From positions 1 through 60,084 of the forward strand of contig CAYFMD010000004.1 in the NCBI GenBank assembly GCA_964344105.1: DNA of 60,084 nucleotides, in the 5' to 3' direction. How positions within the stretch are numbered: the first letter of the stretch is position 1; the number at the start of each line of letters is the position of its first letter. The position numbers and the translations under genes are program-made. Positions 1-60,084 of this stretch are shown here, piece after piece. Under the pieces are notes generated by a model. That model saw nothing but the letters and a program-made list of their open reading frames with translations, was not told the origin of the DNA and made no database searches. The stretch comes from Candidatus Woesearchaeota archaeon. Lineage in GTDB: Archaea > Nanobdellota > Nanobdellia > Pacearchaeales > GW2011-AR1.

Positions 1-95
1 TTCTTTAGTTTTCATCCCCAGGGCAAGCCACTGGGGTATTCAGAAGAATAAAAAATCACAGAAATCCTTTTATACAATTATAAGGTTCGTAGAGA

Positions 96-1499
96 ATGGC
101 AAAAAAGAAACTAGTTGTTATAGGTATTGATGGAGGGACATTTAATGTGATAAATCCTTTTTTTGAGCAAGGATTATTGTCAAATCTCAATAAATTTAGT
201 AAGAGAGGGGTTTTGGAATCTACGATGCCTCCTGGAACTGGTGTTGCATGGTCAAGTTTTTCTACAGGCAATAAAACAGAGAAAACAAATATTTATGATT
301 TTACAATAGTTGAAGATGATTCTTGGAAGATCAAATTTGTTAATAGAAGGATATTGCAGGGAAAAACATTATGGGAGCATTTGGATGAAGCGGGATTGAA
401 AGGGACTTTCATCAATATCCCATTGAGTTATCCTCCAGACAAAACTAATGGAGTGATTATTAGCGGCATTGATACTCCGAGTAGGTTAAGTAATTATACG
501 CATCCTCCAGAACTTAAGGAAAAATTAAAGGAATTTGATTATGATATTGAAGTTTCCGGAATGAAGGGGCTAGAAGATATTCCTAATGAAGCAGTAAGAA
601 TTTTAGATGCTAGATTGAAAACTGCTAGGCATTTGATTAAAGAAGAGTTTGATTTTTTTGTTGTTCTTTTTAGGGCTAGTGATGTGGTTCAGCATTTTGC
701 TTGGGGAACAGATTATGTTAAAGATGTTTATATGAAGATAGATGAGTTTATTGGAGAGGTCCAGGAAAGAGATGATTGTGAATTAATAGTTATGTCTGAT
801 CACGGACATGAGAAAGTTGATAAGGCATTTAATGTTAATACATGGTTAGAACAGGAAGGTTATCTTAGTACTAAGGTTCAGAAAAAAAGTGTTGCTTCTA
901 GTTTGATAAATAGGGAAAGGATATTCAAGATTTTGGATAGTTTGAATTTGAATTTTGTTATAAGAATGGTTCCAAGATCATTAGGTAAGAAAATTCCTAC
1001 GAAAACTGTTGATTTTGAAGAAGCCATAATTACTGGACTTGTTGAGATGGATAAGACTAAAGCTATAGCTAAGAGGGCCGTTAAGTCTTCGCAGATATTT
1101 TTGAATAAAGAATCTAGGGGAGGGATTGTTAAGAAAGAAGATGAGGATAGGTTGAAGAGTGAAATAAAAAGTAAGTTGCTTTCCTATTTTAGAGGCAAAG
1201 GGTTGAATGTCGAGATTTATACTAAAGAAGAGCTCTATGGAAATAATACCAAGTATGCTCCAGATATAACTCTGTATTTTAGAGAGGAAGGCTATGATAC
1301 ATTGTCTATTTTATCACCTGAGAAACGGTTGTGGGATAAGACGAAGGAACAGGCTACTCACAAGAAAGAAGGGATTATTTTTACAGATATGAATCTTGAT
1401 ATTGAAGGTAGCAATATTATTGATTTATGTCCAACTGTCTTGGATTATTTTGGTATTGAGAAAAAGGATGTTGATGGTAAGAGTTTAATTAAGAGCTGA
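96..1499 (+). CDS. Alkaline-phosphatase-superfamily phosphodiesterase/nucleotide pyrophosphatase-like protein (soluble, COG3379-like)
   Basis: 467 aa; VVIGIDGG metal-ligand motif at N-terminus, PPGTGVAW nucleophile region, MSDHGH metal-ligand motif; paralogous to aa 1-457 of ORF 5046-7484. Confidence 0.7.
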   Translation: MAKKKLVVIGIDGGTFNVINPFFEQGLLSNLNKFSKRGVLESTMPPGTGVAWSSFSTGNKTEKTNIYDFTIVEDDSWKIKFVNRRILQGKTLWEHLDEAGLKGTFINIPLSYPPDKTNGVIISGIDTPSRLSNYTHPPELKEKLKEFDYDIEVSGMKGLEDIPNEAVRILDARLKTARHLIKEEFDFFVVLFRASDVVQHFAWGTDYVKDVYMKIDEFIGEVQERDDCELIVMSDHGHEKVDKAFNVNTWLEQEGYLSTKVQKKSVASSLINRERIFKILDSLNLNFVIRMVPRSLGKKIPTKTVDFEEAIITGLVEMDKTKAIAKRAVKSSQIFLNKESRGGIVKKEDEDRLKSEIKSKLLSYFRGKGLNVEIYTKEELYGNNTKYAPDITLYFREEGYDTLSILSPEKRLWDKTKEQATHKKEGIIFTDMNLDIEGSNIIDLCPTVLDYFGIEKKDVDGKSLIKS

Positions 1500-2363
1500 T
1501 TTTAGTTTTTGAAATTCTTCTTCTGATAGCCCTGCATCACCTATTTCTGATCCCCTTTCAAAATCATGGAAGTCACTTCCTCCAGACATTAATAAGTTTT
1601 CTTTGCTTGCAGTTTCTCTTAGATGATTATTAATCTCATCTGATTTTTCTTCTGAGATCTTCAATATTTTGGAGTAAGGGTAGTCTACTTCTATACCATC
1701 CCCATTTAGTGAAATAAGCTTCTTGATTATATCAGGATACTCATTAAGATACCTGCCAGGATGTGCTAGAATTGAAATTCCTCCTGCAGAATTTATTACA
1801 TTTATTGCTTTTTCCATTGTTATTTTATCCCGGGGATGGAAGGCTGGTTTTCCTTCTCCAATTAGTTCATTAAAAACCTGGTCAACTGTAGAAAATTTTT
1901 CAGGATATTTTTCAATCAATATTCTGGCTATATGGGGCCTTCCTAGAGAATCATCTGCTTTTTTTAATAATTCTTCAAGGGTAATCTCATATCCAAGATT
2001 ATTTAGTTTTTTAATTATAATTTTCTTTTCTTCAACCCTGTCCTTTTTTATTTTATCTAGAAAATTAATTAGTTCTTGGTTATTATGGTCGATGAATAAC
2101 CCTAAAATATCTATTGTGGGTTTGAATTCAGATTCCTTGCAGCTTATTTCAATTCCAGGTATAAACTCTATCTGCTTGTCTTTAGAATAATCTATAGCCT
2201 CTTGTATCCCCGATACAGTATCATGATCAGTTATAGCTATCGCCTTCATTTCATTTTTTATTGCTATATCAATGACTTCAGTAGGAGAGAAATTACCATC
2301 TGATGCTGTTGAGTGTATTTGCAGGTCTATCTTTTCCATTTTATTTGCTTTTATACATAGCAT
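1485..2363 (-). CDS. PHP-domain metal-dependent phosphoesterase
   Basis: IDLQIHSTASDG...AIAITDHDT N-terminal PHP motifs, later ILAHPGRY and GGSDFHD motifs; true start probably the internal MEKIDL. Confidence 0.8.
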   Translation of the reverse strand: MLCIKANKMEKIDLQIHSTASDGNFSPTEVIDIAIKNEMKAIAITDHDTVSGIQEAIDYSKDKQIEFIPGIEISCKESEFKPTIDILGLFIDHNNQELINFLDKIKKDRVEEKKIIIKKLNNLGYEITLEELLKKADDSLGRPHIARILIEKYPEKFSTVDQVFNELIGEGKPAFHPRDKITMEKAINVINSAGGISILAHPGRYLNEYPDIIKKLISLNGDGIEVDYPYSKILKISEEKSDEINNHLRETASKENLLMSGGSDFHDFERGSEIGDAGLSEEEFQKLKSALN

Positions 2364-2604
2364 ATATTGCTATATAAAATAAGGTTATCATTATAGCCAA
2401 AGTGTATTTGAATATAAGTGGCTCTTGATATATTAGTAATGCATATATCAATGCTATAACATTTGCTACAAGACATATTATGAATAAGAATAGGCTAACG
2501 CCATCGGTACTTCTAGTCTTTATTGTTTTAAGAATTTGTGGGACTAGCATTAGTGAAAATAAAATTGTTGCAGTCCATCCTAAAATTTGTGATAAGTTTT
2601 CCAT
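2341..2604 (-). CDS. PQ-loop / SemiSWEET-like small membrane transporter
   Basis: 87 aa, three predicted TM helices, PQ motif in LMLVPQILKTIKTRSTDGVS. Confidence 0.6.
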   Translation of the reverse strand: MENLSQILGWTATILFSLMLVPQILKTIKTRSTDGVSLFLFIICLVANVIALIYALLIYQEPLIFKYTLAIMITLFYIAIYAMYKSK

Positions 2605-2605
2605 G

Positions 2606-5044
2606 TTATTGTTGTAAACTATTAAGGAATTTAATTACATTCCTCAAGTCAGAATCTCCTCCCTTTTCATCAATTAATAAGATTTTATTTGACTCGATTT
2701 CTTCTTTTGCGTTATTTATTAGGAATGATTTTAAGGCTCCATTGTAGTTAAATGCGATTCCAATTCCACCGTTTTTTGAAGTTTGTAAAATTCCCTGGCT
2801 ATCTCCGAATGTGTCTCCCATGTGGATAATATTTTGAGGATCTGCTACATTGAGATTATCTTTTGCATACTGAATTATTTTTTTAGATTTTGATTCTTCA
2901 CTTTCTACCCCTAAAATAATATTTCCTGTTGCTTTGATTTGGTCATATATTGGATCTGCATTTCTTCCCTTAAAGTAATCTATTACATAATCTTCTAGTT
3001 CTTTTTCTGATAAGGGTATACCATTTAGCTGGAATTCCAATATATTGCCTATTTGACCATGAATCTTATCTCTTCCAATCCTCTCCCTAATTGCATAGAT
3101 AGTTACGGAGTATCCTGTTGAATTTATTACCAAAGGGAAATTATTCTCTGATAGATAATTTGTGAATTCATTAAAACCGGTTACATAATCCATGTGCTTT
3201 AAAGTGTATTCTATTGCCTGTCTTAATGTTAGGCCATTAGTTAGTCTCCCTGCAAGATTGAATGCTTCTTCTATGCTAGCTTGACCATCAGTTTGTTTGT
3301 TGAATAATTCTTTGGCTTCAAGATATTCTTTTTCTCCGATGTAGATGCGGATCATATCGCTCATAGTATGTTGTTTTACTAGAGTGCCGTTTAAATCTGA
3401 GGAGAAAATTTTTGTTTCAAGATGTTTCTTGATTTTTCTTAGCAATTCATTAAATCTTTCCACCCTTAAAGATTCTTTTTTAACAGGGTGCATTTTTACA
3501 AATTTTCCATTTTCATCTTGATGGATTTCCTTTCTTTCGTAAGAACTATCTGTTGTAAAGGGTTGCCCTATTTTGTTTCTATAAGGGAATATTTTTATGT
3601 GAATGTGTTCATCTGGATGCTTGCATTTACCATAGGTTGCTATTGGTATTCTTTCACTGGATCCAGACTCTTGTTCAATTATTTTTCCTATTGCATAACT
3701 AATTTTGGCAAAGATTATTCCATAATTTTTAGCCAATTCTTGATTTTTGTTTATTTCTGAAAAGTATCTTAGATGAGAAGTAGGAATTATCTGGATGGAG
3801 AAATCTTCATTAATATCCCCTCCAGTTCTTGGAGAAAGTGTTGCAAACCATCCATTCTCTCCATCTCCAACCCTGCAGATAATTTGTGATCCATACTCAT
3901 TAGAATTGTTTTCCGATTGTGACTCCTTGCAGAATTGACATTCATCTCCTTCAAATTTGTTTTTTTCTGGAAGTATTATTTTGAGATATTCTTTTTCTCT
4001 TCTTTCATTTAGGTAGCTATCAAAATATCCAACTACTACCCGATAATATTCTTCACCATTTTTGTTATTTACTCTCTCTAGGATACCTTGTGCCTCTAAT
4101 GTTTCTCCAGAATATCCCAAATGGGCATAATCTCTTGAATAGAAAACTATTCTTTTTATTGGTACTTCTGAATAACCTTCCAGTATCTTAGAATTCTCTA
4201 TTTTATAAAAACCAGGCCGGACTATTGAGTTATAATGGTCTTTTATTTTTCCTTGGATTTTTATAGTGCCCAATTCCTCGTATTTTTCTTCCCCCCATTT
4301 AAACCACCTTTCATCTTCGTTTTCAACGCAAAATATTACGAATAAAGAATCTCCGAAATAACCCTCTGATTTCTTTCTAGACATTGAATGAAGGAATTCC
4401 TCTTTTGAGAAAAATTTAGACCTATTTCTTCTGTTGAAAAAATCTATCCATTGATCCTCTGTTTTCCATTTCAGTAGTGGATGGTTAACTGATTCTAAGA
4501 ATTCCATCAGCTTCCAGTACTTTGTCTTACCATGTATCACTATATTTATATCAGAAATTTTTGATGAGTAATGTCCTACAAGGCTAGAATATGTTATTCC
4601 CAAATCTTCTAATCTTAATCCACTTTGAAGGATAAGGTTTGTGAAATCATGAACTAGTTTTAAATGTGGATCGAGACTTTCTCTGCTTATGCTCATTAAT
4701 TCAGAGATTCCTCTTTTTGGAGAGTAGATTCTTTCTATCTGGTCTATAGGTAGTCCAAAAAATAGCCTATTGCCTTGATGAATATCACTTCTTAATATAT
4801 AGTGAGGGTAATTTTTTTTAAATTCCTCTAAATACCTTTTTAATTCCTCCTTATCAGACCAGAGATTCAACCGGTTCATCTTTCTGCCGGCTATAAATCT
4901 TGATTGCAATATAGAAGAACTGATCTTTTCTGTAGGGATGTATTTTGGCTTAACCAATATTGCGTTTAAAGGATGTTCATTCCCGTAAACTTGAAAATGC
5001 AATCCATCCTTACTTGTGACAATGGCTGATTCATAGAAATGCAT
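2606..5044 (-). CDS. Multidomain protein: Pol-beta-type nucleotidyltransferase + OB-fold module (aa 1-358), HIT-like domain (aa 366-530), HAD-like hydrolase domain (aa 545-812)
   Basis: NTase signature GHYSSKISDINIVIHG (DxN); OB-like IKIQGKIKDHYNSIVRPGFYKIENS; HIT-like CQFCKE + EHIHIKIFP; HAD motif I SSDLNGTL and motif IV MGDTFGDSQG. Confidence 0.6.
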   Translation of the reverse strand: MHFYESAIVTSKDGLHFQVYGNEHPLNAILVKPKYIPTEKISSSILQSRFIAGRKMNRLNLWSDKEELKRYLEEFKKNYPHYILRSDIHQGNRLFFGLPIDQIERIYSPKRGISELMSISRESLDPHLKLVHDFTNLILQSGLRLEDLGITYSSLVGHYSSKISDINIVIHGKTKYWKLMEFLESVNHPLLKWKTEDQWIDFFNRRNRSKFFSKEEFLHSMSRKKSEGYFGDSLFVIFCVENEDERWFKWGEEKYEELGTIKIQGKIKDHYNSIVRPGFYKIENSKILEGYSEVPIKRIVFYSRDYAHLGYSGETLEAQGILERVNNKNGEEYYRVVVGYFDSYLNERREKEYLKIILPEKNKFEGDECQFCKESQSENNSNEYGSQIICRVGDGENGWFATLSPRTGGDINEDFSIQIIPTSHLRYFSEINKNQELAKNYGIIFAKISYAIGKIIEQESGSSERIPIATYGKCKHPDEHIHIKIFPYRNKIGQPFTTDSSYERKEIHQDENGKFVKMHPVKKESLRVERFNELLRKIKKHLETKIFSSDLNGTLVKQHTMSDMIRIYIGEKEYLEAKELFNKQTDGQASIEEAFNLAGRLTNGLTLRQAIEYTLKHMDYVTGFNEFTNYLSENNFPLVINSTGYSVTIYAIRERIGRDKIHGQIGNILEFQLNGIPLSEKELEDYVIDYFKGRNADPIYDQIKATGNIILGVESEESKSKKIIQYAKDNLNVADPQNIIHMGDTFGDSQGILQTSKNGGIGIAFNYNGALKSFLINNAKEEIESNKILLIDEKGGDSDLRNVIKFLNSLQQ

Positions 5045-5045
5045 A

Positions 5046-7484
5046 CTAAACTAGAGCCTTTAGATACTCTTTTTCTCCCCTATCATTAGTATAAGTATCA
5101 AAATACCCAAGGACTAATTGGTAGAAATCTCCTTCCTTGCTAGTTACCTTTTCTAATAATCCACAAGCTTCTATGTTTTCTCCTTTTTTGGCTTGGAGTA
5201 CGAACGGTCTTGACCAAGTCACAATTCTTTTTATTGGTACTTCCTCATGGCCTTCAATAATTTTAGAATTCTCTATCTCATAGAATCCAGGCCTTACAAT
5301 TGAATTGTAATGGTCTTGGATTGTTCCACGGATCTTTACAGTCCCTAATGGTTCGTGATTTGCTTCCCAATCATACCAGAATTCTTCTGGTTTTTCTACA
5401 ACAAATACTGAAAATACATGTCCATTGAAAAATCCATCATCTTTTTTTCTTACCATATTTAAAACGTATTCTTGTTCGTTATATAGTGTTGATACAACTC
5501 TTTCTCGGTAGTATTTAGCCCAATCTTCTGCAGACTTCCATTTTAGAGAAGGGTGTTTTACAGTCTCAAGGAAATTTATTACCTCCCATCCCTTTTCTTT
5601 CCCATAAACTATTATGTCAATATCTGATTTTCCTGGAGTGTAGTTTCCTAACAGAGTAGAATGGCTTATACCTATATCATTTAGGCTAACCCCTGTTTGT
5701 AAGATCATGTTTATGAAATCTTTTACCGATTTTAGGTAATCATCAAGATCTCCTGTTGGAATGCTCATTAATTGTTTTAGCCCGTCTCTGCAATCATATG
5801 ATTTTTTGATTTTTTCTTCAGGAAGTCCTAAGAACCAGTTTTTATGCTTATCACAATGATATATACATTCGGGATATTTACTCTTTAAAATTTTTAAATT
5901 TTCTTCAACAATTTCTTTTTTCTTGAAAAGATTAAATCTGTTCACAGATTTTGAAAACATGTATCTTTTCTTCATCCCTACAAATTCTAGTAAGTCTGTT
6001 GGAATGTACTTTGGTTTTCCTATAACAAATCCTTCTGGATGGCTTGATGCATAAACCTTAAATTGCATTCCGGTATGTGAATCCATTAAGCCTGCTTCAT
6101 GAAAATCCTTTTTCTGTACTAAAGATTTTGGTTTAATGTCTTTTGGTATCTCTACATCTAAAATGTCTAATATTGTTGGACAAATTTGTGCTATATCAAT
6201 TTCTCCAAGATTTCCTTTTTCTATGTCTTTGTCTTTGATTATAAATGATCCTTGTCTTGAGTGGCCGGCAGAATCTGCTCCTACTGCTGTTTCCCATGAA
6301 TAAAGGCCTTCTTGACCTAAATCAGGGTTGCTTGCCCACCTTAGATCGTCAAAGTATACAGTCAGATCTGGGCACTCGGGATTTGAAGTGTCTTCATAGA
6401 TATCTTCCTTATTGTAGACTTTTGTGTCTAAAGGATTTCCATTGTCATCCTTTATTTGCACAAGCTTTTCTGAGATTTCTGCTCTTATTTTTTGATAATC
6501 TTTTACCTTATCCTTGTTGATATAAACTCTTGCATTATAGGCTCCACCCCCCCATGCAATACTTTTTTCCATGTCTACAAATTCATTTTTGAATCTTGTT
6601 TTTTCTGAAAGATCTATCCCTTCTTTTAGGACCAAATATCCTTCTTTTATTAACCAGTTATTTATGTTTATTTTCCCCTCTTGTTTAACCATTCCGTGAT
6701 CAGAAGTAACAATAACTGATGTGTTTTCATCTAGGAGCCCTAGTAATTCCCCTAATTTCTTATCTAGATAGATGTAATAATCCTTCAATGCATTTTGATA
6801 TTCTGAATTTGGAACAAATTTCCTGTGAGTTTTATCGAAGTGGTGCCAAATCATATGTTGTAGCCTGTCTGATCCAATCATGACACTCATGAAAAAATCC
6901 CATTCTTCATTTACTAGTTGATCTTTTAGCAATTCTATTTGCATATCGGTCATTTTGTATACTTTTTCTATTAATTCGCTTATTGGAAGTCCCTTGTGCC
7001 CTCCAAGTCCAACTGCTACATCAAAGAATAAGTCTGGCTGCTCCATTGATTTTATTTTTTCTTTTAGGGATTCTGGATAGCAGCATGCGCCATTTAAGTT
7101 TGGAGTTAGAAATCCGCTCACCATTCTCCCATTTATTGGCTTAACTGGGTAACTTAAGGGCACGTAGAGTGCTATAGATTTCTTTTTTTCACCCAAAATA
7201 TCCCAAATTAACTTTTGCTTTATTTTTTTGGAATGCATTATCTGTGACTTTCCATTTTCATCCTTGTAAGTATAGCTAAATATACCAAGTTCACTTGGAT
7301 CCTTTCCAGAGAGCATAGAGTTCCATGCCATAATTGTCGAGGGAGGGATAGTGGAGTTTAGGCGTGCGTAACTTCCTTCTGAAGCTAGCTTGCTAAGATT
7401 AGGCAAGTCTTCCTTCCATTTATCAAAGATAAGCTCTGGTGGAGCGCCGTCGATACCAAATACAAATACCTTCTTTTGTGTCAT
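5046..7484 (-). CDS. Fusion of AlkP-superfamily phosphodiesterase domain (aa 1-457) and Pol-beta NTase + OB-fold module (aa 463-812)
   Basis: FVFGIDGAPP, PPSTIMAW, TSDHGM, DSAGHS AlkP ligand motifs; C-terminal half aligns with N-terminal half of ORF 2606-5044 (GNYTPGKSDIDIIVYG; VKIRGTIQDHYNSIVRPGFYEIENS). Confidence 0.6.
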   Translation of the reverse strand: MTQKKVFVFGIDGAPPELIFDKWKEDLPNLSKLASEGSYARLNSTIPPSTIMAWNSMLSGKDPSELGIFSYTYKDENGKSQIMHSKKIKQKLIWDILGEKKKSIALYVPLSYPVKPINGRMVSGFLTPNLNGACCYPESLKEKIKSMEQPDLFFDVAVGLGGHKGLPISELIEKVYKMTDMQIELLKDQLVNEEWDFFMSVMIGSDRLQHMIWHHFDKTHRKFVPNSEYQNALKDYYIYLDKKLGELLGLLDENTSVIVTSDHGMVKQEGKININNWLIKEGYLVLKEGIDLSEKTRFKNEFVDMEKSIAWGGGAYNARVYINKDKVKDYQKIRAEISEKLVQIKDDNGNPLDTKVYNKEDIYEDTSNPECPDLTVYFDDLRWASNPDLGQEGLYSWETAVGADSAGHSRQGSFIIKDKDIEKGNLGEIDIAQICPTILDILDVEIPKDIKPKSLVQKKDFHEAGLMDSHTGMQFKVYASSHPEGFVIGKPKYIPTDLLEFVGMKKRYMFSKSVNRFNLFKKKEIVEENLKILKSKYPECIYHCDKHKNWFLGLPEEKIKKSYDCRDGLKQLMSIPTGDLDDYLKSVKDFINMILQTGVSLNDIGISHSTLLGNYTPGKSDIDIIVYGKEKGWEVINFLETVKHPSLKWKSAEDWAKYYRERVVSTLYNEQEYVLNMVRKKDDGFFNGHVFSVFVVEKPEEFWYDWEANHEPLGTVKIRGTIQDHYNSIVRPGFYEIENSKIIEGHEEVPIKRIVTWSRPFVLQAKKGENIEACGLLEKVTSKEGDFYQLVLGYFDTYTNDRGEKEYLKALV

Positions 7485-7528
7485 TATGTATAATTATATA
7501 TAATGACTATTTAAGGATTGTTGTAGTT

Positions 7529-8143
7529 TTATATAAGAAATTCCTCCAACTTCTTTCCTTCTGCAATCTCTGCTGCTACTTCCGTTAATCTTGCGGCATA
7601 TCTTTCATAATCGTCTTGTGGATGGGTCCCCTTGACAATTGGACTGATTCTAATATACTGCCGTCCATCAGAATCAGTTTCAGGTTTTTCAGATAATCTA
7701 GAAAGTGTAGTGTCTGTTGGAAGTGGCTGATTTAAAGTCCCCCAAGGGGCAACTACTTTTTGATGTATGTGTCCAGGAATGGTATTTCTCCCAGAGATCA
7801 CCTTTCCACAGGTCATTGAGGCTAAAGGATCGGTAATCCCTCTTTCATATTGAAGCACTGCGAGAGATTGATAGGAGATGGCTTGAACCATTCCAAAATT
7901 GGAATACGCGCCATTTGGTAAATTAATTCCAGAAAAACTCCCGATATGTCCTACTGGAAATAACATGAATGTAGCACCTCCTGCAGTACTTCCGTCTAAG
8001 TCCTGATAGGTGTTCTTTTGAAAAGTTACCTGCCAATCTGAATCTGGGTCATTGCCAGTCCTATAGATTACAGCCCCTCTTTCTCCAATAGTCCCAACTT
8101 CCCATTTGGCTTCAATACAGAGTTTACAATCCTCATCTGACAT
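7529..8143 (-). CDS. Stand-alone atypical HIT-like protein
   Basis: 204 aa; N-terminal CKLCIEA (HINT-like CxxC) and GHIHQKVVAP triad-like motif; resembles the middle domain of ORF 2606-5044; looks more GC-rich by eye than its neighbours. Confidence 0.45.
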   Translation of the reverse strand: MSDEDCKLCIEAKWEVGTIGERGAVIYRTGNDPDSDWQVTFQKNTYQDLDGSTAGGATFMLFPVGHIGSFSGINLPNGAYSNFGMVQAISYQSLAVLQYERGITDPLASMTCGKVISGRNTIPGHIHQKVVAPWGTLNQPLPTDTTLSRLSEKPETDSDGRQYIRISPIVKGTHPQDDYERYAARLTEVAAEIAEGKKLEEFLI

Positions 8144-8183
8144 CCACTATTATCATGGAAATTGGTTATAAAGATTGTTAGAA

Positions 8184-8411
8184 TTAAATATAACCAATAG
8201 TTTTCATCCTTTTTCGAATTTCTTCCTCTTCTTTTTTAGTGATCATTCCATCTTTTGATTCACCCGAAAGTACCTGCCTTAGGACGAAGTTTACGTAAGA
8301 AGATACACTTGGCATTCCAGTTCCTTTAATCTTCTCTTTTATTTTATCGATTAAAGGCATTGGTAGAGAAATAGTTCCATATTTTACCTTATTGTCATTT
8401 TCCCTTTTCAT
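8184..8411 (-). CDS. Ribbon-helix-helix (CopG-like) DNA-binding protein
   Basis: 75 aa; TISLPMPLIDKIKE beta-strand/helix pattern followed by SVSSYVNFVLRQVL; acidic tail ending RKRMKTIGYI. Confidence 0.5.
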   Translation of the reverse strand: MKRENDNKVKYGTISLPMPLIDKIKEKIKGTGMPSVSSYVNFVLRQVLSGESKDGMITKKEEEEIRKRMKTIGYI

Positions 8412-8445
8412 AGTTATGTATAATTAAGGAGTATTATAAAGATTT

Positions 8446-8535
8446 CTAGAGATAACCAAGATTCTTCAATCTTTCTTTTATCTGAGCTTCTTCATCCTCA
8501 GAGTAAACTTCATCGTCTTTTTGTTCTTCTTCCAT
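8446..8535 (-). CDS. Possible 29-aa acidic micro-protein (MEEEQKDDEVYSEDEEAQIKERLKNLGYL)
   Basis: ATG-to-TAG ORF read by hand (below the ORF-track cutoff); its C-terminal tail resembles that of the neighbouring RHH protein. Confidence 0.25.
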   Translation of the reverse strand: MEEEQKDDEVYSEDEEAQIKERLKNLGYL

Positions 8536-8568
8536 TCTTTGTTTTTATGTTTGATATTATATAAGTAT

Positions 8569-9528
8569 TTAGTCTTTATTCCAAATGTGTTGGTTTTCTT
8601 TGTACCAGTTAATTGTTTGTTCTAAGGCCTCATTGAATTCATATTTTGGTTCCCAGTTAAGGAGTTTTTTTGCCTTTTTATTGGATCCGTAAAATCTCAT
8701 GGCCTCACTTTTATTATAGGATTTTGTGAATTTTATTTCTGAATTTGTTTTTGTTAATTCCTTAATTTTTAGAATAACATCTTTAACTTTTACCTCTTCA
8801 CCTGAGCAAATATTTATTGTTTCTCCAAATAGCTCTTTTTTTGGATTTTCTATTACTAGTTCAATTGCACTAATTAAGTCTTTAACATAAATGAAATCTT
8901 TAGTTTGTTGGCCAGGAGTTGTCTCTATTGGATTGTTATTTAGGCATTGTGTTATCATATAAGGGATTAACATAGTAGGAGATTGATTTTCTCCAAATAT
9001 TGAGAATGGTTTTAGTGTTGTTATTGGTAAACTATGTGCGTTATGGAAATATGTTGATAGTATTCTTATTTGTGTTTTGGATAAAGAGTATGGAGAAGTT
9101 GGTATTTCTTTTTGAGATTCTGTTAATGGAGATTTATTATTACCATATTCTTCTGCAGATCCAAAGTTGATGATTATTTTTAGATCTTCTAGATTTAAGC
9201 ATGCATTGTAGATATTTTTAGACATTTGGAGATTTTTCATTGAGTTATTTACTCCTTCTTGGTCTTTTCTTTTGTCTATTATGGATGCTAGATGGATTAT
9301 AACTGTTGGTTTTATATTTTCTATGAGAAGATTGACATGGTTGCTATTTGTTAAGTCTAGCTTATGGAAATCTATTTTTCCTCGAAGGTCTTTGAGAGAG
9401 GTTTCTTCCAAAGGCTTTCTAGAGGTGGTAGAAATTTTATAATTGTTTTTTAATAGTTCTCTAATTAGATTAGATCCTATGAATCCGTCCCCTCCAGTGA
9501 TTAGAACCCTATCTTCTTTCATAGTCAT
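8569..9528 (-). CDS. NAD-dependent sugar epimerase/reductase (extended SDR)
   Basis: VLITGGDGFIGSNL Rossmann motif, YSLSK catalytic YxxxK; follows rfbF-rfbG on the same strand (stop of rfbG overlaps its start). Confidence 0.8.
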   Translation of the reverse strand: MTMKEDRVLITGGDGFIGSNLIRELLKNNYKISTTSRKPLEETSLKDLRGKIDFHKLDLTNSNHVNLLIENIKPTVIIHLASIIDKRKDQEGVNNSMKNLQMSKNIYNACLNLEDLKIIINFGSAEEYGNNKSPLTESQKEIPTSPYSLSKTQIRILSTYFHNAHSLPITTLKPFSIFGENQSPTMLIPYMITQCLNNNPIETTPGQQTKDFIYVKDLISAIELVIENPKKELFGETINICSGEEVKVKDVILKIKELTKTNSEIKFTKSYNKSEAMRFYGSNKKAKKLLNWEPKYEFNEALEQTINWYKENQHIWNKD

Positions 9529-10585
9529 CTATTTGTTTGAGACATAGAATGTAAGGATCTTCATTTGATTTGTACCATGAAGCGGTTAGACCTATTGTCT
9601 CATTGATATTTAATTTTGGTTTCCACCCCAATTGAAAAATAGATTTTGAAATATCTAGGCTTAGTAATTTTGCTTCATGCGGTTCATTTGATTGATCATT
9701 TGAAACATCCCTCATAGTACCAGAACCCCACTCTTTTAGGAATTGGTTTACAATTACTCCTACTGGTTGGATTAATTCTGTTTTTGGCCCAAAGTTCCAT
9801 GCAGAGTCAACAGGTTCTTTCTGAAGAAGCTTTTTTCCTAGAAGGATGTAACCATCAAGAGGTTCTAGGACATGTTGCCAAGGTCTTGTTGATCTTGGAC
9901 TTCTAATTTCTATGTCTTGATTGTTTTTTAGGAATTTTACACAGTCTGGAATTAGCCTATCCCTAGACCAGTCCCCTCCACCAATTACATTTCCAGCCCT
10001 AGCACTTGCTATCATTTTCCCTTGTTCTTTAAGAAATGATTTTCTGTATGCATCTACTGCAATTTCTGCACAGGATTTGCTCCCACTATATGGATCCCTT
10101 CCACCAAGCTCATCATCCTCCCTATAACCCCATAACCACTCTTTATTCTTGTACACCTTATCTGTTGTTACCATTACAGCTGCCTTTACATCATTCTCCC
10201 TTATACATTCTAGAACATTTACAGTACCCATTAAATTGGCTTCAAAAGTTTCTCTAGGTTTTTCATAAGATGGCCTGACTAATGCTTGTGCAGCTAGATG
10301 AAATACTATCTCAGGTTGATGTTTATTGAAAACTTCTTTTAATCTTTGGAAGTCTGTTAGGTCTCCCCTTTCATCGATTATTTTTTCTGATAAATGGCAG
10401 TCTTTGAAAAGTTTCTCATTTTCAGATTCCTCTAATGAAAATCCTATGACTTTTGCTCCAAGTTTGTTGAGCCAAATTGTTAACCAAGTCCCTTTAAATC
10501 CTGTATGTCCTGTTATTAGGACCTTTCTCCCATTCCAAAAAGTATCTAATCCCAGATCTTCCATTTTGCATTCCCTTCCTCCCAT
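9509..10585 (-). CDS. rfbG: CDP-glucose 4,6-dehydratase
   Basis: GRKVLITGHTGFKGTWLTIWL, YSGSK catalytic motif, length and context typical of RfbG; start probably the internal MEDLGL. Confidence 0.85.
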   Translation of the reverse strand: MGGRECKMEDLGLDTFWNGRKVLITGHTGFKGTWLTIWLNKLGAKVIGFSLEESENEKLFKDCHLSEKIIDERGDLTDFQRLKEVFNKHQPEIVFHLAAQALVRPSYEKPRETFEANLMGTVNVLECIRENDVKAAVMVTTDKVYKNKEWLWGYREDDELGGRDPYSGSKSCAEIAVDAYRKSFLKEQGKMIASARAGNVIGGGDWSRDRLIPDCVKFLKNNQDIEIRSPRSTRPWQHVLEPLDGYILLGKKLLQKEPVDSAWNFGPKTELIQPVGVIVNQFLKEWGSGTMRDVSNDQSNEPHEAKLLSLDISKSIFQLGWKPKLNINETIGLTASWYKSNEDPYILCLKQIDDYERR

Positions 10586-11331
10586 AAGGCATTTAACTCA
10601 TCCATATCTTTATGAGTATCCATGCACCTCCAAAAATCATCATGTTTGTATATTGCCAAGTTTCCTTCTCTTGATAATCTTTCTAAGGGTTCTCTTTCTA
10701 AGGAAGTTTTATCATCTGCTATATAATCAAAGATAGAAGGTTCAAAAACAAAAAAGCCTCCATTGATGTACCCTTCACTAACCTGAGGTTTTTCTTCAAA
10801 ACTAACTACAAGATTTTCCCTTACATTTAGTTCTCCAAATCTTGAAGAAGGTCTAACGCCAGTAACTGTCGCAAATTTCCCATGAGATTCATGAAATTCC
10901 ATTAGCTTGTTTATATCTATATTGGCAACTCCATCCCCGTAAGTAACCATAAACCTATTGTCCCCAATTACTTGCTTTAATCTTTTTATCCTTCCACCAG
11001 TCAGTGTATTTAACCCAGTGTCAACTATAGTTATATTGAACATTTCTTGATTATTTGATAGGAGATCTATTTTGTTATCTTTCAAATTGATTGTGAAATC
11101 ATTATGCATAAGGATGAAGTTCATGAAATATTGTTTTATATCTTCTACCTTGTAGCCACCAGCTATTACAAAATCTGTATAACCATATTTAGCATAGATT
11201 TTCATTATATGCCAAATTATTGGCTTTCCTCCAATCTTCACCATGGGTTTTGGTTTAAATTCAGTTTCTCCCTTTAATCTAGTTCCAAATCCTCCTGCTA
11301 GGATAACTATCTTGCAATTTTGTTCATTCAT
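10546..11331 (-). CDS. rfbF: Glucose-1-phosphate cytidylyltransferase
   Basis: KIVILAGGFGTRLKGETEFKPKPMVKIGGKPIIWHIM is the classical RfbF N-terminus. Confidence 0.9.
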   Translation of the reverse strand: MNEQNCKIVILAGGFGTRLKGETEFKPKPMVKIGGKPIIWHIMKIYAKYGYTDFVIAGGYKVEDIKQYFMNFILMHNDFTINLKDNKIDLLSNNQEMFNITIVDTGLNTLTGGRIKRLKQVIGDNRFMVTYGDGVANIDINKLMEFHESHGKFATVTGVRPSSRFGELNVRENLVVSFEEKPQVSEGYINGGFFVFEPSIFDYIADDKTSLEREPLERLSREGNLAIYKHDDFWRCMDTHKDMDELNALWEEGNAKWKIWD

Positions 11332-12302
11332 TTTAATATATCTCCTTTGTCATGGAAAAGCTTTACACTATATCCTTCTAAAATTGGCCACCCATGAGGA
11401 TATCCATAATTTGAATCATGAGTATGAATTAGATGTTTATTTCTAACAAAGAACTTGTTTAAATGAGATTCATCAAGCCAGGTTGCAATTATTTTATTTT
11501 TGAAATCATTTTCGATCCCTTCATTTATTCTTTTGCACATTTCTATCACATAATTTGTTTTTCCACCCCAAAAGCATGCTTGTCTGTAAATAGATCGGTC
11601 ATCATTTTCTGTTAATGCTGCTTTTGATTCTGAGTTTAATTCAAACTGGCCTGGAGCATTTAGAAAGCATGGATGTCTCATTGCAAATATTGGTTGAGTG
11701 TGGCAAAAAAATTCTTCCTCTGTTGTAATGTCTTTTGCATACATATCTGAATCTATGTACACAACATGCGAATAATCCTTTAGTTTCTCTGCTATGCTTG
11801 CAATAAATTTGAATTTAGATAGAGTCATGACTGCAGGTCCGCCATATTTAACTTGGATTATTTTTACATTGTCCTTATCTTTAAAATAATCATAATCGAT
11901 TTGGTCCGTAAATGCAAAAAAATCTTTTTCAGTTTCTGGCAAGAAGTTTTGATTTATTGTTGAATAGAATCTTGGGAAAAACTTGACATAGTCTTGTGAT
12001 CCCATAAATATTATTGCTATCTTTTCACATTTCTGTTGTTGGAATACAGGATTCTTATTTTTTAGAGAATTCTTTAGGGCGCTCCTGGATCTTAGGAATT
12101 TTAGATATCTTACAAATTTATCTCCAAAAACATTTTCAATTAAGTATTTGAGAGGATGTCTTTTTTTAACTAGCTCTATGTTTAGACTTCTTATTCCATC
12201 CATCGCCTCCCATTGGAAATTACCCTTTTTATCAGCCTTATTTTCCATAGATAACATTGAGTATGTTAATTTAAAAAGATTGTTGGAGTGCGTTTCACAC
12301 AC
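11328..12302 (-). CDS. GT6-family (ABO / alpha-1,3-Gal(NAc)-transferase-like) glycosyltransferase
   Basis: FFAFTDQ, VVYIDSDM (DxD), RHPCF, CFWGG and ATWLDESHLNKFF match hallmark GT6 blocks of vertebrate GTA/GTB; real start probably the internal MLSMENK. Confidence 0.8.
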   Translation of the reverse strand: MCETHSNNLFKLTYSMLSMENKADKKGNFQWEAMDGIRSLNIELVKKRHPLKYLIENVFGDKFVRYLKFLRSRSALKNSLKNKNPVFQQQKCEKIAIIFMGSQDYVKFFPRFYSTINQNFLPETEKDFFAFTDQIDYDYFKDKDNVKIIQVKYGGPAVMTLSKFKFIASIAEKLKDYSHVVYIDSDMYAKDITTEEEFFCHTQPIFAMRHPCFLNAPGQFELNSESKAALTENDDRSIYRQACFWGGKTNYVIEMCKRINEGIENDFKNKIIATWLDESHLNKFFVRNKHLIHTHDSNYGYPHGWPILEGYSVKLFHDKGDILK

Positions 12303-12309
12303 TCCTGCC

Positions 12310-12362
12310 CCCTACTTTTTATCCCCTACCCACCAATCCATTCTCTTCAATAAAAAGTAGGG
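12310..12362. repeat. Perfect 13-bp inverted repeat (ccctactttttat / ataaaaagtaggg) with a 27-nt C-rich spacer
   Basis: Read directly, in the divergent region between the GT6 gene and the radical SAM gene. Confidence 0.7.
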
Positions 12363-12402
12363 TTGGGATAGATGGGTTGATCATAATTAACCTTAAAAAA
12401 CC

Positions 12403-13389
12403 TTGAATCATGTACTAGAATTAGTGAAAATGAATCTAAAAAGACAGGTATATTTGATGCTTCCTAAACCATTGCAGAAAAAGACTAAAGATTTTTACTA
12501 TGGTAAATGGATTGATAGTTTGTATAAAAGAAAATATAGAAAATTCTATGGGTTGAATGATTTTTTTGATACAATAGCCCTTGAAACTACTACTTATTGT
12601 AATTTGAGATGTTCTTTTTGTCCAAATAGTAATCATGAAAGAGGGTTGCAAAAAAATGAGAAGAAGATGGATAAGGAATTGTTCAAGAAAATAATTAATG
12701 AATTGGCTGAGATTGGATATAGGGGGAAAGTTGCGTTGTATTCATATGGAGAGCCTTGTACTGATGAAAGATTGCCAGAACTAGTTCAATATGCCAAGCA
12801 AAAATTGCCAAACGCCTTTGTGGAGATTAATAGTAACGGATTTTTGTTGACAGTTGAGTTATATCAGAAGCTGGTTAGATCAGGAATAGATAAGATTTAT
12901 GTTAGCCAATATGCAGATAAGATGCCTCCAAGTATTGTTAAGGTATATGATTTCCTAAGGGAGAATCCAGAATTTCCAGATAGGATAAAATATAGGATAT
13001 TTAATGCAGAGACATATCCATTGCTTTCAAATAGAGGAGGAGAGATTGAGATGGAAGAATCTGTAAATTATGAAAGACCTATTTGTGGCTATCCACATCA
13101 CGCGCAGACAATAGATTGGGAAGGTAACTGGGTTTTATGTTGTAATGATTACCATAGTAGTGTTAAATTTGGGAATCTAGCTAAAGAGACTATAATGCAG
13201 ATATGGAATAAGCCTTACTTCAAAAAGATAAGAGAAGATACAAATAATGGAATTTATGATTTAGAAATCTGCAAAATTTGTGTGGGTCAGAAAAGTGCTA
13301 AGAAGGATCAAGATCTAGAAAGTAATAATTTGGTTACTATAAGATCTTCTTTACCTAGTTCTCCAAGCACAAGTAATGCTAGTGCATAA
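12403..13389 (+). CDS. Radical SAM / SPASM-domain protein
   Basis: CNLRCSFC (Cx3Cx2C) cluster motif; Cys-rich C-terminal region (CGYP..VLCCNDY..CKIC); track start is TTG, ATG at 12430 is more likely. Confidence 0.75.
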   Translation: MNHVLELVKMNLKRQVYLMLPKPLQKKTKDFYYGKWIDSLYKRKYRKFYGLNDFFDTIALETTTYCNLRCSFCPNSNHERGLQKNEKKMDKELFKKIINELAEIGYRGKVALYSYGEPCTDERLPELVQYAKQKLPNAFVEINSNGFLLTVELYQKLVRSGIDKIYVSQYADKMPPSIVKVYDFLRENPEFPDRIKYRIFNAETYPLLSNRGGEIEMEESVNYERPICGYPHHAQTIDWEGNWVLCCNDYHSSVKFGNLAKETIMQIWNKPYFKKIREDTNNGIYDLEICKICVGQKSAKKDQDLESNNLVTIRSSLPSSPSTSNASA

Positions 13390-14822
13390 ACTATAACTCC
13401 AATTAGGATTGTTGCTATAGCTATTGAGAGAGTTATTGCTGTAAACATTGATAGGAAATATTTTAGTGCTATGAGCATTATTACGCTTGCTAATGTTGAA
13501 GTTATTAGAGAAGTTAAAGGCAGTTTGTTTTTGAAATCTCTGCTAAAGTGTCTTAGGGCCATTATGAAATAGATTAGCCAGCTAAGTAGGGTTGCTATTG
13601 CTGCACCCTTTATTGCCATTTCTGGAGAGATTTTCAAAAAGTGCCTTATGAATAAGAAATTTAGGATTACATTTATTATACTTACTGTGAATATTATTTT
13701 TGCGAATACTTCGGGCATTTTCTTTGCGGAATAAAGATGCAATAATATGGATAGCGATACTATTGGAAGAATTGTGAAACCTAAAATGTATAATGGGCCT
13801 GCTGCCAATACATACTGGGCTCCAAAAAATAGCTTTGTGAAGTATTCCCCTAAGACTAATAGGCCAAATGAAGAAGGAATTGATAGTATTATTACAAACC
13901 TTAATACTTTATCGAATACTTTAACAGTTTCTTCCTTGCTTATTTTGGTGAAAATTGGTAATAAGACCATGTTTGGTGCTGCTAAGAAGGTTGTTATTCC
14001 AATTATCATTGAAAATGCTGCTTTATAGAATCCGACATATTCTACTAAGCTGGCTCCTAAGAAGATTCCAAGCATTATTGAGTCTACATTCATGAAGAAT
14101 ACGCTAGAAATGCTTGATATTGTTAGAAATCTTACAAACCTTAGAACTGATTTCTTATCAATATGGTCGGGATGTTTTATGAATAACTCTGGAAAATTTT
14201 TCTTGAAGTACATTAAAATTATAATTAATGCTATAAGGTGGATTAATGCTAATCCTAAAAAAATTCCTAGAACCTGATATTTAGCTGCTACGAAAATAAA
14301 GAGAGTTGCTGCAAAAATTATCTTTAATAATTGTACCAATGTCTCCCGAAGACTTATGAATTGGGCTTTTTCTAGGGTGTAGAATAACTGATTATGAAAA
14401 ACCTCAAAAGATAGTACAAATATGTAGAAAGAGGCGGCCATCAAAGGAATGAATAGATCCGCGTTTTTGAAAACGTAATTTGAAATAGGGTAGGCTAATA
14501 ATATTAGTAATATGAAGAATGTTACAGAAAGAACGATCTTTATTTTTAATAGGTATTTGTAATAGGCCCCTATCCTTTTCTTATCATTGTTTAGTGCCGC
14601 AGAGATGAATCTGACTGCAGAAGCATTTATTCCTATATCTGCAAATATATAGAAAAATAGGCCTATGGACATTGCTATTGAGAAAATTCCGTATCTTTCT
14701 GGCAATAGCATCCTTGCTATCAGTATTGTAAAGAATAATGCTCCAAATCTACTAATTAGAGTTGCTGTGAACCCCCAGAATGAGTTTTTTACTATTCTCT
14801 TGCCAAGGTTTTCTTCGTTCAT
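13308..14822 (-). CDS. Wzx-type oligosaccharide flippase (MOP superfamily)
   Basis: 504 aa, about 12-14 predicted TM helices, typical polysaccharide-biosynthesis-protein N-terminus; glycan cluster context. Confidence 0.7.
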   Translation of the reverse strand: MNEENLGKRIVKNSFWGFTATLISRFGALFFTILIARMLLPERYGIFSIAMSIGLFFYIFADIGINASAVRFISAALNNDKKRIGAYYKYLLKIKIVLSVTFFILLILLAYPISNYVFKNADLFIPLMAASFYIFVLSFEVFHNQLFYTLEKAQFISLRETLVQLLKIIFAATLFIFVAAKYQVLGIFLGLALIHLIALIIILMYFKKNFPELFIKHPDHIDKKSVLRFVRFLTISSISSVFFMNVDSIMLGIFLGASLVEYVGFYKAAFSMIIGITTFLAAPNMVLLPIFTKISKEETVKVFDKVLRFVIILSIPSSFGLLVLGEYFTKLFFGAQYVLAAGPLYILGFTILPIVSLSILLHLYSAKKMPEVFAKIIFTVSIINVILNFLFIRHFLKISPEMAIKGAAIATLLSWLIYFIMALRHFSRDFKNKLPLTSLITSTLASVIMLIALKYFLSMFTAITLSIAIATILIGVIVYALALLVLGELGKEDLIVTKLLLSRS

Positions 14823-14852
14823 CCTAGATAGTAAGTTAGTGAGTTTAATAAC

Positions 14853-15506
14853 TTAATTCCTAATGACAACAACTCTTGCAAATAAAGAAGGATAGAAATT
14901 TGCTAAAGAATCTATTATGCTGTCAAAAATTGTGGATAGGAATTTTTTGAGAGGAGTTCCATGGACACTAGATCTTGAATGCCATCGATATTCTATCTCT
15001 TTCACATCTATGTATGTTGAGAAGAAGTTTACGATATCCTTAACCCTTGGAGTTTGTATATGGCCTGCACGCTCTACAACTGCAAAAGGAGGAAGTTGTA
15101 CAGAAGTTTTTCTTCCAATTAAGAAATTGAATCTGCAATAAAAGTTATATTCGTTTGGCATAGATAGAAAGAATCTTGCATCTGGTTTAGCAATCCTAAG
15201 TATTTCTTTTATTACCTTGTGAGGCCAAATAGTATGTTCTAATGTTTCAAGACATAGGATAATATCGAACTGATTGTCTTCTATTGGGATAGGGAGTTTG
15301 TTTAGATCACAAGAATAATCCTGATGGCCATCGAAGTCTAATCCATAATATTCAACATTATCTGGTAAGAATTTTTCTAAGTATCTTTCTTTTGCAGCTC
15401 CGATATCTAATAGTTTGTATTTTCTATCTTTTGGTAGGTTCCAAATGGTTCTTAAGGGCATGACAAGTTGTTTTCCATCTGCACGTATCTTTTTTTCATC
15501 GAACAT
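14853..15506 (-). CDS. Class I SAM-dependent methyltransferase
   Basis: KLLDIGAAKERY motif I-like, DIILCLETLEH motif, LSMPNE. Confidence 0.65.
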   Translation of the reverse strand: MFDEKKIRADGKQLVMPLRTIWNLPKDRKYKLLDIGAAKERYLEKFLPDNVEYYGLDFDGHQDYSCDLNKLPIPIEDNQFDIILCLETLEHTIWPHKVIKEILRIAKPDARFFLSMPNEYNFYCRFNFLIGRKTSVQLPPFAVVERAGHIQTPRVKDIVNFFSTYIDVKEIEYRWHSRSSVHGTPLKKFLSTIFDSIIDSLANFYPSLFARVVVIRN

Positions 15507-15639
15507 GCATAAGGCTGTTAATTAGATATTTTAAAGATTTATGTTGTTTTTTAGTTATTGGTTAATAAGATATTTTTAAGAGTCTAAGAATATTCTCTAT
15601 TAAAGCAAATATTATAAAGGGCGCATTTATTGCATTGCT

Positions 15640-16236
15640 ATGGATTATGTGCTTTTCGATGTAGGCAATGTTATTGTTAATGCAAATCATGAATTGACTC
15701 ATGACTTTTTACAGGAAAGAGGTGTGCCTGGGAGTGACGCAATTAGGTTTTATGATAATGGTAGTGCTTATGGAAATTTTGAGAGGGGTAGAATTAGTGC
15801 CGCTGAGTTTTGTGGAGAATTAAATGCTACAATGAATACGCGCCTTTCTGAAGATAAATTGAGACAAGCTCACCATGTACATATTTATGAGGTTGCTCCA
15901 GGAATCATCGATCAGATTGGAAGAGTCCCATATGCCAAAAGAGGGGTGTTAACGGATACTAATGAGTGGCAAAATCAGAGAGTTGCTCAGTTAATTAATC
16001 TTGAAGAATATTTCCCTCAAGAGAGGATATTTAAGTCTAACCAGATGGGTCATATGAAAATAGATGCAGAGTGTTTTCCATATGTTCTTGAAAGATTAGG
16101 GGTTTCTGGAGAGAGGGTTTTATTGATAGATGACAGTAACCCAAAAATAGAATTAGCTAGGGAAAATGGTTTGCAAACAATATTGTTTGAGAATGTTGAT
16201 CAGTTAGCTGAAGAATTAGGACAATATGGTTTTTGA
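15640..16236 (+). CDS. HAD-superfamily hydrolase
   Basis: VLFDVGNVIV motif I region, VLTDTN motif II-like, LLIDDS motif IV. Confidence 0.6.
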   Translation: MDYVLFDVGNVIVNANHELTHDFLQERGVPGSDAIRFYDNGSAYGNFERGRISAAEFCGELNATMNTRLSEDKLRQAHHVHIYEVAPGIIDQIGRVPYAKRGVLTDTNEWQNQRVAQLINLEEYFPQERIFKSNQMGHMKIDAECFPYVLERLGVSGERVLLIDDSNPKIELARENGLQTILFENVDQLAEELGQYGF

Positions 16237-16283
16237 TTTTGCATCACAGAAAACATTAAAAGTGAATAGGTGATAGGTAGGAT

Positions 16284-16997
16284 ATGGAAGAGAGTACAGA
16301 AAATTTTGAAAAGGAGGTTTCAAAATTCCCTGAGAATGACTTTGATAATAACTCTGAATCAAAGTCATCTGTAAAGAAGTTGATAATATCTCCTCATGTT
16401 GATGATGAGATTTTGGCTTGCGGGGGAATTTTAGATTCAGATAGTTTTGTGTATTATTGTGGAATTGATGAGAGCAAAGTTGCTCCAGATCCCGTGCATA
16501 GGATTCCAATGGGAGCTAGAGAAGCTGAATTGAAAAGAGTTGCTGAGTTTCTTGGATATAGATATGAGATTAATAAAAATACCAAAGTTAACTTCTATAG
16601 TGAATCTCAACATGAATTGAAAGATAAATTTGAGAGGTTAATTAACGAATTGAGGCCTGAAATGATATTTATCCCAATCCCTAGCTATAATCAAGATCAT
16701 AAAGTGATCTATGATGCATTGCAGGTTGCGCTAAGACCTCATGATAAGAATTTTTTTGTAAAGAGAGTTTTGTTATATGAACAGCCACATTCTATTATGT
16801 GGGAGCCTAATGATTATAGGCCAAATTATTTTGTTCCAATAGATATTGAAAGGAAGATTAGTGCTTATAAGATGCAAGAATCGCAGGTTAGAGCCTTTAG
16901 ATCTCCAGAACTTGTTAAGGCGATTGCAAAACTTAGGGGAGGTCAAGCTGGATGCGATTATGCAGAAGGTTTTTTTATCCAGAGGTGGGTTGAATGA
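16284..16997 (+). CDS. PIG-L/LmbE-family N-acetylsugar deacetylase
   Basis: LIISPHVDDEILACGG is the PIG-L zinc-binding signature. Confidence 0.75.
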   Translation: MEESTENFEKEVSKFPENDFDNNSESKSSVKKLIISPHVDDEILACGGILDSDSFVYYCGIDESKVAPDPVHRIPMGAREAELKRVAEFLGYRYEINKNTKVNFYSESQHELKDKFERLINELRPEMIFIPIPSYNQDHKVIYDALQVALRPHDKNFFVKRVLLYEQPHSIMWEPNDYRPNYFVPIDIERKISAYKMQESQVRAFRSPELVKAIAKLRGGQAGCDYAEGFFIQRWVE

Positions 16998-17713
16998 AAT
17001 TTGCATATTTTGGATATAGATCCTGGGCAGAGGATATTCTTAGAAATTTGGAAGATAGTGAATTTGAGATAGATGCGTTCACCATTCCTGATACAGAATA
17101 TAAGTCTAATAAATTTAGAGGTGAAGATATGAAAGTCTTTAATCCAAAAGAGATTGCTGATTTGGATTTAGGGGATTATGATGCATTGCTATTTTACGGA
17201 TGGTCTTGGATAATCAAACAAGATATTGTTGATAGCCAGGTATGTATTTGTCTACATCCATCTCCTTTGCCAAAATATAGGGGAGGCAGTCCAATACAAC
17301 ACCAGATAATTAATGGAGAGGATGAAAGTGCAGTTAGTTTGTTTAAGATGGGCAAGGAATTGGATGATGGGCCAATTTACTATCAAGAAAATTTTTCTTT
17401 AGATGGGAGGTTGAAGGATATTTTTGATAGAATAGTTGAGATTGGAGGCAGGCTGACTATCAAATTACTAAAAGATTTTGTTGAAAATAAGGCTAATCCG
17501 GTTGAGCAAGATCAGAGCTTGGCTACAGAATATAAGAGAAGAAAGCCAGAGGAAAGTGAGTTAACTGCTGATAAGATTGCAGAAATGACTGGTAGGCAGA
17601 TATATGATTTTATTAGAGCGCTAGAGGATCCGTATCCTAATGCTTACATTTTAGGCAGTGATGGAAAGAAGGTTTTACTGAAATTAGCTGATTTTGAAGA
17701 TGGTACTGATTGA
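16994..17713 (+). CDS. Formyltransferase (Fmt/sugar N-formyltransferase-like)
   Basis: CLHPSPLPKYRGGSPIQHQIING and ELDDGPIY match the formyl_trans_N catalytic His/Asp region. Confidence 0.75.
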   Translation: MKFAYFGYRSWAEDILRNLEDSEFEIDAFTIPDTEYKSNKFRGEDMKVFNPKEIADLDLGDYDALLFYGWSWIIKQDIVDSQVCICLHPSPLPKYRGGSPIQHQIINGEDESAVSLFKMGKELDDGPIYYQENFSLDGRLKDIFDRIVEIGGRLTIKLLKDFVENKANPVEQDQSLATEYKRRKPEESELTADKIAEMTGRQIYDFIRALEDPYPNAYILGSDGKKVLLKLADFEDGTD

Positions 17714-18548
17714 TGGAAAAGAAGTAGCTGGAAAAATATTAGATAAACTTAGATTAGAGGTTGCTGAGATGGATAGAAAGCCTGGATTAGCGATTGTCCT
17801 TGTGGGAGATAATCCGGCATCCCAGGTTTATGTTAGGATTAAGCAAAAAAGATGTCAGGAAATTGGAATTGAATGCAAGAACATTACTTTAGGCAAGGAA
17901 GTTAGTGAAAGAGAGGTTTTAGAGGAAATTGGAAGGTTAAATTTTGATTCAGAGGTTAATGGGATTATAGTGCAGCTTCCTCTTCCAGAGCATATTGATA
18001 AAAGAAAAGTTTTGAATGCTATTGATCCTAAGAAGGATGTGGATGGGTTGCATCCATTTAATATGGGGAGTTTGATGATTAATGATAATAAGTTGTTGCC
18101 TGCTACTGCTTCAGGAGTTATGAAGCTTTTAGAGAGCAGTGGAATTGATCTTTCTGGAAAGCATGCTTGTGTTATTGGGAGAAGTGAGTTAGTGGGAAAG
18201 CCGGTTTCTTTATTGTTGCAGCAGAAAAATTGTACAGTTACTATGTGTCATTCGGGCACTGAAAGACTTTCAGATATCACTAAGTTTTCAGATATTGTTG
18301 TTGTAGCTGCTGGAATGCCGGGATTGCTTGCTAAGGAAATGATTAAAGAAGGTGCAGTTGTTATTGATGTAGGCATTAGTAAAGTTGATGATAAGATTGT
18401 TGGAGATGTTGATAAGGATGTTGAAGAAGTTGCAAGTTATTTTACTCCTGTTCCAGGAGGGGTTGGACCGATGACAGTTGCCTGTCTGTTAGAGAATGTT
18501 GTTAAGGCTTGTAAAGAGGATGCCTCTCAAAAAGCCTCTCCACAATAG
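17694..18548 (+). CDS. folD: Bifunctional methylenetetrahydrofolate dehydrogenase/methenyl-THF cyclohydrolase
   Basis: LVGDNPASQVYVRIKQK, IVQLPLP, DVDGLHPFN, GRSELVGKPV, TPVPGGVGPMT are canonical FolD blocks. Confidence 0.9.
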   Translation: MKMVLIDGKEVAGKILDKLRLEVAEMDRKPGLAIVLVGDNPASQVYVRIKQKRCQEIGIECKNITLGKEVSEREVLEEIGRLNFDSEVNGIIVQLPLPEHIDKRKVLNAIDPKKDVDGLHPFNMGSLMINDNKLLPATASGVMKLLESSGIDLSGKHACVIGRSELVGKPVSLLLQQKNCTVTMCHSGTERLSDITKFSDIVVVAAGMPGLLAKEMIKEGAVVIDVGISKVDDKIVGDVDKDVEEVASYFTPVPGGVGPMTVACLLENVVKACKEDASQKASPQ

Positions 18549-19062
18549 CATCTAGATTTCCAGGTTCTACTCCATCAAAAGTCCTTCTAAAAGCTTCTAA
18601 ACTATCATCTTCTGCTTCATTCATCCATTCAACTAATCCGGGTTCGTTTGGAGATTCAAAATAAGTTAGGTCTACATGTTCCCCATACACAAAATCAAAA
18701 ATTGTTTTAACTCTTGGCATTTGATATTCGCAAGTAACTACGGCTATACTTTCAAATCCATGGGGCTTAATTATATCCCTTCTAGTAAAAACTGCTTGTC
18801 CTACTGTATCTAAGGAGCTTGGTTCTAAGAATATTGATTCTCTGTTAATATCTTGAGGATGGTTTTCTAGTGCATATCTCTCCATAGCTTCTGCATGTGC
18901 ACAAGGAGATTCATAAGCATGTCCTCCACTGAAAGTTAAGCTTAGGGCCCTACTTCTTCTGTATAAATCCATTCCCTTTTCCACCCTATTGGTAGTTAAG
19001 GTGTCTAATTCTCCACTTTCATCAACATGTGAAGAAATAACTATTGCTGTTTGGTAGTCCAT
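18502..19062 (-). CDS. DUF218 (YdcF/ElyC-like) protein
   Basis: SGGHAYESPCAHAEAMERYAL core resembles the DUF218 sGG...EA..m motif. Confidence 0.5.
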   Translation of the reverse strand: MDYQTAIVISSHVDESGELDTLTTNRVEKGMDLYRRSRALSLTFSGGHAYESPCAHAEAMERYALENHPQDINRESIFLEPSSLDTVGQAVFTRRDIIKPHGFESIAVVTCEYQMPRVKTIFDFVYGEHVDLTYFESPNEPGLVEWMNEAEDDSLEAFRRTFDGVEPGNLDAIVERLFERHPLYKP

Positions 19063-19997
19063 CTTATCTTGTTTTTATTTTTATCAAAAATAAAAACCTC
19101 TTCATTAAATAGACCATCAAAAACTCCTTTGGCTGCTACTTTTGCAGATTCTAAATGACCTTTTTTTACAAATTGGAAGATTGTTAAAGGGAATTTAGTT
19201 GCAAAGAAAAAAGGCAGGAAGAAGAGGTTCTTTAGTCCTGCATTCTTTTTCATGAATAGTACAAATGCTCTGTTTAATAGATATACCCTGAATGGATTTT
19301 CCTTAAGAGACATTCCACCACCCCTTTTATGATAAAGTCTTGTTGAACCTACCACAACTATCTTGTACCCGGCCCTCTTTAATCTCAAACACCAATCTAC
19401 ATCTTCGTAATTTAGGAAGTAGGTTTCATCATAAAGTCCGATCTCTTCAAAGGTAGACCTTCTTGCTAGATGAGATCCGCCTCCTGTTGCGTCTCTTTCA
19501 ATATTCCCTAAAAGCTGGCCCTGATATTCTTGATCTTGACCATAGACTTTAGTTTTGCCTATCCACATATTCATATCATAACCTGCCATCCTTAGAAGAT
19601 TTGGTTCCTCGGTGTAAAAGTATAAACATCCGACCATCCCAATTTTTGGGTCTGATTTTAGGACCTCAAGCATTCTTTCTATTGTTTCTGGTTCAACTAT
19701 TTCATCATCATCAAGCCTTAGAATAAATTCACCTTTCGATGCCTTAATACAATTATTAATTGCCATAGGAGATCCAAGATTATGTTCATTTTCTTGTATA
19801 ATCACTTCCGGGTACATACTTTTGATAGTCTCTGCTGAACCATCTGTTGAACCATTATCTGCTATTATAATTTCTATGTTATCGTGAGTACTAGCATTTA
19901 GAGATTCTATGCATTTTATTAAATCCTCAATGCGATTCATTGTTGGGAAGACTACACTTACTAGATCTTTTTCTACTTTTTTGTTGTTAATTTTCAT
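19041..19997 (-). CDS. GT2-family glycosyltransferase
   Basis: VSVVFPTMNR, IIADNGSTDGS, LRLDDDE (DxD) typical GT-A/GT2 blocks. Confidence 0.8.
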   Translation of the reverse strand: MKINNKKVEKDLVSVVFPTMNRIEDLIKCIESLNASTHDNIEIIIADNGSTDGSAETIKSMYPEVIIQENEHNLGSPMAINNCIKASKGEFILRLDDDEIVEPETIERMLEVLKSDPKIGMVGCLYFYTEEPNLLRMAGYDMNMWIGKTKVYGQDQEYQGQLLGNIERDATGGGSHLARRSTFEEIGLYDETYFLNYEDVDWCLRLKRAGYKIVVVGSTRLYHKRGGGMSLKENPFRVYLLNRAFVLFMKKNAGLKNLFFLPFFFATKFPLTIFQFVKKGHLESAKVAAKGVFDGLFNEEVFIFDKNKNKIRWTTKQQ

Positions 19998-20799
19998 ATT
20001 GTTTGTATAGATCTGGATGATTATCCATCCACTCCTTTAATTCTTTAATCTGGACCCTAATGTCTTCAGAATTTATATCTGGAAAGTTATTTGTCCTGTC
20101 AACTATCTCTGTATTTTTTGGGTTTATAACAATTTGTTTGTTGAAATTGGTAGCTATTAAATTTAGTAAGTCAAATTTCGAAATTTTCTCTTTTGTTCTT
20201 ATATCTTTCACTCCCGAAAGGTCTTTGTAAGATTCTAAAATTTCTTTTATTGTTTTTGCTAGTTGGAGTGTTGCCATTCCATCCCATAGATGTCTGGTGA
20301 ATCCATTTGTTTCACCTTTTTCATTCATGAACCAATGAAATAATCCGCTACCATCTTTCAGTTCTGGGCCAATTATGCTTGTTCTTATAGTTAGATGTTC
20401 TGGATAATCTATTTCTCCAGCTCTCTTTGATCTACCATAAGGATTTAGGTCTGAATAACAGTCACTGCTTAGATGGATTACTTTTATTCCCAATGGTTTT
20501 GAGAATTTTGCTAGTTGATGAGGAAATAGGGAATTAATTTTAATTGCCTCTGCAGGATCTTCTTGTGCTTTCTTGACTAGGATTCCTATGCAGTTTATTA
20601 TGCAATCTATTTTTCCAGATAATTCTTCCTTGAGAATTTCTTCTCTCCAAGAATCATTTGATAAATGAAAATTTTCTCTCGTTTTTTCAATGATATTCCA
20701 ATCTGTGTTTTCTTTAAGGTAATTAGAAATCATGTGGCCAGCCATTCCTTTAGCCCCTAGAACCACTATTTTCATATTAAAGCCACTTCTTTTTCTCAA
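19987..20799 (-). CDS. RmlD/CapF-like sugar nucleotide reductase (SDR)
   Basis: MKIVVLGAKGMAGHMI Rossmann motif, YGRSK catalytic motif; immediately downstream of the 4,6-dehydratase gene. Confidence 0.65.
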   Translation of the reverse strand: MRKRSGFNMKIVVLGAKGMAGHMISNYLKENTDWNIIEKTRENFHLSNDSWREEILKEELSGKIDCIINCIGILVKKAQEDPAEAIKINSLFPHQLAKFSKPLGIKVIHLSSDCYSDLNPYGRSKRAGEIDYPEHLTIRTSIIGPELKDGSGLFHWFMNEKGETNGFTRHLWDGMATLQLAKTIKEILESYKDLSGVKDIRTKEKISKFDLLNLIATNFNKQIVINPKNTEIVDRTNNFPDINSEDIRVQIKELKEWMDNHPDLYKQYEN

Positions 20800-21841
20800 A
20801 TTTTAGCTGCTCTGGATCTAAGTCTTCTAAAAACCCTTGTCCTAAATCTTTTGACATCCACCCATCTTTTTCTAGGACATCCTTTAATTTTTCTTTGTCT
20901 AATTGAATTGTGTTAGTTGAATTGAATTCTGTAAAATTGACTCTTTTTCTTCCTGCATATTTTTCTTCTAACCCATTTATTTTAATGTTGGGCAAGATTA
21001 TGAAGAATCCTTCATCTTCCAATGTTCTATGAGAATCATATCTTGAAACTAAAACTTCATGAATTTTTTCTCCAGGCCTTATCCCAATCTCCCTTATCTT
21101 TGTTTCAGAATCTCCAAGCTCTTCTACCATAAGATTTGCTAAGTCTAGAATTTTTGCTGCAGGCATTTTCATTACAAAGATTTCTCCACCATGTGAATTT
21201 AGAATGCTTTTGAAAACTAGTTCTATGGCCTGCCTTAAAGTTAAGAAGAATCTTGTCATTTCTCCATTTGTGAGAGTTACCTCATTATTCTTTCTTATTT
21301 GTTCCTTGAATAAGGGTACAACACTTCCTGCACTTCCAATTACATTTCCCCCCCTAACACAAACGAATTGAGTGTCTCCAGAATAGTTGTTTGCGGCTAT
21401 TACAAGCTTCTCAGCGCATTGTTTTGTTACACCATACAGATTCAATGGGTCTACTGCTTTGTCAGTTGATACAAAGATTACTTTCTTTACCTTGTTCTTT
21501 ATGCTAGCATCAACAACATTTTGAGTTCCATGAATATTTGTTTGAACAACCTCCCAAGGATTTGTTTCACATACTGGAACGTGCTTAAGTGCGGCCATGT
21601 GAAATACATAATCTACGCCCTCCATGACTAAATCTAGCCTGCTTCTGTCTCTAACATCTCCAATCATAAATCTTAGAGCAGGATTATTTGCAAATTTGTG
21701 TTGCATTTCTACCTGCTTTTGTTCTCCCCTGCTATAAATTCTTACTTCCTGAGGATTATATCTTTGTAATAGTTGCTTAACTAGTTCGTTCGCCCAAGAA
21801 CCTGTTCCACCTGTAATCAAAATCTTTTTGTTGTCAAACAT
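20777..21841 (-). CDS. UDP-GlcNAc 4,6-dehydratase family protein (PseB/FnlA/CapE-like)
   Basis: MFDNKKILITGGTGSWANELVKQLL, IGDVRD, YGVTK; typical length 354 aa. Confidence 0.8.
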   Translation of the reverse strand: MFDNKKILITGGTGSWANELVKQLLQRYNPQEVRIYSRGEQKQVEMQHKFANNPALRFMIGDVRDRSRLDLVMEGVDYVFHMAALKHVPVCETNPWEVVQTNIHGTQNVVDASIKNKVKKVIFVSTDKAVDPLNLYGVTKQCAEKLVIAANNYSGDTQFVCVRGGNVIGSAGSVVPLFKEQIRKNNEVTLTNGEMTRFFLTLRQAIELVFKSILNSHGGEIFVMKMPAAKILDLANLMVEELGDSETKIREIGIRPGEKIHEVLVSRYDSHRTLEDEGFFIILPNIKINGLEEKYAGRKRVNFTEFNSTNTIQLDKEKLKDVLEKDGWMSKDLGQGFLEDLDPEQLKFEKKKWL

Positions 21842-21880
21842 GTACTAAAATTAAGAATTTTGCCAGTATAAAAAGATTTA

Positions 21881-22318
21881 TTGGATCTAAGAGAGGTTTT
21901 TATAGTCCAATCAATTAAGCTTAAAATGAATACGTTTAGAAAGTTCATGGCATTTTGTGTAGTGGGCGGGCTGGCTTTCTTAATCGATATAGGATTTGTG
22001 AATCTTTTCTTCTTTTTAGGGTTACCATTTCCAACCGCTAGAACATTTTCTATTACTCTTGCTTTAGTTTTCAACTTTTTTGTAAATAGGAGTTTTACAT
22101 TTAAGGCTAAACACACTCATGCTAAAAAGCAAGTTTTGCCATTTATTGTAGTCTATGTTATTGCAAATTTAGTTAATTTGTTTTCTAGTATTCTGATAGT
22201 TAATTTGGCAGGCGAGAACGTAATTAGTATAAATTGGGCTAGCTTTATTGGAACTGCAGTTAGTATTCCATTTAGCTTCTTTGGTTCCCTGATTTGGACA
22301 TTCCGAAAAAAGAAATAA
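21881..22318 (+). CDS. GtrA-family membrane protein
   Basis: FMAFCVVGGLAFLIDIGFVNLFF and 4-TM layout with FNFFVNRSFTF; start probably the internal MNTFRKF. Confidence 0.7.
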   Translation: MDLREVFIVQSIKLKMNTFRKFMAFCVVGGLAFLIDIGFVNLFFFLGLPFPTARTFSITLALVFNFFVNRSFTFKAKHTHAKKQVLPFIVVYVIANLVNLFSSILIVNLAGENVISINWASFIGTAVSIPFSFFGSLIWTFRKKK

Positions 22319-22797
22319 AACCTTTTATAGGAGAGTTATTTTTAGCTTCTATGAGTTTAAGAGAGAAGATTGTGTACAAGTTCTTTGAGCAAATAACGGT
22401 TTTAGGGAGTGTTTCATTTTATACCATATTTGTACTTTTCTTCTTTGCTATTGGAGATTATGTTAATTCAATAAAGCTAATCGTGGGAATGGGTATAATG
22501 TATATTGTTGCTATTGGAATAAGATTATTCTATTTTAAACCAAGGCCTGAAAAATTAGAACATAATAGCTGGATTGAAAAAATAGATGCTAGCAGTTTTC
22601 CGAGTATTCATTCAGGTAGAGTGGTTTTCTTGTATAGCTTTTTTGTAAGTCTTGCTCTTGGTAATCGGGTTAATATTTTGGTGTTCTTATTAATGTTATT
22701 AGTTTTCTGTTCTAGAATTTACTTGAAGAAACATTATTGGATAGATGTTCTAGGTGGAGCGATTTTAGGAGCTTTTGTGGGATGGTTAGTTTTATAG
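22294..22797 (+). CDS. PAP2-family polyprenyl-(di)phosphate phosphatase
   Basis: PAP2 motifs KPRP, SFPSIHS, SRIYLKKHYWIDV. Confidence 0.75.
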   Translation: MDIPKKEIKPFIGELFLASMSLREKIVYKFFEQITVLGSVSFYTIFVLFFFAIGDYVNSIKLIVGMGIMYIVAIGIRLFYFKPRPEKLEHNSWIEKIDASSFPSIHSGRVVFLYSFFVSLALGNRVNILVFLLMLLVFCSRIYLKKHYWIDVLGGAILGAFVGWLVL

Positions 22798-23628
22798 ATA
22801 GAATGCAATAATTATTATTAATAGCCAGATCGCTAGCGAGATTATATTTTCTTTGCTAAGGATGAATTTCTCTGGGTTTCTTATCTTTTCTGGTTCAGTT
22901 TTTGTTTTTCTAAAGAAGTTAGATATTATGTAAAGTGCTACTGGGAGGCTCAAAAGCAATAATGGTTTATTTGTTAGTATGCTGTATATTGAGAAGAAGA
23001 TGAATACCGAAGTTATAGATAGTGTGGATAAGATATTGAAAGTTTCCTTATCTGATTGGGAGTAGTTTGGCCTATATTTCTTGTAATCAAGCTCCATTGA
23101 TCTTTTTGTGCTTACTAAAAACATAGACAGGAAGAATGTACATAGGATTACCCATCCCGATACTGGCTCATTTATTATGAATGTTCCAGATACTGCACGT
23201 ATCACAAAATTTGTTGAGATGGTTATTACATCTAGGAAGGGTATTTTCTTTATTATGAAAGTATAGGCTTGAGATAAGATGTATAATGCTAGGACTGATA
23301 ATAAGAATGTATTAGAGAGTTTGTATGCAATCAGAATTGATAGATTGAATAAGACCAAAGAGATTATTAATGCTACTAATGGGCTTATTTTTCCTGAAGC
23401 AAGGGGGCGATTTTTCTTCTCAGGATGGTTTTTGTCTTTATCAATATCTATTATATCATTTATTATGTAGTAAGAAGATGAGATCAGGCATAATGAAATG
23501 AATCCAGGGGTTGTTAGAATAAATAATTCTAGATTAAATAGGTTGAATGAAAAGACTAGAGAAATGTAGATTATGAGGTTTTTGTACCACTGTTTTACTC
23601 TTAATAGTTTTATCAGCTCTAACGCCAT
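22792..23628 (-). CDS. UbiA-family prenyltransferase, decaprenyl-phosphate phosphoribosyltransferase-like
   Basis: YYIINDIIDIDKDKNHPEKKNRPLASGKI matches the NDxxDxxxD...HPxKxxRPxAxG block I recall for DPPR synthase (Rv3806c type); 8-9 TM helices. Confidence 0.75.
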   Translation of the reverse strand: MALELIKLLRVKQWYKNLIIYISLVFSFNLFNLELFILTTPGFISLCLISSSYYIINDIIDIDKDKNHPEKKNRPLASGKISPLVALIISLVLFNLSILIAYKLSNTFLLSVLALYILSQAYTFIIKKIPFLDVITISTNFVIRAVSGTFIINEPVSGWVILCTFFLSMFLVSTKRSMELDYKKYRPNYSQSDKETFNILSTLSITSVFIFFSIYSILTNKPLLLLSLPVALYIISNFFRKTKTEPEKIRNPEKFILSKENIISLAIWLLIIIIAFYL

Positions 23629-23748
23629 TTTTCTATATAATTTTTTGAAATTTCTTTTTTATAACCAAGATTGCCTTTAGAAATATATTTTAGAAAATCT
23701 ACTAATTCTAGGATGAATGCTTAAATATAGACAAATTATTTTGCTATT

Positions 23749-24795
23749 ATGAAAAAGCTGTTGATTACTGGTGGGGCTGGTTTTTTAGGATATCATCTTT
23801 GTAGAATTCTTTCTAATAGATTTGATGAGATTGTTATCTTAGATATAGATGAGTTCAATAAAGAAGAGTATGCGAGCAATGTTAAGTATTTTAAAGTGGA
23901 TGTTAGAGACAAGAATGCTGTTGAGAAGATAATATCTAGTGAGAGGCCAGATTTTGTCATTCAGGCTGCTGCTGCATTGCCCCTTAATGATAAGAAGACT
24001 ATATATGAAGTCAATCTTGGAGGAACTAGGAATATTATGCAAAGCAGTTTAGATAACAGTGTTAAGAGAGTTGTTTTTATTTCGTCTACTGCAGTCTATG
24101 GGGTTCCAGAAAAGCATCCTTTGTATGAAGATGATGAAATGGTAGGTGTAGGGCCCTATGGTACTACGAAGATATTGGGAGAAAAAATCTGTGAAGAGTT
24201 TCGAAATAAAGGATTATGTGTTCCAATAATAAGGCCAAAGACGTTTATTGGTACTGGAAGGTTGGGCGTTTTTCAGATATTGTATGATTGGGTTGAAAGT
24301 GGTAAGAGAATTCCCATAATCGGAAATGGTAGAAATAAGTACCAGTTATTAGAGGTTGGAGATTTAGTGGAAGCCATCTATCTTATGTTAGTTGAAGATA
24401 GTAAGAAGGTAGATGATGTTTTCAATGTAGGATCTGTTGATTATGGTACAGTTAATTTTGATGTGGGAAATTTATGTAAGAATGCTGGCAATGGGGCCAG
24501 GGTTTTTAAGACTCCTGCAAGGATTTTGAAAATTTTTTTGAAAATTTTTGAGAGGTTAGGAATTAGCCCTCTATATGAGTGGGTTTATGGTACTGCAGAT
24601 AAAGATTCTTTTGTTTCAACAGAAAAGATTCAGAAGCTTGGATGGAAACCTAAATATAGTAATTCAGAGGCTCTGATTAGATCCTATAATTGGTATTTAG
24701 AAAATAAGGTGGATGCAGATTCTAAGGGAACTGGAGTTACCCATAGGGTTGCTTGGAGTCAAGGTATTTTGGGGCTAGCAAAAAAGATTATGTAA
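23749..24795 (+). CDS. NAD-dependent epimerase/dehydratase (SDR)
   Basis: LLITGGAGFLGYHL, YGTTK catalytic motif. Confidence 0.8.
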   Translation: MKKLLITGGAGFLGYHLCRILSNRFDEIVILDIDEFNKEEYASNVKYFKVDVRDKNAVEKIISSERPDFVIQAAAALPLNDKKTIYEVNLGGTRNIMQSSLDNSVKRVVFISSTAVYGVPEKHPLYEDDEMVGVGPYGTTKILGEKICEEFRNKGLCVPIIRPKTFIGTGRLGVFQILYDWVESGKRIPIIGNGRNKYQLLEVGDLVEAIYLMLVEDSKKVDDVFNVGSVDYGTVNFDVGNLCKNAGNGARVFKTPARILKIFLKIFERLGISPLYEWVYGTADKDSFVSTEKIQKLGWKPKYSNSEALIRSYNWYLENKVDADSKGTGVTHRVAWSQGILGLAKKIM

Positions 24796-26046
24796 TTAAT
24801 TATCTTCCAGAATTAATTTGGCAGTTTTTATTCCAGATTCTAATGCTACATTCATATTTCTTATCTTAGGGTAGGTTAGCTGAATTCCAGAGAAATAAAG
24901 GCCATCTATTGGAGTTCTGTAATCTGGCATGTATTTATGGTAATCAATATCATAGATCGGCTCTGCGTATTTCGTACGCATTACTTTGACCCAATTAATT
25001 TTTGATTGAGGGAAGTATTTCTTTAGAACTTTAAGATATTTTTCTTTGATTTCTCCTTCGGAGAGATTTAGATCTTCTTCGCTTCCGCCATATCTTAGAC
25101 ACCAACTCACTTTGTCCTCATAAATATCACAAAGGATAGAATGTTGCATTATTATGTGCATATCTTCATCAAATAAATTGATCCAATAGTTATCTTTATC
25201 TAGAAATTCTTGGGTTCCAAAAACTAATCCAACTCCTGGACAATATTTTACTTTTTCGAGTTGATTTCTATAATCTTCTGGCAATCCTTTCGCTATTTTT
25301 ATGAAAACTTCAAAAGGGATTGTATTTATTATCAGATCGTATTTTATTTTCTTTCCAGATTCTATTATGTATTTTTCTTTAAGATTGATCTCTGTAATCT
25401 TTGAATTTATTTTTATCTTTCCACTGTTTTTTTCTATTTGCTCTTTTAAGCCATCTATCATTGGTTGATAGCTTGTTTCAGGGAATGTAAAATCATCTTG
25501 TACCTCCTTTTCATAGAGCCTATTTGCAAATTGCTTTGCAGAGATCCTATTTAGGGGAACATTAAATTTGTTCTTAGAATAAAGATGGTAGAAAATTTTA
25601 TCTGTAACTGACTTCCCACAATATTTGTTTAGCCAAGTTTCTGCATCTAACCCTTCTTTTAAATTATTTGGATTTAGAAGGAATATTGTGTAAAGACCAA
25701 AAAGTCCAAACCTAAATTTTTCATATAAATTTAGATAGTTAAATTTTGCAAATTTTAATATTTTGTTTATTGTGTTAAGCTTTCCATTAACACCTATTGA
25801 GACGTTGATTTTTTTCCATTTTAGATTGTTATTTGTAAATCTATTTAGATATGCTAGAGTGTTAGTGTTGCTTCTTATGATATGATGGTAGAACATAGGG
25901 ATTCTTTTTCCATTATGTTCAAAGGTAGATGCCAACCCTCCTAAAAAAGGCGCAGCCTCATAAACTTCTACCTTGAATTTTTTTGATAAAATGTCTGCTG
26001 CTGCCAATCCTGAAAGTCCCCCTCCAAGAACAATAATTTTTTTCAT
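24796..26046 (-). CDS. FAD/NAD(P)-dependent oxidoreductase (amine-oxidase/phytoene-desaturase-like fold)
   Basis: IIVLGGGLSGLAAADIL...VYEAAPFLGGLA dinucleotide-binding motif. Confidence 0.7.
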   Translation of the reverse strand: MKKIIVLGGGLSGLAAADILSKKFKVEVYEAAPFLGGLASTFEHNGKRIPMFYHHIIRSNTNTLAYLNRFTNNNLKWKKINVSIGVNGKLNTINKILKFAKFNYLNLYEKFRFGLFGLYTIFLLNPNNLKEGLDAETWLNKYCGKSVTDKIFYHLYSKNKFNVPLNRISAKQFANRLYEKEVQDDFTFPETSYQPMIDGLKEQIEKNSGKIKINSKITEINLKEKYIIESGKKIKYDLIINTIPFEVFIKIAKGLPEDYRNQLEKVKYCPGVGLVFGTQEFLDKDNYWINLFDEDMHIIMQHSILCDIYEDKVSWCLRYGGSEEDLNLSEGEIKEKYLKVLKKYFPQSKINWVKVMRTKYAEPIYDIDYHKYMPDYRTPIDGLYFSGIQLTYPKIRNMNVALESGIKTAKLILEDN

Positions 26047-26975
26047 TCTATCTTCTCCATTAATTTAGTATAATTGTAATATGGTGAGTTTAGCATTTTA
26101 CTGACCCCCTCTTTGAAAGGTGTGTAATTTACATTAAACTCTGATTCCCAATCTTCTAATGGGAAGATATCTCCTGCAGTTAAAGCTGAGAGTTGTTCAG
26201 GCACATAAGGTTTTTTCCCCTTAATGAAATTATAAATGTTAAATAAGGATGTGAATAGGGGTATTGGAAGTTTTATGAAAAGTGTTTTTTTGTTTTTTTG
26301 TTTTCTTATTTCTCTTAAGAGGTTTATGAAATATATTCTTTCCTTTCCTATTAAATTATAAGTTTTATTTTCCGGTTTTCTTTCTATAAGGTTTATTATT
26401 ACTTTTGCAAGGTCCTTTACAAATAATGGCTGTCTTATGTATTCTCCAGATCCGGGCATTGGAAATAGAATTTGATTGTCTAATGATTTTATTATGAAAT
26501 CTAGGTGTTTCATATCGAAGCATCCATACATTAATGGAGGCCTTAATATTGTATATTGACATTTAGAATTTTTTACTATGTTTTCTCCAATTGTTTTTGT
26601 TTCTGTATAAAGATCCTTAGCTACAGAAATAACTACTGAAGAGCTTATATGAATTAAGGAGACTTTATTTTTTTCGCAAATATCTATGATATTTCTTATA
26701 CTCTCCACATTATTTTTTTCATAGGGATCTCTTTCTGGAGAGGATATTTGTGCTTGTAGTTGGATTATTACATCTGCATTATTGAATAGTTCTTTTGGAA
26801 TTTTTGTTGATAAATCTATGCAGAGAGTTTCTATCTGTGGGTTAATTTTTTTAGCGAGATTTAGATTATTTTGGTTTTTATCTATGGCAATTATATGGTA
26901 ATTAGAACCTTTTAATTCATCTAATAGATTTAAACCAACCAACCCTGCAGCACCAGTAATTACAATCTTTTTCAT
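26043..26975 (-). CDS. NAD-dependent epimerase/dehydratase (SDR)
   Basis: KIVITGAAGLVGLNL, YTETK catalytic motif; start/stop overlap with the upstream oxidoreductase gene. Confidence 0.75.
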   Translation of the reverse strand: MKKIVITGAAGLVGLNLLDELKGSNYHIIAIDKNQNNLNLAKKINPQIETLCIDLSTKIPKELFNNADVIIQLQAQISSPERDPYEKNNVESIRNIIDICEKNKVSLIHISSSVVISVAKDLYTETKTIGENIVKNSKCQYTILRPPLMYGCFDMKHLDFIIKSLDNQILFPMPGSGEYIRQPLFVKDLAKVIINLIERKPENKTYNLIGKERIYFINLLREIRKQKNKKTLFIKLPIPLFTSLFNIYNFIKGKKPYVPEQLSALTAGDIFPLEDWESEFNVNYTPFKEGVSKMLNSPYYNYTKLMEKIE

Positions 26976-27022
26976 AGAAAATCTTTTGTTTGAAGGTATT
27001 TAATGTTTATTTTACTTTGAGA

Positions 27023-28348
27023 CTAGTTTCCATATGCACATAATTGTTGGTAGCAATTCTTTGTAGAATACTGTTCAGGAGGTTCGTGAGATATTGGGTA
27101 GACATAGATAAAATTAGTGTATTTTTTATCTTCAAATCTATTGAAATCTACCGCTATTTGTATCTTCTCCCTTAGAGGGATTTTTGATCCCAATGTTAAT
27201 TGATAAGATCTCATAGATTGTTTGTTTTCTAAACTAGCCTTATAATCTTGATCCCAGATAAAATAAGGACTATTTTCCCAAGTATGTGCGGCAAGCTTTA
27301 CTGATTGAAATGGTGCTCCAATAATTAAATCTGGTTGGAAATCATTTTGTATTTGATTCAAGTCATTAGTTATTTGGACATTCTCTCCAGCTCCAAAGAA
27401 GCCTGAAACTAGGAATATTGTTATTATGATAGATAGAATAATATGGATTTGCATGTCTTTTTTTCTTAATGTTTTTCCTAAGAAAAGTAATATTAGTGGG
27501 CTGATTATTAGGAAATATTTTATTTTTGCTCCTCTAATGAACCATACTATACTTGTTAATATTAGGAAGATTAGGTGCGGAGCGTACCTCTTCCAATCTA
27601 TCTTTATTATTTTGTAAAGAAGAGGAGACATCGCGATGAAAATTAAAAAGACTTCAGGAGTTACAAATGGCTGAATGTTTCTAGTTATTGAATGAAGCCC
27701 TAATGTGACCACTAGATTTGCTCCAGCATATCTTATGAAAGTGTATAATGGATTATTGAATAGATAAAAATCTAAAAGGAATCTAGGGATGATTCCAATC
27801 ACAACTGCTATAGACCAAATGAAGAATTCTGAAAAAGATTTCTTCCAGAAGTGAACTAGTGCAAATAGAACATAGATTATCAACATCGGTGTGTAGAACG
27901 CTATAGAGATTCCAAGAAATAATCCAGAAATTAGTTGGCTATATTTGAAGTCTTTTTTTAGATAAAATAGATAGGACAGTAGAAAGAATAGACTAGCTGG
28001 AAGGACGGGAGTTGTTTGGATACTTATGTACCAAGTTAATGGTGAAAATGCAAAAAGGAGAAATGTTTTCTTACTTTTGAAGCCATTTAGGATAACCAGG
28101 CCCATTAGAAATACAAATAGTGAATTGAACAGTTTTATTGCAGTAAATGTAGGCCAGATTTTTAAGAAAAATGACATTATGAATGGATAGAGTATTGAAT
28201 GCCCAATGAAAAGATCTATATTTTCTACTCCAGCAAAATATTTTGCTATGGCAATAAATTCATGAGTGTCATGAAAGCTAATTTTTGTTGAAAAAATTGA
28301 GAATAGAATTAAAGCTATTGCGAAGATTAAGAGCCAACCTTTTTTCAT
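27023..28348 (-). CDS. Polytopic membrane protein, possible GT-C-type glycosyltransferase
   Basis: 441 aa, about 10 TM helices then a soluble C-terminal domain; FHDTHEF acidic motif after TM1; glycan-cluster context only. Confidence 0.4.
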   Translation of the reverse strand: MKKGWLLIFAIALILFSIFSTKISFHDTHEFIAIAKYFAGVENIDLFIGHSILYPFIMSFFLKIWPTFTAIKLFNSLFVFLMGLVILNGFKSKKTFLLFAFSPLTWYISIQTTPVLPASLFFLLSYLFYLKKDFKYSQLISGLFLGISIAFYTPMLIIYVLFALVHFWKKSFSEFFIWSIAVVIGIIPRFLLDFYLFNNPLYTFIRYAGANLVVTLGLHSITRNIQPFVTPEVFLIFIAMSPLLYKIIKIDWKRYAPHLIFLILTSIVWFIRGAKIKYFLIISPLILLFLGKTLRKKDMQIHIILSIIITIFLVSGFFGAGENVQITNDLNQIQNDFQPDLIIGAPFQSVKLAAHTWENSPYFIWDQDYKASLENKQSMRSYQLTLGSKIPLREKIQIAVDFNRFEDKKYTNFIYVYPISHEPPEQYSTKNCYQQLCAYGN

Positions 28349-28372
28349 TTTACATGAAAATTTGCGGGTTAT

Positions 28373-28822
28373 TTAAGGATTTATGTACGTGTTGTGATAA
28401 TAGATATGAAGCTGTGAAATCTTTCTTGATAGAGGATACTTGTAATATGCTAGATCGATATAATCTGGGATCATGTGAATTACAAACCCAATTAATACAA
28501 ACCAAATTAGTGGAAAGAGAGGCGTTAATATTAACAAGAAAGTCCAAAATTCTATTCCATGGAAAGGCAACAGGACAAATTTCTTGTTCTTTCTTTCTGA
28601 ATCGGGAAGTTCTATCCATTTTTGTTTAAGACTTGAGAAGTAATTAGAAGCTCTTTTGAGTGAAAGATCTCTCCTCATTAGTGCATAGATTAGATAGTGG
28701 TCTACATCTATTAGGAAGGAAGATAAGAAGATTATTGAGGATTGCAGTAAAGTTAGAGAATATGCTACATGAATGATTGGAGTTATCAAAATCCCGACTA
28801 AAATATGGTATTTTGGTAACAT
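28373..28822 (-). CDS. Small membrane protein, possible membrane-bound metal-dependent hydrolase (DUF457-like)
   Basis: 149 aa, 4 TM helices, FLIDVDHYL His/Asp motif. Confidence 0.35.
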   Translation of the reverse strand: MLPKYHILVGILITPIIHVAYSLTLLQSSIIFLSSFLIDVDHYLIYALMRRDLSLKRASNYFSSLKQKWIELPDSERKNKKFVLLPFHGIEFWTFLLILTPLFPLIWFVLIGFVIHMIPDYIDLAYYKYPLSRKISQLHIYYHNTYINP

Positions 28823-28871
28823 GTTGCTAGAACATGTAATTGTTTAAAAAGGATTTATATTTTACAAAATA

Positions 28872-29792
28872 ATGTATATAACATGCTTTCAGTTAGATAA
28901 GGAGCAAAAATTGCATTTCCAAAAGACTTTTGATAAGGTTAAATGTTTTTCTGGACCCTTGGATAGGGAGAATATTAATGAGATATTAGATGCTGAGATA
29001 TTGGTTTGTAGACCAAAAGGATCTAAAGTTATGTTGGGTAGCAGAGTTTTAGACAGGTTGAAAAATTTGAAGGCCATTTTTAGTATGTCTACGGGATTTG
29101 ACCATATAGATTTGGAGTATTGTAAGATTAAGGGAATTCGAGTTTTTAATGTGCCCTCCTATTCAGAGAGCAGTGTAGCTGAACAAACATTCGCTTTGAT
29201 CCTAGCTATTTCAAGAAAGATAGTTAGTGCTAGTAAGAAGAAGTTTCATAGAGACATTACTGGTTTCGATTTGAAAGGCAAAACATTAGGAGTTGTTGGT
29301 GCTGGAAAAATTGGATTGGAAGTTATAAGAATAGCAAAGGGATTTGGAATGAATGTTTTAGCATATGATGTTGTTAAAAATGAAACTGCTAGAAAAGAAT
29401 TGGATTATCAGTATGTTGAATTAGATGATTTGTTAAGAGAATCGGATGTAATTAGTGTTCATGCTCCATTAAATGAACATACATTTCATTTATTGAATAA
29501 AGATAATCTTTCGATAATCAAGAAGGGCGCTGTTTTGATAAATACCTCTAGGGGAGAGTTAGTTGAGAGCAGGGCTTTGTTTAATTTGTTAAGAAGCAAG
29601 AGGATTAGAGCTGCTGGCTTGGATGTGTTGGAAAAGAGAAGCGAGTATAATAGATTGTTAATGAGGATGGGAAATGTTGTATTGACCCCCCATAATTCTG
29701 CTAATACAATTGAATCTAGGAAAAAAGTTTTAGAGGAAACTATTAAGAATATTGCAAGTTATTTAAAAGGTGAAATGAGGAATGAGATATAA
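28872..29792 (+). CDS. D-isomer-specific 2-hydroxyacid dehydrogenase
   Basis: GKTLGVVGAGKIGLEV NAD motif, INTSRGELV, TPHNSANT catalytic His region. Confidence 0.85.
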   Translation: MYITCFQLDKEQKLHFQKTFDKVKCFSGPLDRENINEILDAEILVCRPKGSKVMLGSRVLDRLKNLKAIFSMSTGFDHIDLEYCKIKGIRVFNVPSYSESSVAEQTFALILAISRKIVSASKKKFHRDITGFDLKGKTLGVVGAGKIGLEVIRIAKGFGMNVLAYDVVKNETARKELDYQYVELDDLLRESDVISVHAPLNEHTFHLLNKDNLSIIKKGAVLINTSRGELVESRALFNLLRSKRIRAAGLDVLEKRSEYNRLLMRMGNVVLTPHNSANTIESRKKVLEETIKNIASYLKGEMRNEI

Positions 29793-30625
29793 TGCAATTT
29801 GGGTTAACAGGAAATAGGGGATTAATAGGAAGTTTTCTTGAAAAGAGATTGGTCGAAGAAGGTCATGAAGTGGTTCTTAAGGTTGATAAGATGGATGGGA
29901 CTGAAGTTTCAGATTTAGAAGATATGGATTCTGAAAGAAAGATAGATATTTTTATACATTGTGCGGCTTCTTGTAAGATTAATAAGATAGTTGAAAATCC
30001 CTCCATTGGTATGAAGAATGCCCTTGATACATTTAGTGCTTTAGAGTTTTGTAGGAAAAATAACATTAAGAGATTTGTTTACTTTTCTTCTTCCAGGGTA
30101 TTGAGTGAAGAGAGTAATGCTTATACTGCCGGGAAATTATTTGGAGAGGAACTATGCAAAGCATATAATGAATGTTATGGTATTGACTATATTATTATTA
30201 GGCCGTCTACAGTTTATGGGCCTACTGAAGACAGGACAAATAGATTGATGAATATTTTCATTAACAATGCTTTAAGAGGAGATGACTTGAAGATTTATGG
30301 AGATCCAGAAACAAAGACATTAGACTTCACATATGTAGGAGATATTGTTGATGCTATAATGCTTGCCTTGAAAGCAGATTGGTGTAAGGAGTATAATGTA
30401 AGTGGAGGAGAGGAAGTAAGACTTTTTGATCTTGCAAGATTTATAATTGAAGAAACTGAGAGCACTAGCAAGATTAGTATTTTAGATGAAGAAACTGCTC
30501 AGCCTCAAAAAGTTAGTTTAGATTTAAGTGAAATTAGAAAGTTGGGTTATTCTCCGAAGGTGAGTCTTTGGGAAGGTGTTCGGAGGAACATTGAGTTTCT
30601 AAAAAGAAATCAGGGATTTCTTTAA
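29792..30625 (+). CDS. NAD-dependent epimerase/dehydratase (short SDR)
   Basis: GLTGNRGLIGSFL, YTAGK catalytic motif. Confidence 0.7.
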   Translation: MQFGLTGNRGLIGSFLEKRLVEEGHEVVLKVDKMDGTEVSDLEDMDSERKIDIFIHCAASCKINKIVENPSIGMKNALDTFSALEFCRKNNIKRFVYFSSSRVLSEESNAYTAGKLFGEELCKAYNECYGIDYIIIRPSTVYGPTEDRTNRLMNIFINNALRGDDLKIYGDPETKTLDFTYVGDIVDAIMLALKADWCKEYNVSGGEEVRLFDLARFIIEETESTSKISILDEETAQPQKVSLDLSEIRKLGYSPKVSLWEGVRRNIEFLKRNQGFL

Positions 30626-31518
30626 GAAGAACTTTCTTGCGATTTCCTTCGGAAGTGATCTCCATCGAAAGTTCTTTCGGGAAAATTTTGATTCTCAGAA
30701 GTAGCTCCAGGGATATCAAGCCAATCCTGATTCTTTCTTATCCTTTCATTTAGTCTCCAAACTTCTTCTAAGAGATAAGGTCTGTACATGTGTTCTCTTG
30801 CAAGATAGATTAATGCATTCAAATCCTTTGGCAAGCATTTACCTCCAAATCCTAAATCCCCATCATGCCCAGGTACAGAAATGTTTCTTGCTATCCTATC
30901 GTCTAACAGCAGCACCTCTTTTATTTTCTCATAATCTATTTCGAGAGATCCACATATTTGATATAATTCATTTGCTAGAGCAATCTGGCCAGTTAGCATT
31001 GCGTTATTTGCGTATTTGATCATCTCAGCAGTTTTATTATCCACATGGAGATATCTTGCATTTGGGAATAATGGAAGGTATACAGATTTGACTTTTTCAT
31101 AATCTTCTTGCCTGTTTGCTCCAATCACAATCCTATTTGTATTTTTCATGTCCTCTACAGCATGTTTCTCTCTTAGAAATTCAGGATTAAATGCGAAATT
31201 GAAAGGATATTTATTTTCTAAATTATCAGTAGTCCCAGATACGGCTGTAGATCTTATTATTACTAAAGGTTTATTTGAATTATCTGATGTAGCTTCTTTT
31301 AAGGTTTCTATGGAACTGTGAATTGCAGAATAATCTATTTCTCCGCTGGGTTTCATTGGAGTTGGAACACAAATGAAAACCACTTGTGCTTCTGAAAGCC
31401 TAGAAGAATCTGTATAAGGTTGTTTGTACTTATCATACAAAATTAGATCATGATGCTCTTTGAGAACTTCTGCAGTGGTTCCTCCTACAAATCCGATACC
31501 AATAATACCTATTTTCAT
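30622..31518 (-). CDS. UDP-glucose/GDP-mannose dehydrogenase-family protein lacking the usual C-terminal domain
   Basis: MKIGIIGIGFVGGT NAD motif, NPEFLREK, FGGKCLPKD catalytic-Cys motif; only 298 aa. Confidence 0.65.
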   Translation of the reverse strand: MKIGIIGIGFVGGTTAEVLKEHHDLILYDKYKQPYTDSSRLSEAQVVFICVPTPMKPSGEIDYSAIHSSIETLKEATSDNSNKPLVIIRSTAVSGTTDNLENKYPFNFAFNPEFLREKHAVEDMKNTNRIVIGANRQEDYEKVKSVYLPLFPNARYLHVDNKTAEMIKYANNAMLTGQIALANELYQICGSLEIDYEKIKEVLLLDDRIARNISVPGHDGDLGFGGKCLPKDLNALIYLAREHMYRPYLLEEVWRLNERIRKNQDWLDIPGATSENQNFPERTFDGDHFRRKSQESSS

Positions 31519-31549
31519 TTAAGAGTTAGCTAGTTAGAGCTTTTAAGAA

Positions 31550-33073
31550 TTATTCTTTTAGGATTCTCTTAACTATCTCTGAGAATGCAGGTCTTGTTAT
31601 GAAAACACCTGTTGAAATTCCAATTATAGTTGTTATTGCGAATCCTTTCAACAATCCTGCTCCGGCCCACATTAGAGGCAATAGAGCGAATAGAGTGGTT
31701 ACGTAAGTACCCATAATTATTGCTAGTGCCCTTTTGATCCTCTCTCTTAGAGATGCAGTAGTTATTCTAGATTCATCCAATATAATAATTTGTGAGTCTA
31801 CACCAGTTCCTATTGCTGCAATGATACCTGCAATTGCTGGAAGGTCTAGTGACCTATTGAAAAGAGCAGATATTCCAAGGATTATTAGTACTTCAGACAT
31901 GCTGGTTAAAAGAACGGCTAGAGACAATTTTATGTTTCTGTATCTAATCAAGATTGCAAGACCTACAACTAAAATAGCCGATATTCCTGCAAGTAAGATA
32001 GTGTTAGTGAATTCTTTTCCTAGCAAAGGACTTATAGTGTCTAATTTTACTATTTCTAGTTTGAATGGTAATGATCCAGAGATCATTACTGTTTGTAATT
32101 GCTTCATTTCAATCTCTGCATTTGCTGTTGCTTCCTCTAGAGTTAATCCAGATCCAGATCCTGAAATTTGAATTTGAGTTGTTTCAGAGCACTTAAGATC
32201 TCTTCCTATGAATAGAGCGTTTACAAGAACATCATCTAGGTATAATTCCAATTGTTGATCAAGATATTGGGGCAAGCTAGTATTTGTTCCAAGCACGCAA
32301 GTTACATCTGCATGCTTTTTGGCTGCCTCAGGACTCAGAGAAATTGCGAATCTAAATTGACAAACATATCCATTTGCTTGATCACCATTACAAGAATAAA
32401 TCCCGGATTGATCCCCTGTTCTTGCTACGTAAGTTATATCTTTGTCTCCACCCTCAAATACTATTTCATCCCCAATCTTTGCTTCAAACTTTCCTTGTTG
32501 TCCGATTAGAGTTTCTAGCTCTTCAGGGGTGGATCCTGCAATTTCTACTAGCATAAAGTTCTTTCCAGAAAGATCTCTTACAGGCCTTATTTGAATGTCA
32601 TTTAATCCGTATACATTAAGTCTTTCCTCAGTTACTGAAATTAAATCGTTAAGCTCATCTGAAGAAAGTTCCTTCCCCTCTGCTTTTATCAGTGCTCTAG
32701 CACCTCCAGAAAGATCTAGCCCAGTTTTTATTCTAGAAACTTCATGATCTCTTACTGAAATTTGAGGAGATTGATTTGTGAATAAAATGAAGGTACCTTG
32801 ATCTGTGATTATAGATATTTTTTCATTTTCTGCTGTAGGGAATTTTGAAATTGTCTGTTGATAATCTTCTACAGAGGTTATGGAAAGCTCGTCCACTTGA
32901 ATGATGCTCATTCCTTGCCTTATTCCTTGATCGTAAGCTAAAGAAGGTACATCTACTGAAGAAATTTCAATTCCGTTTGAGAAACTGAATGGGAATATTG
33001 CTAATAGAGAGCCTAATATGAATCCAATCAGTAGCCAAATTTTCCAGTTCATTGTTTTGTCTCCAGATGCCAT
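31550..33073 (-). CDS. secD: Protein-export membrane protein SecD (archaeal type)
   Basis: N-terminal TM, large periplasmic-like domain (GLDLSGG), C-terminal 5-TM bundle; start/stop overlap with secF. Confidence 0.8.
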   Translation of the reverse strand: MASGDKTMNWKIWLLIGFILGSLLAIFPFSFSNGIEISSVDVPSLAYDQGIRQGMSIIQVDELSITSVEDYQQTISKFPTAENEKISIITDQGTFILFTNQSPQISVRDHEVSRIKTGLDLSGGARALIKAEGKELSSDELNDLISVTEERLNVYGLNDIQIRPVRDLSGKNFMLVEIAGSTPEELETLIGQQGKFEAKIGDEIVFEGGDKDITYVARTGDQSGIYSCNGDQANGYVCQFRFAISLSPEAAKKHADVTCVLGTNTSLPQYLDQQLELYLDDVLVNALFIGRDLKCSETTQIQISGSGSGLTLEEATANAEIEMKQLQTVMISGSLPFKLEIVKLDTISPLLGKEFTNTILLAGISAILVVGLAILIRYRNIKLSLAVLLTSMSEVLIILGISALFNRSLDLPAIAGIIAAIGTGVDSQIIILDESRITTASLRERIKRALAIIMGTYVTTLFALLPLMWAGAGLLKGFAITTIIGISTGVFITRPAFSEIVKRILKE

Positions 33074-33933
33074 TTAAGTATTGAAACGTTAGTTATCCAA
33101 GTGTTTAGAATGTCAAAAGAAAGTCCTATGATTAGGATTGTGAATATCTGGCTTAGTACGTTTGAGACTGATTGCACTATGAATAATGCTACTGCAATAG
33201 CAAATATAGAAGTTAGAGTCATAGTTATTCCAGTTTTAAATGCTGCTTTTAGATTTGCGTTTGTATTTCCTTCCCTTTTTAGTAATCGAGTTGTAAGCAT
33301 AATATCTGCGTCTACTGAATACCCAATAAGCATTAATAGGGCGGTTATTCCCGCACTAGATATTTTCATTTCTAGGAAATTTATGGCTGCCAGAGTCATT
33401 ACAATATCTGCAAATGCCGAGATTACTACAGCAAAGCTTGGAACTCTTGATCTGAAGATTAGGAATACTACAATAGACATTAAGATGAATGAAAGGATTA
33501 TTGCATAGACTAACTGCCTGTAGAAAGATTCTCCTAATGAAGATCCAGTCGCTTCTGTTGATGAATTTTCAGTGGTCAAGGGATAGTTTAGAAATTCTTC
33601 TAAGACCTGTTTTGTTTCTTCAGATTCTGAGATCGTTTCTACAACTATTGCTTTTTGTTGTCCTGATTGGAAGTCTGAAAGTTCCCTAATTACAGATTCA
33701 GAAAGCCTTCCTTCCAAGAAAGTAGATAACTCGTTGATATTAACTTCTTGATTTGGGAAAAATGTTATTGAAGTTCCACCTGTAAGAGTTATATCTCTTT
33801 CAATGATCTCTCCAGTCTGTTGATACATTGTGAATAATTGGAATAATGAAATAGCTAAAAGGATTATTGGAATCCATAAAAGTTTCTTGTAATTTTTTTC
33901 GTACCAGCTTGTTGTTTGTGCTTCTTCTGTCAT
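33049..33933 (-). CDS. secF: Protein-export membrane protein SecF
   Basis: 294 aa, TM1 + loop + SecD/F C-terminal TM bundle (GYSVDADIMLTTR). Confidence 0.8.
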   Translation of the reverse strand: MTEEAQTTSWYEKNYKKLLWIPIILLAISLFQLFTMYQQTGEIIERDITLTGGTSITFFPNQEVNINELSTFLEGRLSESVIRELSDFQSGQQKAIVVETISESEETKQVLEEFLNYPLTTENSSTEATGSSLGESFYRQLVYAIILSFILMSIVVFLIFRSRVPSFAVVISAFADIVMTLAAINFLEMKISSAGITALLMLIGYSVDADIMLTTRLLKREGNTNANLKAAFKTGITMTLTSIFAIAVALFIVQSVSNVLSQIFTILIIGLSFDILNTWITNVSILKWHLETKQ

Positions 33934-33946
33934 TTTAGTAAAAAAT

Positions 33947-33959
33947 ATGCGCGGGCCGG
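33947..33959. repeat. 13-nt direct repeat of the tRNA-Gly 3' end (atgcgcgggccgg; second copy at 34026-34038)
   Basis: Exact match read in the sequence, 79 bp from the tRNA 3' end; the intervening DNA holds a 7-bp hairpin (attcgtt/aacgaat). Confidence 0.8.
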
Positions 33960-34026
33960 CTTAAGAGATCAAAGATCCCTAGTGACGTCCAGCACATAAT
34001 TCGTTTCGCTTTGCTCAACGAATGAA

Positions 34027-34097
34027 TGCGCGGGCCGGGATTCGAACCCGGGTCGACTGGTTGGAAGCCAGTAATTCTGCCACTGAACTACCCACGC
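34027..34097 (-). tRNA. tRNA-Gly (anticodon UCC), no encoded CCA, no intron
   Basis: Hand-folded: acceptor GCGUGGG/CCCGCGC + A73, D arm GUUC/GAAU, anticodon stem ACUGG/CCAGU with loop CUUCCAA, T arm CCGGG-UUCGAAU-CCCGG. Confidence 0.9.
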
Positions 34098-34177
34098 ATA
34101 AAATACACTCAGTTTTTTACTTTATAAGGTTTCTTGTTTTAGTAAAAATATAAAAACTAGAATTTGTTTTAAGATTT

Positions 34178-34903
34178 ATGAATAGAAAATTTCAGGTGTA
34201 TGCCTTAAGTATTTTACTAGCAGTAGTTGTTCTGGCACTATTCTTTTCAGACGGCCTTGGATTGGGAGAAGTTAGGAATTTTGAGGATTGTGTTAATGCT
34301 GGAAATCCTGTAATGGAAAGCTATCCTAGACAGTGTAGGCATAGAGGAGTTACTTATGTGGAAGATATAACCACAAACCTTGATGAATATTTTGCATTAG
34401 AACTTTATGAGCAAGCTATAGAGAATAATGATGGGAAAATTCCAATAGAGGGTTTTGATCCTTTATTGTATAAGGGAGCTTATCCTGGTTTTGTAGATGG
34501 TGATTTTGATGGTGCTTTGGCAGTAGGAGGCATTTGGAAATATACAGATACCTTAGAATATATTAGAACTGAGAGGGGATATGAGACTAGTGCAGATGGA
34601 ACTGTAACTAATGAGGGCTTAATGACTGTTTTGGATAATTTGCAAAAAAGATTAGGAATTGTTGTTAAATCGGAAGTTGATGTTGATGAAATCATAAGTA
34701 GATTGAGTATACATAAGTGTGGTGGAGATGAGAGACTAGCAGAGTTTTGCATAGCATTATATGATCCGGTTTGCGGATGGAATGATCCAGAGAAAATTCA
34801 GTGTGTCAGATATCCTTGTGCAGATACTTATTCAAATGGATGTGAGGCATGCAAAAATGAAAATGTTTTGTATTGGACGCATGGAGAGTGTCCTTCACAA
34901 TAA
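34178..34903 (+). CDS. Secreted/membrane-anchored protein with C-terminal Kazal-like Cys-rich domain
   Basis: N-terminal hydrophobic anchor; C-terminus CIALYDPVCG...TYSNGCEACKNENVLYWTHGEC follows the Kazal pattern (PVCG, TYxNxCxxC, GxC). Confidence 0.45.
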   Translation: MNRKFQVYALSILLAVVVLALFFSDGLGLGEVRNFEDCVNAGNPVMESYPRQCRHRGVTYVEDITTNLDEYFALELYEQAIENNDGKIPIEGFDPLLYKGAYPGFVDGDFDGALAVGGIWKYTDTLEYIRTERGYETSADGTVTNEGLMTVLDNLQKRLGIVVKSEVDVDEIISRLSIHKCGGDERLAEFCIALYDPVCGWNDPEKIQCVRYPCADTYSNGCEACKNENVLYWTHGECPSQ

Positions 34904-34937
34904 AGTATAAATACTTCTTAGAGTCATATATCCTACC

Positions 34938-35906
34938 ATGTTAGATGAAGCTGATATGAAGAAAGATTTTAAGAATTTCCCCAAACAATGTGCTGAGGCC
35001 TTGAAGATTGTGGGAGATAAAAAAATTGAAGGTAAGTTTAATAGCATTGTTATTTGTGGGATGGGCGGTTCTGCAATAGGAGGAGATATTCTTAGGTCCC
35101 ATATGGAAGAAAATAAAATTCCAGTAACGGTTGTTAAGGATTATAATCTTCCAGGATTTGTTGATAAAAAAACTCTGATTCTTATTGTTAGTTATTCAGG
35201 CAATACTGAAGAACCATTAGAGGCCATGGAACAGGCTAGAAAAGTTGGGGCAACCATAGTAGGTTTTGCTTCTGGAGGTAAATTGGATAAAATAAATGAG
35301 ATGTTAATAAAAATACCTTCAGGATTGCAACCAAGAAATTCTTCAGGATATCAGTTTTTTGCCATACTAAAATTACTATCTAATTCTAAAATTATTGAAT
35401 TTGATAAGAAAGATTTTGATGATATGATAGAGATGCTTAGTGATTTTAAGTATTTTGAAGATAAGGCTAGAAAGATAGCTAGTAAGATTGGAAAGAAGTT
35501 GCCAATAATTTATGGAACTACTAAATTACTTGGTGCAGCAAATAGATTTAAATGCGATTTAAATGAAAATTCTAACCGGCCTGCTTATGTTAATCTATAT
35601 CCAGAAATGTGCCATAATGAGATTTTGGGTTTTGAGGGAATGGATAGAGATAAATATATTATAATCCAGCTCAGAAACTCTTTGGACCATCCTAGGAATA
35701 AAAAGAGAATGGATATTTGTGAAAAGATAATGAAAAAGAATGTAGACATTATGAATATTGAAATAAAAGGTGATTCGATAATATCAAAGAATTTTTATCT
35801 TATTTATTTGGGTAACTGGATAAGTTACTGGTTGGCTATGGACGGAGGAATTGATCCTTCTAAAATTGATGTTATTGAGAATCTGAAGAAAGCGCTTGAT
35901 GAATAA
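34938..35906 (+). CDS. Bifunctional phosphoglucose/phosphomannose isomerase (SIS domain)
   Basis: IVICGMGGSAIGGDIL, VSYSGNTEE; length typical of the archaeal PGI/PMI family. Confidence 0.8.
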   Translation: MLDEADMKKDFKNFPKQCAEALKIVGDKKIEGKFNSIVICGMGGSAIGGDILRSHMEENKIPVTVVKDYNLPGFVDKKTLILIVSYSGNTEEPLEAMEQARKVGATIVGFASGGKLDKINEMLIKIPSGLQPRNSSGYQFFAILKLLSNSKIIEFDKKDFDDMIEMLSDFKYFEDKARKIASKIGKKLPIIYGTTKLLGAANRFKCDLNENSNRPAYVNLYPEMCHNEILGFEGMDRDKYIIIQLRNSLDHPRNKKRMDICEKIMKKNVDIMNIEIKGDSIISKNFYLIYLGNWISYWLAMDGGIDPSKIDVIENLKKALDE

Positions 35907-35930
35907 ATTTTTAAATGGTAAAATTTAATT

Positions 35931-36875
35931 TTGATTATGGAAAAAGTACATATATTGCTTTTTTATAAATTTCAGGAAATAAAAGATATTGACTGGTTTA
36001 TTAGAAATCATAAGAGAAAGTGTAATGAGCTAGGGATAGTTGGAAAGGTGTTAGTTGGTAAAGAGGGCCTTAATGGCAGTGTTGCTGGAACTGCGGAGCA
36101 AATGGAAGATTATAAGGAGTTTATGCATAGTTTAGAAGGATTTGGAGATGTTTGGTTTAAGGAGGAACTTGGAAATGAGGCCCCATTCAATAAGATGATT
36201 GTTAGAGAAAGGAAAGAAATTGTTAGTTTGCATAAGAATGTTGATATGGATACTAAGGGAAATTATGTTACTCCACAAGAATTTTTGGAAGGTGTGGAAG
36301 ATGAAGACACAATTATTTTAGATACAAGAAATGATTATGAATATAAGCTTGGAAGATTTAAGGGTTCTGTGAATCCTGATATTAAGACGTTTAGGGAATT
36401 CCCAGAATTTGTTGAAAAATTTAAGCAACAAGTTGGAACTAAGAAAAAGATCTATATGTTTTGTACAGGGGGAATAAGATGTGAGAAGGCTGGAAGATAT
36501 ATGGAGCAGGAGGGATTTGAGGATGTTCATCAATTACATGGAGGAATAATTAACTTTTGTCAGGAACTTCCAAATACTGCATGGGAAGGAAAATGTTTTG
36601 TATTTGATAAGAGATTGATGAGGGATATTGGCCAGGGCAATGAGGCAATAACTAATTGTGGAAACTGTGGGGAAGTTAGTGATTTGCAGAGGAATTGTAA
36701 GAATGTTCCTTGTGATGATCTGGTTATTCAGTGTAATAAATGTCAAGAAGAGTTGCATGGATGTTGCTCTAAAGAGTGTATGCAGGAGTTCCTTGCATAT
36801 AGTAGAGATAGAGCCGAAAAGAAAAGAAATGGTGAATGGGTTGCTCCAAAAGAAAAAGAGCAGTGTTATTGTTAA
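35931..36875 (+). CDS. trhO: Rhodanese-domain protein, TrhO/YceA (UPF0176) family
   Basis: ILLFYKF N-terminus, rhodanese active-site loop CTGGIRCEKA, Cys-rich C-terminal tail. Confidence 0.8.
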   Translation: MIMEKVHILLFYKFQEIKDIDWFIRNHKRKCNELGIVGKVLVGKEGLNGSVAGTAEQMEDYKEFMHSLEGFGDVWFKEELGNEAPFNKMIVRERKEIVSLHKNVDMDTKGNYVTPQEFLEGVEDEDTIILDTRNDYEYKLGRFKGSVNPDIKTFREFPEFVEKFKQQVGTKKKIYMFCTGGIRCEKAGRYMEQEGFEDVHQLHGGIINFCQELPNTAWEGKCFVFDKRLMRDIGQGNEAITNCGNCGEVSDLQRNCKNVPCDDLVIQCNKCQEELHGCCSKECMQEFLAYSRDRAEKKRNGEWVAPKEKEQCYC

Positions 36876-36881
36876 TAGAAT

Positions 36882-37475
36882 ATGAATACTCAAAGCCATG
36901 TTATACTTAATCTATTTCTTTTGAGGAAAATATATGGTGAGAAAAAGCATAGAATTCCTTATTTTCATAGACTTGTTTTTTTAGGTTCAATAATGCCTGA
37001 CTTGCCTATGTTTTTGTTTTTTGCTATCTATACTTTTTTAGGAGTTTCTCAAAATGTGATTTGGGGAGAATTATTCTTTAGATCTGATTGGCAAGCCTTG
37101 TTTAACATATTTAACTCAATCCCATTGTTTTTGATAGTAGTTTTGATTGCTCTTTTAATCAAGAATAAATCAGTCTTTGTTTTTGCAATAGCTAATCTGA
37201 TGCATTTTTTCGTAGATATGTTATTGCATCAAGAAGATGGGAGGGCGCATTTTTTCCCACTAAGTGAGTATAAATTTCATTCTCCAATTTCATATTGGAA
37301 TCCAGAGTATTTTGGAGGATTTTTTAGTGTCTTTGAAACCCTCTTGATTTTAATATTATCAGTCCCATTGTGGAAGGGTTTAAAGAATAAGTGGGCAAGA
37401 GCAATGATAATAGCAGTTAATGCATTTAATATTTTGAATTGGTTGATTTGGTATGTTGTTTTTAGTTTCTTTTAA
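36882..37475 (+). CDS. Integral membrane protein, function unknown (possible metal-dependent hydrolase)
   Basis: 197 aa, 5-6 TM helices, His/Asp-rich HFFVDMLLHQEDGRAHFFP. Confidence 0.3.
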   Translation: MNTQSHVILNLFLLRKIYGEKKHRIPYFHRLVFLGSIMPDLPMFLFFAIYTFLGVSQNVIWGELFFRSDWQALFNIFNSIPLFLIVVLIALLIKNKSVFVFAIANLMHFFVDMLLHQEDGRAHFFPLSEYKFHSPISYWNPEYFGGFFSVFETLLILILSVPLWKGLKNKWARAMIIAVNAFNILNWLIWYVVFSFF

Positions 37476-38209
37476 TCCTCTTGGATCCAACCATATCCTT
37501 TTTCTTCTAGTTCGTCAACTAGATTGCTGTCTCCTTCAAGAGCTATCTTTCCATCTATTAAGATAGATAGCTTGTCTGGCTTTATGTGCTCTAAAATTCT
37601 TTTATAGTGTGTGATTATTAAAATCATTTTGGTTGGATCTTCTTTTATTAGCGTATTAATTCCATCTCCTACTGCCCTTAGCGCATCCACATCTAATCCA
37701 GAGTCTGTTTCGTCAAGTATTGCTGCTTTTGGGTTTAATACAGCTAGCTGAAGTATTTCTGATTTCTTTTTTTCTCCTCCAGAGAAACCTTGATTTAGAT
37801 AACGCTCTTCGAATCCTTCTGGACAATTTAGAAGTTCTAGTTTTTCTTTTAGTAATTCTCTGAAATCCATCACTCCTAATGGTTCCTCTCTTCTTGAGTT
37901 AACTGCTTGTCTTAGGAAAGTTGAGATTGTAACTCCTTCGACTTCGCTTGGATATTGGAAGCTTAAGAATAGCCCCAGTTCTGCTCTTTCATTTGGAGCT
38001 AAATCATTAATTACTTGTCCGTTGAAAATTATTTCTCCTTTTGTAATTTCATATTTTGGATGGCCCATAATTACATTAGCTAAAGTAGACTTTCCAGATC
38101 CGTTTGGCCCCATCAGAGCATGGACTTTTCCAGATTCTAATTTAAGATTAACCCCTTTTAGTATTTCTTTATCTTCAATTTTTACATGTAAATCTTTGAT
38201 TTCAAGCAT
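37472..38209 (-). CDS. sufC: Fe-S cluster assembly ATPase SufC
   Basis: GPNGSGKST Walker A, FSGGEKKKSEILQL ABC signature, ILDETDSGLD Walker B. Confidence 0.9.
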   Translation of the reverse strand: MLEIKDLHVKIEDKEILKGVNLKLESGKVHALMGPNGSGKSTLANVIMGHPKYEITKGEIIFNGQVINDLAPNERAELGLFLSFQYPSEVEGVTISTFLRQAVNSRREEPLGVMDFRELLKEKLELLNCPEGFEERYLNQGFSGGEKKKSEILQLAVLNPKAAILDETDSGLDVDALRAVGDGINTLIKEDPTKMILIITHYKRILEHIKPDKLSILIDGKIALEGDSNLVDELEEKGYGWIQED

Positions 38210-38585
38210 TTTCTAAAGCTCCTTTAATTGTTTCTAAACTTAACAAAGCACATTTTAATCTCCCTGGAGAAATTGGTATGTGTAATAGTTCTAGCACATC
38301 ATCTGTATTTAAGTTTTTAACATCTTCTATAGGCATGTTTTTTATTTTGTCTGTTACTAATGAGGCTGATGCTTGGCTTATAGCACATCCTTGTCCTTGA
38401 AATTTAATATCCTTAATTTTATTATTTTCAACTATAAGTTGAATTGATATTTCATCTCCACATAGAGGGTTGTTTCTATGGTTTTCATGAGTATGATTTT
38501 CTAGCGGCCCCTTGTTTTTTGGATTTTTGTAAAGATCCAAAATTATCTCTGTATACATATCCATTATTTGAATACCTCCTGGCAT
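38202..38585 (-). CDS. sufU: SufU/IscU-type Fe-S scaffold or sulfur-acceptor protein
   Basis: NPLCGDEISIQL, GQGCAISQASAS and C-terminal RLKCALL conserved Cys positions. Confidence 0.8.
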   Translation of the reverse strand: MPGGIQIMDMYTEIILDLYKNPKNKGPLENHTHENHRNNPLCGDEISIQLIVENNKIKDIKFQGQGCAISQASASLVTDKIKNMPIEDVKNLNTDDVLELLHIPISPGRLKCALLSLETIKGALENA

Positions 38586-39772
38586 TTTTTTAATCCTTCA
38601 ATTAGCCTATCAATATCTTCTTTTGTATTGAAAATAGAGAAGGATATTCTACAAGTTCCTGGAAGGTTAAGTTTTTTCATTAGTGGCATGCAGCAATGAT
38701 GTCCTGCCCTGATTGCTATATTATTGCCATTTAGAATTTCAGCTACATCGTGTGGATGAATGTCTTTAAGGCTGAAAGATATTATTGATGATGATTTTTC
38801 TTTTCCTGGATTGTATATTTCTATTTTTTCTAAATTAGATAACTGTTCTAGTGCATAATTTAGGAGATCTTTTTCATGTTCTTGTATTTTTTTTAGTCCA
38901 ATTGATTCTATGTAATCTATTGCTGTAGCTAATCCTATTGCTCCTGCAATGTTTTGAGTTCCTGCTTCGAATTTTTCGGGAAGATCTGTAAAAGTTGCAT
39001 CTTCGTAGCTAACTGAATTTATCATTCCTCCTCCGAAAAGTATTGGTTCAATATTTTCTAAGTGATCTTGTTTTCCATAAAGAACTCCAATTCCAAGTGG
39101 TCCTAGCATCTTGTGGCTTGAGAAAACTAAGAAGTCGCAATTTAGTTCTTTTACATCAACTTTAGTGTGCTGAACTGATTGAGCAGCGTCGATGATAGTT
39201 AGTACATTGTGTTCTTTTGCTAGATCGATTAGTTGTTTGATGTCGTTAACCGTTCCAAGAACATTTGAGATATGAGTTACTGATAGTATTGCTGTTTTTT
39301 CATTGATTAGCTCTTTTGCCTTCACATAGTCAAGTTCATAATTATCTGTTAATGGAATGAATTTTAGTTTTAGATTATGATTCTTTGCTAGTTGCTGCCA
39401 TGGAACTAAGTTAGAATGGTGTTCCATTTCAGTTAATAGAATTTCGTCTTTTCCTTCTTGCAATAGTGGTTTGATTTGGTGCGAAAGCATGTTTATTGAT
39501 TCAGTTGTGTTTCTTGTAAATACAACTTCTTTTTCATCGGCATTTATGAACTCTGCTACTTTCTTTCTAGCTTCTTTGTATTTTGTTGTTGCTTGTTCAC
39601 TTAAAGTATAAACTCCCCTGTGGATATTGGCATTTTCTTTTTCGTAGAAATCGGTAATTTTTTTGATAACCTGTTTAGGCCTTTGGCTTGTTGCTGCACT
39701 ATCTAAATATACTAAATTAGGATAGTTTTCAAATATAGGAAAGTCAGATTTATTCATTGTAAGAATTAACAA
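38564..39772 (-). CDS. sufS: Cysteine desulfurase SufS (class II)
   Basis: YLDSAATSQ, SSHKMLGP (PLP lysine), RAGHHCCMP active-site Cys loop. Confidence 0.9.
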   Translation of the reverse strand: MLILTMNKSDFPIFENYPNLVYLDSAATSQRPKQVIKKITDFYEKENANIHRGVYTLSEQATTKYKEARKKVAEFINADEKEVVFTRNTTESINMLSHQIKPLLQEGKDEILLTEMEHHSNLVPWQQLAKNHNLKLKFIPLTDNYELDYVKAKELINEKTAILSVTHISNVLGTVNDIKQLIDLAKEHNVLTIIDAAQSVQHTKVDVKELNCDFLVFSSHKMLGPLGIGVLYGKQDHLENIEPILFGGGMINSVSYEDATFTDLPEKFEAGTQNIAGAIGLATAIDYIESIGLKKIQEHEKDLLNYALEQLSNLEKIEIYNPGKEKSSSIISFSLKDIHPHDVAEILNGNNIAIRAGHHCCMPLMKKLNLPGTCRISFSIFNTKEDIDRLIEGLKKCQEVFK

Positions 39773-41214
39773 ACAGAGTTCTCGATTTCAAGTTCAATAA
39801 GTCTGTTAAGCTCTACAGCATACTCCATTGGCAGAGCCTTAATCAAAGGTTCAATAAAACCTGAGACAATAAGTTTAATTGCTTCATCCTCCGATAAACC
39901 TCTTGACATTAAATAGAATAGTTGGTCTTCTTCTACTTTGCCAACTGCAGCTTCGTGAGCTACTTTAACATCATTTTCATGAACATCCATTGCAGGAAAA
40001 GTTAGAGCCTTTGACTTACTGTCAAGCATCAATCCATCACATCTTACGTTTGATTTACTATTAACTGCTCCTTCTCTTATGTCAATTAGCCCCCTGTATG
40101 ATGAAATTCCTCCATCCATGCTTATTCCCTTACTTAAAATTGATGAGGAGGTGTTTTCGGCTAGATGGTAGACCTTGCATCCAGTATCTTGATATTGGCC
40201 GTCTCCAGCATATGCTATTCCAATGTAATCTGTCTTTGCATTTTTTCCAATAAGAACTGAACATGGATATAGCATAGTGACTCTTGAACCCATATTTCCA
40301 TTTACCCACTCCATTACTGCGTCTTCGTGTACCATTGCTCTTTTAGTGTTAAGGTTATAGGTATTCTTAGACCAGTTTTCAATTGAAGAATATCTAGCCC
40401 TTGCATTTTTCATAACGTGTACTTCTACGCAACCAGCATGAAGGGAATTTTCTGTGTATTGAGGTGCACTGCAACCTTCTATGTAATGTAGCTCTGCATC
40501 TTCTTCAACTATAATTAAAGTGTGCTCAAATTGACCTCCTTTCTTGGCATTCATTCTGAAATATGCTTGTAATGGGATGTCTACCTTTACACCCTTTGGA
40601 ACATAAATGAAAGTTCCTCCAGACCAAACTGCTGCATGAAGTGCAGAGAATTTGTGTAGATGGATAGGAACACAAGAGGTCATAAAATATTTTTTAACCA
40701 TCTCTGGATGTTTTTGTACTGCTTCGTCCATATCTAGGAAGATAACTCCTTGATCTTCAAGTTCTTTCTTTAAATTATGATAGACAACTTCGGATTCATA
40801 TTGGGCTCCGACCCCGCCTAATGCAGATCTTTCAGCTTGTGGGATTCCAAGTCTTTCATAAGTATTCTTAATGTCCTCAGGAACGTCATCCCAAGAAGTA
40901 GCGTTCTTCTTTGCATCTGGCTTCATGTAATAAACTATGTTATCTAAATCTAAATCATCAATTCTTGGGCCCCATGGAGGCATTGATTTTTCTTGGAATA
41001 ATTTTAATCCTGCCAATCTTTTCTTTAACATCCATTCAGGTTCATTCTTATCTTCAGAGATCTTTCGAACAATCTCTTCATTTATACCTGGTTCAGCCTT
41101 GTAAGTTAACTTTTCCTCGTTGTAGTGATCATAATTATCCCTATCTATAACTAGATCTTGCTTCATTTGTTCTTGTTCTTCTTCTGTAGGTTGAATTATC
41201 TGTAGATCTGACAT
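39766..41214 (-). CDS. sufB: Fe-S cluster assembly protein SufB
   Basis: 482 aa; conserved SufB blocks (AELHYIEGCSAP, HEAAVGKVEEDQLFYLMSRG). Confidence 0.9.
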   Translation of the reverse strand: MSDLQIIQPTEEEQEQMKQDLVIDRDNYDHYNEEKLTYKAEPGINEEIVRKISEDKNEPEWMLKKRLAGLKLFQEKSMPPWGPRIDDLDLDNIVYYMKPDAKKNATSWDDVPEDIKNTYERLGIPQAERSALGGVGAQYESEVVYHNLKKELEDQGVIFLDMDEAVQKHPEMVKKYFMTSCVPIHLHKFSALHAAVWSGGTFIYVPKGVKVDIPLQAYFRMNAKKGGQFEHTLIIVEEDAELHYIEGCSAPQYTENSLHAGCVEVHVMKNARARYSSIENWSKNTYNLNTKRAMVHEDAVMEWVNGNMGSRVTMLYPCSVLIGKNAKTDYIGIAYAGDGQYQDTGCKVYHLAENTSSSILSKGISMDGGISSYRGLIDIREGAVNSKSNVRCDGLMLDSKSKALTFPAMDVHENDVKVAHEAAVGKVEEDQLFYLMSRGLSEDEAIKLIVSGFIEPLIKALPMEYAVELNRLIELEIENSVC

Positions 41215-41219
41215 AATTC

Positions 41220-41233
41220 TTAACGATAGTTAA
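41220..41233. promoter_or_regulatory. 14-bp palindromic box (TTAACTATCGTTAA in gene orientation) between the TATA box and the sufB start codon
   Basis: Exact 14-mer, 5 nt upstream of the sufB ATG; tttataaa TATA-like element at 41239-41246; identical box at 42040-42053 and 46666-46679. Confidence 0.6.
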
Positions 41234-41257
41234 GATTGTTTATAAATGTTATGATGC

Positions 41258-41965
41258 TCAGTCATATTTTTCAAAGAAAATATTGTCTTCAGGTACACCT
41301 TTCTTTTCTAGATGCTCTGTTACAGAGTTAACCATCTCTTTTAGGCCGCAAATGTAGTAATCAGCTTCCTGGTTGAAATTTTCATCTATTAACTTTTGTA
41401 CATAGCCCTTTTGGCCTTCTCGGCTACAAATTCTATTGTATTTGAAATTTGGATATTTCTTTTCTAGTTGCTTGAATTCATCTTCGTAAAGTGAGTTGGC
41501 TTCAAATCTATATCCTGTTATTAAGGTGATTGGTTTTTCAAAGCTATGTTCTAATAGATGAGTTATTATAGATCTGAAAGGAGCTACTCCTGTTCCAGTA
41601 GATATGAATGCAATAGGTTTTGCTAAGGATTGGTCCTCTATGTAGAATGCTCCCATTGGACCCATTGCATCTATTTCGTCTCCTTTCTTGAATTTATCAA
41701 TTAAAGGAGTAGCTCTTCCATTAGGAAGTATCTTTATGCATAAATCTAATTGATTTTTTTGAGGTTTAGATGCTATTGAATAAGGTCTACGAAATTCTTG
41801 TCCATCTATTGTTAAAATTAAAGAGATAAACTGTCCAGGATAGAAATCAAAATCTTCAGGAATACTTATTGTGAGATGTTTTGTGTCTTGAGAAATTTCT
41901 TTCACATCTAATATTGTTGATTTGAACTTATGCAACTTTTTCCTAGGTTTCATAATCCAGGGCAC
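41258..41965 (-). CDS. Ferredoxin-NADP reductase-like FAD/NAD(P)-binding oxidoreductase
   Basis: RRPYSIAS FAD-binding RxYS motif, STGTGVAPF NAD(P) motif; track start is GTG, the ATG four codons downstream is more likely. Confidence 0.75.
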   Translation of the reverse strand: MPWIMKPRKKLHKFKSTILDVKEISQDTKHLTISIPEDFDFYPGQFISLILTIDGQEFRRPYSIASKPQKNQLDLCIKILPNGRATPLIDKFKKGDEIDAMGPMGAFYIEDQSLAKPIAFISTGTGVAPFRSIITHLLEHSFEKPITLITGYRFEANSLYEDEFKQLEKKYPNFKYNRICSREGQKGYVQKLIDENFNQEADYYICGLKEMVNSVTEHLEKKGVPEDNIFFEKYD

Positions 41966-42039
41966 CTAAGGTTCCCTAGATGCAACCCTCCTAATAATGC
42001 TATTGTCATATTTAGATAGTTTAAGGAAGACTTAAATAT

Positions 42040-42053
42040 TTAACTATCGTTAA
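42040..42053. promoter_or_regulatory. Second copy of the 14-bp box TTAACTATCGTTAA, 6 nt upstream of the HTH regulator start codon
   Basis: Exact 14-mer in the same orientation relative to its gene as the sufB and sod copies; a degenerate copy (ttagatagtttaa) lies at about 42012-42024. Confidence 0.6.
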
Positions 42054-42059
42054 AAGTCA

Positions 42060-42416
42060 ATGAAATCTATGCCTCAAGAAATTGAAGTTTGGTATTTAAT
42101 TCCAGGAATTAGAAGGGAGTTAGCTAAGGCTTTCTTGGAGAAGGGATTGAGTCAGAAAAAGATTTCTGAAATATTGGGAATAACTGAAAGCGCAGTTAGC
42201 CAATATCTTAAAGAGAAGAGGGGCAGTGAAATGAAGTTTGAAGATAGCGAGTTGAAATTAATTCAAGAATCTGCTGAGAAGATAGCAGATAGTAATGCTG
42301 AAGCCAATAGAGAGATTTATAATCTATGTGTTAAGTTTAGAGGAAGTCCGAGCCTTTGTGATTTTCATAGAAAGCACGATAGTTCTGTAGAAGATAATTG
42401 TAATTTGTGTTGCTAA
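42060..42416 (+). CDS. HTH transcriptional regulator with Cys-rich C-terminal region
   Basis: GLSQKKISEILGITESAVSQYLKEKRG helix-turn-helix; C-terminal NLCVKF, SLCDFH, CNLCC cysteines. Confidence 0.55.
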   Translation: MKSMPQEIEVWYLIPGIRRELAKAFLEKGLSQKKISEILGITESAVSQYLKEKRGSEMKFEDSELKLIQESAEKIADSNAEANREIYNLCVKFRGSPSLCDFHRKHDSSVEDNCNLCC

Positions 42417-43498
42417 TTATTGCCAGTAATAATTTCTGAAGAATAGTCTTCTGTTGTTGGTTCTTTTCCTTGTTCAATCATGTCAAAGAATTTTGGGAAG
42501 TTTATCCAAGCTTTTCTATTAAGGTCTTTTCTGATTAATAAGATAGCTCGAGATGGCACATGTTGTCTTATGTATTCATATTCCGGCAAGACTTCTAGAA
42601 GTTTGTCCATGAATATTTTCATGTCTTCTAGAGTGGGCATGTTTTTCTGACTGTAGAATCTTCTTGATTCTCCTACATGCACATAAGATTTAAGTTCAAT
42701 AACATCTGGAGATCCCCTTCTTATTAGCTCTGCATATTGCTTTTCATTATCCATATTTTCATCCCTAATCATCGTTAGCCTAATACAAGTTCTGTATTTT
42801 CTTGTTTTAAGTAGATCTAATGACTGAAGTGTTCTTTCCCAGAAATCGGGTAATAATGGATTGTCTATTTTCTTTAGAAGTTCTTTGTTTGGTGCATCCA
42901 AACTTAGATACAATTGAGTTATATTTTTTATTTTTTCAATGGCTTCAGGATATTGTGCGTTTGTAACTAAGAATGTTGAGATCCTTCTTTTGTGGAATGC
43001 CTCTAAGATTTCATTGATTAAAGGATAGGTTATAGGCTCCCCGGTTAAACTTAGGGCTACATGCCTGATATCATCCATCTCTGCTATTTTTTCTTTGTCA
43101 GCTTTTTCATAGCCCATTCCCCTAAATCCTATAAGAAGTTTAAGATGTTCATCCATTGCGTGATTTATTATATGTTCAGGGCTGTCAATTGGACCATACC
43201 ATTCTTCAGATACTGGTGCTTTTTGTCCTCTCCAACAGAACTTGCATCTAGAAGCACAGAACATGCTTGTAGTCATTTGAAGACATTGATGAGATCTAAT
43301 CCCGTAGAAGGCGAACTTGTAGCAAGATCCAGTTCCCCTCAAGGCATGTCTAGTCCATTCACAAGTTTTAACTGCAGAATGAGCTCCAACTAACCTATAA
43401 CCTTGATGATGTAATTGCTTTTGCTGTTGCTCGGACAATTGAGAAGTAATTTGCTCTGCTTCTTCTTGGGAAGGTTGGAGGATTTTTAATTCGGTCAT
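42413..43498 (-). CDS. taw1: tRNA 4-demethylwyosine synthase (Taw1/Tyw1), radical SAM
   Basis: CASRCKFCWR radical SAM motif, upstream Cys (CEWTRHAL..GSCYKF), LSLTGEP; typical archaeal Taw1 length. Confidence 0.85.
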   Translation of the reverse strand: MTELKILQPSQEEAEQITSQLSEQQQKQLHHQGYRLVGAHSAVKTCEWTRHALRGTGSCYKFAFYGIRSHQCLQMTTSMFCASRCKFCWRGQKAPVSEEWYGPIDSPEHIINHAMDEHLKLLIGFRGMGYEKADKEKIAEMDDIRHVALSLTGEPITYPLINEILEAFHKRRISTFLVTNAQYPEAIEKIKNITQLYLSLDAPNKELLKKIDNPLLPDFWERTLQSLDLLKTRKYRTCIRLTMIRDENMDNEKQYAELIRRGSPDVIELKSYVHVGESRRFYSQKNMPTLEDMKIFMDKLLEVLPEYEYIRQHVPSRAILLIRKDLNRKAWINFPKFFDMIEQGKEPTTEDYSSEIITGNN

Positions 43499-44217
43499 TT
43501 TTCTAATTCAACAAATGCTCTTTCTATATTTAGGGCATCTCTTAGATTGATCATTGGATTATTGATATTAACTATATCATCTGTTCCGATTCTTGGGCAA
43601 GCAGTGTTAACCCAGCAATCAATGAAAGGATAGTTTTCATAATTGCTTGGATTTAGTGTATCATCAATGAAGATATAGGCTCTCTTGTCTTCCTTTTCCA
43701 ATTTTTCTTTTAGTTTCTTTGCTGCCAAAAAATATTGTTGCCCAGGTTTTATGGTTACTAAAATTCCAACTGTTTTTGCAGTTAAGTATTTCTTTAGATT
43801 TGCCTTTTTTCTATTGAGTTCTTTCTGCATATCTTTTCTATCTACAATTTTTATTCTGTCGCTTATTGGATCAAAAATTGTAATTGGTTTGTCTGTTGCT
43901 AGAATTAATGCCTTTGGATGGAACATTCCATCCCCTAAATATAGAATCATGTCCGATTTTAGGGATTTTTCAAATGAATCTGGATAGCAATCACAGCCTA
44001 GAATTTGTAATGGCTTGTTGGTTCTCTTTGCTTTCTGAATGTTAACTTTTATCTTTAATTTTTTTAGTTCTTTTAAGAATTCATTTATTTCTGCGAATTG
44101 TGTTGAGGCAAATAGGTCAATTGATTTTACCTTTTTCTTTTTAAGATGATCTTTAAGTTTCTTAGTAAGTTTTATTTCTCCTTCCCATTTAGCATCAATT
44201 AATAATAGTCTTGGCAT
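43495..44217 (-). CDS. dph2: Diphthamide synthase Dph2, C-terminal two-thirds (separate ORF)
   Basis: ILGCDC and NTACPRIG correspond to the 2nd and 3rd Fe-S Cys ligands of archaeal Dph2; starts directly after the TAA of ORF 44218-44478, same frame. Confidence 0.75.
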   Translation of the reverse strand: MPRLLLIDAKWEGEIKLTKKLKDHLKKKKVKSIDLFASTQFAEINEFLKELKKLKIKVNIQKAKRTNKPLQILGCDCYPDSFEKSLKSDMILYLGDGMFHPKALILATDKPITIFDPISDRIKIVDRKDMQKELNRKKANLKKYLTAKTVGILVTIKPGQQYFLAAKKLKEKLEKEDKRAYIFIDDTLNPSNYENYPFIDCWVNTACPRIGTDDIVNINNPMINLRDALNIERAFVELEK

Positions 44218-44478
44218 TTACCACATCTCCTTGTTAAATTTATTATGGCCCCATTGAACAACTAGATCAATATTTAGAATATCCATTCCTAAGGGCAAGT
44301 CACATGCACCGTAGCAGCTTCCTAACCAGATGAATGCCTTTGCAGAAGTTTGTTCTTCAACTGCATCAACTACTTGATCTGCTTTGTGTTTCATACCATC
44401 AGGTAATTGGATAAGAACTTGTTTAGCTTTTTGTTGTTTTATTGTTGAAATTAATTTATCTAATTCTAGTCTGTACAT
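44218..44478 (-). CDS. dph2: Diphthamide synthase Dph2, N-terminal third (separate ORF)
   Basis: VLIQLPDGMK...GSCYGACD...VVQWGH matches the Dph2 N-terminus, including the first Fe-S Cys ligand. Confidence 0.75.
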   Translation of the reverse strand: MYRLELDKLISTIKQQKAKQVLIQLPDGMKHKADQVVDAVEEQTSAKAFIWLGSCYGACDLPLGMDILNIDLVVQWGHNKFNKEMW

Positions 44479-44489
44479 TTTAATGAAGG

Positions 44490-45425
44490 TTATTGTTGGT
44501 TTTTAAATTCATCTATGTGAAGTAGTAAGTCTTTCAGGTTCTTAGATGTTACTAATTGCTGTCTTAATTTGGCTGCTCCTCGAATTCCTTTAGTGAAATT
44601 AACTGCTTGTGCTTTAATCTGACTGAATTCTATTTTATGCTTCTTGGCTAGCTTTAGGTATTCATCGAAAAGATCTAATGGATCTTTATGATCATAAGAG
44701 CCTGTTTTCATATAATCATTAATTTGTTTGAATACGTAGGGGTTCCCTATAGCTCCTCTTGCAATTAAGATGTAATCAACATTTGATTCTTCTATTCTTT
44801 TCTTGAAATCTTCTGGTGTGAAAACATCTCCATTTCCAATTATAGGGATTTTAAGTTCCTTTTTTACATTCTTAATTATATTCCAATCTGCTTTTCCAGA
44901 ATATCCTTGCTTTTGTGTTCTTGCGTGTATTGCAATTGCTGCTGCTCCAGCTTTTTCTGCTATTTTAGCTACCTCTAAAGCGTTTAGATTTTTATCATCT
45001 ATTCCAGCCCTAATTTTTATTGTGACTGGAATTTTAACAGCTTTGTTTAGTTTTGTTATTAATTCTCCAAGTTCTTTTGGATTTTTCATTAATTCGCTTC
45101 CAGCCCCCGTTTTGATTACCTTCCAAACTGGACATCCGCAATTAATGTCTATAAGATCAAAGTCTTTTTCTACAAACTTAGCTGCCTTGACAACTTCATC
45201 TATTGATGCTCCAAAAAGTTGAATTTGTTTTGGATTTTCAATTGGATCTGTAGCTAGCATCTTTAGAGTTTTTTTATTCCTTCTATTGATAGCTGTTGAA
45301 TGTAAGAATTCTGTACAGGTCATCGCAGCCCCGTATTTTTTACATAGTGCTCTGAATGCTACATCAGTTACACCGGCCATTGGAGATAGAATTGCTTGTC
45401 CTTTTAGTTTTGGGAAAGTTTTCAT
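44490..45425 (-). CDS. dus: tRNA-dihydrouridine synthase
   Basis: ILSPMAGVTDVAFR, DINCGCP catalytic Cys, HARTQKQ; TIM-barrel Dus family. Confidence 0.85.
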   Translation of the reverse strand: MKTFPKLKGQAILSPMAGVTDVAFRALCKKYGAAMTCTEFLHSTAINRRNKKTLKMLATDPIENPKQIQLFGASIDEVVKAAKFVEKDFDLIDINCGCPVWKVIKTGAGSELMKNPKELGELITKLNKAVKIPVTIKIRAGIDDKNLNALEVAKIAEKAGAAAIAIHARTQKQGYSGKADWNIIKNVKKELKIPIIGNGDVFTPEDFKKRIEESNVDYILIARGAIGNPYVFKQINDYMKTGSYDHKDPLDLFDEYLKLAKKHKIEFSQIKAQAVNFTKGIRGAAKLRQQLVTSKNLKDLLLHIDEFKNQQ

Positions 45426-45455
45426 ATAATTAAGAAATATAATAGCTTAAAAAGC

Positions 45456-46049
45456 TTAGGCAAAACTCTTACCGCATCCACACCCATCAGATTGGTTTGG
45501 GTTATTGAACTTGAAGCCTGATTCGTTAAGAGTGTCAATGAAATCTATCTCTATTCCATTTAGCAGCTCCATGCTTTTCTTATCAACTGCAATGTTAACA
45601 TTATCTTGTTTAAAGTTAAGATCCTCCTTACTTGGATCATCTAGGAATTGTAGATCATATAAGAATCCAGAACATCCTCCGGCTAATACTGCAACCCTTA
45701 ATGTGGTTGTGTCTTTTTTTCCTTGAGTTTGCATTGCTTCTTTAACCTTTTCTATTGCTTTTGGAGTTAAAGTTAATTTGAATTCTTCATTGGCAACTGA
45801 TTTTACTGATCCGCCTTCGTTAACAGCCTTGTTTAAATCTTCAACTAATTTATCTAGATCTGCTTCTGAGAACCCGTGCCCTAAAACGCCCATCTCTAAT
45901 GTTTCAAAACTTGCTGCTCCGCAACTTGTGCAATGAATTCCAAAGTCATTCATTATTTGTGTTAGTAATTGTGCCTTGCTAGGATTAACCATTGGAACAT
46001 CTCCAATCTTTGTTTGTCTTGTTATTAGTTGTTGTGTTTTTTGTGCCAT
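45456..46049 (-). CDS. Fusion protein: DUF1858-like redox-disulfide domain + HesB/IscA Fe-S carrier domain
   Basis: N-terminal half with CTSCGAASFETLE; C-terminal half with GGCSGFLYDL and DGCGCGKSF IscA motifs. Confidence 0.65.
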   Translation of the reverse strand: MAQKTQQLITRQTKIGDVPMVNPSKAQLLTQIMNDFGIHCTSCGAASFETLEMGVLGHGFSEADLDKLVEDLNKAVNEGGSVKSVANEEFKLTLTPKAIEKVKEAMQTQGKKDTTTLRVAVLAGGCSGFLYDLQFLDDPSKEDLNFKQDNVNIAVDKKSMELLNGIEIDFIDTLNESGFKFNNPNQSDGCGCGKSFA

Positions 46050-46050
46050 C

Positions 46051-46653
46051 TTATTTTGCTGCCTCGAAGTTTTCGGCCACCTTGTCCCAGTTTATTACAT
46101 TAAAGAAAGCTTCAATATAATCGGGTCTTTTGTTTTGGTATTTTAGATAGTATGCATGTTCCCAAACATCTAATCCCAGGATTGGAGTTTGATTATCCAT
46201 TAAAGGAGAGTCTTGATTAGCAGTGCTTGTAACTTCTAATTCTCCGTTTTTAACGATTAGCCATGCCCATCCGGAACCAAATCTTGTAGCTGCTGCATCG
46301 CTAAATTGGTTCTTAAACTCATCAAAAGATCCAAACTTTTTGTTTATAGCTTCTGCTAAATCTCCAGAAAGTTCTGTTTTATTAGGAGAAAGTATTTCCC
46401 AGAATAGAGTGTGATTTGCGTGACCTCCACCATTGTTGATTACTGCTTTTCTTTTATCTTCATCAACGGAATCTATGTTAGCTAGAATTTCTTTAAGGTC
46501 CTTAGATTCCCATTCTGTTCCAGCAATTGCATCATTTAGCTTCTTAACGTAACCAGCATGATGTTTATCATGATGGATTTCCATTGTTTCCTTATCTATA
46601 TGGGGCTCCAATGCATCAAATTCAAATTGTAAATCAGGTAATGTGAATGTCAT
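46051..46653 (-). CDS. sod: Fe/Mn superoxide dismutase
   Basis: [26 protein letters not shown] canonical Fe/Mn-SOD motifs. Confidence 0.95.
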
Positions 46654-46665
46654 CTTAATTAGTAA

Positions 46666-46679
46666 TTAACGATAGTTAA
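46666..46679. promoter_or_regulatory. Third copy of the 14-bp box TTAACTATCGTTAA, 12 nt upstream of the sod start codon
   Basis: Exact 14-mer; AT-rich TATA-like atttaaata just upstream (about 46687-46695); an overlapping related palindrome ttaattagtaattaa at 46655-46669. Confidence 0.6.
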
Positions 46680-46704
46680 TGTTTGTATTTAAATATTTTG
46701 GTAG

Positions 46705-47136
46705 CTACAGCAATCCCCTATCTCTAAGTTTATCTATTAATACAAATCCAGGTCTCCCTCGCTTTTCATCAGTCATCAAATTTTCCTTAAGTTGATCGTA
46801 AGTTAGCCATTCGAAACTCTTATGTTCATGAGAAAGATTGATATTATTATCTGGTTCTTCTAATTCGCAGAAGAAAAACACAGCATACCTATGTTCTTTT
46901 CCTTCCATGTCCCACATGTCAACACATACAGGCTCTTTTATTGTTACGTCCATTCCAAGCTCCTCTTCAACTTCTCTTTCTAGTGCTTTCTTAGGATCTT
47001 CATCTTCTTCATCTAACCTGCCTCCTGGCAAGACCCAAAGAGGAGTATTGTTAGAGGGCCATAGGATCAATAGTTTTTTATCTTTAAGAACTAAAGCGTA
47101 TTGTGCTATATTTGTAGTGAGATGGTTTTTCATCAT
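46705..47136 (-). CDS. NUDIX hydrolase
   Basis: Nudix box GGRLDEEDEDPKKALEREVEEELG. Confidence 0.85.
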   Translation of the reverse strand: MMKNHLTTNIAQYALVLKDKKLLILWPSNNTPLWVLPGGRLDEEDEDPKKALEREVEEELGMDVTIKEPVCVDMWDMEGKEHRYAVFFFCELEEPDNNINLSHEHKSFEWLTYDQLKENLMTDEKRGRPGFVLIDKLRDRGLL

Positions 47137-47139
47137 TAA

Positions 47140-47334
47140 TTAGAACTTCTTAAACTTGTTAACTAGCTCTAGAGTATCAACCTGACCTAGGAAAACTGAT
47201 CTGCAGCAGTATCTCTCTAGACCTATCTCATCCATAACTTTCTTAGAATCTTCTGTTTCTGTTCTTTTCTTGAAATCTTCCCATAGGTGACCTATTGGTT
47301 TTCCGCAGCTGAAACATCTTACTGGTATTATCAT
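47140..47334 (-). CDS. rpoN: DNA-directed RNA polymerase subunit N (Rpo10)
   Basis: MIIPVRCFSCGKPIGHLWEDF...YCCR zinc-binding pattern, 64 aa. Confidence 0.9.
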   Translation of the reverse strand: MIIPVRCFSCGKPIGHLWEDFKKRTETEDSKKVMDEIGLERYCCRSVFLGQVDTLELVNKFKKF

Positions 47335-47348
47335 TTTCTCGTGAATAT

Positions 47349-47467
47349 GAAGAAAGACAACTCGTGAATTTCACTTCCCTTCGGAAACTATTTCCACAAC
47401 ATAACCTGCTTAGCTTCCCTATTCGGAATGGTAAGGGGCGTTTCCAAGTTATTATGGTCGTCTTCAA
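47349..47467 (-). rRNA. 5S ribosomal RNA (ends uncertain by about 5 nt)
   Basis: Minus strand reads ..CCCUUACCAUUCCGAAUAGGGAAGCUAAGCAGG.., matching the conserved 5S loop B/helix III region; terminal helix GAAGACGAC/GUUGUCUUU closes the molecule. Confidence 0.75.
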
Positions 47468-47486
47468 TATTAGTGTGAAATTAGTG

Positions 47487-47494
47487 TTTATAAA
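47487..47494 (-). promoter_or_regulatory. TATA box (TTTATAAA) for the 5S rRNA gene
   Basis: Palindromic TATA element about 22 nt upstream of the proposed 5S 5' end, the usual archaeal spacing. Confidence 0.45.
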
Positions 47495-47539
47495 GCTTTT
47501 TATACCCCTAATTTCTAGAAACTATATCTTGCGGGGATG

Positions 47540-47592
47540 CCGCATAGGTTACTAACCACTGTTGCCAATCCGCAAAGGTACTAAAACCACTG
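47540..47592. repeat. Two imperfect 22/23-nt direct repeats (CCGCATAGGTTACTAACCACTG / CCGCAAAGGTACTAAAACCACTG) separated by 8 nt
   Basis: Read directly; located between the 5S promoter and the RHH/integrase genes, i.e. at the likely edge of the integrated element. Confidence 0.7.
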
Positions 47593-47704
47593 CGGAAACA
47601 TCGCAGCTGTTATCTGCTGTTCTCCTTCTCTTTTATGGAGCATGATCTTTTTCCAATTGTTACACTGGAACATAAGGAGTGAGGGTGTTTGAACTTCTTT
47701 CATT

Positions 47705-47854
47705 TTACCACATCTTTGCTTTCTTCAAAGCCTCCTCAATTATATCATTAACATTTGCATAATCTTCTTCCCCTTTAATCTGATATAATCTCCGACGGAG
47801 ATACGTTTTTACCGAAACAGTTGTCATTGCTCCATCCTCTTTCTTTTTAGCCAT
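47705..47854 (-). CDS. Small ribbon-helix-helix protein (49 aa)
   Basis: Hand-translated: MAKKKEDGAMTTVSVKTYLRRRLYQIKGEEDYANVNDIIEEALKKAKMW; beta-strand + two helices pattern; below the ORF-track cutoff. Confidence 0.4.
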   Translation of the reverse strand: MAKKKEDGAMTTVSVKTYLRRRLYQIKGEEDYANVNDIIEEALKKAKMW

Positions 47855-48067
47855 ATTTCAAGTAATTCATCCAGGTATATAAATTTTTCTATTAATCAAT
47901 TAACAAATTATTTCATGAAAAATCAAAAGATTTATTACTCCCAGTGTTTTAATTACCCCATTAAATAATTTAACCATTTGTTAATTTAATAAAATGAAAA
48001 ATGAAAATAACTACGGAAAGCAAAACAGTGCTTTTTTCTTTCGGTTTCTACAAAAAAGCATGCTAAA

Positions 48068-49393
48068 ATGTTACAACCGAAACAGAAGTTTAATCTTTTG
48101 GGAGATCTTATTATGATGGAAACACAAATTTCAAGCCTAAAACCACAGCTGCAAGGAATTAGGAGTTTTGTCATGAAAGGAGATAAAGAAAAAGAGGACA
48201 AGAATGCTTATGTTGATCCACATTATAGAATGAAATTATGGAATAATTGGAAGGAGAGAAATAAGAATGGTATTGAAGGAATTAGCAAAATAAACTCTGA
48301 CCTTGTTATGGGACATTTAATAGATATGGAACGTGGAGTTAATGTTTCCAAAATGTCAAAACCAGGTAGTAGAAGTGTTTCTCGCTTGCATCCATTGGCA
48401 TTTAATCTGAAGAAATTAGCATGGTGGTTTGAAGATTTATACAAGAAAGACATGGTTGATTTAACAGAAGATGAGGTGCTTGATTTCTTTCAACAATTAA
48501 AGGAAGGAGAGATTACAAAACTAGATGGTGATCCTTATGCTCCGAAAACTATCAATTGTTTTATTGAGAATTTTATCTCTTTTTGGCACTGGTTTATGCG
48601 GCTTGAATCAAGAAAAAGGAAAAAAGAGCTCATGGAAAAAGGCAAGACTGAAAGAAAAGAAATTTTTGATATTGTTGAATTTTTAACAGGTTTAGAACTT
48701 GAGAACAAATTTGTTTATTTTACTTATGAAGAGATGATAAGGGGTATTCAAAGTCTTGATGAAGATCACCAGATGTTATGTGAATTCTTGTTTGACTCTA
48801 TTGTGAGAAGTCCAACAGAAGTTGCTAATATTTATGTGAATGATTTAACGTTTGACAAGGATGGAACTGTTTATGCTTATGTTAGACAGAAAGTGAGCAA
48901 GACCTATGCGAGAAAGTTTGACCTACCTTTATGCGGACTAAAACTAAAGGAATACATAAAGAAGCATGAACTTAGACCAACCGATAGGCTGTTTGGATGG
49001 TATGATCCTCAATATTTCAATCCCAGACTGCAAAAGGCATTTGTTGCAGAATTTGGAGACATAATGACAGATGGAGATAAATCAATGTCTGAAATTACTG
49101 GTTATAGCTTTAGGCATGCAGGAACATGCCATTGGATTGATCAAAATGTTAACCCTTATGATTTAATGAAAAGAGGCGGCTGGAAAACATTATCTAGAAT
49201 AAACTACTACACAAAATTCTTGGGAAAAAATGCAAAACTGAGGACATATCCAGAAACAATAAACAAAGCTAACTCTAATCATGAAGACGTGAAAGCAATA
49301 TTGCTGGAAATAAAGAAAGAAAATGCTGAATTGAGAAAAGAAATACAGGTGATTAAAACACCAAAGCCAATGGAGGTTGCCCAAAATGTCTAA
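48068..49393 (+). CDS. Tyrosine recombinase / integrase
   Basis: Catalytic-domain pattern: VRSPTEVANI (Arg box), YSFRHAGTCHW (R-H), RGGWKTLSRINYYTKF (W and nucleophile Tyr); true start may be an internal Met. Confidence 0.8.
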   Translation: MLQPKQKFNLLGDLIMMETQISSLKPQLQGIRSFVMKGDKEKEDKNAYVDPHYRMKLWNNWKERNKNGIEGISKINSDLVMGHLIDMERGVNVSKMSKPGSRSVSRLHPLAFNLKKLAWWFEDLYKKDMVDLTEDEVLDFFQQLKEGEITKLDGDPYAPKTINCFIENFISFWHWFMRLESRKRKKELMEKGKTERKEIFDIVEFLTGLELENKFVYFTYEEMIRGIQSLDEDHQMLCEFLFDSIVRSPTEVANIYVNDLTFDKDGTVYAYVRQKVSKTYARKFDLPLCGLKLKEYIKKHELRPTDRLFGWYDPQYFNPRLQKAFVAEFGDIMTDGDKSMSEITGYSFRHAGTCHWIDQNVNPYDLMKRGGWKTLSRINYYTKFLGKNAKLRTYPETINKANSNHEDVKAILLEIKKENAELRKEIQVIKTPKPMEVAQNV

Positions 49394-49811
49394 AGGAGAA
49401 ATTATGGCTATAAGCCCTAAAAACAGGGGCAAGTATCCAGATAAGATTGTTGTGTTATTGAAAGACGAAACTAATTATGAAAAATGGAGAGTTGTTGCTG
49501 ATGCCATAGGGGAGGATAGTGTGAAAAGAGGATATTGTGAGTTTGAATTGAAATATAACACTATAACACAGCTTAAACTGATTAATAAGCCCATACAGCA
49601 GCCTGAACAGTCTGTAAGCAAAGAAATGCCAGAAGGACATACATTCCCTATTGAAAAACTAGATATTGTTGCATTGTCTAATGAAATAAACAAACTAAAT
49701 AAAAAACGCAGAGTGGCAGCAACTCAAGTATTCCCACTTAAATCAGATGGCAAGCCGCTATACAATGCACTTGTTTACTTTGAGGAGCCTAGAAAATGGA
49801 AGAAGAAATGA
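49377..49811 (+). CDS. Hypothetical protein
   Basis: 144 aa ORF overlapping the integrase stop; no recognisable motif. Confidence 0.35.
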   Translation: MPKMSKGEIMAISPKNRGKYPDKIVVLLKDETNYEKWRVVADAIGEDSVKRGYCEFELKYNTITQLKLINKPIQQPEQSVSKEMPEGHTFPIEKLDIVALSNEINKLNKKRRVAATQVFPLKSDGKPLYNALVYFEEPRKWKKK

Positions 49812-49945
49812 TTGAATGTGAAAATTGTGAAGTGCTTTTTGTGCCAGATGAACTTGATGAAGTTGAGAGCAGCAATGGAGTCGTTGTTACAGTGTGCAAA
49901 GGCTGTTTGTGCATACTAGAGGAATTTTATAATTTTAATGGGTGA
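49796..49945 (+). CDS. Small zinc-ribbon protein (49 aa)
   Basis: Hand-translated MEEEMIECENCEVLF...VCKGCLCILEEFYNFNG with CxxC...CxxC; overlaps neighbouring ORF ends in operon fashion. Confidence 0.35.
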   Translation: MEEEMIECENCEVLFVPDELDEVESSNGVVVTVCKGCLCILEEFYNFNG

Positions 49946-50129
49946 GCTTATGATGGAGAAGAAATTAAAAAAGTTAAAGGAATTTTTAAAAGAGGAATTA
50001 AAAGATTGTTTAGAATTGCAGAATAAAAAGGAATTGACAATGGAAGGTTATGGTATGCTAATTATGATAAAATCAATCTATGAAAAGATGAATTGGAAGC
50101 TTCCAGATGAAGATGCGGAAGATTTATAA
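49938..50129 (+). CDS. Hypothetical small helical protein
   Basis: 63 aa, Lys/Glu-rich; no motif. Confidence 0.3.
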   Translation: MGELMMEKKLKKLKEFLKEELKDCLELQNKKELTMEGYGMLIMIKSIYEKMNWKLPDEDAEDL

Positions 50130-50149
50130 AGTTGATATATATTGTAATG

Positions 50150-50743
50150 TCATACTTGCGAGGTGCCGTCATCTGATGGCACTGACGCTTCATCTTTCTT
50201 ATTTAATTCTATGACTAGCTTGTTCATATTGATGGAAAAATTACAGGATTTTCTTAACTTAAATGAGGAGGTTCTTCTAAAATAACCATTGCCCACCTTT
50301 TTCTTGAATTCGCCTCTCACTGATTTAATAACAGGGATAAAATCTGCATCACCACTTAAAATAATAGCAATATCATAAGTGTCTTTGAATGCTCCCATTA
50401 ATAAGTCATGTGCTAGATGGATATCATCCCCCTTAATATCATATCTAACTGTGCCATCCTTCCTTACTATTTTTCTCCAATCGCACAATATCACCTTGAA
50501 TTTTGGAATTTTCTTTAAATCATCAAGATATTCTTTATGCTTTTCATATTTCTCTAGATTATACTCTTTGTCTAATAGGGCATTGTAATAAAAAACAGTC
50601 ACAAGTTCTCTATTCCCCACTAACTCATCCACTATCTTTCTAAAACTAATTTCATAACCCTTTTCTTCTAGGTGTTTTGAACTGTGGTAAAAATTCCTTC
50701 CGTCAACAAATAGTGCAACTCTTACAATTTTTCTCTTTTTCAT
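50150..50743 (-). CDS. NYN-domain (LabA/DUF88-like) putative ribonuclease
   Basis: VALFVDGRNFYHS and IILSGDADFIPVIKSV acidic NYN motifs. Confidence 0.75.
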   Translation of the reverse strand: MKKRKIVRVALFVDGRNFYHSSKHLEEKGYEISFRKIVDELVGNRELVTVFYYNALLDKEYNLEKYEKHKEYLDDLKKIPKFKVILCDWRKIVRKDGTVRYDIKGDDIHLAHDLLMGAFKDTYDIAIILSGDADFIPVIKSVRGEFKKKVGNGYFRRTSSFKLRKSCNFSINMNKLVIELNKKDEASVPSDDGTSQV

Positions 50744-51009
50744 TGTGTATCCTTTGATTTAAACATAGAAGTAAATAAATCCTTGCCTTTTTCACTTCTT
50801 TCATACAATCTGTGTCGCTTCTCATCTGGATTTAAGCATACAACTAGATTTCTTTCCAAAAGAGAGATTATCATGTTGCTTACATGTCCAATGTTCATGC
50901 CCAGATCACTTGCAAGTTGTGTTGGTGTTTTTGGCTCATCTAAAGCCTCAAACACCTTCTTTCTATGTTCAGACCTTACAATGAAACTGTAGTCTTTCCA
51001 GTTTTTCAT
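50740..51009 (-). CDS. Winged-helix (ArsR/MarR-like) transcriptional regulator
   Basis: KVFEALDEPKTPTQLASDLGMNIGHVSNMIISLLERNLV; 4-nt ATGA overlap with the NYN gene. Confidence 0.7.
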   Translation of the reverse strand: MKNWKDYSFIVRSEHRKKVFEALDEPKTPTQLASDLGMNIGHVSNMIISLLERNLVVCLNPDEKRHRLYERSEKGKDLFTSMFKSKDTQ

Positions 51010-51148
51010 AGATAGAAGTGCTTATATACTATTTAATAGTTACACGAATAGTACGTGAGTAGTACACACTTGTCAAAAATAACCTATTATTAGAAAGAAA
51101 CTTTAGGAAAACGACAATGCTTAAAACATTATTCAAGATAAATTTGAA

Positions 51149-51457
51149 ATGGAAGAAATAAAAAAATTTACAGGTTTTGTAACGAGAAGCGACTCAGAAA
51201 ACAGTATTTTGAACCTTAAACTAGATGAAATTCCAGATGAAGAATTTAACAAGCTGCTAACCAATTCTGATAAGATTGAAGTTAAGACAAATAAGAGGTC
51301 TATAATTGGCAATATTGTTGGCGGGAGCGATCCCACAAGACCTTTGAGATTTAAGGGTATAGAGATAAAGCCGCAACAACAATTAACTATCTTGGCTGAT
51401 CAAAAACTAGAAGAAGACATTAAAAAAACAAAGGCAGAATTAATATTTAACGCCTGA
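51149..51457 (+). CDS. Hypothetical protein
   Basis: 102 aa ORF divergent from the wHTH-NYN pair; no motif. Confidence 0.3.
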   Translation: MEEIKKFTGFVTRSDSENSILNLKLDEIPDEEFNKLLTNSDKIEVKTNKRSIIGNIVGGSDPTRPLRFKGIEIKPQQQLTILADQKLEEDIKKTKAELIFNA

Positions 51458-51579
51458 TTTGGTTAAATTATAAAACAAATGGGATAAAATTTTTAAGCTT
51501 TTTCTCACAGAGTATACATCTCCTAAAAACTAATATATGTTCTGACAAAGAATAAAAGAGCCCAAAATTTCTTAACTAG

Positions 51580-52635
51580 ATGATGAAGAGAGATAATAAA
51601 AGAAGTAAAAAAGTCTATCTAAATGTTAAGGAAAGAGAGTTGTTGAAAATTCTTTTGAAAAATGGTAGGACCTCAAACTCAAAAGTTGCAAGAAAGTTGA
51701 AAGTCACTCCACAAGCAGTTGGAATGATGAGAAGAAAACTAGAATCAATTGGCATTATCAAAGATTACACTGTTGAATTAGATCTTGATCACATGGGAAT
51801 AAATACCTTTGTTATCGTCTTATTTGATATGGATCCATTGCATGAAGACAAATTGATAACTCCAAACATGATTAGCTTTTGTAAGGTTATTACAAACTCT
51901 GCAACGCACATTGCATTGTATGCGTTTGAGGATTTAGATAAAATGGACGATCACTTCAAAAAATTAGAGTCAGAAAATTCAGACATTTTGAGGATAGTTG
52001 AAATGCATGTTTGTCCAACAAAAGGTGTATTGGAAAAATCATCAAGAAGTTTGTTCTATGATGCACTCAAAAACTATAGTAAGGATCAGCACTATTTGCC
52101 GCTAGACATTCCTTATCATGCACCTAGAAAAAGAAAAAAACAAAGTAGGAAACTGACATTAAACGAAAAGAAAGTACTAAAATTTTTTATCAAAGATGGC
52201 AAAATTCCATGTAGGAAAATATCAGCAAAACTAGGAGAACCAAAGATTACTGGAAATAGTATCAATAGAATAAAGATGAGATTAGAAAGGAGAAAAATAA
52301 TCAAAGGATATTCTGTAAGATTAGACTACAAAAAATTAGGTATCAATGTTTTTGCATTTATCCTCATGTCAAGAAAATCTAGTTTTTTAGATGAATATGG
52401 CTGTTTGACTAAATGGGCCAGAAATTCTCCAAATGTTACCTCTTGCCTTAGGCTGAATGAAGACAATATGTACGCCTTATTTTGCGGATTCAAAAACTTG
52501 GAAGAATTGAAGAACTACTGTCATTTGTTACAAATCAAAAATAAAGACCTTTTCAAAATAAAACATATTTACATAACTTCGCCAGATGATATTATTAAGG
52601 ACTCTTTAGATAATTTGTTCTTGAGTTTATTGTAA
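51580..52635 (+). CDS. Tandem-duplicated Lrp/AsnC-like regulator (two HTH + effector-like halves)
   Basis: Two repeats: ERELLKILLKNGRTSNSKVARKLKVTPQAVGMMRRKLESIGIIKDYTVELD and EKKVLKFFIKDGKIPCRKISAKLGEPKITGNSINRIKMRLERRKIIKGYSVRLD. Confidence 0.6.
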   Translation: MMKRDNKRSKKVYLNVKERELLKILLKNGRTSNSKVARKLKVTPQAVGMMRRKLESIGIIKDYTVELDLDHMGINTFVIVLFDMDPLHEDKLITPNMISFCKVITNSATHIALYAFEDLDKMDDHFKKLESENSDILRIVEMHVCPTKGVLEKSSRSLFYDALKNYSKDQHYLPLDIPYHAPRKRKKQSRKLTLNEKKVLKFFIKDGKIPCRKISAKLGEPKITGNSINRIKMRLERRKIIKGYSVRLDYKKLGINVFAFILMSRKSSFLDEYGCLTKWARNSPNVTSCLRLNEDNMYALFCGFKNLEELKNYCHLLQIKNKDLFKIKHIYITSPDDIIKDSLDNLFLSLL

Positions 52636-52684
52636 TTCAATTAAGATCAAAAAACTATATAAATCAAGAATACATTTCGTTAAA

Positions 52685-53293
52685 ATGAAAAGAGCGTTTA
52701 TTGCACTACTCCTTGTATTGTTAATATTTGGGTTTGCCCAAGTTAATGCCCAAGATGATGAGATTACAGAAACTAAAAATGCTGACAGATTAGAAGATCA
52801 AAAAAATAAATTAAGAGGAGTTTTAGAGAAGGGAGTAATTTTGCCAAATCAGATATCAAATATAGCAAAAATTTTATTTCAGATTAAAGAACCAGTTTAT
52901 TTAGGCAAGTTCATAGTATATTGTTGTTTCTTTTTATTAATTGTAATAATTTTATATAATATTGCAAGGTTAGCAGATTTTCCTGGTGGGAGATTTATTA
53001 TTTTTTTGGTAGTTTTAATATTGACACTAATAGGTTCTGTTGGAGGAGGGCTAAGTTTAATTGGAGAATATTACATAGGCCTATTAAATAACATCGCCCT
53101 CTTTGAAAAATTGCCAATTCTTGTAGTAAGTTTAACAATTATATTATTTTTATTGGTTATGTGGATAATAGGATTACTATCAAAATTTATGGAAGGAGAG
53201 AAAGGAATGGAAGATGCTTATGCTGATGGATTAGAAGTAAACAAAAACATAACCATAATAAAAAGATTATCAAATTTTATTAGAAAAAGTTAG
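52685..53293 (+). CDS. Membrane protein with signal peptide (member of a local family)
   Basis: Signal-like N-terminus (..FGFAQVNAQ), 4 TM helices, charged C-terminal tail. Confidence 0.45.
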   Translation: MKRAFIALLLVLLIFGFAQVNAQDDEITETKNADRLEDQKNKLRGVLEKGVILPNQISNIAKILFQIKEPVYLGKFIVYCCFFLLIVIILYNIARLADFPGGRFIIFLVVLILTLIGSVGGGLSLIGEYYIGLLNNIALFEKLPILVVSLTIILFLLVMWIIGLLSKFMEGEKGMEDAYADGLEVNKNITIIKRLSNFIRKS

Positions 53294-54033
53294 CGTCCTA
53301 GATCTTTTCTCATACCTTTGTTCATGCTAATCATTTCCTCTCTTGCTTGCTCAGCCTCATCTTTCTTCCTTTCTTCCTTTATTTGTTCAAGGTATTTACC
53401 GCATGCACTTTCAAGATAATAAATTAAAACCATAATGAAAAATATTACAATTCCCAATATTAATCTTACCCACTGATTTTCTGGAGATATTAACAACTTG
53501 TCAAGAAACTCAATTATAACTCTAAAAAACTGAAACTGTGCCAAAATAGTTACTATTAATAGAGAGATAAGCCATGAACTAATATTATCAAATATTTCAA
53601 TATAAGAAATAATCTTTGGCAATCCAAGAAAGATAGAAAGCCATAATACTACAATAAAAAACATTTTCAAGGAAAAGGTGTAAGGAACTCCAAATAAAAT
53701 CTTAGAAATTATCGACCATTCATTAAAAAATTCATCAGCACTAGAGACAAACCTATTTTTGAGTAGCATTTTCTTCCATTGTTCAGCTAGATAATCATCA
53801 TCTTGGTCACGAAACTCATCAATTTTATCCTTAATTTCTGTTATTTTGCGTGGTTCACCAGTATTTTCATCAATATCAAATTTCTGGATAAGGTCTCCAC
53901 CAGGAACTGAATTAAGAGGATTTGGTTGAGCAGTAGAGATGTTTAGCGTAAATAAAACTAAAAACAAGAATAGGATAAGTAAATTTAGAATTTTCATTTT
54001 TTTTCTATTAGCCATTTCCAGAGTGGAATGCAA
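53290..54033 (-). CDS. Membrane protein with signal peptide (member of a local family)
   Basis: Hydrophobic N-terminus ending ISTAQ, acidic ectodomain, 4 TM helices, Lys/Glu-rich tail; likely start is the internal MKILNLL near 53997. Confidence 0.45.
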   Translation of the reverse strand: MHSTLEMANRKKMKILNLLILFLFLVLFTLNISTAQPNPLNSVPGGDLIQKFDIDENTGEPRKITEIKDKIDEFRDQDDDYLAEQWKKMLLKNRFVSSADEFFNEWSIISKILFGVPYTFSLKMFFIVVLWLSIFLGLPKIISYIEIFDNISSWLISLLIVTILAQFQFFRVIIEFLDKLLISPENQWVRLILGIVIFFIMVLIYYLESACGKYLEQIKEERKKDEAEQAREEMISMNKGMRKDLGR

Positions 54034-55262
54034 TTAATCTTTTTATTTTTTCTCCTTATTTCAGATTCATAATCCCAGGTAATAAGCAAAAGATTGTTAC
54101 ATCTCAACTCCTCAGACCCTTTTATTAAAGAATCTATCTCTCTTTCTTGAATCTCTTCCTTGGATCTTATATAACTAACTTGAACTAATTGTTTTATTGT
54201 GTCTCTCTCTTTAATAACAAAATCTATCTCTTTTTGTTGATGGTTTTTCCAGTAATAAACTTCTAAATTATAATTTTGTGATTTTCTTCTTTGTAGTTCA
54301 ATTGCAACACTATTTTCAATTATCTTCCCCTTATTTTCTGAAAATTTAAATCCAATAAGATTAACAAGTCCTGTATCCATACAATAAATCTTTTTTGGGG
54401 CAATAAATTGTTGTTTTAATTTAAAACTAAATCTTTCTAATTCGAAAACTAGGAAAACTTCCTTAAAATAGGATATCCAATTTGAAACAGTTGAAACGTG
54501 TTTTATACCTAAAATCTCTGCCATATTTGAATAACTTATTTCACTTGAAGCATTAGACAAAAGATATCTACCCAATTGCTTCAACTCATTTATCTTCTTA
54601 ATTTTATGCCTTAGTAAAATGTCTTTTGTAAGGATATCATCATAAATTTTAATTGCAGTAGTTTCTCCAAATTTATAGATCTCTGGAAATCCTCCCTTTT
54701 TTAAATAATCTTCTAGGAATTTTTTTATTTCTGATTTTTCTTGTGCTGTATATGTATTTTGAATCTTAAAATTATTATAATCTAAAAATTCCTTAAAAGA
54801 AAAAGGGAAAAGAACTATGTCTAAGTATCTTCCAGTAAGGTGGGTTGCTAGCTCTCCACTTAACAACTTTGAATTACTTCCAGTAATTATTAGTTTTTTA
54901 GTTCTGCGCAATCTATTAGCAAAAAGTTCCCATTTTTCTATATTTTGAACCTCATCCAATATAATGTACTCAACTTCACCATATAATTCATAAAAAGCCT
55001 GCAATATTTTATCTAAATCCTCTGCTTTGAGATTATAAATTCTCTCATCATCAAAATTAATGTAACCAAATTTTTTATCCTTTTCAACTAAATATGAAAA
55101 AACTGATTTACCACATCTTCTAACCCCTGTAATCACCAAAATGTTTGGGTGTAGAAGAAATTTTTTTGCTTGATCCAAGTTTTCACGCAGAATTATATTT
55201 TCTTGCTTAGCTATTTCTTCTATCTCTTGTCTCTGTTCTTTAATAACCTCTTTTATATTCAT
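53994..55262 (-). CDS. AAA-superfamily ATPase with DUF4143-type C-terminal domain (COG1373-like)
   Basis: Walker A ITGVRRCGKS, Walker B YIILDEVQ, typical about 420 aa length and C-terminal nuclease-like region (EIDFVI). Confidence 0.75.
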   Translation of the reverse strand: MNIKEVIKEQRQEIEEIAKQENIILRENLDQAKKFLLHPNILVITGVRRCGKSVFSYLVEKDKKFGYINFDDERIYNLKAEDLDKILQAFYELYGEVEYIILDEVQNIEKWELFANRLRRTKKLIITGSNSKLLSGELATHLTGRYLDIVLFPFSFKEFLDYNNFKIQNTYTAQEKSEIKKFLEDYLKKGGFPEIYKFGETTAIKIYDDILTKDILLRHKIKKINELKQLGRYLLSNASSEISYSNMAEILGIKHVSTVSNWISYFKEVFLVFELERFSFKLKQQFIAPKKIYCMDTGLVNLIGFKFSENKGKIIENSVAIELQRRKSQNYNLEVYYWKNHQQKEIDFVIKERDTIKQLVQVSYIRSKEEIQEREIDSLIKGSEELRCNNLLLITWDYESEIRRKNKKINCIPLWKWLIEKK

Positions 55263-55359
55263 CTTATCTTTGTTTACTAATAGAAAGCTTTTATATAAAG
55301 TTTTCTATTAAAAGATTAAGAATTAGTAAAACAATTGAAAATAATTTATTAGCTAAAGG

Positions 55360-56244
55360 CTATACTTCAGATAAATCTCCATATAGATCTTTTAGTTGCT
55401 TCAATTTTCTCTTAGATCGGTCATGATCCTTCTTAGATGCAGTTTCATCAGCAATAATGCTATGATATTCAGCAATCTTTTCTCTTAAATTCTTTCTTTG
55501 AAGGACTCCAAGATCGTCCAGGGTATTATCAACCTCAGCTTTAGCAAAAGCGCTTCTAATAAAGCTTCCAATAGATGAATTAAAGAGCAACATAATAATC
55601 GCTAAAATGATAAAAACTATATATGCTATGAGAACACTTTTAGCAACCTTCCCCCAAGCTTCATAAATGACAACGGTAAACATAATAATATAACCAGTCC
55701 ATCCCAAGAGAACTACTAAAGGACGCCTCTGAGCCGAAACGGACAAAATAAACAGAGGTATAAAAACTATTCCTGCAAGTACTGTTGCAACAAATGCTGA
55801 TGAGGGGACTGTAAGTGCCGACCACATATTTTGAGGTAAAAACCTAACTCCTATGGCAGAAACAACTATTCCAGAAACAAAGTTTAGAATTCCACTACTA
55901 GAACCTTCTCCAAAAATATCTGCAGCATCTAATGTAGCTGAAACTATAATAAAAATTAAGATAAATGTAACAATCATTAAAAATTGAACATCAGCCGGTC
56001 TTGCGTCTAAATTCAATAAACCTCCAAGTAATGGCTTAAAAATAGATTTAAAAAAACCAGTTACATCATCTATAGCATCTCCAAAAGCTTGATCGGGGCT
56101 TACATTATTATTGAAAATAGAATATAATCCAACAATACCTATTAACAAAACAAAAGCTACAATAACTCCTCCAACAACTTTTGTTGCAGTGCTAGTCTGT
56201 CCTTTTTTATTTCTCAATAACACCCTTTTCATAATTAATAACAA
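55360..56244 (-). CDS. Polytopic membrane protein with charged coiled C-terminal tail
   Basis: 294 aa, about 6 TM helices, tail LREKIAEYHSIIADETASKKDHDRSKRKLKQLKDLYGDL. Confidence 0.45.
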   Translation of the reverse strand: MLLIMKRVLLRNKKGQTSTATKVVGGVIVAFVLLIGIVGLYSIFNNNVSPDQAFGDAIDDVTGFFKSIFKPLLGGLLNLDARPADVQFLMIVTFILIFIIVSATLDAADIFGEGSSSGILNFVSGIVVSAIGVRFLPQNMWSALTVPSSAFVATVLAGIVFIPLFILSVSAQRRPLVVLLGWTGYIIMFTVVIYEAWGKVAKSVLIAYIVFIILAIIMLLFNSSIGSFIRSAFAKAEVDNTLDDLGVLQRKNLREKIAEYHSIIADETASKKDHDRSKRKLKQLKDLYGDLSEV

Positions 56245-56292
56245 TATTAGAAGTTTATAAACTTTTTTAAACTCTAAAACCTACAAAGTTTA

Positions 56293-57087
56293 ATGAAAAG
56301 AGAGTATGTGCTAAAGAGATATTTGTATTTGATAATCAGCTTATTTTTAATTCCTTCTGTTATCGCACAAAACAATATTGTTAGATCATTTGACTTCAAT
56401 CTTGCAAAATATTGGATAAATAGGGTTATTCATGCAATATTAGGATTTCTATCACCAGTATTCGAATTAATAATAGGAGATTACAATACTTCTGAATTTT
56501 TCTTCTCTAAGATTCTGTTGTTTATACTTTTGTTTATAATTATAAAAAATGTACTAGACAGAACTCCCATTGGAGAACATAACGAAAGGATAGGTTTTAT
56601 AATATCACTAATAGTTTCAATTCTTTCTATACGCTTTATTAATCAAAATAATTTCTTTGAATCAATATTTGTACAATATGGAACATTAGGCATAGCAATT
56701 ACTACTGTTTTCCCAATGGTTATCTTCTTTTGGTTTATTCATAACACAAACATCGGTTCATTCGGGAGAAGAATTGCATGGATCATTTACACTACTTCCT
56801 TAACTTTAATATGGTTTTCAAAGGCACAGATACCTGCAACTGCAGATTGGATATATCTTATTACAATTTCAGCTACAATAGTATTCGTACTATTTGACAA
56901 GAAGATTCACTCATATTTTGGAATTAATCATTTTAAATCGATTTTTAAAACAAACAACGAAAATCTTATTTTAGATGAAATGGAAAAATTGGAAAAATTA
57001 GAAAGATATGGAAAAGGCCTTCCAAACTATAAGAGGAGAAAAAAAGAAATAAAAAAGAGAATAGAAGATTTATCGAGAGAGGAATAA
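56293..57087 (+). CDS. Polytopic membrane protein with signal peptide and charged C-terminal tail
   Basis: Signal-like N-terminus (..PSVIAQN), about 6 TM helices, tail EMEKLEKLERYGKGLPNYKRRKKEIKKRIEDL. Confidence 0.45.
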   Translation: MKREYVLKRYLYLIISLFLIPSVIAQNNIVRSFDFNLAKYWINRVIHAILGFLSPVFELIIGDYNTSEFFFSKILLFILLFIIIKNVLDRTPIGEHNERIGFIISLIVSILSIRFINQNNFFESIFVQYGTLGIAITTVFPMVIFFWFIHNTNIGSFGRRIAWIIYTTSLTLIWFSKAQIPATADWIYLITISATIVFVLFDKKIHSYFGINHFKSIFKTNNENLILDEMEKLEKLERYGKGLPNYKRRKKEIKKRIEDLSREE

Positions 57088-57088
57088 A

Positions 57089-57583
57089 ATGATAAACAAT
57101 TATCTTTCCTATATTCTATCAACTAATTCATTGATTAATTTCTTGCTATTTCTTATAGTTTTTTATTTTACCTATATAACAACTTTCAGATTCTTCAAAC
57201 AAAGAGGGGTTGCAATTACGCTTGGGCTCACAACATCTCTTATAGCAATTTTTTATATAAAACCTAGTGAATTATTTTTTATCTTTAGTGCTTATGGGCT
57301 AACTGGAGCATTTGTTTTAATATTCGCACCTTTTTTATTTTGTTTATTTTTCATTTACTCATCAAATCTTGTAAGTGGTATGAGAAAGTTATTTTTTATA
57401 TTCTATGGGATTGTAACCATATTCCTATTGAATGACTATGGAAATCTTTCTCCACAAGATACAACATTTATAACGATGCTAATAATCTTATTATTAGTAA
57501 TCATAATCATATTTGACAAATTTATAAAAAATAAAATTACTTTCCCAAGAAAATTAATAAACAAGCAATTCAATGATAAATAA
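57089..57583 (+). CDS. Small polytopic membrane protein
   Basis: 164 aa, 4-5 TM helices; starts 1 nt after the stop of the previous membrane-protein gene. Confidence 0.45.
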   Translation: MINNYLSYILSTNSLINFLLFLIVFYFTYITTFRFFKQRGVAITLGLTTSLIAIFYIKPSELFFIFSAYGLTGAFVLIFAPFLFCLFFIYSSNLVSGMRKLFFIFYGIVTIFLLNDYGNLSPQDTTFITMLIILLLVIIIIFDKFIKNKITFPRKLINKQFNDK

Positions 57584-57587
57584 TATT

Positions 57588-57980
57588 TTATTTTTCTAAT
57601 CTAATAACTGTAATTGCTACTTTTTCTTCTTCACTTTGAACTTTAAACATTGTATGCTCAAAAATAAAACAATCATCCAATCCTAATGCATTAAACACAC
57701 TATCAATTAGAAACTTCTCTCGATTAGCAATATCTTTCTTCTTGACAGCTCCCTTTTTTGTATGCCAATTCTCATAAATTTCAACTGTAACAGAAAGCTT
57801 AACGTCCCTATACTTAAAAATAATATCCGGATCTTCTGAAAGGTAATCTTTGACTTTCTTAGTAATATATTTTCTCAATTCCTTACCTTCATTCTTTAAA
57901 TAAAAACTTCCAAACTTGTTGTGGCCATAGAGATGGTTTATTGTTGGCGTCTTCCTGTCTATTACTATTTTCATCATCAT
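57588..57980 (-). CDS. RusA-like Holliday junction resolvase
   Basis: TPTINHLYGHNK... and KKKDIANREKFLIDSVFNALGLDDCFIF align with E. coli RusA PPSNNRYYRHNR... and [29 protein letters not shown]. Confidence 0.55.
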   Translation of the reverse strand: MMMKIVIDRKTPTINHLYGHNKFGSFYLKNEGKELRKYITKKVKDYLSEDPDIIFKYRDVKLSVTVEIYENWHTKKGAVKKKDIANREKFLIDSVFNALGLDDCFIFEHTMFKVQSEEEKVAITVIRLEK

Positions 57981-58269
57981 TTATTAAAAGTTCAGGATAT
58001 CTCTCTACTAACTGAGCATATTCTTTATGAAATTGTAAATATGACCAACCCTTATCAGTTAATCTCACTATCTTTTTATTATATTGATAGTTTCTCGTAT
58101 TATCTATAATCACAAATCCTTTCCTTTTTAGTCGCCTTAATCCTTTATGTATTGTTGATACATCCGAACCCTTAGCTCTTGCTATCTCTGCATTAGTTCT
58201 CTTGCCATCTTTTATTTTTTCTAAGATTTCTTTTTGGCAATCCATCAAGTATCTAAACTTTTTTACCAT
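57889..58269 (-). CDS. Winged-helix DNA-binding protein
   Basis: RTNAEIARAKGSDVSTIHKGLRRLKRKGFVII; its 3' end overlaps the RusA-like ORF by 92 nt in another frame. Confidence 0.55.
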   Translation of the reverse strand: MVKKFRYLMDCQKEILEKIKDGKRTNAEIARAKGSDVSTIHKGLRRLKRKGFVIIDNTRNYQYNKKIVRLTDKGWSYLQFHKEYAQLVERYPELLINDDENSNRQEDANNKPSLWPQQVWKFLFKE

Positions 58270-58378
58270 TCTTTCTATTCAGATAACAAAGATCATTCTT
58301 GAATCCACATTTTCTGCAGAACCTACCAAATTGGCTTTCCTTGTATCTTGTGCTGTTGCATTTAGGACACTTCTTCAT
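58253..58378 (-). CDS. Small zinc-ribbon protein (41 aa)
   Basis: Hand-translated MKKCPKCNSTRYKESQFGRFCRKCGFKNDLCYLNRKNGKKV (CxxC...CxxC); overlaps the wHTH start by 17 nt. Confidence 0.35.
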   Translation of the reverse strand: MKKCPKCNSTRYKESQFGRFCRKCGFKNDLCYLNRKNGKKV

Positions 58379-58435
58379 TTTGCATTTCGACCAAATCAGT
58401 TCAAATTTTATAAATAAAAAATAAAAACAAACTGA

Positions 58436-58642
58436 CTAAATTACCTTATTTATAAAAGGCCAATCTCTCACGCCAAATACTGCTAGGACAACGCCTATTT
58501 CAGCTAGTAAAGATTGAATTGCTATGCTTGGATCCAGTGTTCCGTTCATCCATCCACCAACAGTTCCAATTATAGCAGACAATCCAACAAATGCTGCTCC
58601 CAGTTTAGTCTTTGACTGATACCATGCTTTTCCGCTGCTCAT
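58436..58642 (-). CDS. Small two-TM membrane protein (holin-sized)
   Basis: 68 aa, two hydrophobic helices; sits just downstream of the fibre genes on the minus strand; function is inferred from size and position only. Confidence 0.35.
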   Translation of the reverse strand: MSSGKAWYQSKTKLGAAFVGLSAIIGTVGGWMNGTLDPSIAIQSLLAEIGVVLAVFGVRDWPFINKVI

Positions 58643-58666
58643 CTTTTTTGCACCTCCTTATCATTG

Positions 58667-58906
58667 TTAATTAAGAAATTTCCCCTCCAGTTGTTTCATT
58701 TCTGTTTTTTCCTGACTGGTATTTTTTCTTGCAAAAAAAGCCTCAACTTCCAAAACTCTAGCTTTGAGTTCTTCTTTAGTCTTCCAACTATCATTACTAA
58801 TCCAATGAGAACGGCCATTGTCTAGTTTAACGTCTACTCCGTTTCCATTTTCTTTCACACTTGCAATTTTTACTTTTTTCTTTACCATCTTAAAATGCAT
58901 ATCCAA
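58667..58906 (-). CDS. Hypothetical small protein
   Basis: 79 aa; start overlaps the upstream fibre-like gene. Confidence 0.3.
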   Translation of the reverse strand: MDMHFKMVKKKVKIASVKENGNGVDVKLDNGRSHWISNDSWKTKEELKARVLEVEAFFARKNTSQEKTEMKQLEGKFLN

Positions 58907-59378
58907 CTGTGACGTTTATCGTCCCAACTTCATTTGCAGCCAAGGGAAGATCTGTTTCAGTGTTGGTATGATCATGATTAAACATGGTTGTAACACTGTG
59001 ATTATGGCCTCCTGGTGCATTATTTGATCCGCCTGAATTGTCAGGATCATTAGAACTTCCTGTTGAGCTTGTGCCAAAAGAACTTGAAGTTGTAACAGTT
59101 ACTCCTCCAGGTTGATTGGTTACTGATCCAGAAGCTCCATCATCAGTTCTGTCATATCGCAATTTTCTAACAACAACAGTAACTGCTGCCCCAGTCCTTG
59201 ATTTAAATTCAACTGATTTTGTCTGATTTCCAATAGATAACATAACAGCATTATCATCTACTGGAGTATTTGCTAGATTAATGATGAGCTCACCATTTGC
59301 ATCAGTATTTTGTCCAGTGAAGGACTCCATTGTAAAAACTTTTCCAGCATAGTTTGTCATTTTATTCTCATTACCCAA
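58890..59378 (-). CDS. Virion fibre/receptor-binding-like protein (Gly/Ser/Thr-rich)
   Basis: G/S/T/N-rich linker, GGHNHSV HxH motif like MdpB/tail-collar proteins; start overlaps the upstream tail-collar gene. Confidence 0.4.
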   Translation of the reverse strand: MGNENKMTNYAGKVFTMESFTGQNTDANGELIINLANTPVDDNAVMLSIGNQTKSVEFKSRTGAAVTVVVRKLRYDRTDDGASGSVTNQPGGVTVTTSSSFGTSSTGSSNDPDNSGGSNNAPGGHNHSVTTMFNHDHTNTETDLPLAANEVGTINVTVGYAF

Positions 59379-60084
59379 AACATCGTAACTGATGCTGGCC
59401 TCCCTTCTGTGCCTCCTGTTGAATCTGATGTTTGAGTTCCCGCAGTTCCAACCCCATCCCAGCCACTTGCCTGAGCAGAACTTCCACTGCCATCTCCAAT
59501 TGTAATTCCATGAGTATGCGCTTTAACTTGCGATGCCTCAGTAATTCCAGAAGTTGTTGCAGCCCCTCTGATAAATCTTCCATGAGTTTCTTCAGCAGCA
59601 GAATTAAGATCAGGAATAACAGCCCCATTGTAAATAGATTCAGCATCGCTTAATGTTTGTCCATTACATTCAACCCAATTATCAGGTAATTCTGTTGTTC
59701 CATAAATAGTGTAATTTTCATTTCCATCTGGGAAAACATCAACAGTCGCACTTCCTGCCTGAGCATCAGCCCTTAAGCTGATCTGCGTTTCAGAATCAAT
59801 AGTATCAACTATTGCATAAGTCCCATCAGTAGAATTATATACAACCATGCCAGTTGTTACTCCATCAGTTTGAAAGGTTGCACCTGTATCAACTAGTTTG
59901 TTTAAGGTGTCTGTAGTAGCTGTTCCAGAACTTACAGAATCAAATGTCTTATGCCAGGCAACAATACTTCCAATAGGAACTAATCCAAATTCCTGAGCAG
60001 GCCCTGAATTAATAACTTTCTCAATATCCTCAAAATAAGAAATAATCAGCTTCCCTTTTTCTGTTATTGAAACATCAACTTTGA
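59357..60084 (-). CDS. Phage tail-collar (MdpB-like) fibre protein, 5' end outside the window
   Basis: Frame stays open upstream of the track ATG (59848) to the window edge; VPIGSIVAWHK, LPDNWVECNGQTLSD..YNGAVIPDLN..GRFIRGA and AHTHG fit the tail-collar domain pattern. Confidence 0.6.
   Translation of the reverse strand, partial: KVDVSITEKGKLIISYFEDIEKVINSGPAQEFGLVPIGSIVAWHKTFDSVSSGTATTDTLNKLVDTGATFQTDGVTTGMVVYNSTDGTYAIVDTIDSETQISLRADAQAGSATVDVFPDGNENYTIYGTTELPDNWVECNGQTLSDAESIYNGAVIPDLNSAAEETHGRFIRGAATTSGITEASQVKAHTHGITIGDGSGSSAQASGWDGVGTAGTQTSDSTGGTEGRPASVTMFWVMRIK

Follow-up and report, generated by a model that had tools for sequence, protein, structure and literature searches.

A seven-gene island at the left end of the window (the whole stretch of DNA that was analysed, 60,084 nucleotides) seems, with moderate likelihood, to serve the synthesis of PAPS and the recycling of pAp for glycan sulfation, two paralogous nucleotidyltransferase-OB proteins (NTase-OB A and B) and a HIT-like protein (HIT1) replacing the ATP sulfurylase Sat. 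This reading is drawn purely from comparative genomics, which shows an operon, widespread in DPANN archaea, made of recurrent slots whose predicted occupants are an RHH-like protein, an NPP-type or pyruvate-kinase (PK)-like protein, a sulfate activation system, a pAp 3'-phosphatase and often an APS kinase. The best explanation for the sulfate activation slot is that it holds either a canonical ATP sulfurylase or the trio A, B and HIT1. If true, a known pathway, sulfate activation, would involve a previously unknown enzyme, an uncharacterised nucleotide-transfer trio. No account of this gene system was found in the literature, which agrees with the preliminary description of this DNA, where the island was put forward as a candidate undescribed system.

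Gene and domain content of the island

The genes and their domains are the following (coordinates are positions in the window).

8184..8411, minus strand: putative RHH-like regulator that opens the operon, 75 aa
7529..8143, minus strand: HIT2, divergent HIT-like paralogue encoded on its own, 204 aa, homologous to HIT1 (phmmer)
5046-7484, minus strand: ORF of 812 aa, NPPn + NTase-OB A
6114..7484, minus strand: NPPn, AlkP-superfamily nucleotide pyrophosphatase/phosphodiesterase-like domain (PF01663), aa 1-457 of ORF 5046-7484
5049..6113, minus strand: NTase-OB A, aa 458-812 of ORF 5046-7484, predicted to be the catalytic subunit
2606-5044, minus strand: ORF of 812 aa, NTase-OB B + HIT1 + HAD-like domain
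3971..5044, minus strand: NTase-OB B, aa 1-358 of ORF 2606-5044, partner of A that probably lacks catalytic activity
3410..3970, minus strand: HIT1, single-domain GalT-like HIT fold (AF2 and Foldseek), aa 359-545 of ORF 2606-5044
2609..3409, minus strand: HAD-IB-like hydrolase domain (sub-threshold TIGR01488), aa 546-812 of ORF 2606-5044
2341..2604, minus strand: SemiSWEET/PQ-loop transporter, 87 aa, accessory component (PF04193, 1.2e-13)
1485..2363, minus strand: PHP (TrpH/YciV-type) phosphoesterase, 292 aa, predicted pAp 3'-phosphatase (PF02811, 1.9e-12)
96..1499, plus strand: NPPc, convergent second AlkP/NPP-family protein, 467 aa (PF01663 Phosphodiest, 5e-31)

Every gene and domain of the phosphoester- and nucleotide-processing island outlined in the preliminary description was thus recovered in place by the ORF list, the Pfam and NCBIfam profile searches and the AF2 models. 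The 3' ends of the NPPc and PHP genes overlap by 15 nt, and glycan islands surround the operon, in the window and at other loci.

A and B are genuine paralogues, sharing 45% identity across 356 aa (E 3e-106), and the NTase-OB layout (AF2, pLDDT 92) runs from a beta/alpha domain at the N-terminus through a minimal Pol-beta NTase core to an OB fold at the C-terminus. A carries the Pol-beta NTase motif GKSDIDI (5613-5627), whereas B carries SDINI (4541-4555), with Asn in place of the second Asp. Thus, the two Pol-beta NTase and OB modules announced earlier do exist, but in the copy located in 2606-5044 the active site is degenerate, with SDIN and not SDID. Where the motif pattern was found, it is of the SDID type in 52 of 52 A copies and D-x-N in 47 of 47 true B copies; the B-scored copies with DID are single-copy form IV genes only. 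B is probably a pseudo-enzyme partner devoid of catalytic activity, and we infer that catalysis belongs to A and not to HIT1. The family has no characterised member, and NTP_transf_2 is sub-threshold in 24 of 25 NTase-OB proteins. The best structural matches of the OB fold (Foldseek) are SSB, RPA and the anticodon-binding domain of LysRS, all weak (E ~0.01); matches of the NTase-OB model to the cGAS and SpoT folds are also weak.

The HIT-like proteins have no sequence match in Pfam or PDB. The ten best PDB matches of the HIT1 model (AF2, pLDDT 92) all belong to the HIT superfamily, including the GalT-like 6k5z, HINT1, DcpS and aprataxin (probability up to 0.98, E about 0.02). HIT1 carries CQFC (3929-3940) and HIHIK (3593-3607), and its invariant residues in the alignment are C11, C14, H66, H122, H124 and K126. 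HIT2, whose homology to HIT1 comes from phmmer matches at four loci (L001, L013, L024 and L027), shares the invariant columns C, C, H, HxHxK, Q and D, with an N-terminal CKLC at 8117-8128 and HIHQK at 7757-7771. The structure search on HIT1 therefore backs the HIT-like assignment proposed earlier for the two atypical domains, but their motif is HxHxK and not HxHxH.

The NPPn domain matches PF01663 over aa 6-385 (5.4e-42) with intact motifs (GIDG, Thr nucleophile, SDHG metal site). As no signal peptide could be read from the sequence of the NPP proteins, they would act in the cytoplasm. The PHP protein matches the NCBIfam models NF041577 (2e-50) and NF047791 (7.5e-49) of 3',5'-bisphosphate phosphatase and RNase RNM, with scores below the equivalog cut-offs (171 vs 400 bits). 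It also matches the PDB entries 9etk (1e-31), 2yb1 (2e-26) and 7ug9, a 5'-3' exoribonuclease (9e-26).

The other components are less clearly assigned. The HAD-like hydrolase claimed earlier is a candidate with a sub-threshold match to TIGR01488 (4.2e-7, 30 bits for a cut-off of 45), an atypical motif I, DLNGT (3383-3406), and phosphoserine phosphatase as the closest PDB protein (0.0055); in L011 and L012, it is a gene of its own between HIT1 and PHP. In the same way, the RHH assignment is suggested only by a sequence pattern and a weak NikR-like match (0.087). Its C-terminal tail reads ...R(M/L)KxxGY(I/L), and its homologues are found directly upstream of the NPP gene at about 30 loci. SemiSWEET homologues adjoin the operon or sit inside it in L021, L032, L039 and L042; another one belongs to the same locus but lies away from the operon in L058.

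Conservation in DPANN and exchange with ATP sulfurylase

The core of the island displays the same order in 70 DPANN loci: A (SDID), B (SDIN), the HIT-like protein and then the 3'-phosphatase. The tandem A-B pair is found in 58 of the 70, B being directly downstream of A at all loci that have it, and, among the 55 loci with at least two downstream genes, a HIT gene is present within three genes downstream in 46 and a 3'-phosphatase gene in 48. Since this arrangement is kept in 70 independent loci, it is far from chance. The comparison of neighbourhoods across DPANN genomes thus confirms the earlier proposal of a real and syntenic multi-gene system acting on nucleotides or phosphoesters, and speaks against a fortuitous juxtaposition.

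In DPANN, the homologues of A are stand-alone proteins of ~356 aa (59-68% identical), and NPPn is a separate gene at most loci. However, Rosetta-stone fusions recur: NPPn with A (L011, L016, L021, L024, L025, L027), B with HIT1 (L007, L014, L016, L021, L022, L061, P0216) and PHP with APS kinase (L030, L045). Further fusions associate NPPn, a SpoT-like HD domain inserted in some cases and A, or an IMPase-like protein and APS kinase directly after A-B+HIT1. The upstream slot of the operon holds an NPP-type AlkP enzyme or a PK-like protein instead. A convergent NPPc-type gene has the same position in L004, L006, L010, L011 (orthologue, 6e-185), L016 and L021 among others, and a CDP-alcohol-phosphatidyltransferase-like membrane protein is encoded after the operon in about 20 loci.

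Proteins of four unrelated families can occupy the 3'-phosphatase slot: PHP, SpoT/Mesh1-like HD, IMPase/CysQ-like and DHH. The known activity that these families have in common is the 3'-dephosphorylation of pAp-type nucleotides. This is the pattern expected of a pAp phosphatase. Considering the APS kinase fusions seen in the operon context, this activity is favoured over an RNase AM-like one, and PHP is predicted to be a pAp (3',5'-ADP) 3'-phosphatase.

An APS kinase gene (PF01583, 2e-44) is adjacent or fused at 24 of the 70 loci and sulfotransferases are encoded at at least 10. Among the 39 loci that span 15 kb or more, 21 contain at least one of the two; their absence within 10 kb in the 18 remaining ones counts against sulfate. 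When four loci were picked by APS kinase similarity alone, two proved to be PK-Sat-APSK(-PHP) and two A-B-HIT1-PHP plus APSK. The most telling comparison involves L081 (Sat) and L018 (A-B-HIT1), which are collinear: all other genes are orthologous (41-82% identity), Sat occupies the exact position of A-B-HIT, and the swapped order of APSK and PHP is the only other difference. More Sat loci carry RHH, NPPn, PHP or DHH, APSK and sulfotransferase genes without A-B-HIT1; for example, an RHH-family gene precedes Sat in L086, where NPPn is also present. Conversely, neither Sat (motifs, phmmer with DPANN Sat) nor CysD was found in 73 A-B loci and the 60-kb window, the PP-loop proteins of A-B loci being, by sequence, only sugar amidotransferase-like. 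This exclusivity holds at the locus level, with five Sat loci seen. The 60-kb window has no detected APS kinase, sulfotransferase or Sat gene, but its sulfation gene set may be incomplete because the operon abuts its left end.

The APS kinases, the sulfotransferases, the four interchangeable types of pAp phosphatases and the in-situ replacement by Sat suggest that the activated compound is most likely sulfate (APS/PAPS). Of the four options of the preliminary description, the one that supplies the glycan cluster next to the island comes closest.

Proposed mechanism and nearest known systems

APS is formed by transferring a nucleotidyl group onto an oxyanion, and the GalT/HIT group to which HIT1 belongs includes known ADP-sulfurylases/APS:phosphate adenylyltransferases, which makes A-B-HIT1 chemically plausible as a sulfate activator. 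A, with its intact two-metal site (G..SDID + Glu), would pair with B to transfer AMP from ATP onto the sulfate oxyanion, yielding APS and PPi. HIT1, with its CxxC/His zinc site, His nucleophile and HxHxK motif, could relay AMP through His-AMP, an intermediate used by HIT-type ADP-sulfurylases, or could proofread and hydrolyse mis-adenylylated products. By removing PPi or another product, the A-fused NPP domain, perhaps together with the HAD-like one, would drive the unfavourable reaction. PAPS would be made by an APS kinase encoded elsewhere in the genome and consumed by sulfotransferases, whose inhibitory by-product pAp would be turned into AMP by PHP.

Sat (PUA_2 + PF01747), found in sat-cysC-(cysQ) PAPS operons, shares with A-B-HIT the slot between PK/NPP and APS kinase/pAp phosphatase genes and the predicted net reaction, ATP + sulfate -> APS + PPi. 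However, they have no sequence or fold relationship (DPANN Sat finds nothing by phmmer in A-B-HIT loci), and Sat is one protein whereas the trio involves three polypeptides or domains. The use of three proteins where one Sat suffices is an unexplained need that counts against the sulfate reading. CysD/CysN, a hetero-oligomer with one catalytic subunit and a non-catalytic partner, parallels the predicted roles of A and B, but its folds (PP-loop ATP pyrophosphatase and GTPase) are unrelated and no GTPase is present here.

The best fold match of HIT1, a GalT-like uridylyltransferase, relates it to the GalT-branch transferases (ADP-sulfurylase/APAT, Apa1/Apa2 Ap4A phosphorylases), and its CxxC...H...HxH pattern resembles the zinc site and His nucleophile of GalT. 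ADP-sulfurylase/APAT-type enzymes interconvert APS and His-AMP. Nevertheless, HIT1 is a single domain of ~185 aa without Pfam match whereas GalT has a tandem-repeat fold, its motif is HxHxK instead of HxHxQ/HxHxH, and the known GalT-branch enzymes work in the APS-consuming direction. As for PHP, it aligns end to end with TrpH/YciV proteins (the 3',5'-bisphosphate nucleotidase Cv1693; RNase AM) but scores far below the equivalog cut-offs, and sequence alone does not separate the two activities.

The MJ1086 (UniProt Q58486) family, archaeal 'predicted nucleotidyltransferases', comprises distant full-length homologues of NTase-OB (profile E 1e-27 to 1e-41; direct phmmer against MJ1086 1e-22 to 1e-35). 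This uncharacterised family has the same three-domain layout, and tandem paralogue pairs also exist in Thermoproteota; in the two pairs inspected, both paralogues carry SDID, unlike in the A-B pair. Its context is methanopterin, F420 and methanofuran biosynthesis and not sulfation: one homologue lies between CofC/CofD and CofE (L080), one overlaps CitG in a methanopterin/methanofuran cluster (L076) and one is fused to HPPK beside pterin genes (P0306/L078). The distant members hence have a function different from sulfate activation.

Alternative readings

These distant relatives in methanopterin/F420 clusters count against sulfate, and we know of no Pol-beta NTase that uses it. It is conceivable, albeit rather unlikely, that A-B-HIT1 adenylylates or cytidylylates another small molecule (phospho-sugar, phospho-hydroxy-acid or polyol phosphate) for a glycan or lipid phosphodiester, following a CofC/CofD- or CitG/CitX-like logic, APS kinase and pAp phosphatase being merely co-regulated neighbours in a glycan-decoration island. 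Besides the cofactor clusters, this would fit the CDP-alcohol-phosphatidyltransferase-like gene, the PK-like and AlkP (mutase-like) proteins upstream and the neighbouring 'Sulfatase'-family proteins, which lack the FGly motif and resemble Ser/Thr-type phosphotransferases. However, PK and the CDP-alcohol-transferase-like gene are also found at Sat loci and do not discriminate. Furthermore, neither the presence of Sat in the exact A-B-HIT1 slot of collinear orthologous loci nor the RHH, NPPn, PK and pAp phosphatase genes common to Sat loci would be accounted for.

The processing of RNA/tRNA or DNA ends, close to the end healing evoked earlier, is unlikely. The NTase-OB pair would bind, extend or cap a nucleic-acid end, HIT would strip 5'-adenylates or caps, PHP would be an RNase AM-like 5'-3' exonuclease or a 3'-phosphatase, and NPP and HAD would clean the ends. 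The OB fold, most like those binding ssDNA or RNA, and the replacement of HIT1 by ProRS at 8 loci point in this direction and count against sulfate; end processing also has in its favour the equal closeness of PHP to 7ug9/the RNase RNM model and to pAp phosphatase, the aprataxin and DcpS matches of HIT1, and the overlap of the MJ1086 gene with a gene showing a borderline NYN RNase match. Moreover, NTase, HIT, HAD and PHP domain types also co-occur in aprataxin/PNKP/ligase or PolX (Pol-beta + PHP) systems. However, the ProRS loci look like a single clade (37-43% identity to the query) and probably reflect one event, the matches from Foldseek, with E values of 0.01 or above, are weak, and the island contains no detected RNA genes or Rfam elements and no ligase, kinase or DNA-binding module. 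Its core is swapped in situ for Sat, sulfotransferases flank the operon, the phosphatase slot may also hold HD or IMPase/CysQ-like+APS kinase, and the neighbourhood is devoted to glycan biosynthesis at nearly every locus.

Nucleotide scavenging in a reduced archaeon, another earlier option, appears very improbable. Imported (oligo)nucleotides or cofactors would be broken down into NMPs by NPP and PHP, NTase and HIT would activate these again, and SemiSWEET would bring in a precursor. Every domain acts on nucleotides, the NPP proteins would be cytoplasmic, SemiSWEET recurs in about 5 loci and, as far as we know, DPANN do not synthesise nucleotides de novo; yet SemiSWEET occurs in a minority of loci only, and scavenging predicts neither the APS kinase fusions nor the sulfotransferase neighbours nor the displacement by Sat.

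Lastly, an anti-virus defence or second-messenger system, with NTase as signal synthase and PHP, HD and NPP as signal degraders, is hardly credible: NTase and phosphodiesterase combinations occur in CBASS-like systems, and the weak cGAS and SpoT fold matches and the HD domain fused between NPPn and A recall them, but the only PADLOC match is a noise-level one of PHP, an effector gene is absent, the core is swapped for Sat, and 59-68% identity across DPANN phyla in a fixed glycan-island context is atypical of defence islands.

Domain composition of the island

ORF calling recovered all seven ORFs of the preliminary description at the same positions. They are listed below; A and B designate the two copies of the NTase-OB module, HIT1 and HIT2 two HIT-like domains, and NPPn and NPPc the two NPP-type domains of the AlkP superfamily.

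96-1499, forward strand: NPP-type AlkP protein of 467 aa (NPPc; PF01663, 5e-31)
1485-2363, reverse strand: PHP phosphoesterase of TrpH/YciV type, 292 aa
2341-2604, reverse strand: PQ-loop/SemiSWEET protein, 87 aa
2606-5044, reverse strand: 812-aa ORF carrying B, HIT1 and a HAD-IB-like C-terminus (sub-threshold)
5046-7484, reverse strand: 812-aa ORF with an NPP-type N-terminal half (NPPn; PF01663, 5.4e-42) followed by A
7529-8143, reverse strand: 204-aa ORF without family match (HIT2)
8184-8411, reverse strand: 75-aa ORF without family match, small RHH-like

The domain anatomy proposed earlier was also right after three refinements, which concern the SDIN motif of one NTase-OB copy, the HxHxK motif of the HIT-like domains and the DLNGT motif of the HAD domain. 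The two NPP proteins score 145 and 109 bits against a PF01663 cut-off of 23 and display the metal-ligand and Thr-nucleophile motifs (GIDG, PPST, DRLQH and SDHG). The PQ-loop protein, a single unit of the expected size (about 85-100 aa), reaches 51 bits with PF04193 (cut-off 22) and stays under the cut-off of the NCBIfam SemiSWEET_2 model. The PHP protein matches the NCBIfam models of pAp-phosphatase and RNase RNM with E values of about 1e-49 to 1e-50, below the equivalog cut-off, and its PDB matches are 9etk, 2yb1 (Cv1693, 2e-26) and 7ug9. The HAD domain obtains 30 bits with TIGR01488 (cut-off 45) and an E value of 0.028 with Pfam HAD. Its motif I, at 3383-3406 of the window, is DLNGT, with an Asn at D+2 instead of the expected DxDx[TV]. 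The domain thus resembles the HAD-IB fold at sub-threshold level only, and with this motif I it may not act as a standard phosphatase.

The C-terminal 355 aa of ORF 5046-7484 (A) are paralogous to the N-terminal 358 aa of ORF 2606-5044 (B), with 45% identity (E 3e-106). In the AF2 model (pLDDT 92), this module starts with a beta/alpha domain and ends with an OB fold, and between them lies a minimal Pol-beta NTase core that carries GKSDIDI and a conserved Glu. The motif expected from Pol-beta NTases, hG[GS]x9-13 D-h-[DE]-h followed on a later strand by a third carboxylate, is found in A as LLGNYTPGKSDIDI, with E240 of the module as the invariant Glu. In contrast, B lacks the second carboxylate: all 47 true B copies with a recognisable motif pattern carry SDIN, versus a DID-type motif in all 52 such copies of the upstream A. 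Rare single-copy NTase-OB genes score marginally nearer B, yet keep DID. With PF01909 (NTP_transf_2), the window proteins score 17.4-17.9 bits, the gathering cut-off being 21, and sub-threshold matches are obtained for 24 of 25 family members. The distant homologue MJ1086 exceeds the cut-off, at 39.6 bits. Stand-alone homologues of about 356 aa, sharing 59-68% identity, occur in Woese-, Nano-, Pace-, Aenigm- and Iainarchaeota. A Foldseek search of the PDB with the full model retrieved no full-length relative, only weak OB-fold matches (E about 0.01) and very weak ones to cGAS/SpoT, and the NTase-OB component is without characterised relative. Nothing usable came from PDB sequence searches with NPPn, HIT1/HIT2 or NTase-OB, the last as a single sequence and also as a profile.

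HIT1 (aa 359-545 of ORF 2606-5044) is homologous to HIT2, and CxxC, His, HxHxK, Gln and Asp columns are invariant in both. Instead of the HIT triad (H-h-H-h-H-h-h), HIT1 carries HIHIK and HIT2 HIHQK, the Lys of HxHxK being invariant across 28-34 sequences. No match to PF01230, PF11969 or PF01087, nor any PDB sequence-profile match, was obtained with single sequences or with the profile of the HIT-like alignment, and some homologues bear the label 'HIT family hydrolase' from source pipelines. When the AF2 model (pLDDT 92) was compared with the PDB by Foldseek, the top 10 matches all belonged to the HIT superfamily (GalT-like, HINT1, DcpS and aprataxin; probability up to 0.98, E about 0.02, TM 0.3-0.5). 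This component is therefore predicted to adopt a HIT fold, despite the divergent triad and the lack of sequence-profile matches.

A conserved operon in DPANN glycan islands

ORFs were called in 70 genome loci, a sample selected by A, and labelled with the domains of the window. In this test, of a kind proposed in the preliminary description, the genes co-occur as neighbours across DPANN genomes and form a conserved operon rather than a chance cluster. The NTase-OB genes are in tandem in 58/70 loci. Among the 55 loci with enough downstream sequence, the next gene is HIT-like in 46 and encodes ProRS in eight. A 3'-phosphatase lies at most three genes away in 48/55 loci (PHP in 41 of these), and an NPP gene is fused or at most two genes upstream in 36/63, usually with a small RHH-like gene before it. 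A pyruvate-kinase-like (PK) gene takes the NPP position in six loci. In L011, the locus closest to the window, the order is RHH, NPPn+A, B, HIT1, HAD, PHP and convergent NPPc, B, HIT1 and HAD being separate whereas they form one 812-aa protein in the window.

Many of these genes are also found fused. NPPn+A and B+HIT1 fusions each occur in the window and in six loci, the latter also in protein P0216. Three loci encode an NPPn+HD+A fusion, and HD+A is found in locus L023 and protein P0093. This HD domain of about 240 aa, identified by motif only (the RelA/SpoT/Mesh1 hydrolase signature HS...AALHDVxEDT; nothing in Pfam at E<0.001), has three arrangements: between NPPn and A, at the N-terminus of A, or stand-alone in place of PHP (L024:7808-11071, L025:7754-11071, L027:7814-11077, L023:2531-4411 and L056:7695-8414). 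One NPPn-A-B-HD locus, L058 (JAGXBC010000002.1), is labelled 'Patescibacteria group bacterium'; it is either a mis-binned DPANN contig or the result of a transfer into CPR bacteria.

When all 1,056 flanking genes were clustered, the neighbourhoods, like the surroundings of the operon in the window, proved to be glycan-biosynthesis islands, with GT4 and GT2 glycosyltransferases, epimerases, Wzx, sugar nucleotidyltransferases, DegT and UGDH. An APS kinase gene (PF01583, 2e-44) is adjacent or fused in 24/70 loci. Usually, it immediately follows PHP or precedes A in divergent orientation, and several are fused to PHP (two loci) or to an IMPase/CysQ-like domain (L007 and L029; in L007 directly downstream of A and B+HIT1). 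In at least 10 loci, L011 among them, the operon has sulfotransferase genes (Sulfotransfer_1/2/3) as immediate neighbours. Four unrelated families are found in the phosphatase slot that follows HIT1, namely PHP (TrpH/YciV), HD, IMPase/CysQ-like and DHH, the last from a locus with a canonical ATP sulfurylase (Sat). Their common denominator is the removal of the 3'-phosphate from pAp-type nucleotides, and pAp is the by-product of PAPS-dependent sulfotransferases. Together, APS kinase, sulfotransferases and phosphatase slot point to sulfation.

Exchange with ATP sulfurylase and proposed function

The PAPS route requires an enzyme that forms APS, and none was apparent. Neither the Sat motif GRDHAG, nor phmmer with two DPANN Sat queries, nor a search for CysD gave any match in 73 NTase-OB loci or in the window; a second Sat motif, RNPxHxxH, failed on the DPANN Sat control itself. 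The PP-loop proteins of L023 and L024 were considered as CysD and rejected, their sequence features resembling those of N-acetyl-sugar amidotransferases. A-B-HIT1 shows no sequence homology to Sat (PF01747). Therefore, the claim is that it would work like Sat, not that it is a Sat.

Four DPANN APS kinases were then chosen by APS kinase similarity alone and their neighbours inspected. Two of them (L083 and L084) lie beside A-B-HIT1-PHP. In the two others (L081 and L082), the order is PK, a Sat of 382 aa (PUA_2+ATP-sulfurylase) and APS kinase, followed in L081 by PHP and by the membrane protein of about 280 aa that also occurs in A-B-HIT1 loci. L081 is collinear with the A-B-HIT1 locus L018: all its genes have an orthologue there, in an essentially unchanged order, and besides the swapped order of APS kinase and PHP the two loci differ solely in their core, L081 carrying Sat and L018 A-B-HIT1.

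Identity between the genes of L081 (Sat) and their orthologues in L018 (A-B-HIT1)
NTP-transferase: 65%
Epimerase: 77%
GT4: 67%
PK: 48%
APS kinase: 71%
PHP: 47%
Membrane protein: 54%
Wzx: 41%
Downstream sugar genes: 80-82%

A metagenome scan with DPANN Sat yielded three more Sat loci only, L085 (Sat-APS kinase-PHP and a sulfotransferase), L086 (RHH-RHH-Sat-DHH-NPPn) and L087 (APS kinase-Sat), and A-B-HIT1 is absent from all three. Since Sat and A-B-HIT1 loci share RHH, NPPn, PK, pAp-phosphatase and APS kinase, these genes go with either core. A-B-HIT1 and ATP sulfurylase thus appear to occupy one functional slot, which is the signature of a non-orthologous displacement. The mutual exclusion of the two cores was observed at the level of the locus only. 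One study reports sulfate adenylyltransferase genes in all of its own hydrothermal DPANN MAGs, the gene family being unspecified (PMC8091004).

Several points, this locus-level exclusivity and that survey included, keep two other readings in play, an RNA-related function and the activation of a small molecule other than sulfate. The 60-kb window, whose left edge the operon abuts, has no detected APS kinase or sulfotransferase gene, and neither is found within 10 kb in 18 of 39 long loci. The OB fold weakly resembles nucleic-acid-binding OBs, and a ProRS gene is found in the HIT slot of eight loci that probably form one clade. Rfam and tRNA scans detected no RNA element within the island. A role in defence, an option of the preliminary description, was rejected because the PADLOC scan found nothing beyond a single 17.7-bit PHP match to a candidate model.

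The ProRS are complete and of archaeal type (tRNA-synt_2b, HGTP_anticodon and ProRS-C_1). They replace HIT1 or B+HIT1 between the NTase-OB gene and PHP (L060:11075-12451, L062:6823-8202, L066:11075-12454, L067:11083-12456, L071:11070-12413, L051:12180-13490, L052:6222-7721 and L065), and may derive from a single ancestral insertion in one clade.

It should be emphasized that the slot structure, the interchangeability of A-B-HIT1 and Sat, the active-site asymmetry of A and B and the fusions are established at the level of sequence and gene order. The preferred reading goes further: A-B-HIT1 is probably an APS-forming core, in an operon for sulfate activation and pAp recycling that serves glycan sulfation. 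The link of the operon to PAPS metabolism is the firmer part of this proposal. More tentatively, just short of an even chance in our estimation, the A/B pair and HIT1 would form a third class of sulfate adenylyltransferase, evolutionarily unrelated to Sat and CysDN, two families to which the proposed core does not belong. This class would combine catalytic and pseudo-enzyme Pol-beta NTase subunits with a GalT-like HIT protein. The earlier claim of an undescribed nucleotide-processing system is partly supported. No description of the operon or of the NTase-OB family was found in the searchable literature. The pathway itself would be the known one, in which PAPS is made and pAp recycled.

APS is formed by transferring a nucleotidyl group to an oxyanion, a reaction thus chemically within reach of a two-metal NTase: A, with the pseudo-enzyme B, could move AMP from ATP onto sulfate. 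The CxxC/His/HxH pattern of HIT1 mirrors the zinc site and His nucleophile of GalT, and the known ADP-sulfurylase/APS:phosphate adenylyltransferases belong to the same fold class. HIT1 might relay AMP through a His-AMP intermediate or edit wrong adenylates. NPPn fused to A, and possibly HAD, would remove PPi or another product and so pull the unfavourable equilibrium. In PK-type loci, pyruvate kinase could regenerate ATP from the ADP of APS kinase, and PHP would hydrolyse pAp. We favour A over HIT1 for the formation of the P-O-S bond because NTase-OB is constant and HIT1 missing from ProRS-type loci, a weak argument in a sample selected by A.

Sulfate activation is a central reaction for which we know of no enzymes other than Sat and CysDN. 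If true, the existence of a third, unrelated enzyme would amount to a clear case of non-orthologous displacement, and DPANN metabolic reconstructions in which only Sat or CysDN is counted as evidence of sulfate activation would have to be corrected. It would also suggest that sulfated surface glycans are common among DPANN episymbionts, and the pan-archaeal MJ1086 family would gain its first functional handle.

The MJ1086 family and the surroundings of the operon

A profile search of 1.84 billion representative proteins retrieved 915 relatives of NTase-OB. Among the distant full-length relatives of about 340 aa are the uncharacterised MJ1086 of M. jannaschii (Q58486) and proteins of Methanococcus voltae, Vulcanisaeta, Thermofilum and Helarchaeota. 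Their contexts are those of cofactor biosynthesis (methanopterin, methanofuran and F420 gene clusters):

L076:5001-7062: distant NTase-OB overlapping CitG, in an MCH/Fae/MfnB/ATP-grasp cluster
L077:3986-6077: tandem paralogue pair beside CofE, CitG, FTR and MTD
L080:3955-6074: tandem pair between CofD-CofC and CofE
P0306/L078:5626-7143: NTase-OB fused to HPPK, near pterin-binding and flavoprotein genes
L075:4475-7023: distant NTase-OB homologue of the MJ1086 family

In the tandem pairs of Thermoproteota, both copies keep SDID. The MJ1086 gene overlaps MJ1085 and precedes a GHMP-kinase-family gene, which we take to be mevalonate kinase. MJ1085, considered as a divergent AlkP, shows no similarity to this superfamily and has a borderline NYN match instead. 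We infer that the MJ1086 family may comprise NTases that act on small-molecule oxyanions or form phosphodiesters, a reading into which a DPANN branch that adenylylates sulfate would fit. By extension of the third-class reading, they would be oxyanion (sulfate or phosphate-ester) nucleotidyltransferases. To our knowledge, some steps of methanopterin/F420 biosynthesis are still without enzyme, and the distant homologues could be candidates for missing phosphodiester-forming steps of this type.

Around the operon, a membrane protein of about 280 aa is often encoded after APS kinase or PHP, in A-B-HIT as well as Sat loci (L018:14274-15125, L012:15102-15935, L081:9471-10286 and about 20 other loci). 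It carries a variant of the CDP-alcohol phosphatidyltransferase signature, DxxNGxxAR...G...E...H, and scores 21.7 bits with PF01066, just below the cut-off.

The small RHH-like proteins share a conserved C-terminal tail, (V/I)(K/R)ERL(K/R)xLGYL(D), that of window 8184-8411 ending in ...EEIRKRMKTIGYI. This tail also closes several neighbouring 'Sulfatase'-family proteins and one protein beside the convergent NPPc of L069. It is present in 18/1,056 flanking proteins (L004:8349-8594, L004:16208-17668, L053:5292-6485, L060:13365-14747, L069:13565-14989 and others), 16 of the 18 being in the RHH-like and 'Sulfatase' families. The tail may serve all these proteins as a common peptide for docking or oligomerisation, instead of belonging to a DNA-binding fold. 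The flanking 'Sulfatase' (PF00884) proteins (cluster-10; L051:14588-15937, L004:16208-17668, L060:13365-15882 and others) have a Ser/Thr-rich sequence in place of the C/S-x-P-x-R formylglycine motif, and for this reason look like LtaS/EptA-type transferases rather than true sulfatases.

In the adjacent glycan island of the window, the stretches 11328-13389 and 16994-18548 encode a GT6-family glycosyltransferase (PF03414), a radical-SAM/SPASM protein and a formyltransferase whose gene lies beside that of a FolD-type methylene-THF dehydrogenase/cyclohydrolase, an adjacency that suggests N-formylated sugars. The only RNA genes detected in the window are tRNA-Gly(TCC), at 34026-34098, and 5S rRNA, at 47352-47465. 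SecDF, SufS/SufBD and a rhodanese-domain protein are encoded at 31.5-41 kb.

Follow-up and report, generated by a model that had tools for sequence, protein, structure and literature searches.

A family 6 glycosyltransferase gene with an intact DxD motif in a surface-glycan locus of a DPANN archaeon

In the stretch of 60,084 nucleotides analysed here (the window), an open reading frame at 11328..12302 on the minus strand encodes 324 amino acids from a GTG start and carries all five strings that a first-pass annotation had quoted as hallmark blocks of family 6 glycosyltransferases (GT6): FFAFTDQ, VVYIDSDM, RHPCF, CFWGG and ATWLDESHLNKFF. Their resemblance to known GT6 enzymes is not due to chance. 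No second GT6 copy was found in the 60-kb window, and the sequence was present in metagenomic DNA runs only. The gene is kept by purifying selection: compared with a homologue of 85% identity (L090), dN/dS is 0.06 over the whole gene and 0.065 over the codons of the N-terminal extension described below. For codons 1–18 of the frame the same comparison gave a dN/dS of 1.7 at a dS of 0.09. M16 is not conserved; M19 is, and corresponds to the start position of more distant homologues. Because of the dN/dS value of codons 1–18 and the conservation of M19, these codons are likely non-coding and translation probably starts at M19 (position 12248) of this longest frame, giving a probable coding sequence at 11328..12248 on the minus strand with 306 amino acids plus stop. 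The sequence shows a TATA-box-like element, TTTTTAAATTAA (12266..12277, minus strand), some 25 nt before the M19 ATG. It lies inside codons 1–18, which are conserved as DNA and not as protein, and is a putative archaeal promoter; the transcript would be leaderless or have a short leader.

On the same strand the GT6 stop codon overlaps by 4 bp (ATGA) with the start codon of a gene for a glucose-1-phosphate cytidylyltransferase of the RfbF type (10546..11331; TIGR02623, 344 bits, cutoff 300). It is followed by genes for a CDP-glucose 4,6-dehydratase of the RfbG type (9509..10585, minus strand; TIGR02622, 477 bits, cutoff 278) and an SDR-family NDP-sugar epimerase/reductase (8569..9528, minus strand; Pfam Epimerase and GDP_Man_Dehyd). 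For the latter no specific NCBIfam equivalog was found; the enzyme presumably finishes a CDP-6-deoxyhexose. Divergent from GT6 lies a gene for a BtrN-like radical-SAM/SPASM enzyme (12403..13389, plus strand; Pfam Radical_SAM and SPASM), whose best PDB match is BtrN itself (E 1e-24), and next to it a MOP/Wzx-type oligosaccharide flippase gene (13308..14822, minus strand; Pfam Polysacc_synt and Wzx-like matches in NCBIfam). The window also holds a GT2. With CDP-glucose-pathway, Wzx and other glycan genes around it, GT6 indeed lies in a glycan-biosynthesis cluster, as had been proposed.

The arrangement is conserved beyond the window. GT6 is followed by rfbF in L004, L091 and L090, and the complete order GT6-rfbF-rfbG-SDR is kept in these loci at 85% and 61% GT6 identity (synteny of the SDR gene was noted for L004 and L090). 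The most constant neighbour of the GT6 clade is the BtrN-like gene (L004, L091, L090, L001, L092), and Wzx orthologues are found near GT6 in L001, L002, L004, L090 and L093; the cassette as such is conserved in L004, L091, L090 and L001. We considered and rejected the idea that GT6 is generally linked to CDP-hexose genes: the two occur together only in the window, L090, L004, L091 and the distant L003, and in none of 80 viral loci. Among the closest relatives outside the clade, P0010 sits in a prokaryotic glycan cluster, and P0007 was traced to a contig of 1.3 kb only.

The assignment to GT6, for which the first-pass annotation had called for a profile check, was established by sequence as well as by fold. 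Pfam PF03414 (Glyco_transf_6) matched at 55.8 bits (gathering cutoff 25; E 4e-15) over profile positions 70–275 of 313. In a phmmer search of the PDB GT6 chains alone were matched, with BoGT6a as the best (E 4e-15) and human ABO at E 2e-12. When the AF2 model (pLDDT 87.8, pTM 0.84) was compared to the PDB using Foldseek, the top 50 matches were all GT6 structures (GTB, GTA and BoGT6a) with E-values down to 2e-20, a target-normalised TM of 0.67–0.88 and an rmsd of 2.2–3.1 Å, except for three near 6 Å. The best-scoring family profile was phrog_3317, a phage glycosyltransferase family, with 174 bits. NCBIfam NF041524 ('family 6 glucosyltransferase', a bacterial subfamily) reached 137 bits, below its cutoff of 250, so that this model does not capture the protein; named proteins carrying this label are of the NxN Bacteroidota type, for example from Chitinophaga. 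The catalytic domain with its GT-A fold comprises residues 94–324 (11331..12023, minus strand), as delimited by phmmer against BoGT6a and human ABO, Foldseek and phrog_3317.

We aligned the motifs of this domain with those of known enzymes using HMMER. The DxD motif D184-S-D186 (11745..11753, minus strand), predicted to bind metal and UDP, falls on human D211-V-D213 and on BoGT6a N95-A-N97; both aspartates are invariant in the clade, so that the motif is intact as the first reading had stated. H210-P211 aligns with human H233-P234 and F244-W245-G246-G247 with F269-F270-G271-G272. The motif W275-L-D-E278-S-H-L-N-K283 (11454..11480, minus strand), also invariant in the clade, aligns with human W300-H-D-E303-S-H-L-N-K (W300..K308) and BoGT6a W189-H-D-E192 and contains the catalytic glutamate (E303 in GTA, E317 in alpha3GT and E192 in BoGT6a). 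D277, E278, S279 and N282 are invariant across 48 diverse sequences, and the position of H301 in the vertebrate WHDES motif is occupied by Leu in the archaeal protein (WLDES). The uracil-stacking Tyr Y105 (= Y126) and the basic K163 (= R188) are conserved. A Lys near the C-terminus that contacts the diphosphate (K359 in alpha3GT, K231 in BoGT6a) has been described as conserved in all GT6 (PMC3961637). In the archaeal protein K319 follows residues aligned to BoGT6a 228–230 and is at least 90% conserved in an alignment including NxN bacteria. Only five residues follow K319. For the other basic residue at the C-terminus, which is R243 in BoGT6a and R365 in alpha3GT, K324 is the only conceivable counterpart and not a clear one.

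An exhaustive HMMER search for GT6 yielded 2,415 clusters at 50% identity, 510 IMG/VR contigs and 72 GenBank phage records, which does not fit the view in the first-pass annotation of a mainly vertebrate family with scattered bacterial members. Among the 150 nearest of the 50%-identity clusters DxD is present in 113 and NxN in 37. DxD was likewise found in each of the best 80 viral matches of the 510 IMG/VR contigs and in the aligned GT6 of cyanophage S-CAM9, one of the 72 phage records. A prokaryotic and phage DxD clade comprising cyanophage P-SSM2, marine-metagenome homologues and PaGT6 of Parachlamydia was already defined in 2012 (PMC3516806). DxD, carried by most of the nearest relatives, is not an unusual feature of 'metazoan type', as had been supposed. 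In the catalytic core, metagenomic and IMG/VR viral relatives are 37–47% identical to the archaeal protein, Chitinophaga 30%, human ABO 27% and BoGT6a 24%. Cyanophage (Synechococcus phage) GT6 showed about 35% identity in tblastn; for S-CAM9, whose GT6 gene adjoins a UDP-glucose 4-epimerase gene (GalE), the value is 35–36%.

In a neighbor-joining tree human ABO grouped with the NxN bacteria and apart from the archaeal clade, at deep nodes that are unsupported. The core clade was recovered in 153 of 200 bootstrap replicates and the position of the Woesearchaeota sequence in 22 of 200; its sister group and the deep nodes lacked support. Since only the core clade is supported, we make no claim on the direction of horizontal transfer. 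We judged membership in the DxD clade on the DxD motif, the absence of a C-terminal basic-hydrophobic-basic anchor, identity to Synechococcus phage GT6 and phrog_3317. The archaeal protein retains DxD, ends shortly after K319 and is closer to cyanophage than to vertebrate or NxN enzymes. On these sequence features it likely belongs to the prokaryote/phage branch with minimal catalytic domain and DxD, and not to the vertebrate or the Bacteroides NxN branch. The GC content of the gene (31.6%) is near that of the window (33.4%) and shows no trace of recent transfer, and diverged relatives keep the cassette in synteny. Of the horizontal acquisition that had been suggested, a recent event is not supported; an ancient transfer among phages, bacteria and DPANN archaea is plausible.

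The donor-sugar pocket loop Y239-R-Q-A-C-F-W-G-G (11562..11588, minus strand) aligns to human FYYMGAFFGG, with Q241 at human position 266 and C243 at position 268. In the A/B synthases these two positions select the donor: Leu/Gly leads to GalNAc and Met/Ala to Gal. The archaeal Gln/Cys pair is neither of GalNAc type (Leu/Gly, Ala/Gly) nor of B type (Met/Ala). Within the DxD group the Gln is conserved to at least 90%, and the signature Y-x-Q-[GA]-C-x-W-G-G is common to S-CAM9 GT6 and most DxD relatives. Of the three residues that we take to contact the Fuc-alpha-1,2-Gal acceptor in GTA/GTB structures (H233, T245, D326), H233 is matched by the conserved H210. The position of T245 is occupied by Q219 and that of D326 by P302, which is also Pro in BoGT6a and is followed by a residue varying in the clade (H/W/G/E). 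A GT11 fucosyltransferase was not found in the 60-kb window, where the sole match was a meaningless one of 19% identity (E 0.007), and no GDP-fucose genes were identified among the annotated window genes.

These observations bear on the product predicted by the first-pass annotation, a blood-group-like cap. The gene would in that case be a horizontally acquired 'metazoan' DxD gene, and its product an A/B-synthase-like alpha-1,3-Gal/GalNAc transferase acting on Fuc-alpha-1,2-Gal to form a histo-blood-group-like epitope. The reaction taken to define the family is retaining, moving alpha-Gal or alpha-GalNAc from a UDP-sugar onto the 3-OH of a beta-Gal/GalNAc, and to our knowledge every GT6 enzyme characterised so far adds Gal or GalNAc in alpha-1,3 linkage; moreover H210-P211 and the catalytic motif are conserved, and some close DxD relatives, such as P0009, are fused to GT11 fucosyltransferase domains. 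PaGT6, the sole characterised prokaryotic DxD enzyme, produces A-antigen from H-type acceptors (PMC3516806). Nevertheless we consider such an activity unlikely here, given the residues at 266/268 and at the positions of T245 and D326 and the missing GT11 and GDP-fucose genes. The conserved partners of the gene are instead CDP-hexose genes, the BtrN-like enzyme and Wzx, DxD is a common prokaryote/phage state, identity to human ABO is below the 35–47% shared with metagenomic, viral and cyanophage relatives, and a GC anomaly is absent. Judged by the residue comparison and the lack of a GT11 gene in the window, the prediction of a blood-group-like sugar product is unsupported, and the gene is no evidence for blood-group mimicry.

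The catalytic domain is preceded by a clade-specific helical extension (residues 19–93; 12024..12248, minus strand) of about 75 residues with a net charge of +9, which is conserved in P0002–P0006; the PF03414 match begins only at residue 87. The AF2 model places helices at residues 41–48, 50–59 and 61–81. A transmembrane anchor was rejected, the maximal Kyte-Doolittle mean over 19 residues being 0.85, and a strongly amphipathic helix is unsupported at a hydrophobic moment of 0.09–0.2 for residues 61–81. Because of this low moment, membrane tethering by the basic extension is only a guess.

Taken together, the gene of this DPANN host likely belongs to the phage/prokaryote DxD branch of CAZy family GT6, its product being a functional GT-A glycosyltransferase that depends on metal and works with retention. 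GT6 is probably the first gene of an operon with the CDP-glucose-pathway genes, in a locus for surface glycans that spans about 30 kb. Its product would be a soluble enzyme, possibly held at the membrane via the basic extension, which binds UDP-hexose through Mg2+ or Mn2+ coordinated by D184/D186; PaGT6 is Mg2+/Mn2+-dependent (PMC3516806, PMC3961637). E278 would assist the retaining (alpha) transfer of the sugar, perhaps in alpha-1,3 linkage, to a lipid-linked oligosaccharide at the cytoplasmic face, and Wzx would then flip the product for delivery to the cell envelope. By analogy a UDP-hexose is suggested as donor rather than a HexNAc, since the Gln/Cys pocket is common to cyanophage enzymes adjoining GalE. 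Donor, acceptor and linkage are extrapolations for the archaeal clade and for the Gln/Cys-pocket group.

There is a small chance that the divergence goes further and that DPANN archaea possess a GT6 lineage of their own, with the basic N-terminal module, a BtrN-like radical-SAM sugar oxidase as its obligate partner and new donor or acceptor chemistry, for example CDP-6-deoxyhexose or a radical-SAM-oxidised sugar. Its product would be a surface cap for episymbiont-host interaction, and GT6 would be an ancient phage, prokaryotic and archaeal family with vertebrate ABO as a late offshoot. A more specific alternative is a nucleotide switch, by which GT6 uses a CDP-activated 6-deoxyhexose from the co-transcribed RfbF, RfbG and SDR enzymes. 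The tight coupling to the CDP-sugar genes could point to such a non-UDP donor, as seen in the 4-bp overlap with rfbF and the gene order kept down to 61% GT6 identity. In addition a distant Nanopelagicaceae bacterial GT6 (L003) lies about 6 kb or less from rfbF/rfbG, and the donor-pocket residues are unlike those of every characterised GT6. However, clade members in Pacearchaeota (L001) and Woesearchaeota (L002) and viral relatives show the same pocket signature with no rfbF/rfbG nearby, and the cyanophage homologue with this pocket adjoins GalE. Y105 and K163 are retained, we know of no GT6 with a non-UDP donor, and the GT2 in the window could use the CDP-sugar instead. We therefore see only a slim prospect for the switch.

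The archaeal origin of the contig, asserted in the first-pass annotation, is confirmed by TYW1, Dph2 and an archaeal SecD (SecDF) on the same contig as GT6. The closest named TYW1 relatives, at 63–72% identity, are from Pacearchaeota/Nanoarchaeota, which are DPANN lineages, and GT6 relatives were found in MAGs labelled Pacearchaeota and Woesearchaeota. The host is a low-GC DPANN archaeon of Pacearchaeota/Nanoarchaeota type. That the gene is not archaeal, but part of an integrated virus or of bacterial or viral DNA brought in by faulty assembly or binning, is highly improbable. In favour of this, the closest non-clade relatives are carried by phages or have no known source, a PHROG scores best among the family profiles, and the window holds an integrase and a low-GC segment at 48–58 kb. 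That segment, however, is over 30 kb away from GT6, whose surroundings are ordinary glycan genes with an even GC content. Phage structural genes were not seen near GT6, and the cassette recurs on independent contigs of 27, 72, 146 and 339 kb and in the MAGs of both archaeal labels.

A family review stated that no archaeal GT6 had been found (PMC3961637), and our literature search for GT6 together with DPANN or archaea retrieved no description of an archaeal GT6. Of the earlier view that an archaeal GT6 with DxD would be taxonomically unusual, the part on the host stands; the part on DxD does not, the motif being common in phage and prokaryotic relatives. The archaeal host, the conserved basic extension of about 75 residues and the fixed linkage to the BtrN-like radical-SAM enzyme and Wzx seem to be undescribed. 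If confirmed, the gene adds the third domain of life to the range of the ABO-type GT6 family. It is further evidence that the metal-dependent DxD form is ancestral and widespread among phages and uncultured prokaryotes rather than a vertebrate hallmark, which bears on the debate over how vertebrates obtained ABO-type genes through horizontal transfer. In DPANN biology it draws attention to a conserved cassette for surface glycans, made up of Wzx, a BtrN-like radical-SAM enzyme and GT6 and in some cases also of CDP-6-deoxyhexose genes. The lifestyle of these organisms centres on cell-surface contacts with hosts.

Among known systems the phage/prokaryote DxD clade (P-SSM2, S-CAM9, marine metagenome and PaGT6 of Parachlamydia acanthamoebae; Thiyagarajan et al. 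2012, PMC3516806) shares the minimal catalytic domain and the intact DxD with the archaeal GT6. S-CAM9 GT6 and the archaeal enzyme both show the Y-x-Q-G/A-C-x-W-G-G pocket and WxDESHLN. PaGT6 has been measured to depend on metal, and the same is expected of the archaeal enzyme. The pocket comparison, which covered S-CAM9, BoGT6a and the vertebrate enzymes, gives no ground for carrying the GalNAc/H-antigen specificity of PaGT6 over to it. What the archaeal GT6 adds to this clade is the DPANN host, the conserved basic extension, Leu for His in WLDES and the linkage to the BtrN-like enzyme, to Wzx and, in one sub-clade, to CDP-hexose genes.

BoGT6a of Bacteroides ovatus (PDB 4AYJ, 4CJ8) has the same fold (target-normalised TM 0.82–0.88, rmsd about 2.3 Å), and both enzymes keep the catalytic Glu as well as the Lys near the C-terminus (K231 = K319). 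At 24% identity of the catalytic core BoGT6a is, however, an NxN enzyme independent of metal, whereas the archaeal GT6 carries DxD. BoGT6a has a C-terminal basic-hydrophobic-basic membrane anchor (PMC3516806) where the archaeal protein has an N-terminal basic extension, and its pocket residues are A-G-G instead of Q-A-C. With human GTA/GTB and bovine alpha-1,3-galactosyltransferase the archaeal GT6 shares the GT-A fold (Foldseek E 2e-20), and DxD, H233-P234, FxGG and W-x-D-E-S-H-L-N-K align; identity to these enzymes is 22–27%. The type II Golgi-style transmembrane and stem region of the vertebrate enzymes is absent from the archaeal protein, the vertebrate T245, D326 and H301 positions are not conserved in it (H301 being replaced by Leu), and positions 235/266/268 are C/Q/C where the vertebrate enzymes have G-S/L-M/G-A.

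The first-pass annotation of a GT6 glycosyltransferase with an intact DxD motif in an archaeal glycan cluster was confirmed by Pfam and PDB matches, alignments, the predicted fold, markers on the contig and the neighbouring genes. The longest ORF at 11328-12302 (minus strand, 324 aa, GTG start; the residue numbers refer to this form) has PF03414 (Glyco_transf_6) as its sole Pfam match (55.8 bits; gathering cutoff 25); of all family profiles, the phage profile phrog_3317 scores highest (174 bits). A phmmer search against all PDB sequences returned GT6 chains only, scoring 4e-15 for BoGT6a, the NxN enzyme of Bacteroides ovatus, about 2e-12 for human ABO and about 5e-8 for bovine alpha3GT. All motif strings quoted initially are present in the ORF, and their block-by-block match was upheld by HMMER alignments: D184-S-D186 aligns with human D211-V-D213 and BoGT6a N95-A-N97, H210-P211 with human H233-P234, F244-W-G-G with human F269-F-G-G and W275-L-D-E278-S-H-L-N-K with human W300-H-D-E303-S-H-L-N-K. 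AlphaFold2, given an alignment of 46 sequences, produced a high-confidence model (pLDDT 87.8, pTM 0.84). With this model as Foldseek query against the PDB, the best 50 matches were all GT6 structures, with a target-normalised TM of up to 0.88 and an rmsd to BoGT6a of about 2.2 A.

The full set of residues defining GT6 catalysis is present and under purifying selection. In a comparison to the 85% identical copy on the metagenomic contig L090 (Nei-Gojobori), dN/dS came to 0.06 over the gene as a whole, 0.045 within the catalytic domain and 0.065 within residues 19-93. Codons 1-18 showed a dN/dS of 1.7 with a dS of only 0.09 and are thus conserved as DNA, not as protein. Both 85%-type homologues have Ile in place of M16, the start chosen by gene callers; M19 is conserved, 61% identical homologues start there, and a TATA-like TTTTTAAATTAA is located about 25 nt upstream of its ATG. 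From these sequence features we infer a true CDS of 306 aa starting at M19 (11328-12248), with a probably leaderless or short-leader archaeal transcript.

The contig carries TYW1 (TIGR03972, 329 bits against a cutoff of 318), a diphthamide-synthesis Dph2 gene and archaeal-type SecD/SecF. TYW1 and Dph2 are markers of archaea and eukarya. Named TYW1 homologues of 63-72% identity are almost all assigned to 'Candidatus Pacearchaeota', 'Nanoarchaeota' or 'archaeon GW2011_AR19/AR1', and among species-representative genomes a close GT6 relative occurs only in a Pacearchaeota MAG (48%) and a Woesearchaeota MAG (44%). Contig markers, TYW1 relatives and GT6-bearing MAGs together identify the host as a low-GC DPANN archaeon (window GC 33%). 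The sequence was found in metagenomic DNA runs only. A region at about 47300-58000 is possibly an integrated element. Here a tyrosine integrase (48068-49393, phrog_1) lies downstream of a lone 5S rRNA gene (47352-47465), together with NYN and AAA_14/DUF4143 proteins, one weak match to the phage-membrane family DUF7442 and several ORFs without family match; between 52 and 58 kb the GC content falls to 27-30%.

Directly after GT6 comes a glucose-1-phosphate cytidylyltransferase gene (rfbF, TIGR02623 above cutoff), whose start codon shares the sequence ATGA with the GT6 stop. CDP-glucose 4,6-dehydratase (rfbG, with TIGR02622 likewise above cutoff) and then an SDR epimerase/reductase come next 3', which makes this an operon for a presumed CDP-6-deoxyhexose. 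Divergently upstream lies a radical-SAM/SPASM gene (rSAM, 12403-13389, plus strand). Among proteins of solved structure its product is best matched by the sugar/cyclitol dehydrogenase BtrN (E 1e-24). No other neighbour accompanies the GT6 clade so constantly; identity between loci is 47-90%, with counterparts at 10513-11346 in L001 (the Pacearchaeota MAG), 7008-7904 in L004, 4970-5887 in L090 and 909-1763 in L092. Beyond it follow a Wzx-type flippase and a methyltransferase, and farther along a PIG-L deacetylase, formyltransferase, FolD, GT2, PseB/FnlA-like and RmlD-like enzymes, PAP2, UbiA prenyltransferase, several more SDRs and UDP-glucose dehydrogenase. A surface-glycan locus thus takes up roughly the initial 31 kb of the window. 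The order Wzx / rSAM / GT6 / rfbF / rfbG / SDR is retained in L090 (85% GT6 identity) and in L004 and L091 (61%); L001 and L092 retain the rSAM-GT6 pair and usually Wzx.

Several further features of these loci were noted. The overlapping genes for a PIG-L-type de-N-acetylase, formyltransferase and FolD (16284-18548, plus strand), a trio conserved in L004 and L090, seem sufficient by themselves to make an N-formylated amino sugar; deacetylation would be followed by formylation with 10-formyl-THF from FolD. The UDP-glucose/GDP-mannose dehydrogenase ORF (30622-31518, minus strand) comprises only 298 aa and is either truncated or given a wrong start, its N-terminal domain match setting in at position 72 of the profile. 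Two adjacent genes (2606-5044 and 5046-7484, both minus strand) each encode exactly 812 aa and have in common a module of ~356 residues with 45% identity and no Pfam match, N-terminal in one protein and C-terminal in the other; an alkaline-phosphatase-type 'Phosphodiest' domain occurs in one of them and in a third gene (96-1499, plus strand). In place of these 812-aa phosphodiesterase-like genes L004 carries a phosphonate pathway downstream of the GT6 cassette (11744-15940: PEP mutase-cytidylyltransferase fusion, TPP decarboxylase, Fe-ADH, CDP-alcohol phosphatidyltransferase), suggesting glycan decoration by phosphonate or phospho groups. On a freshwater actinobacterial chromosome (Candidatus Nanopelagicaceae, OZ254124.1, 40191-56865) a distant DxD GT6 of 23% identity has homologues of rfbF and rfbG (41-42% identity) no more than about 6 kb away, which makes it another, independent case of GT6 occurring together with CDP-hexose genes.

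Judging by the enzymology of GTA/GTB, alpha3GT, BoGT6a and PaGT6 (the DxD enzyme of Parachlamydia acanthamoebae), sugar transfer would be retaining, with D184/D186 coordinating Mg2+/Mn2+ and the UDP diphosphate, E278 as the essential catalytic Glu and K319 stabilising the leaving group. The protein has no transmembrane segment; its gene is co-located with the flippase. A blood-group-like cap had been predicted, and PaGT6, the sole characterised prokaryotic DxD enzyme, does produce A antigen (PMC3516806), but such mimicry is unlikely here: beyond H210, which matches H233, the acceptor contacts are not conserved (Q219 at the T245 position, P302 followed by a variable residue at the D326 position), the 60-kb window contains no GT11 gene, and GDP-fucose genes did not turn up among its annotated genes. 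An H-antigen-type acceptor is not supported, hence neither is a blood-group-like epitope.

The proposed comparison of donor-choice residues placed Q241 and C243 at ABO positions 266 and 268. Over the DxD group, position 266 is Gln with a conservation of at least 90%. The residue at 268, bigger than Ala, argues against an N-acetyl sugar, as it would leave little room for the N-acetyl group. Since the Q/C pocket is common with the cyanophage S-CAM9 enzyme, residue 268 is bulky and a UDP-glucose 4-epimerase lies beside the S-CAM9 gene, we tentatively favor a UDP-hexose (Gal or Glc) as donor. The translational coupling to rfbF, kept in relatives, could instead indicate a CDP-6-deoxyhexose donor; this is quite improbable, as clade members and phage homologues have the same pocket without CDP-hexose genes, none of which were found near GT6 in L001, L092 or any of 80 viral loci examined.

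That the segment is mis-assembled or viral in origin is extremely improbable, since the cassette recurs in DPANN-labelled MAGs and on several independent contigs, 27-339 kb in length. The suggested horizontal acquisition, if meant as recent, is not indicated, because the GC content of the gene (31.6%) is close to that of the window (33.4%); an ancient exchange, in whichever direction, probably took place between phages, bacteria and DPANN archaea.

When 1.84 billion representative proteins were scanned exhaustively with HMMER, 2,415 GT6 clusters at 50% identity emerged, so that the family cannot be called mainly vertebrate. Among the best 150 representatives 113 carry DxD and 37 NxN. In IMG/VR 510 viral stretches encode a relative, and the best 80 of them have DxD without exception. 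GenBank adds 72 phage records (31-36% identity; 61 Synechococcus and 4 Prochlorococcus phages, mostly cyanomyoviruses), several of them annotated 'glycosyltransferase family 6'. Catalytic-core identity to the window protein is 51-85% within the core clade, 46% for the Woesearchaeota copy, 37-47% for metagenomic and viral proteins, 30% for Chitinophaga (NxN), 27% for human ABO and 24% for BoGT6a. A neighbour-joining tree of 178 sequences recovered the core archaeal clade in 153/200 bootstraps and placed human ABO with NxN bacteria, apart from that clade, deeper nodes being without support. Given these DxD counts and the three GT6 clades already set out by Thiyagarajan et al. 2012 (PMC3516806), DxD is expected in this branch and is no metazoan-type signature, as which it had first been read. 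GT6 genes 'have not been found in ... archaea' according to Pham et al. 2014 (PMC3961637), and no description of an archaeal host was found in the papers searchable here. The nearest non-archaeal DxD proteins, metagenomic P0008-P0029 (P0010 at L088 and L089), are often fused to GT11 fucosyltransferase, GT2 with Gly_transf_sug, GT4, methyltransferase or a PLOD-type GT with C-terminal PqqD. Fusions to other GT domains mark GT6 as a module in wide use in prokaryotic glycan clusters; the odd PqqD fusion hints at peptide (RiPP-like) glycosylation.

The window GT6 is a new member of the known prokaryote/phage DxD branch, with a new host domain, a clade-specific N-terminal module and clade-specific gene partners. 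Its full Y-x-Q-[GA]-C-x-W-G-G signature is the same as that of the S-CAM9 enzyme (148317-149033), which is set among another GT, the epimerase and an NDP-sugar pyrophosphorylase. Whereas NxN bacterial enzymes carry a C-terminal basic-hydrophobic-basic membrane anchor, the window protein has a conserved, helical and strongly basic (+9) N-terminal extension of ~75 residues, which, at a guess, may stand in for it.

What the first reader, a model, noticed from the sequence alone, without database searches (positions are those of the whole stretch)
21881..28348. Module resembling the mycobacterial decaprenyl-phospho-arabinose (DPA) pathway: GtrA + PAP2 + DPPR-synthase-like UbiA + oxidoreductase/SDR pair + GT-C-like membrane protein
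Seen: the UbiA protein carries NDIIDIDKDKNHPEKKNRPLASG, matching the NDxxDxxxD..HPxKxxRPxAxG block I recall for 5-phosphoribosyl-1-pyrophosphate:decaprenyl-phosphate phosphoribosyltransferase. It is flanked by a PAP2 phosphatase (overlapping gene ends), a GtrA-family protein, two SDRs, an FAD oxidoreductase and a 441-aa polytopic membrane protein. In Mycobacterium, UbiA (Rv3806c), a PAP2 phosphatase (Rv3807c), the FAD oxidase DprE1 and the SDR DprE2 convert PRPP + polyprenyl-P into lipid-linked arabinofuranose. A GtrA-like protein (Rv3789) is linked to the pathway, and GT-C enzymes use the donor. Inference: this archaeon makes a dolichyl/polyprenyl-phospho-pentofuranose donor for extracytoplasmic glycosylation. 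The FAD enzyme here has the GxGxxG amine-oxidase-like fold rather than the VAO-like DprE1 fold, so the 2'-epimerisation step would be analogous, not orthologous.
Basis: partly seen in the sequence, partly recalled or inferred. Interest (0 to 1): 0.7.

Follow-up and report, generated by a model that had tools for sequence, protein, structure and literature searches.

The report
Archaeal lipid-linked pentose glycosylation gene cluster
A tiny-celled (DPANN) archaeon carries a conserved gene cluster that most likely builds a ribose-derived sugar on a membrane lipid carrier and attaches it to its cell surface, a route so far described only in bacteria such as the tuberculosis bacillus, here with a different set of sugar-tailoring enzymes.

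Summary
Window 21881-28822 encodes GtrA, PAP2, a UbiA-family protein, two extended SDRs, an amine-oxidase-fold flavoprotein, a 441-aa membrane protein and a 149-aa membrane protein.

- **UbiA protein:** it belongs with the PRPP:polyprenyl-phosphate phosphoribosyltransferases (Rv3806c type), not with quinone or lipid prenyltransferases. The evidence is the best curated model, 11 of 12 Rv3806c substrate-binding residues, and loss of the second Asp-rich motif.
- **441-aa protein:** it is a divergent GT-C glycosyltransferase (AlphaFold pLDDT 91.6; Foldseek hits ArnT, ALG9, PMT and AftD; hhalign 98.4% to PMT_2-type neighbours).
- **Synteny:** gene order is conserved in DPANN relatives down to 57% UbiA identity. 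Parts of it recur in haloarchaea (SDR348 with UbiA) and Agrobacterium (SDR310, the PRK07233 flavoprotein and GtrA).

The cluster is therefore an archaeal version of the "three-component" pentofuranose glycosylation systems (Kelly et al. 2024).

The arabinose-specific reading is not supported. There are no DprE1/DprE2 orthologues. In Agrobacterium the flavoprotein/SDR310 pair sits beside DprE1/E2-like genes, so it is probably not just their substitute. The identity of the sugar remains unknown.

Verdict: new variant of a known kind, of moderate interest.

The parts
21881..22318 (+). GtrA-family small membrane protein; candidate flippase for the lipid-linked sugar. The probable true start is the ATG at 21926.
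   Evidence: PF04138, E 1.3e-19, covering residues 25-141. ATG at 21926. Orthologue next to PAP2 in L001 and L007. GtrA also ends the Agrobacterium and Lactococcus clusters.
22294..22797 (+). PAP2-superfamily membrane phosphatase; proposed 5'-phosphatase acting on polyprenyl-P-ribose-5-P. The probable start is 22348.
   Evidence: PF01569, E 1.2e-16. The motifs RxxxxxxRP, PSIH and SRxxxxxHxxxD can be read in the translation. Its 3' end overlaps that of UbiA. PAP2 lies within 5 kb of UbiA in 21 of 81 loci, and a PHP-domain protein takes its place in 10 others. It is not detectably orthologous to Rv3807c.
22792..23628 (-). UbiA-superfamily PRPP:polyprenyl-phosphate 5-phosphoribosyltransferase (DPPRS/PPPRS-like).
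   Evidence: NF008977, E 1e-50, against 2e-15 or weaker for prenyltransferase models. PDB 8j8j, E 2.7e-24. Residues R10, K16, Y54, N57, D61, K71, R74, Y122, K127, F141 and K175 correspond to Rv3806c R22, K28, Y70, N73, D77, K87, R90, Y138, K143, Y157 and K191. The second Asp-rich motif is absent. In the NJ tree it falls inside the DPPRS-like group.
23749..24795 (+). Extended SDR (SDR348) with a GalE-like SSTAVYG / YxxxK signature, divergently transcribed from UbiA; candidate single-enzyme epimerase of the lipid-linked pentofuranose.
   Evidence: PF01370, E 2e-39. It is 47% identical over its full length (E 2e-119) to the SDR divergent from the DPPRS gene on a Haloterrigena plasmid. It is 32-35% identical to SDRs in rhizobial UbiA clusters, including Rhizobium sp. 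CCGE531, which Kelly et al. list as a candidate system.
24796..26046 (-). FAD-dependent oxidoreductase of the PRK07233 family (amine-oxidase / phytoene-desaturase fold); a tailoring enzyme of unknown reaction.
   Evidence: NF005560, 262.7 bits, above the cut-off of 252. AF2 pLDDT 94.4. Foldseek: phytoene desaturase 5mog at TMq 0.83, then PPOX. Homologues are more than 50% identical across DPANN. UbiA lies within 3 kb in 4 of 4 loci found from the FAD side. The Agrobacterium family member scores 510 bits.
26043..26975 (-). Extended SDR (SDR310), overlapping the flavoprotein gene by 4 nt (translationally coupled); its partner enzyme.
   Evidence: PF01370, E 1e-21. In the loci recovered through the UbiA search it is found only together with the flavoprotein (10 of 10). 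It also adjoins the flavoprotein in L096, L097 and the P0272 locus. It is 37% identical (E 6e-68), and of the same length, as the SDR preceding PRK07233 in Agrobacterium.
27023..28348 (-). Divergent GT-C-fold glycosyltransferase (about 11 TM helices plus a C-terminal beta-rich domain outside the cytoplasm); proposed to transfer the pentose from the lipid donor.
   Evidence: AF2 pLDDT 91.6, pTM 0.91. The top Foldseek PDB hits are all GT-C enzymes: ALG9, ArnT (TMq 0.63), ALG12, Pmt, AftD and Emb. hhalign against the PMT_2-type proteins next to UbiA gives 98.4%, E 5e-15, with the invariant D27 aligned to their invariant Asp.
28373..28822 (-). 149-aa polytopic membrane protein, first gene of the minus-strand operon; function unknown.
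   Evidence: Conserved next to the GT-C or PAP2 gene in L001-L006 and L098. There is only a sub-threshold DUF6122 hit.

Best explanation
The cluster is an archaeal (DPANN) version of the lipid-linked pentofuranose glycosylation systems known from bacteria.

**Proposed steps**
1. On the cytoplasmic face, the UbiA-family enzyme transfers ribose-5-phosphate from PRPP to a polyprenyl (probably dolichyl-type) phosphate.
2. The PAP2 phosphatase removes the 5'-phosphate, giving polyprenyl-P-ribofuranose.
3. Three cytoplasmic redox enzymes tailor the sugar while it is on the lipid, most plausibly by oxidation and re-reduction (epimerisation) at C2' and/or C3'. These are SDR348 acting alone, and the translationally coupled pair of SDR310 and the PRK07233 flavoprotein.
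4. GtrA flips the donor across the membrane.
5. The 441-aa GT-C enzyme transfers the pentose to a cell-surface acceptor.

**Shown here**
- The family assignments of all the proteins.
- Conservation of the PRPP- and lipid-phosphate-binding residues.
- The GT-C fold.
- The gene linkage.

**Inferred**
- Every enzymatic step.
- The order of the steps.
- The nature of the lipid carrier.
- The acceptor.
- The identity of the final sugar (Ribf, Araf, Xylf or something else).
For: **UbiA protein**
- Its best NCBIfam model is decaprenyl-phosphate phosphoribosyltransferase at 1e-50. The best prenyltransferase model reaches only 2e-15.
- All 30 DPANN relatives tested behave the same way.
- Rv3806c (8j8j) matches at 2.7e-24.
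- 11 of 12 residues that bind PRPP or decaprenyl-P in Rv3806c (PMC10994848) are conserved, and 10 of those 11 (all but K127) are invariant in the family.
- The second Asp-rich motif of true prenyltransferases is replaced by KRxxEL, as in Rv3806c.
- In the tree it groups with DPPRS-like proteins, with 72% bootstrap support against E. coli UbiA, MenA and CyoE.

**GT-C enzyme:**

**Synteny**
- The full gene order is kept at 79%, 64% and 57% UbiA identity.
- In 81 non-redundant loci, the genes within 5 kb of UbiA include GT-C (28 loci, plus 13 with a second GT-C family), PAP2 (21), PHP (10, never together with PAP2) and the flavoprotein (18).
- L029 and L030 carry PHP and PAP2 respectively in the same slot. 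This fits an obligatory phosphatase step.
- From the flavoprotein side, 4 of 4 loci have UbiA within 3 kb.

**Cross-domain recurrence**
- Haloterrigena: GT-C x2, SDR348 orthologue, DPPRS, PHP.
- Agrobacterium: HAD-UbiA, DprE1-like, DprE2-like, SDR310 orthologue, PRK07233, GtrA.
- Lactococcus: DPPRS, HAD, GtrA.

**Precedent and setting**
- Kelly et al. 2024 (PMC11127046) showed biochemically that a PPPRS and a GT-C install pentofuranoses, with a predicted MATE flippase as the third component. A GalE-like SDR (ORF13) alone converts Ribf to Xylf in that system.
- The window cluster sits inside a glycan-biosynthesis island.
- AglB/STT3 is a neighbour in 10 related loci.
Against: - No biochemical data exist for any archaeal member.
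- The UbiA score (173 bits) is below the NCBIfam equivalog cut-off (234).
- One residue that contacts the ribose, Rv3806c Q135, aligns to S119; a Gln follows at position 120.
- The PAP2 protein is not detectably orthologous to Rv3807c.
- GtrA is a neighbour in only 6 of 84 loci.
- The link between this GT-C family and UbiA is frequent but not universal. L098 has the GT-C and the 149-aa protein but no UbiA within 7 kb.
- The closest structural relatives of the flavoprotein act on polyene or porphyrinogen substrates, not on sugars.
- A source of PRPP and of polyprenyl phosphate in this reduced genome could not be checked from one 60-kb window.
Confidence: 0.7

Rival explanations
1. The cluster makes polyprenyl-P-D-arabinofuranose: the PRK07233 flavoprotein oxidises the 2'-OH as DprE1 does, and one of the SDRs reduces the 2'-keto intermediate as DprE2 does.
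For: - The flavoprotein and SDR310 genes overlap by 4 nt. In the loci recovered through the UbiA search, SDR310 is found only with the flavoprotein (10 of 10), mirroring the DprE1/DprE2 pairing.
- Both proteins lack signal peptides, so they would be cytoplasmic like the rest of the pathway.
- Three different flavoprotein classes (VAO-type DprE1, a GMC oxidoreductase and PRK07233) each appear beside an SDR in DPPRS clusters. This suggests a recurring oxidase-plus-reductase logic.
Against: - In Agrobacterium the SDR310/PRK07233 pair lies in one operon with DprE1-like (373 bits) and DprE2-like (161 bits) genes. It is therefore not simply their replacement.
- No feature fixes the regiochemistry (C2' or C3').
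- A third enzyme, SDR348, would be left without a role.
- The flavoprotein's nearest structural neighbours are desaturases and oxidases of hydrophobic substrates.
- Electron acceptors such as menaquinone, which DprE1 uses, are not known in DPANN archaea (my own background knowledge, not tested here).
Confidence: 0.15
2. The UbiA, PAP2, GtrA and GT-C proteins install unmodified ribofuranose. The SDRs and the flavoprotein act on something else: nucleotide sugars of the surrounding glycan island, or the lipid carrier itself (for example saturation or desaturation of the polyprenyl chain towards a dolichol-type carrier).
For: - The flavoprotein's best structural matches are phytoene desaturase and HpnE-type enzymes, which act on isoprenoid chains.
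- The window is rich in nucleotide-sugar SDRs.
- Many DPANN loci have UbiA with GT-C and PAP2 but no SDR or flavoprotein, so the core works without them.
Against: - SDR348, SDR310 and the flavoprotein keep their positions next to DPPRS-type UbiA genes across DPANN, Halobacteria and Alphaproteobacteria.
- The Agrobacterium host would be expected to use unsaturated undecaprenyl phosphate, as typical Gram-negative bacteria do, which makes a carrier-saturation role unlikely there.
- An accessory gene that switches the sugar is exactly what ORF13 does in Citrobacter.
Confidence: 0.12
3. The UbiA protein is an ordinary prenyltransferase (DGGGP synthase or quinone/haem prenyltransferase, as some automatic annotations say), and the cluster modifies membrane lipids.
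For: - Some database names for relatives read '4-hydroxybenzoate polyprenyltransferase' or 'digeranylgeranylglyceryl phosphate synthase'.
- The flavoprotein, PAP2 and UbiA together superficially resemble a lipid pathway.
Against: - Prenyltransferase models score about 35 orders of magnitude worse than the DPPRS models.
- The second Asp-rich motif, which binds the prenyl diphosphate through Mg2+, is missing. It is replaced by the K/R residues that bind PRPP and the lipid phosphate in Rv3806c.
- The commonest specific partner is a GT-C glycosyltransferase.
Confidence: 0.03

Closest known systems
Mycobacterial decaprenyl-phospho-arabinose pathway (Rv3806c DPPRS, Rv3807c PAP2, DprE1/DprE2, Rv3789 GtrA-like, Aft/Emb GT-C enzymes)
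   Same: - A DPPRS-type UbiA enzyme with the same PRPP- and lipid-phosphate-binding residues.
- A small PAP2 phosphatase gene next to it.
- A GtrA-family protein.
- A GT-C transferase.
- Tailoring of the sugar while it is lipid-linked.
   Different: - It is in an archaeon.
- There is no VAO-type DprE1 and no classical-SDR DprE2.
- The PAP2 is not detectably orthologous to Rv3807c.
- The GT-C enzyme is a small (441 aa) PMT_2-like protein, not an Emb/Aft type.
- The carrier lipid and the sugar product are unknown.
Three-component pentofuranose side-chain systems, with Citrobacter youngae O1/O2 as prototype (Kelly et al. 2024, PMC11127046)
   Same: - The logic of PPPRS, then phosphatase, then flippase, then GT-C.
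- An optional cytoplasmic GalE-like extended SDR (ORF13) that alone changes the pentose. SDR348 has the same SSxxVYG / YxxxK signature.
- A homologue of SDR348 (32% identity) lies in one of that paper's listed candidate clusters, Rhizobium sp. CCGE531.
   Different: - The phosphatase is a separate PAP2 protein, not a fused HAD domain.
- The flippase candidate is GtrA, not a MATE protein.
- Membership of the GT-C enzyme in GT136 was not tested.
- There is an extra flavoprotein/SDR310 pair.
- That paper describes bacterial systems (plus one phage-encoded example); the only mention of archaea in its main text is a cited reference, not a system.
Uncharacterised cluster on Agrobacterium salinitolerans plasmid pDG3-1a (also in Rhizobium tumorigenes)
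   Same: It contains orthologues of SDR310 (37% identity) and a member of the same PRK07233 family as the flavoprotein (23% identity to it; 510 bits to NF005560). They are adjacent, in the same order, and followed by GtrA, in one operon with a DPPRS-type UbiA.
   Different: - It also has DprE1-like and DprE2-like genes.
- Its UbiA is a HAD fusion (PRK08238).
- It has no SDR348 and no PAP2.
Uncharacterised cluster on a Haloterrigena sp. KLK7 plasmid (also in Natronococcus and Halostagnicola)
   Same: It is archaeal. An SDR348 orthologue (47% identity, including the C-terminal HRVAWxQG...AKKI tail) is divergently transcribed from a DPPRS gene, beside two GT-C genes and a phosphatase.
   Different: - The phosphatase is a PHP-domain protein.
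- There is no flavoprotein/SDR310 pair.
- There is no GtrA.
Gtr (GtrA/GtrB/GtrC) O-antigen glucosylation and the ArnT lipid A aminoarabinose pathway
   Same: - A polyprenyl-monophosphate sugar donor is made in the cytoplasm, flipped by a small membrane protein and used by a GT-C enzyme.
- ArnT is the best full-length structural match of the 441-aa protein (TMq 0.63).
   Different: Here the donor is made from PRPP by a UbiA-fold enzyme, not from a nucleotide sugar by a GT2 enzyme.

Membership tests
PRPP:polyprenyl-phosphate phosphoribosyltransferase (DPPRS/PPPRS, Rv3806c type) | UbiA-superfamily membrane fold | tested here: met
   PF01040, E 1.3e-28, covering residues 29-249. The match to the 8j8j chain covers residues 5-215.
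PRPP:polyprenyl-phosphate phosphoribosyltransferase (DPPRS/PPPRS, Rv3806c type) | NDxxDxxxD followed by HPxK..RPxAxG in cytoplasmic loop 1, plus the N-terminal RxxQWxKN motif | tested here: met
   N57, D58, D61, D65, H68, P69, K71, R74, P75 and G79, together with R10, Q13, W14, K16 and N17. They align with Rv3806c and are invariant or nearly invariant in 30 relatives.
PRPP:polyprenyl-phosphate phosphoribosyltransferase (DPPRS/PPPRS, Rv3806c type) | Residues binding PRPP and the lipid phosphate in the Rv3806c structures: R22, K28, Y70, N73, D77, K87, R90, Q135, Y138, K143, Y157, K191 | tested here: met
   11 of 12 are conserved: R10, K16, Y54, N57, D61, K71, R74, Y122, K127, F141 and K175. F in place of Y157 also occurs in some mycobacteria. 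Q135 aligns to S119, with Q120 next to it.
PRPP:polyprenyl-phosphate phosphoribosyltransferase (DPPRS/PPPRS, Rv3806c type) | Absence of the second Asp-rich motif of prenyltransferases (a K/R cluster in its place) | tested here: met
   In the alignment with E. coli UbiA, MenA and CyoE, the DRDDD segment is deleted and KRSMEL sits where Rv3806c has KRYAEL.
PRPP:polyprenyl-phosphate phosphoribosyltransferase (DPPRS/PPPRS, Rv3806c type) | Score at or above the curated equivalog cut-off of the NCBIfam DPPRS models | tested here: not met
   The best model, NF008977, scores 172.9 bits against a cut-off of 234. The protein is a distant subfamily member, not an equivalog by NCBI's criterion.
PRPP:polyprenyl-phosphate phosphoribosyltransferase (DPPRS/PPPRS, Rv3806c type) | Catalyses PRPP + polyprenyl-P -> polyprenyl-P-ribose-5-P | not testable with these tools
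   This needs a membrane enzyme assay.
Three-component extracytoplasmic pentofuranose glycosylation system (Kelly et al. 2024) | PPPRS plus a 5'-phosphatase function | tested here: met
   A PAP2 protein with intact catalytic motifs overlaps the end of the UbiA gene. PAP2 and PHP are interchangeable in relatives.
Three-component extracytoplasmic pentofuranose glycosylation system (Kelly et al. 2024) | Dedicated flippase candidate (MATE, SMR or GtrA type) | tested here: met
   GtrA, PF04138, E 1.3e-19. Flippase activity itself was not tested.
Three-component extracytoplasmic pentofuranose glycosylation system (Kelly et al. 2024) | GT-C glycosyltransferase encoded with the synthase | tested here: met
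Three-component extracytoplasmic pentofuranose glycosylation system (Kelly et al. 2024) | The GT-C enzyme belongs to CAZy family GT136 | not tested
   No GT136 sequence or profile was available. The closest profile is Pfam PMT_2 (GT39/GT83-like), reached through neighbours.
Mycobacterial DPA (arabinofuranose) pathway | DprE1 (VAO-type FAD oxidase) orthologue | tested here: not met
   tblastn with two DprE1-like proteins finds nothing in the 60-kb window at E <= 0.01. The flavoprotein present is amine-oxidase/PDS-fold.
Mycobacterial DPA (arabinofuranose) pathway | DprE2 (classical SDR, NF053786) orthologue | tested here: not met
   tblastn with two DprE2-like proteins finds nothing. NF053786 is not among the families listed for either cluster SDR (only the best 25 are shown). 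Both SDRs are extended SDRs.
Mycobacterial DPA (arabinofuranose) pathway | Rv3807c-orthologous PAP2 phosphatase | tested here: not met
   BLASTP against the Tsukamurella Rv3807c orthologue gives E 0.36, with similarity only at the C3 motif. It belongs to the same superfamily; orthology is not shown.
GT-C fold glycosyltransferases | Multi-helix membrane GT-C architecture | tested here: met
   AF2 pLDDT 91.6. The 14 best Foldseek hits are all GT-C enzymes that use polyprenyl-P-sugar donors (ALG9/ALG12, ArnT, Pmt1/2/4, AftD and a GPI mannosyltransferase).
GT-C fold glycosyltransferases | Conserved acidic residue in the first extracytoplasmic loop after TM1 | tested here: met
   D27 is invariant, and H26 and E30 are nearly invariant, in 41 sequences. 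D27 aligns with the invariant Asp of the WWDSHVY motif in the PMT_2-type relatives.
GT-C fold glycosyltransferases | Direct match to a curated GT-C sequence family (Pfam) | tested here: not met
   The window protein and its 55 relatives have no Pfam hit. Homology is seen only at the profile-profile and structural level.
NCBIfam NF005560 (PRK07233, 'hypothetical protein') | Score above the curated cut-off | tested here: met
   262.7 bits against a cut-off of 252. The family has no assigned function.

The most novel reading that the evidence does not exclude
The PRK07233 flavoprotein together with SDR310 is a previously unrecognised, third kind of tailoring machine for lipid-linked pentofuranoses, distinct from DprE1/DprE2 and from the ORF13-type single SDR. 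It is shared by DPANN archaea and Alphaproteobacteria. In this archaeon, acting together with SDR348, it would yield a pentose modified at two positions, for example D-lyxofuranose. Kelly et al. note that lyxofuranose has never been found in any solved glycan. The sugar would be displayed on the cell surface of an episymbiotic archaeon.
Probability: 0.12. Interest if true: 0.8.

Novelty: new variant of a known kind. Interest (0 to 1): 0.55.

Why it matters
Pentofuranose glycosylation from PRPP through a lipid carrier is known as the mycobacterial arabinan route, which is a drug target. Since 2024 it has also been known as a widespread bacterial O-antigen and pilin modification.

Finding the same core in DPANN archaea would extend this chemistry to the archaeal domain. 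The core is widespread there: at least 261 relatives in species-representative genomes, and 779 proteins at E <= 1e-10. It also occurs on haloarchaeal plasmids.

The cluster gives a concrete, testable handle on the cell surface of DPANN archaea, which is essentially unknown and mediates their attachment to hosts.

It also flags two enzyme families with no assigned function as candidate lipid-linked sugar tailoring enzymes: the PRK07233 flavoproteins and their SDR310 partners. A haloarchaeal cluster (Haloterrigena) and a bacterial one (Agrobacterium) occur in cultured organisms where this could be tested genetically.

Tried and rejected
- **441-aa protein, sequence search of PDB:** no hit even at E <= 10. 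The fold had to be reached through AlphaFold with Foldseek and through hhalign.
- **Window PAP2 against an Rv3807c orthologue:** no significant pairwise similarity, so orthology with the mycobacterial phosphatase was dropped.
- **DprE1/DprE2-like genes in the window:** none found.
- **UDP-galactopyranose-mutase-like role for the flavoprotein:** UGM is only rank 33 in Foldseek, behind phytoene desaturase and PPOX. This reading is not favoured, though a redox-neutral flavin reaction is not excluded.
- **Prenyltransferase (DGGGPS or quinone) reading of the UbiA protein:** considered and rejected.
- **266-aa gene at the end of L099:** tested as a possible truncated UbiA; it is not one.
- **Literature searches for archaeal or DPANN DPPRS systems:** nothing relevant was found.
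- **Citrobacter ORF13 and GT136 sequences:** I could not obtain them, so direct comparison with SDR348 and with the GT-C enzyme was not possible.
- **Archaeal promoters:** the tool models sigma-70 promoters only, so it was not used.

Full report
**1. What is in the sequence**

Between 21.9 and 28.8 kb the window carries eight genes in four transcription units:
- GtrA (21881-22318, +) followed by PAP2 (22294-22797, +).
- UbiA (22792-23628, -), convergent with PAP2 and overlapping its 3' end by 6 nt.
- SDR348 (23749-24795, +), divergent from UbiA across a 120-bp AT-rich spacer.
- A minus-strand operon: the 149-aa membrane protein (28373-28822), the 441-aa membrane protein (27023-28348), SDR310 (26043-26975) and the flavoprotein (24796-26046). 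SDR310 and the flavoprotein overlap by 4 nt.

The probable true starts are 21926 for GtrA and 22348 for PAP2. These fit the Pfam domain limits and the gene lengths called for the orthologues in L001.

The organism is a DPANN archaeon. The best relatives of every protein come from Pacearchaeota, Nanoarchaeota and Woesearchaeota metagenome-assembled genomes. GC content is about 33%.

**2. The UbiA protein is a phosphoribosyltransferase, not a prenyltransferase**

- Its best curated model is decaprenyl-phosphate phosphoribosyltransferase (NF008977, E 1e-50). The HAD-fused PPPRS model PRK08238 follows. Lipid, quinone and haem prenyltransferase models reach only 2e-15 or weaker. All 30 DPANN relatives tested give the same ranking.
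- Against PDB the top hit is M. tuberculosis Rv3806c (8j8j, E 2.7e-24).
- I mapped the residues that the Rv3806c structure paper shows to bind PRPP, Mg2+ and decaprenyl phosphate (PMC10994848) onto the HMMER alignment. Rv3806c R22, K28, Y70, N73, D77, K87, R90, Y138, K143, Y157 and K191 correspond to R10, K16, Y54, N57, D61, K71, R74, Y122, K127, F141 and K175. Nearly all of these are invariant in the DPANN family. Only Q135 differs: it aligns to S119, with a Gln at position 120.
- An alignment with E. coli UbiA, MenA and CyoE shows that the second Asp-rich motif of true prenyltransferases is deleted. It is replaced by KRxxEL, as in Rv3806c.
- In a neighbour-joining tree the window protein lies in a DPANN clade within the DPPRS-like group. 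That group is split from the E. coli prenyltransferases with 72% bootstrap support.
- The score is below NCBI's equivalog cut-off (173 against 234 bits). It is therefore a distant subfamily, not a close orthologue.

**3. The 441-aa protein is a GT-C glycosyltransferase**

- It has only 55 detectable sequence relatives besides itself. None has a Pfam domain, and the few named by a source organism are DPANN MAGs.
- An AlphaFold model built on their alignment is confident (pLDDT 91.6, pTM 0.91).
- Its best Foldseek matches in PDB are all GT-C enzymes that use polyprenyl-phosphate sugar donors: ALG9, ArnT (TMq 0.63), ALG12, Pmt4, Pmt1/2, AftD, GPI mannosyltransferase I, DPY19 and EmbA/B/C.
- Iterated HMMs found that many related loci have a protein of about 480 aa immediately upstream of UbiA. 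Those proteins pass the Pfam PMT_2 threshold.
- A profile-profile comparison joins the two families: 98.4% probability, E 5e-15, over 314 columns. The invariant D27 of the window family (FHDxxEY, just after TM1) aligns with the invariant Asp of WWDSHVY. This is the position of the catalytic acid in the first extracytoplasmic loop of GT-C enzymes.

**4. The neighbours are conserved with the UbiA gene**

- The complete order GT-C, SDR310, FAD, SDR348 (opposite strand), UbiA, PAP2, then GtrA or the 149-aa protein, is kept at 79%, 64% and 57% UbiA identity.
- I examined 81 non-redundant loci: 77 of the 80 species-representative loci from the genome scan (nearly all DPANN, plus Altiarchaeota and one CPR contig), the window, and three metagenome loci. 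Unbiased clustering of genes within 5 kb of UbiA gives: GT2 in 38 loci, GT-C in 28 plus a second GT-C family in 13, DUF362 in 24, PAP2 in 21, SDRs in 20, the flavoprotein in 18, B12-radical-SAM in 18, PHP in 10, AglB/STT3 in 10 and DUF2304 in 10.
- PAP2 and PHP never co-occur. L029 and L030 are otherwise collinear but carry PHP and PAP2 respectively in the same slot. That is what one expects if a phosphatase step is obligatory and its provider is interchangeable. Bacteria show the same pattern with fused HAD, separate HAD and PAP2.
- Starting from the flavoprotein instead, 4 of 4 further loci have UbiA within 3 kb, and 3 of 4 have an adjacent SDR (confirmed as SDR310 in L096 and L097).
- Starting from the GT-C enzyme, the link is weaker. 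L099 has GT-C then FAD and then ends. L098 has the GT-C and the 149-aa protein but no UbiA within 7 kb.

**5. Recurrence outside DPANN**

- **Haloterrigena plasmid:** GT39, a 'DolP-mannose mannosyltransferase', an SDR, a DPPRS gene and a PHP protein. The SDR is divergent from the DPPRS gene exactly as here. It is 47% identical to SDR348 over the full length, including the C-terminal HRVAWxQG...AKKI tail. The same SDR occurs in Natronococcus and Halostagnicola.
- **Agrobacterium salinitolerans pDG3-1a:** one operon encodes HAD-UbiA (PRK08238), DprE1-like, DprE2-like, an SDR310 orthologue (37% identity, E 6e-68, also 310 aa), a PRK07233 flavoprotein (510 bits) and GtrA.
- **Rhizobium sp. CCGE531:** this cluster has an SDR348 homologue, an SMR transporter and an adjacent small hypothetical protein, a GMC oxidoreductase, a probable GT-C enzyme and HAD-UbiA. 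Kelly et al. list it among 'more elaborate' candidate pentofuranose systems.
- **Canonical types for comparison:** Chondrinema (DPPRS, DprE1, DprE2, GT39), Lactococcus (DPPRS, HAD, GtrA) and Tsukamurella (PAP2, then DPPRS, then a downstream gene annotated 'zomB' that I take to be the AftB-type GT-C).

**6. How it most likely works**

The best-supported model follows the biochemically established bacterial scheme (PMC11127046; PMC10994848):
1. PRPP plus polyprenyl-P gives polyprenyl-P-Ribf-5-P (UbiA).
2. The 5'-phosphate is removed (PAP2).
3. The sugar is tailored on the cytoplasmic side (SDR348; SDR310 with the flavoprotein).
4. The donor is flipped (GtrA).
5. The pentose is transferred outside the cell by the GT-C enzyme.

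All three redox enzymes start directly with their dinucleotide-binding motif and have no signal peptide, which is consistent with action before flipping.

SDR348 carries the GalE-type SSTAVYG and YGTTK signature, not the dehydratase TDEVYG signature (read). It occurs with UbiA in haloarchaea without any flavoprotein. It is therefore the best candidate for a self-contained epimerase like Citrobacter ORF13, which converts Ribf to Xylf.

The flavoprotein has a phytoene-desaturase/PPOX-like fold (pLDDT 94.4; 5mog at TMq 0.83). This fits a membrane-associated hydrophobic substrate. Its obligate partner SDR310 has an unusually short Ser-to-Tyr spacing (9 residues), shared with the Agrobacterium orthologue. 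However, the pair coexists with DprE1/E2-like genes in Agrobacterium, so it probably acts at another position or performs another reaction.

In a furanose, only C2', C3' (secondary OH) and C5' (primary OH) can be oxidised. The plausible outcomes are therefore Araf, Xylf, a doubly epimerised pentose or a C5'-oxidised pentose. None of these can be chosen from sequence.

The acceptor is unknown. The cluster lies in a 23-kb glycan island containing nucleotide-sugar enzymes, GT6, GT2, a Wzx-like flippase, radical SAM enzymes and UDP-glucose dehydrogenase. Related loci often adjoin AglB. An N-glycan or another surface polymer is therefore likely.

**7. Comparison and novelty**

Functionally this matches the three-component pentofuranose systems and the mycobacterial DPA pathway. 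By membership, it meets the defining features of the DPPRS family except the curated score cut-off. It also meets the architectural criteria of a three-component system.

It fails the tests for the DPA pathway proper: no DprE1, no DprE2 and no demonstrable Rv3807c orthologue.

Three literature searches of the held library found no description of an archaeal system. In the main text of Kelly et al., archaea appear only in a cited reference, not as a system.

I rate it a new variant of a known kind. The variant combines an archaeal host, a GT-C subfamily invisible to Pfam, alternation between PAP2 and PHP phosphatases, and a flavoprotein/SDR tailoring pair of unknown reaction that is shared with Alphaproteobacteria.

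Noticed in passing
L029 versus L030; also L008, L011, L016, L045, L046, L050, L065, L069, L073, and L085 8925-9605: A PHP-domain protein replaces PAP2 next to the DPPRS-type UbiA gene. It is present in 10 loci and never together with PAP2, and it is also in the haloarchaeal plasmid cluster. This looks like non-orthologous displacement of the 5'-phosphatase.
   Followed up: partly
window 1485-2363 (-): The window itself encodes a PHP-domain protein about 20 kb from the cluster. It has weak similarity (32% over 72 aa, E 3e-8) to the haloarchaeal PHP protein that sits next to DPPRS.
   Followed up: no
L008, L012-L017, L045, L046, L050, L051, L065, L095, L097 (examples): DUF362 proteins (about 355 aa) are among the commonest neighbours of UbiA, in 24 of 81 loci. 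They often flank the PRK07233 flavoprotein where SDR310 is absent. They may be an alternative partner of the flavoprotein.
   Followed up: no
L027, L031, L034, L037, L040, L041, L047, L074, L077, L082: A different, longer operon recurs, mostly in MAGs labelled Woesearchaeota: a second GT-C, GT2, an unknown 238-aa protein, GT-C, UbiA, PAP2, an HTH regulator and, in three of them, AglB/STT3. It links the pentose module to a GT2-type lipid-sugar synthase and to the N-glycosylation transferase.
   Followed up: partly
L096 3965-4775; L097 2700-3427: Pairs of small EamA/SMR-like membrane proteins (116-125 aa) lie close to the UbiA gene (one unrelated gene intervenes in L096) where GtrA is missing. 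They resemble ArnE/ArnF-type flippases of lipid-linked aminoarabinose.
   Followed up: no
L084 (Candidatus Nomurabacteria, CPR bacterium) 2-1328: A UbiA-PAP2 pair on a CPR bacterial contig nests inside the DPANN clade of the UbiA tree. This is either lateral transfer between ultra-small archaea and bacteria or a binning error.
   Followed up: no
window 96-1499, 2606-5044, 5046-7484: There are two adjacent 812-aa ORFs. One of them, and the ORF at 96-1499, carry a type I phosphodiesterase / nucleotide pyrophosphatase domain. The other 812-aa ORF has no Pfam hit. They lie at the edge of the glycan island.
   Followed up: no
window 8569-21841 and 28872-31518: The cluster is embedded in a large surface-glycan island. 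Its genes encode three NDP-sugar dehydratase/epimerase SDRs, a nucleotidyltransferase, GT6, radical SAM/SPASM, a Wzx-like flippase, a methyltransferase, a PIG-L deacetylase, a formyltransferase, DUF218, GT2, a CapD-like dehydratase with an RmlD-like partner, a 2-hydroxyacid dehydrogenase and UDP-glucose dehydrogenase.
   Followed up: partly
record titles (for example L019, L020, L022, L025): Many MAGs titled 'uncultured Methanosarcinales archaeon' carry UbiA genes and gene neighbourhoods indistinguishable from those of DPANN Woesearchaeota. The taxonomic labels of these records look unreliable.
   Followed up: no
window 23749-24795, C-terminal about 25 residues; L085 6688-7779: SDR348 and its haloarchaeal orthologue share a conserved C-terminal tail (GxxHRVAWxQGxLxxAKKI) beyond the usual SDR fold. 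It may be an amphipathic membrane-anchoring helix.
   Followed up: no
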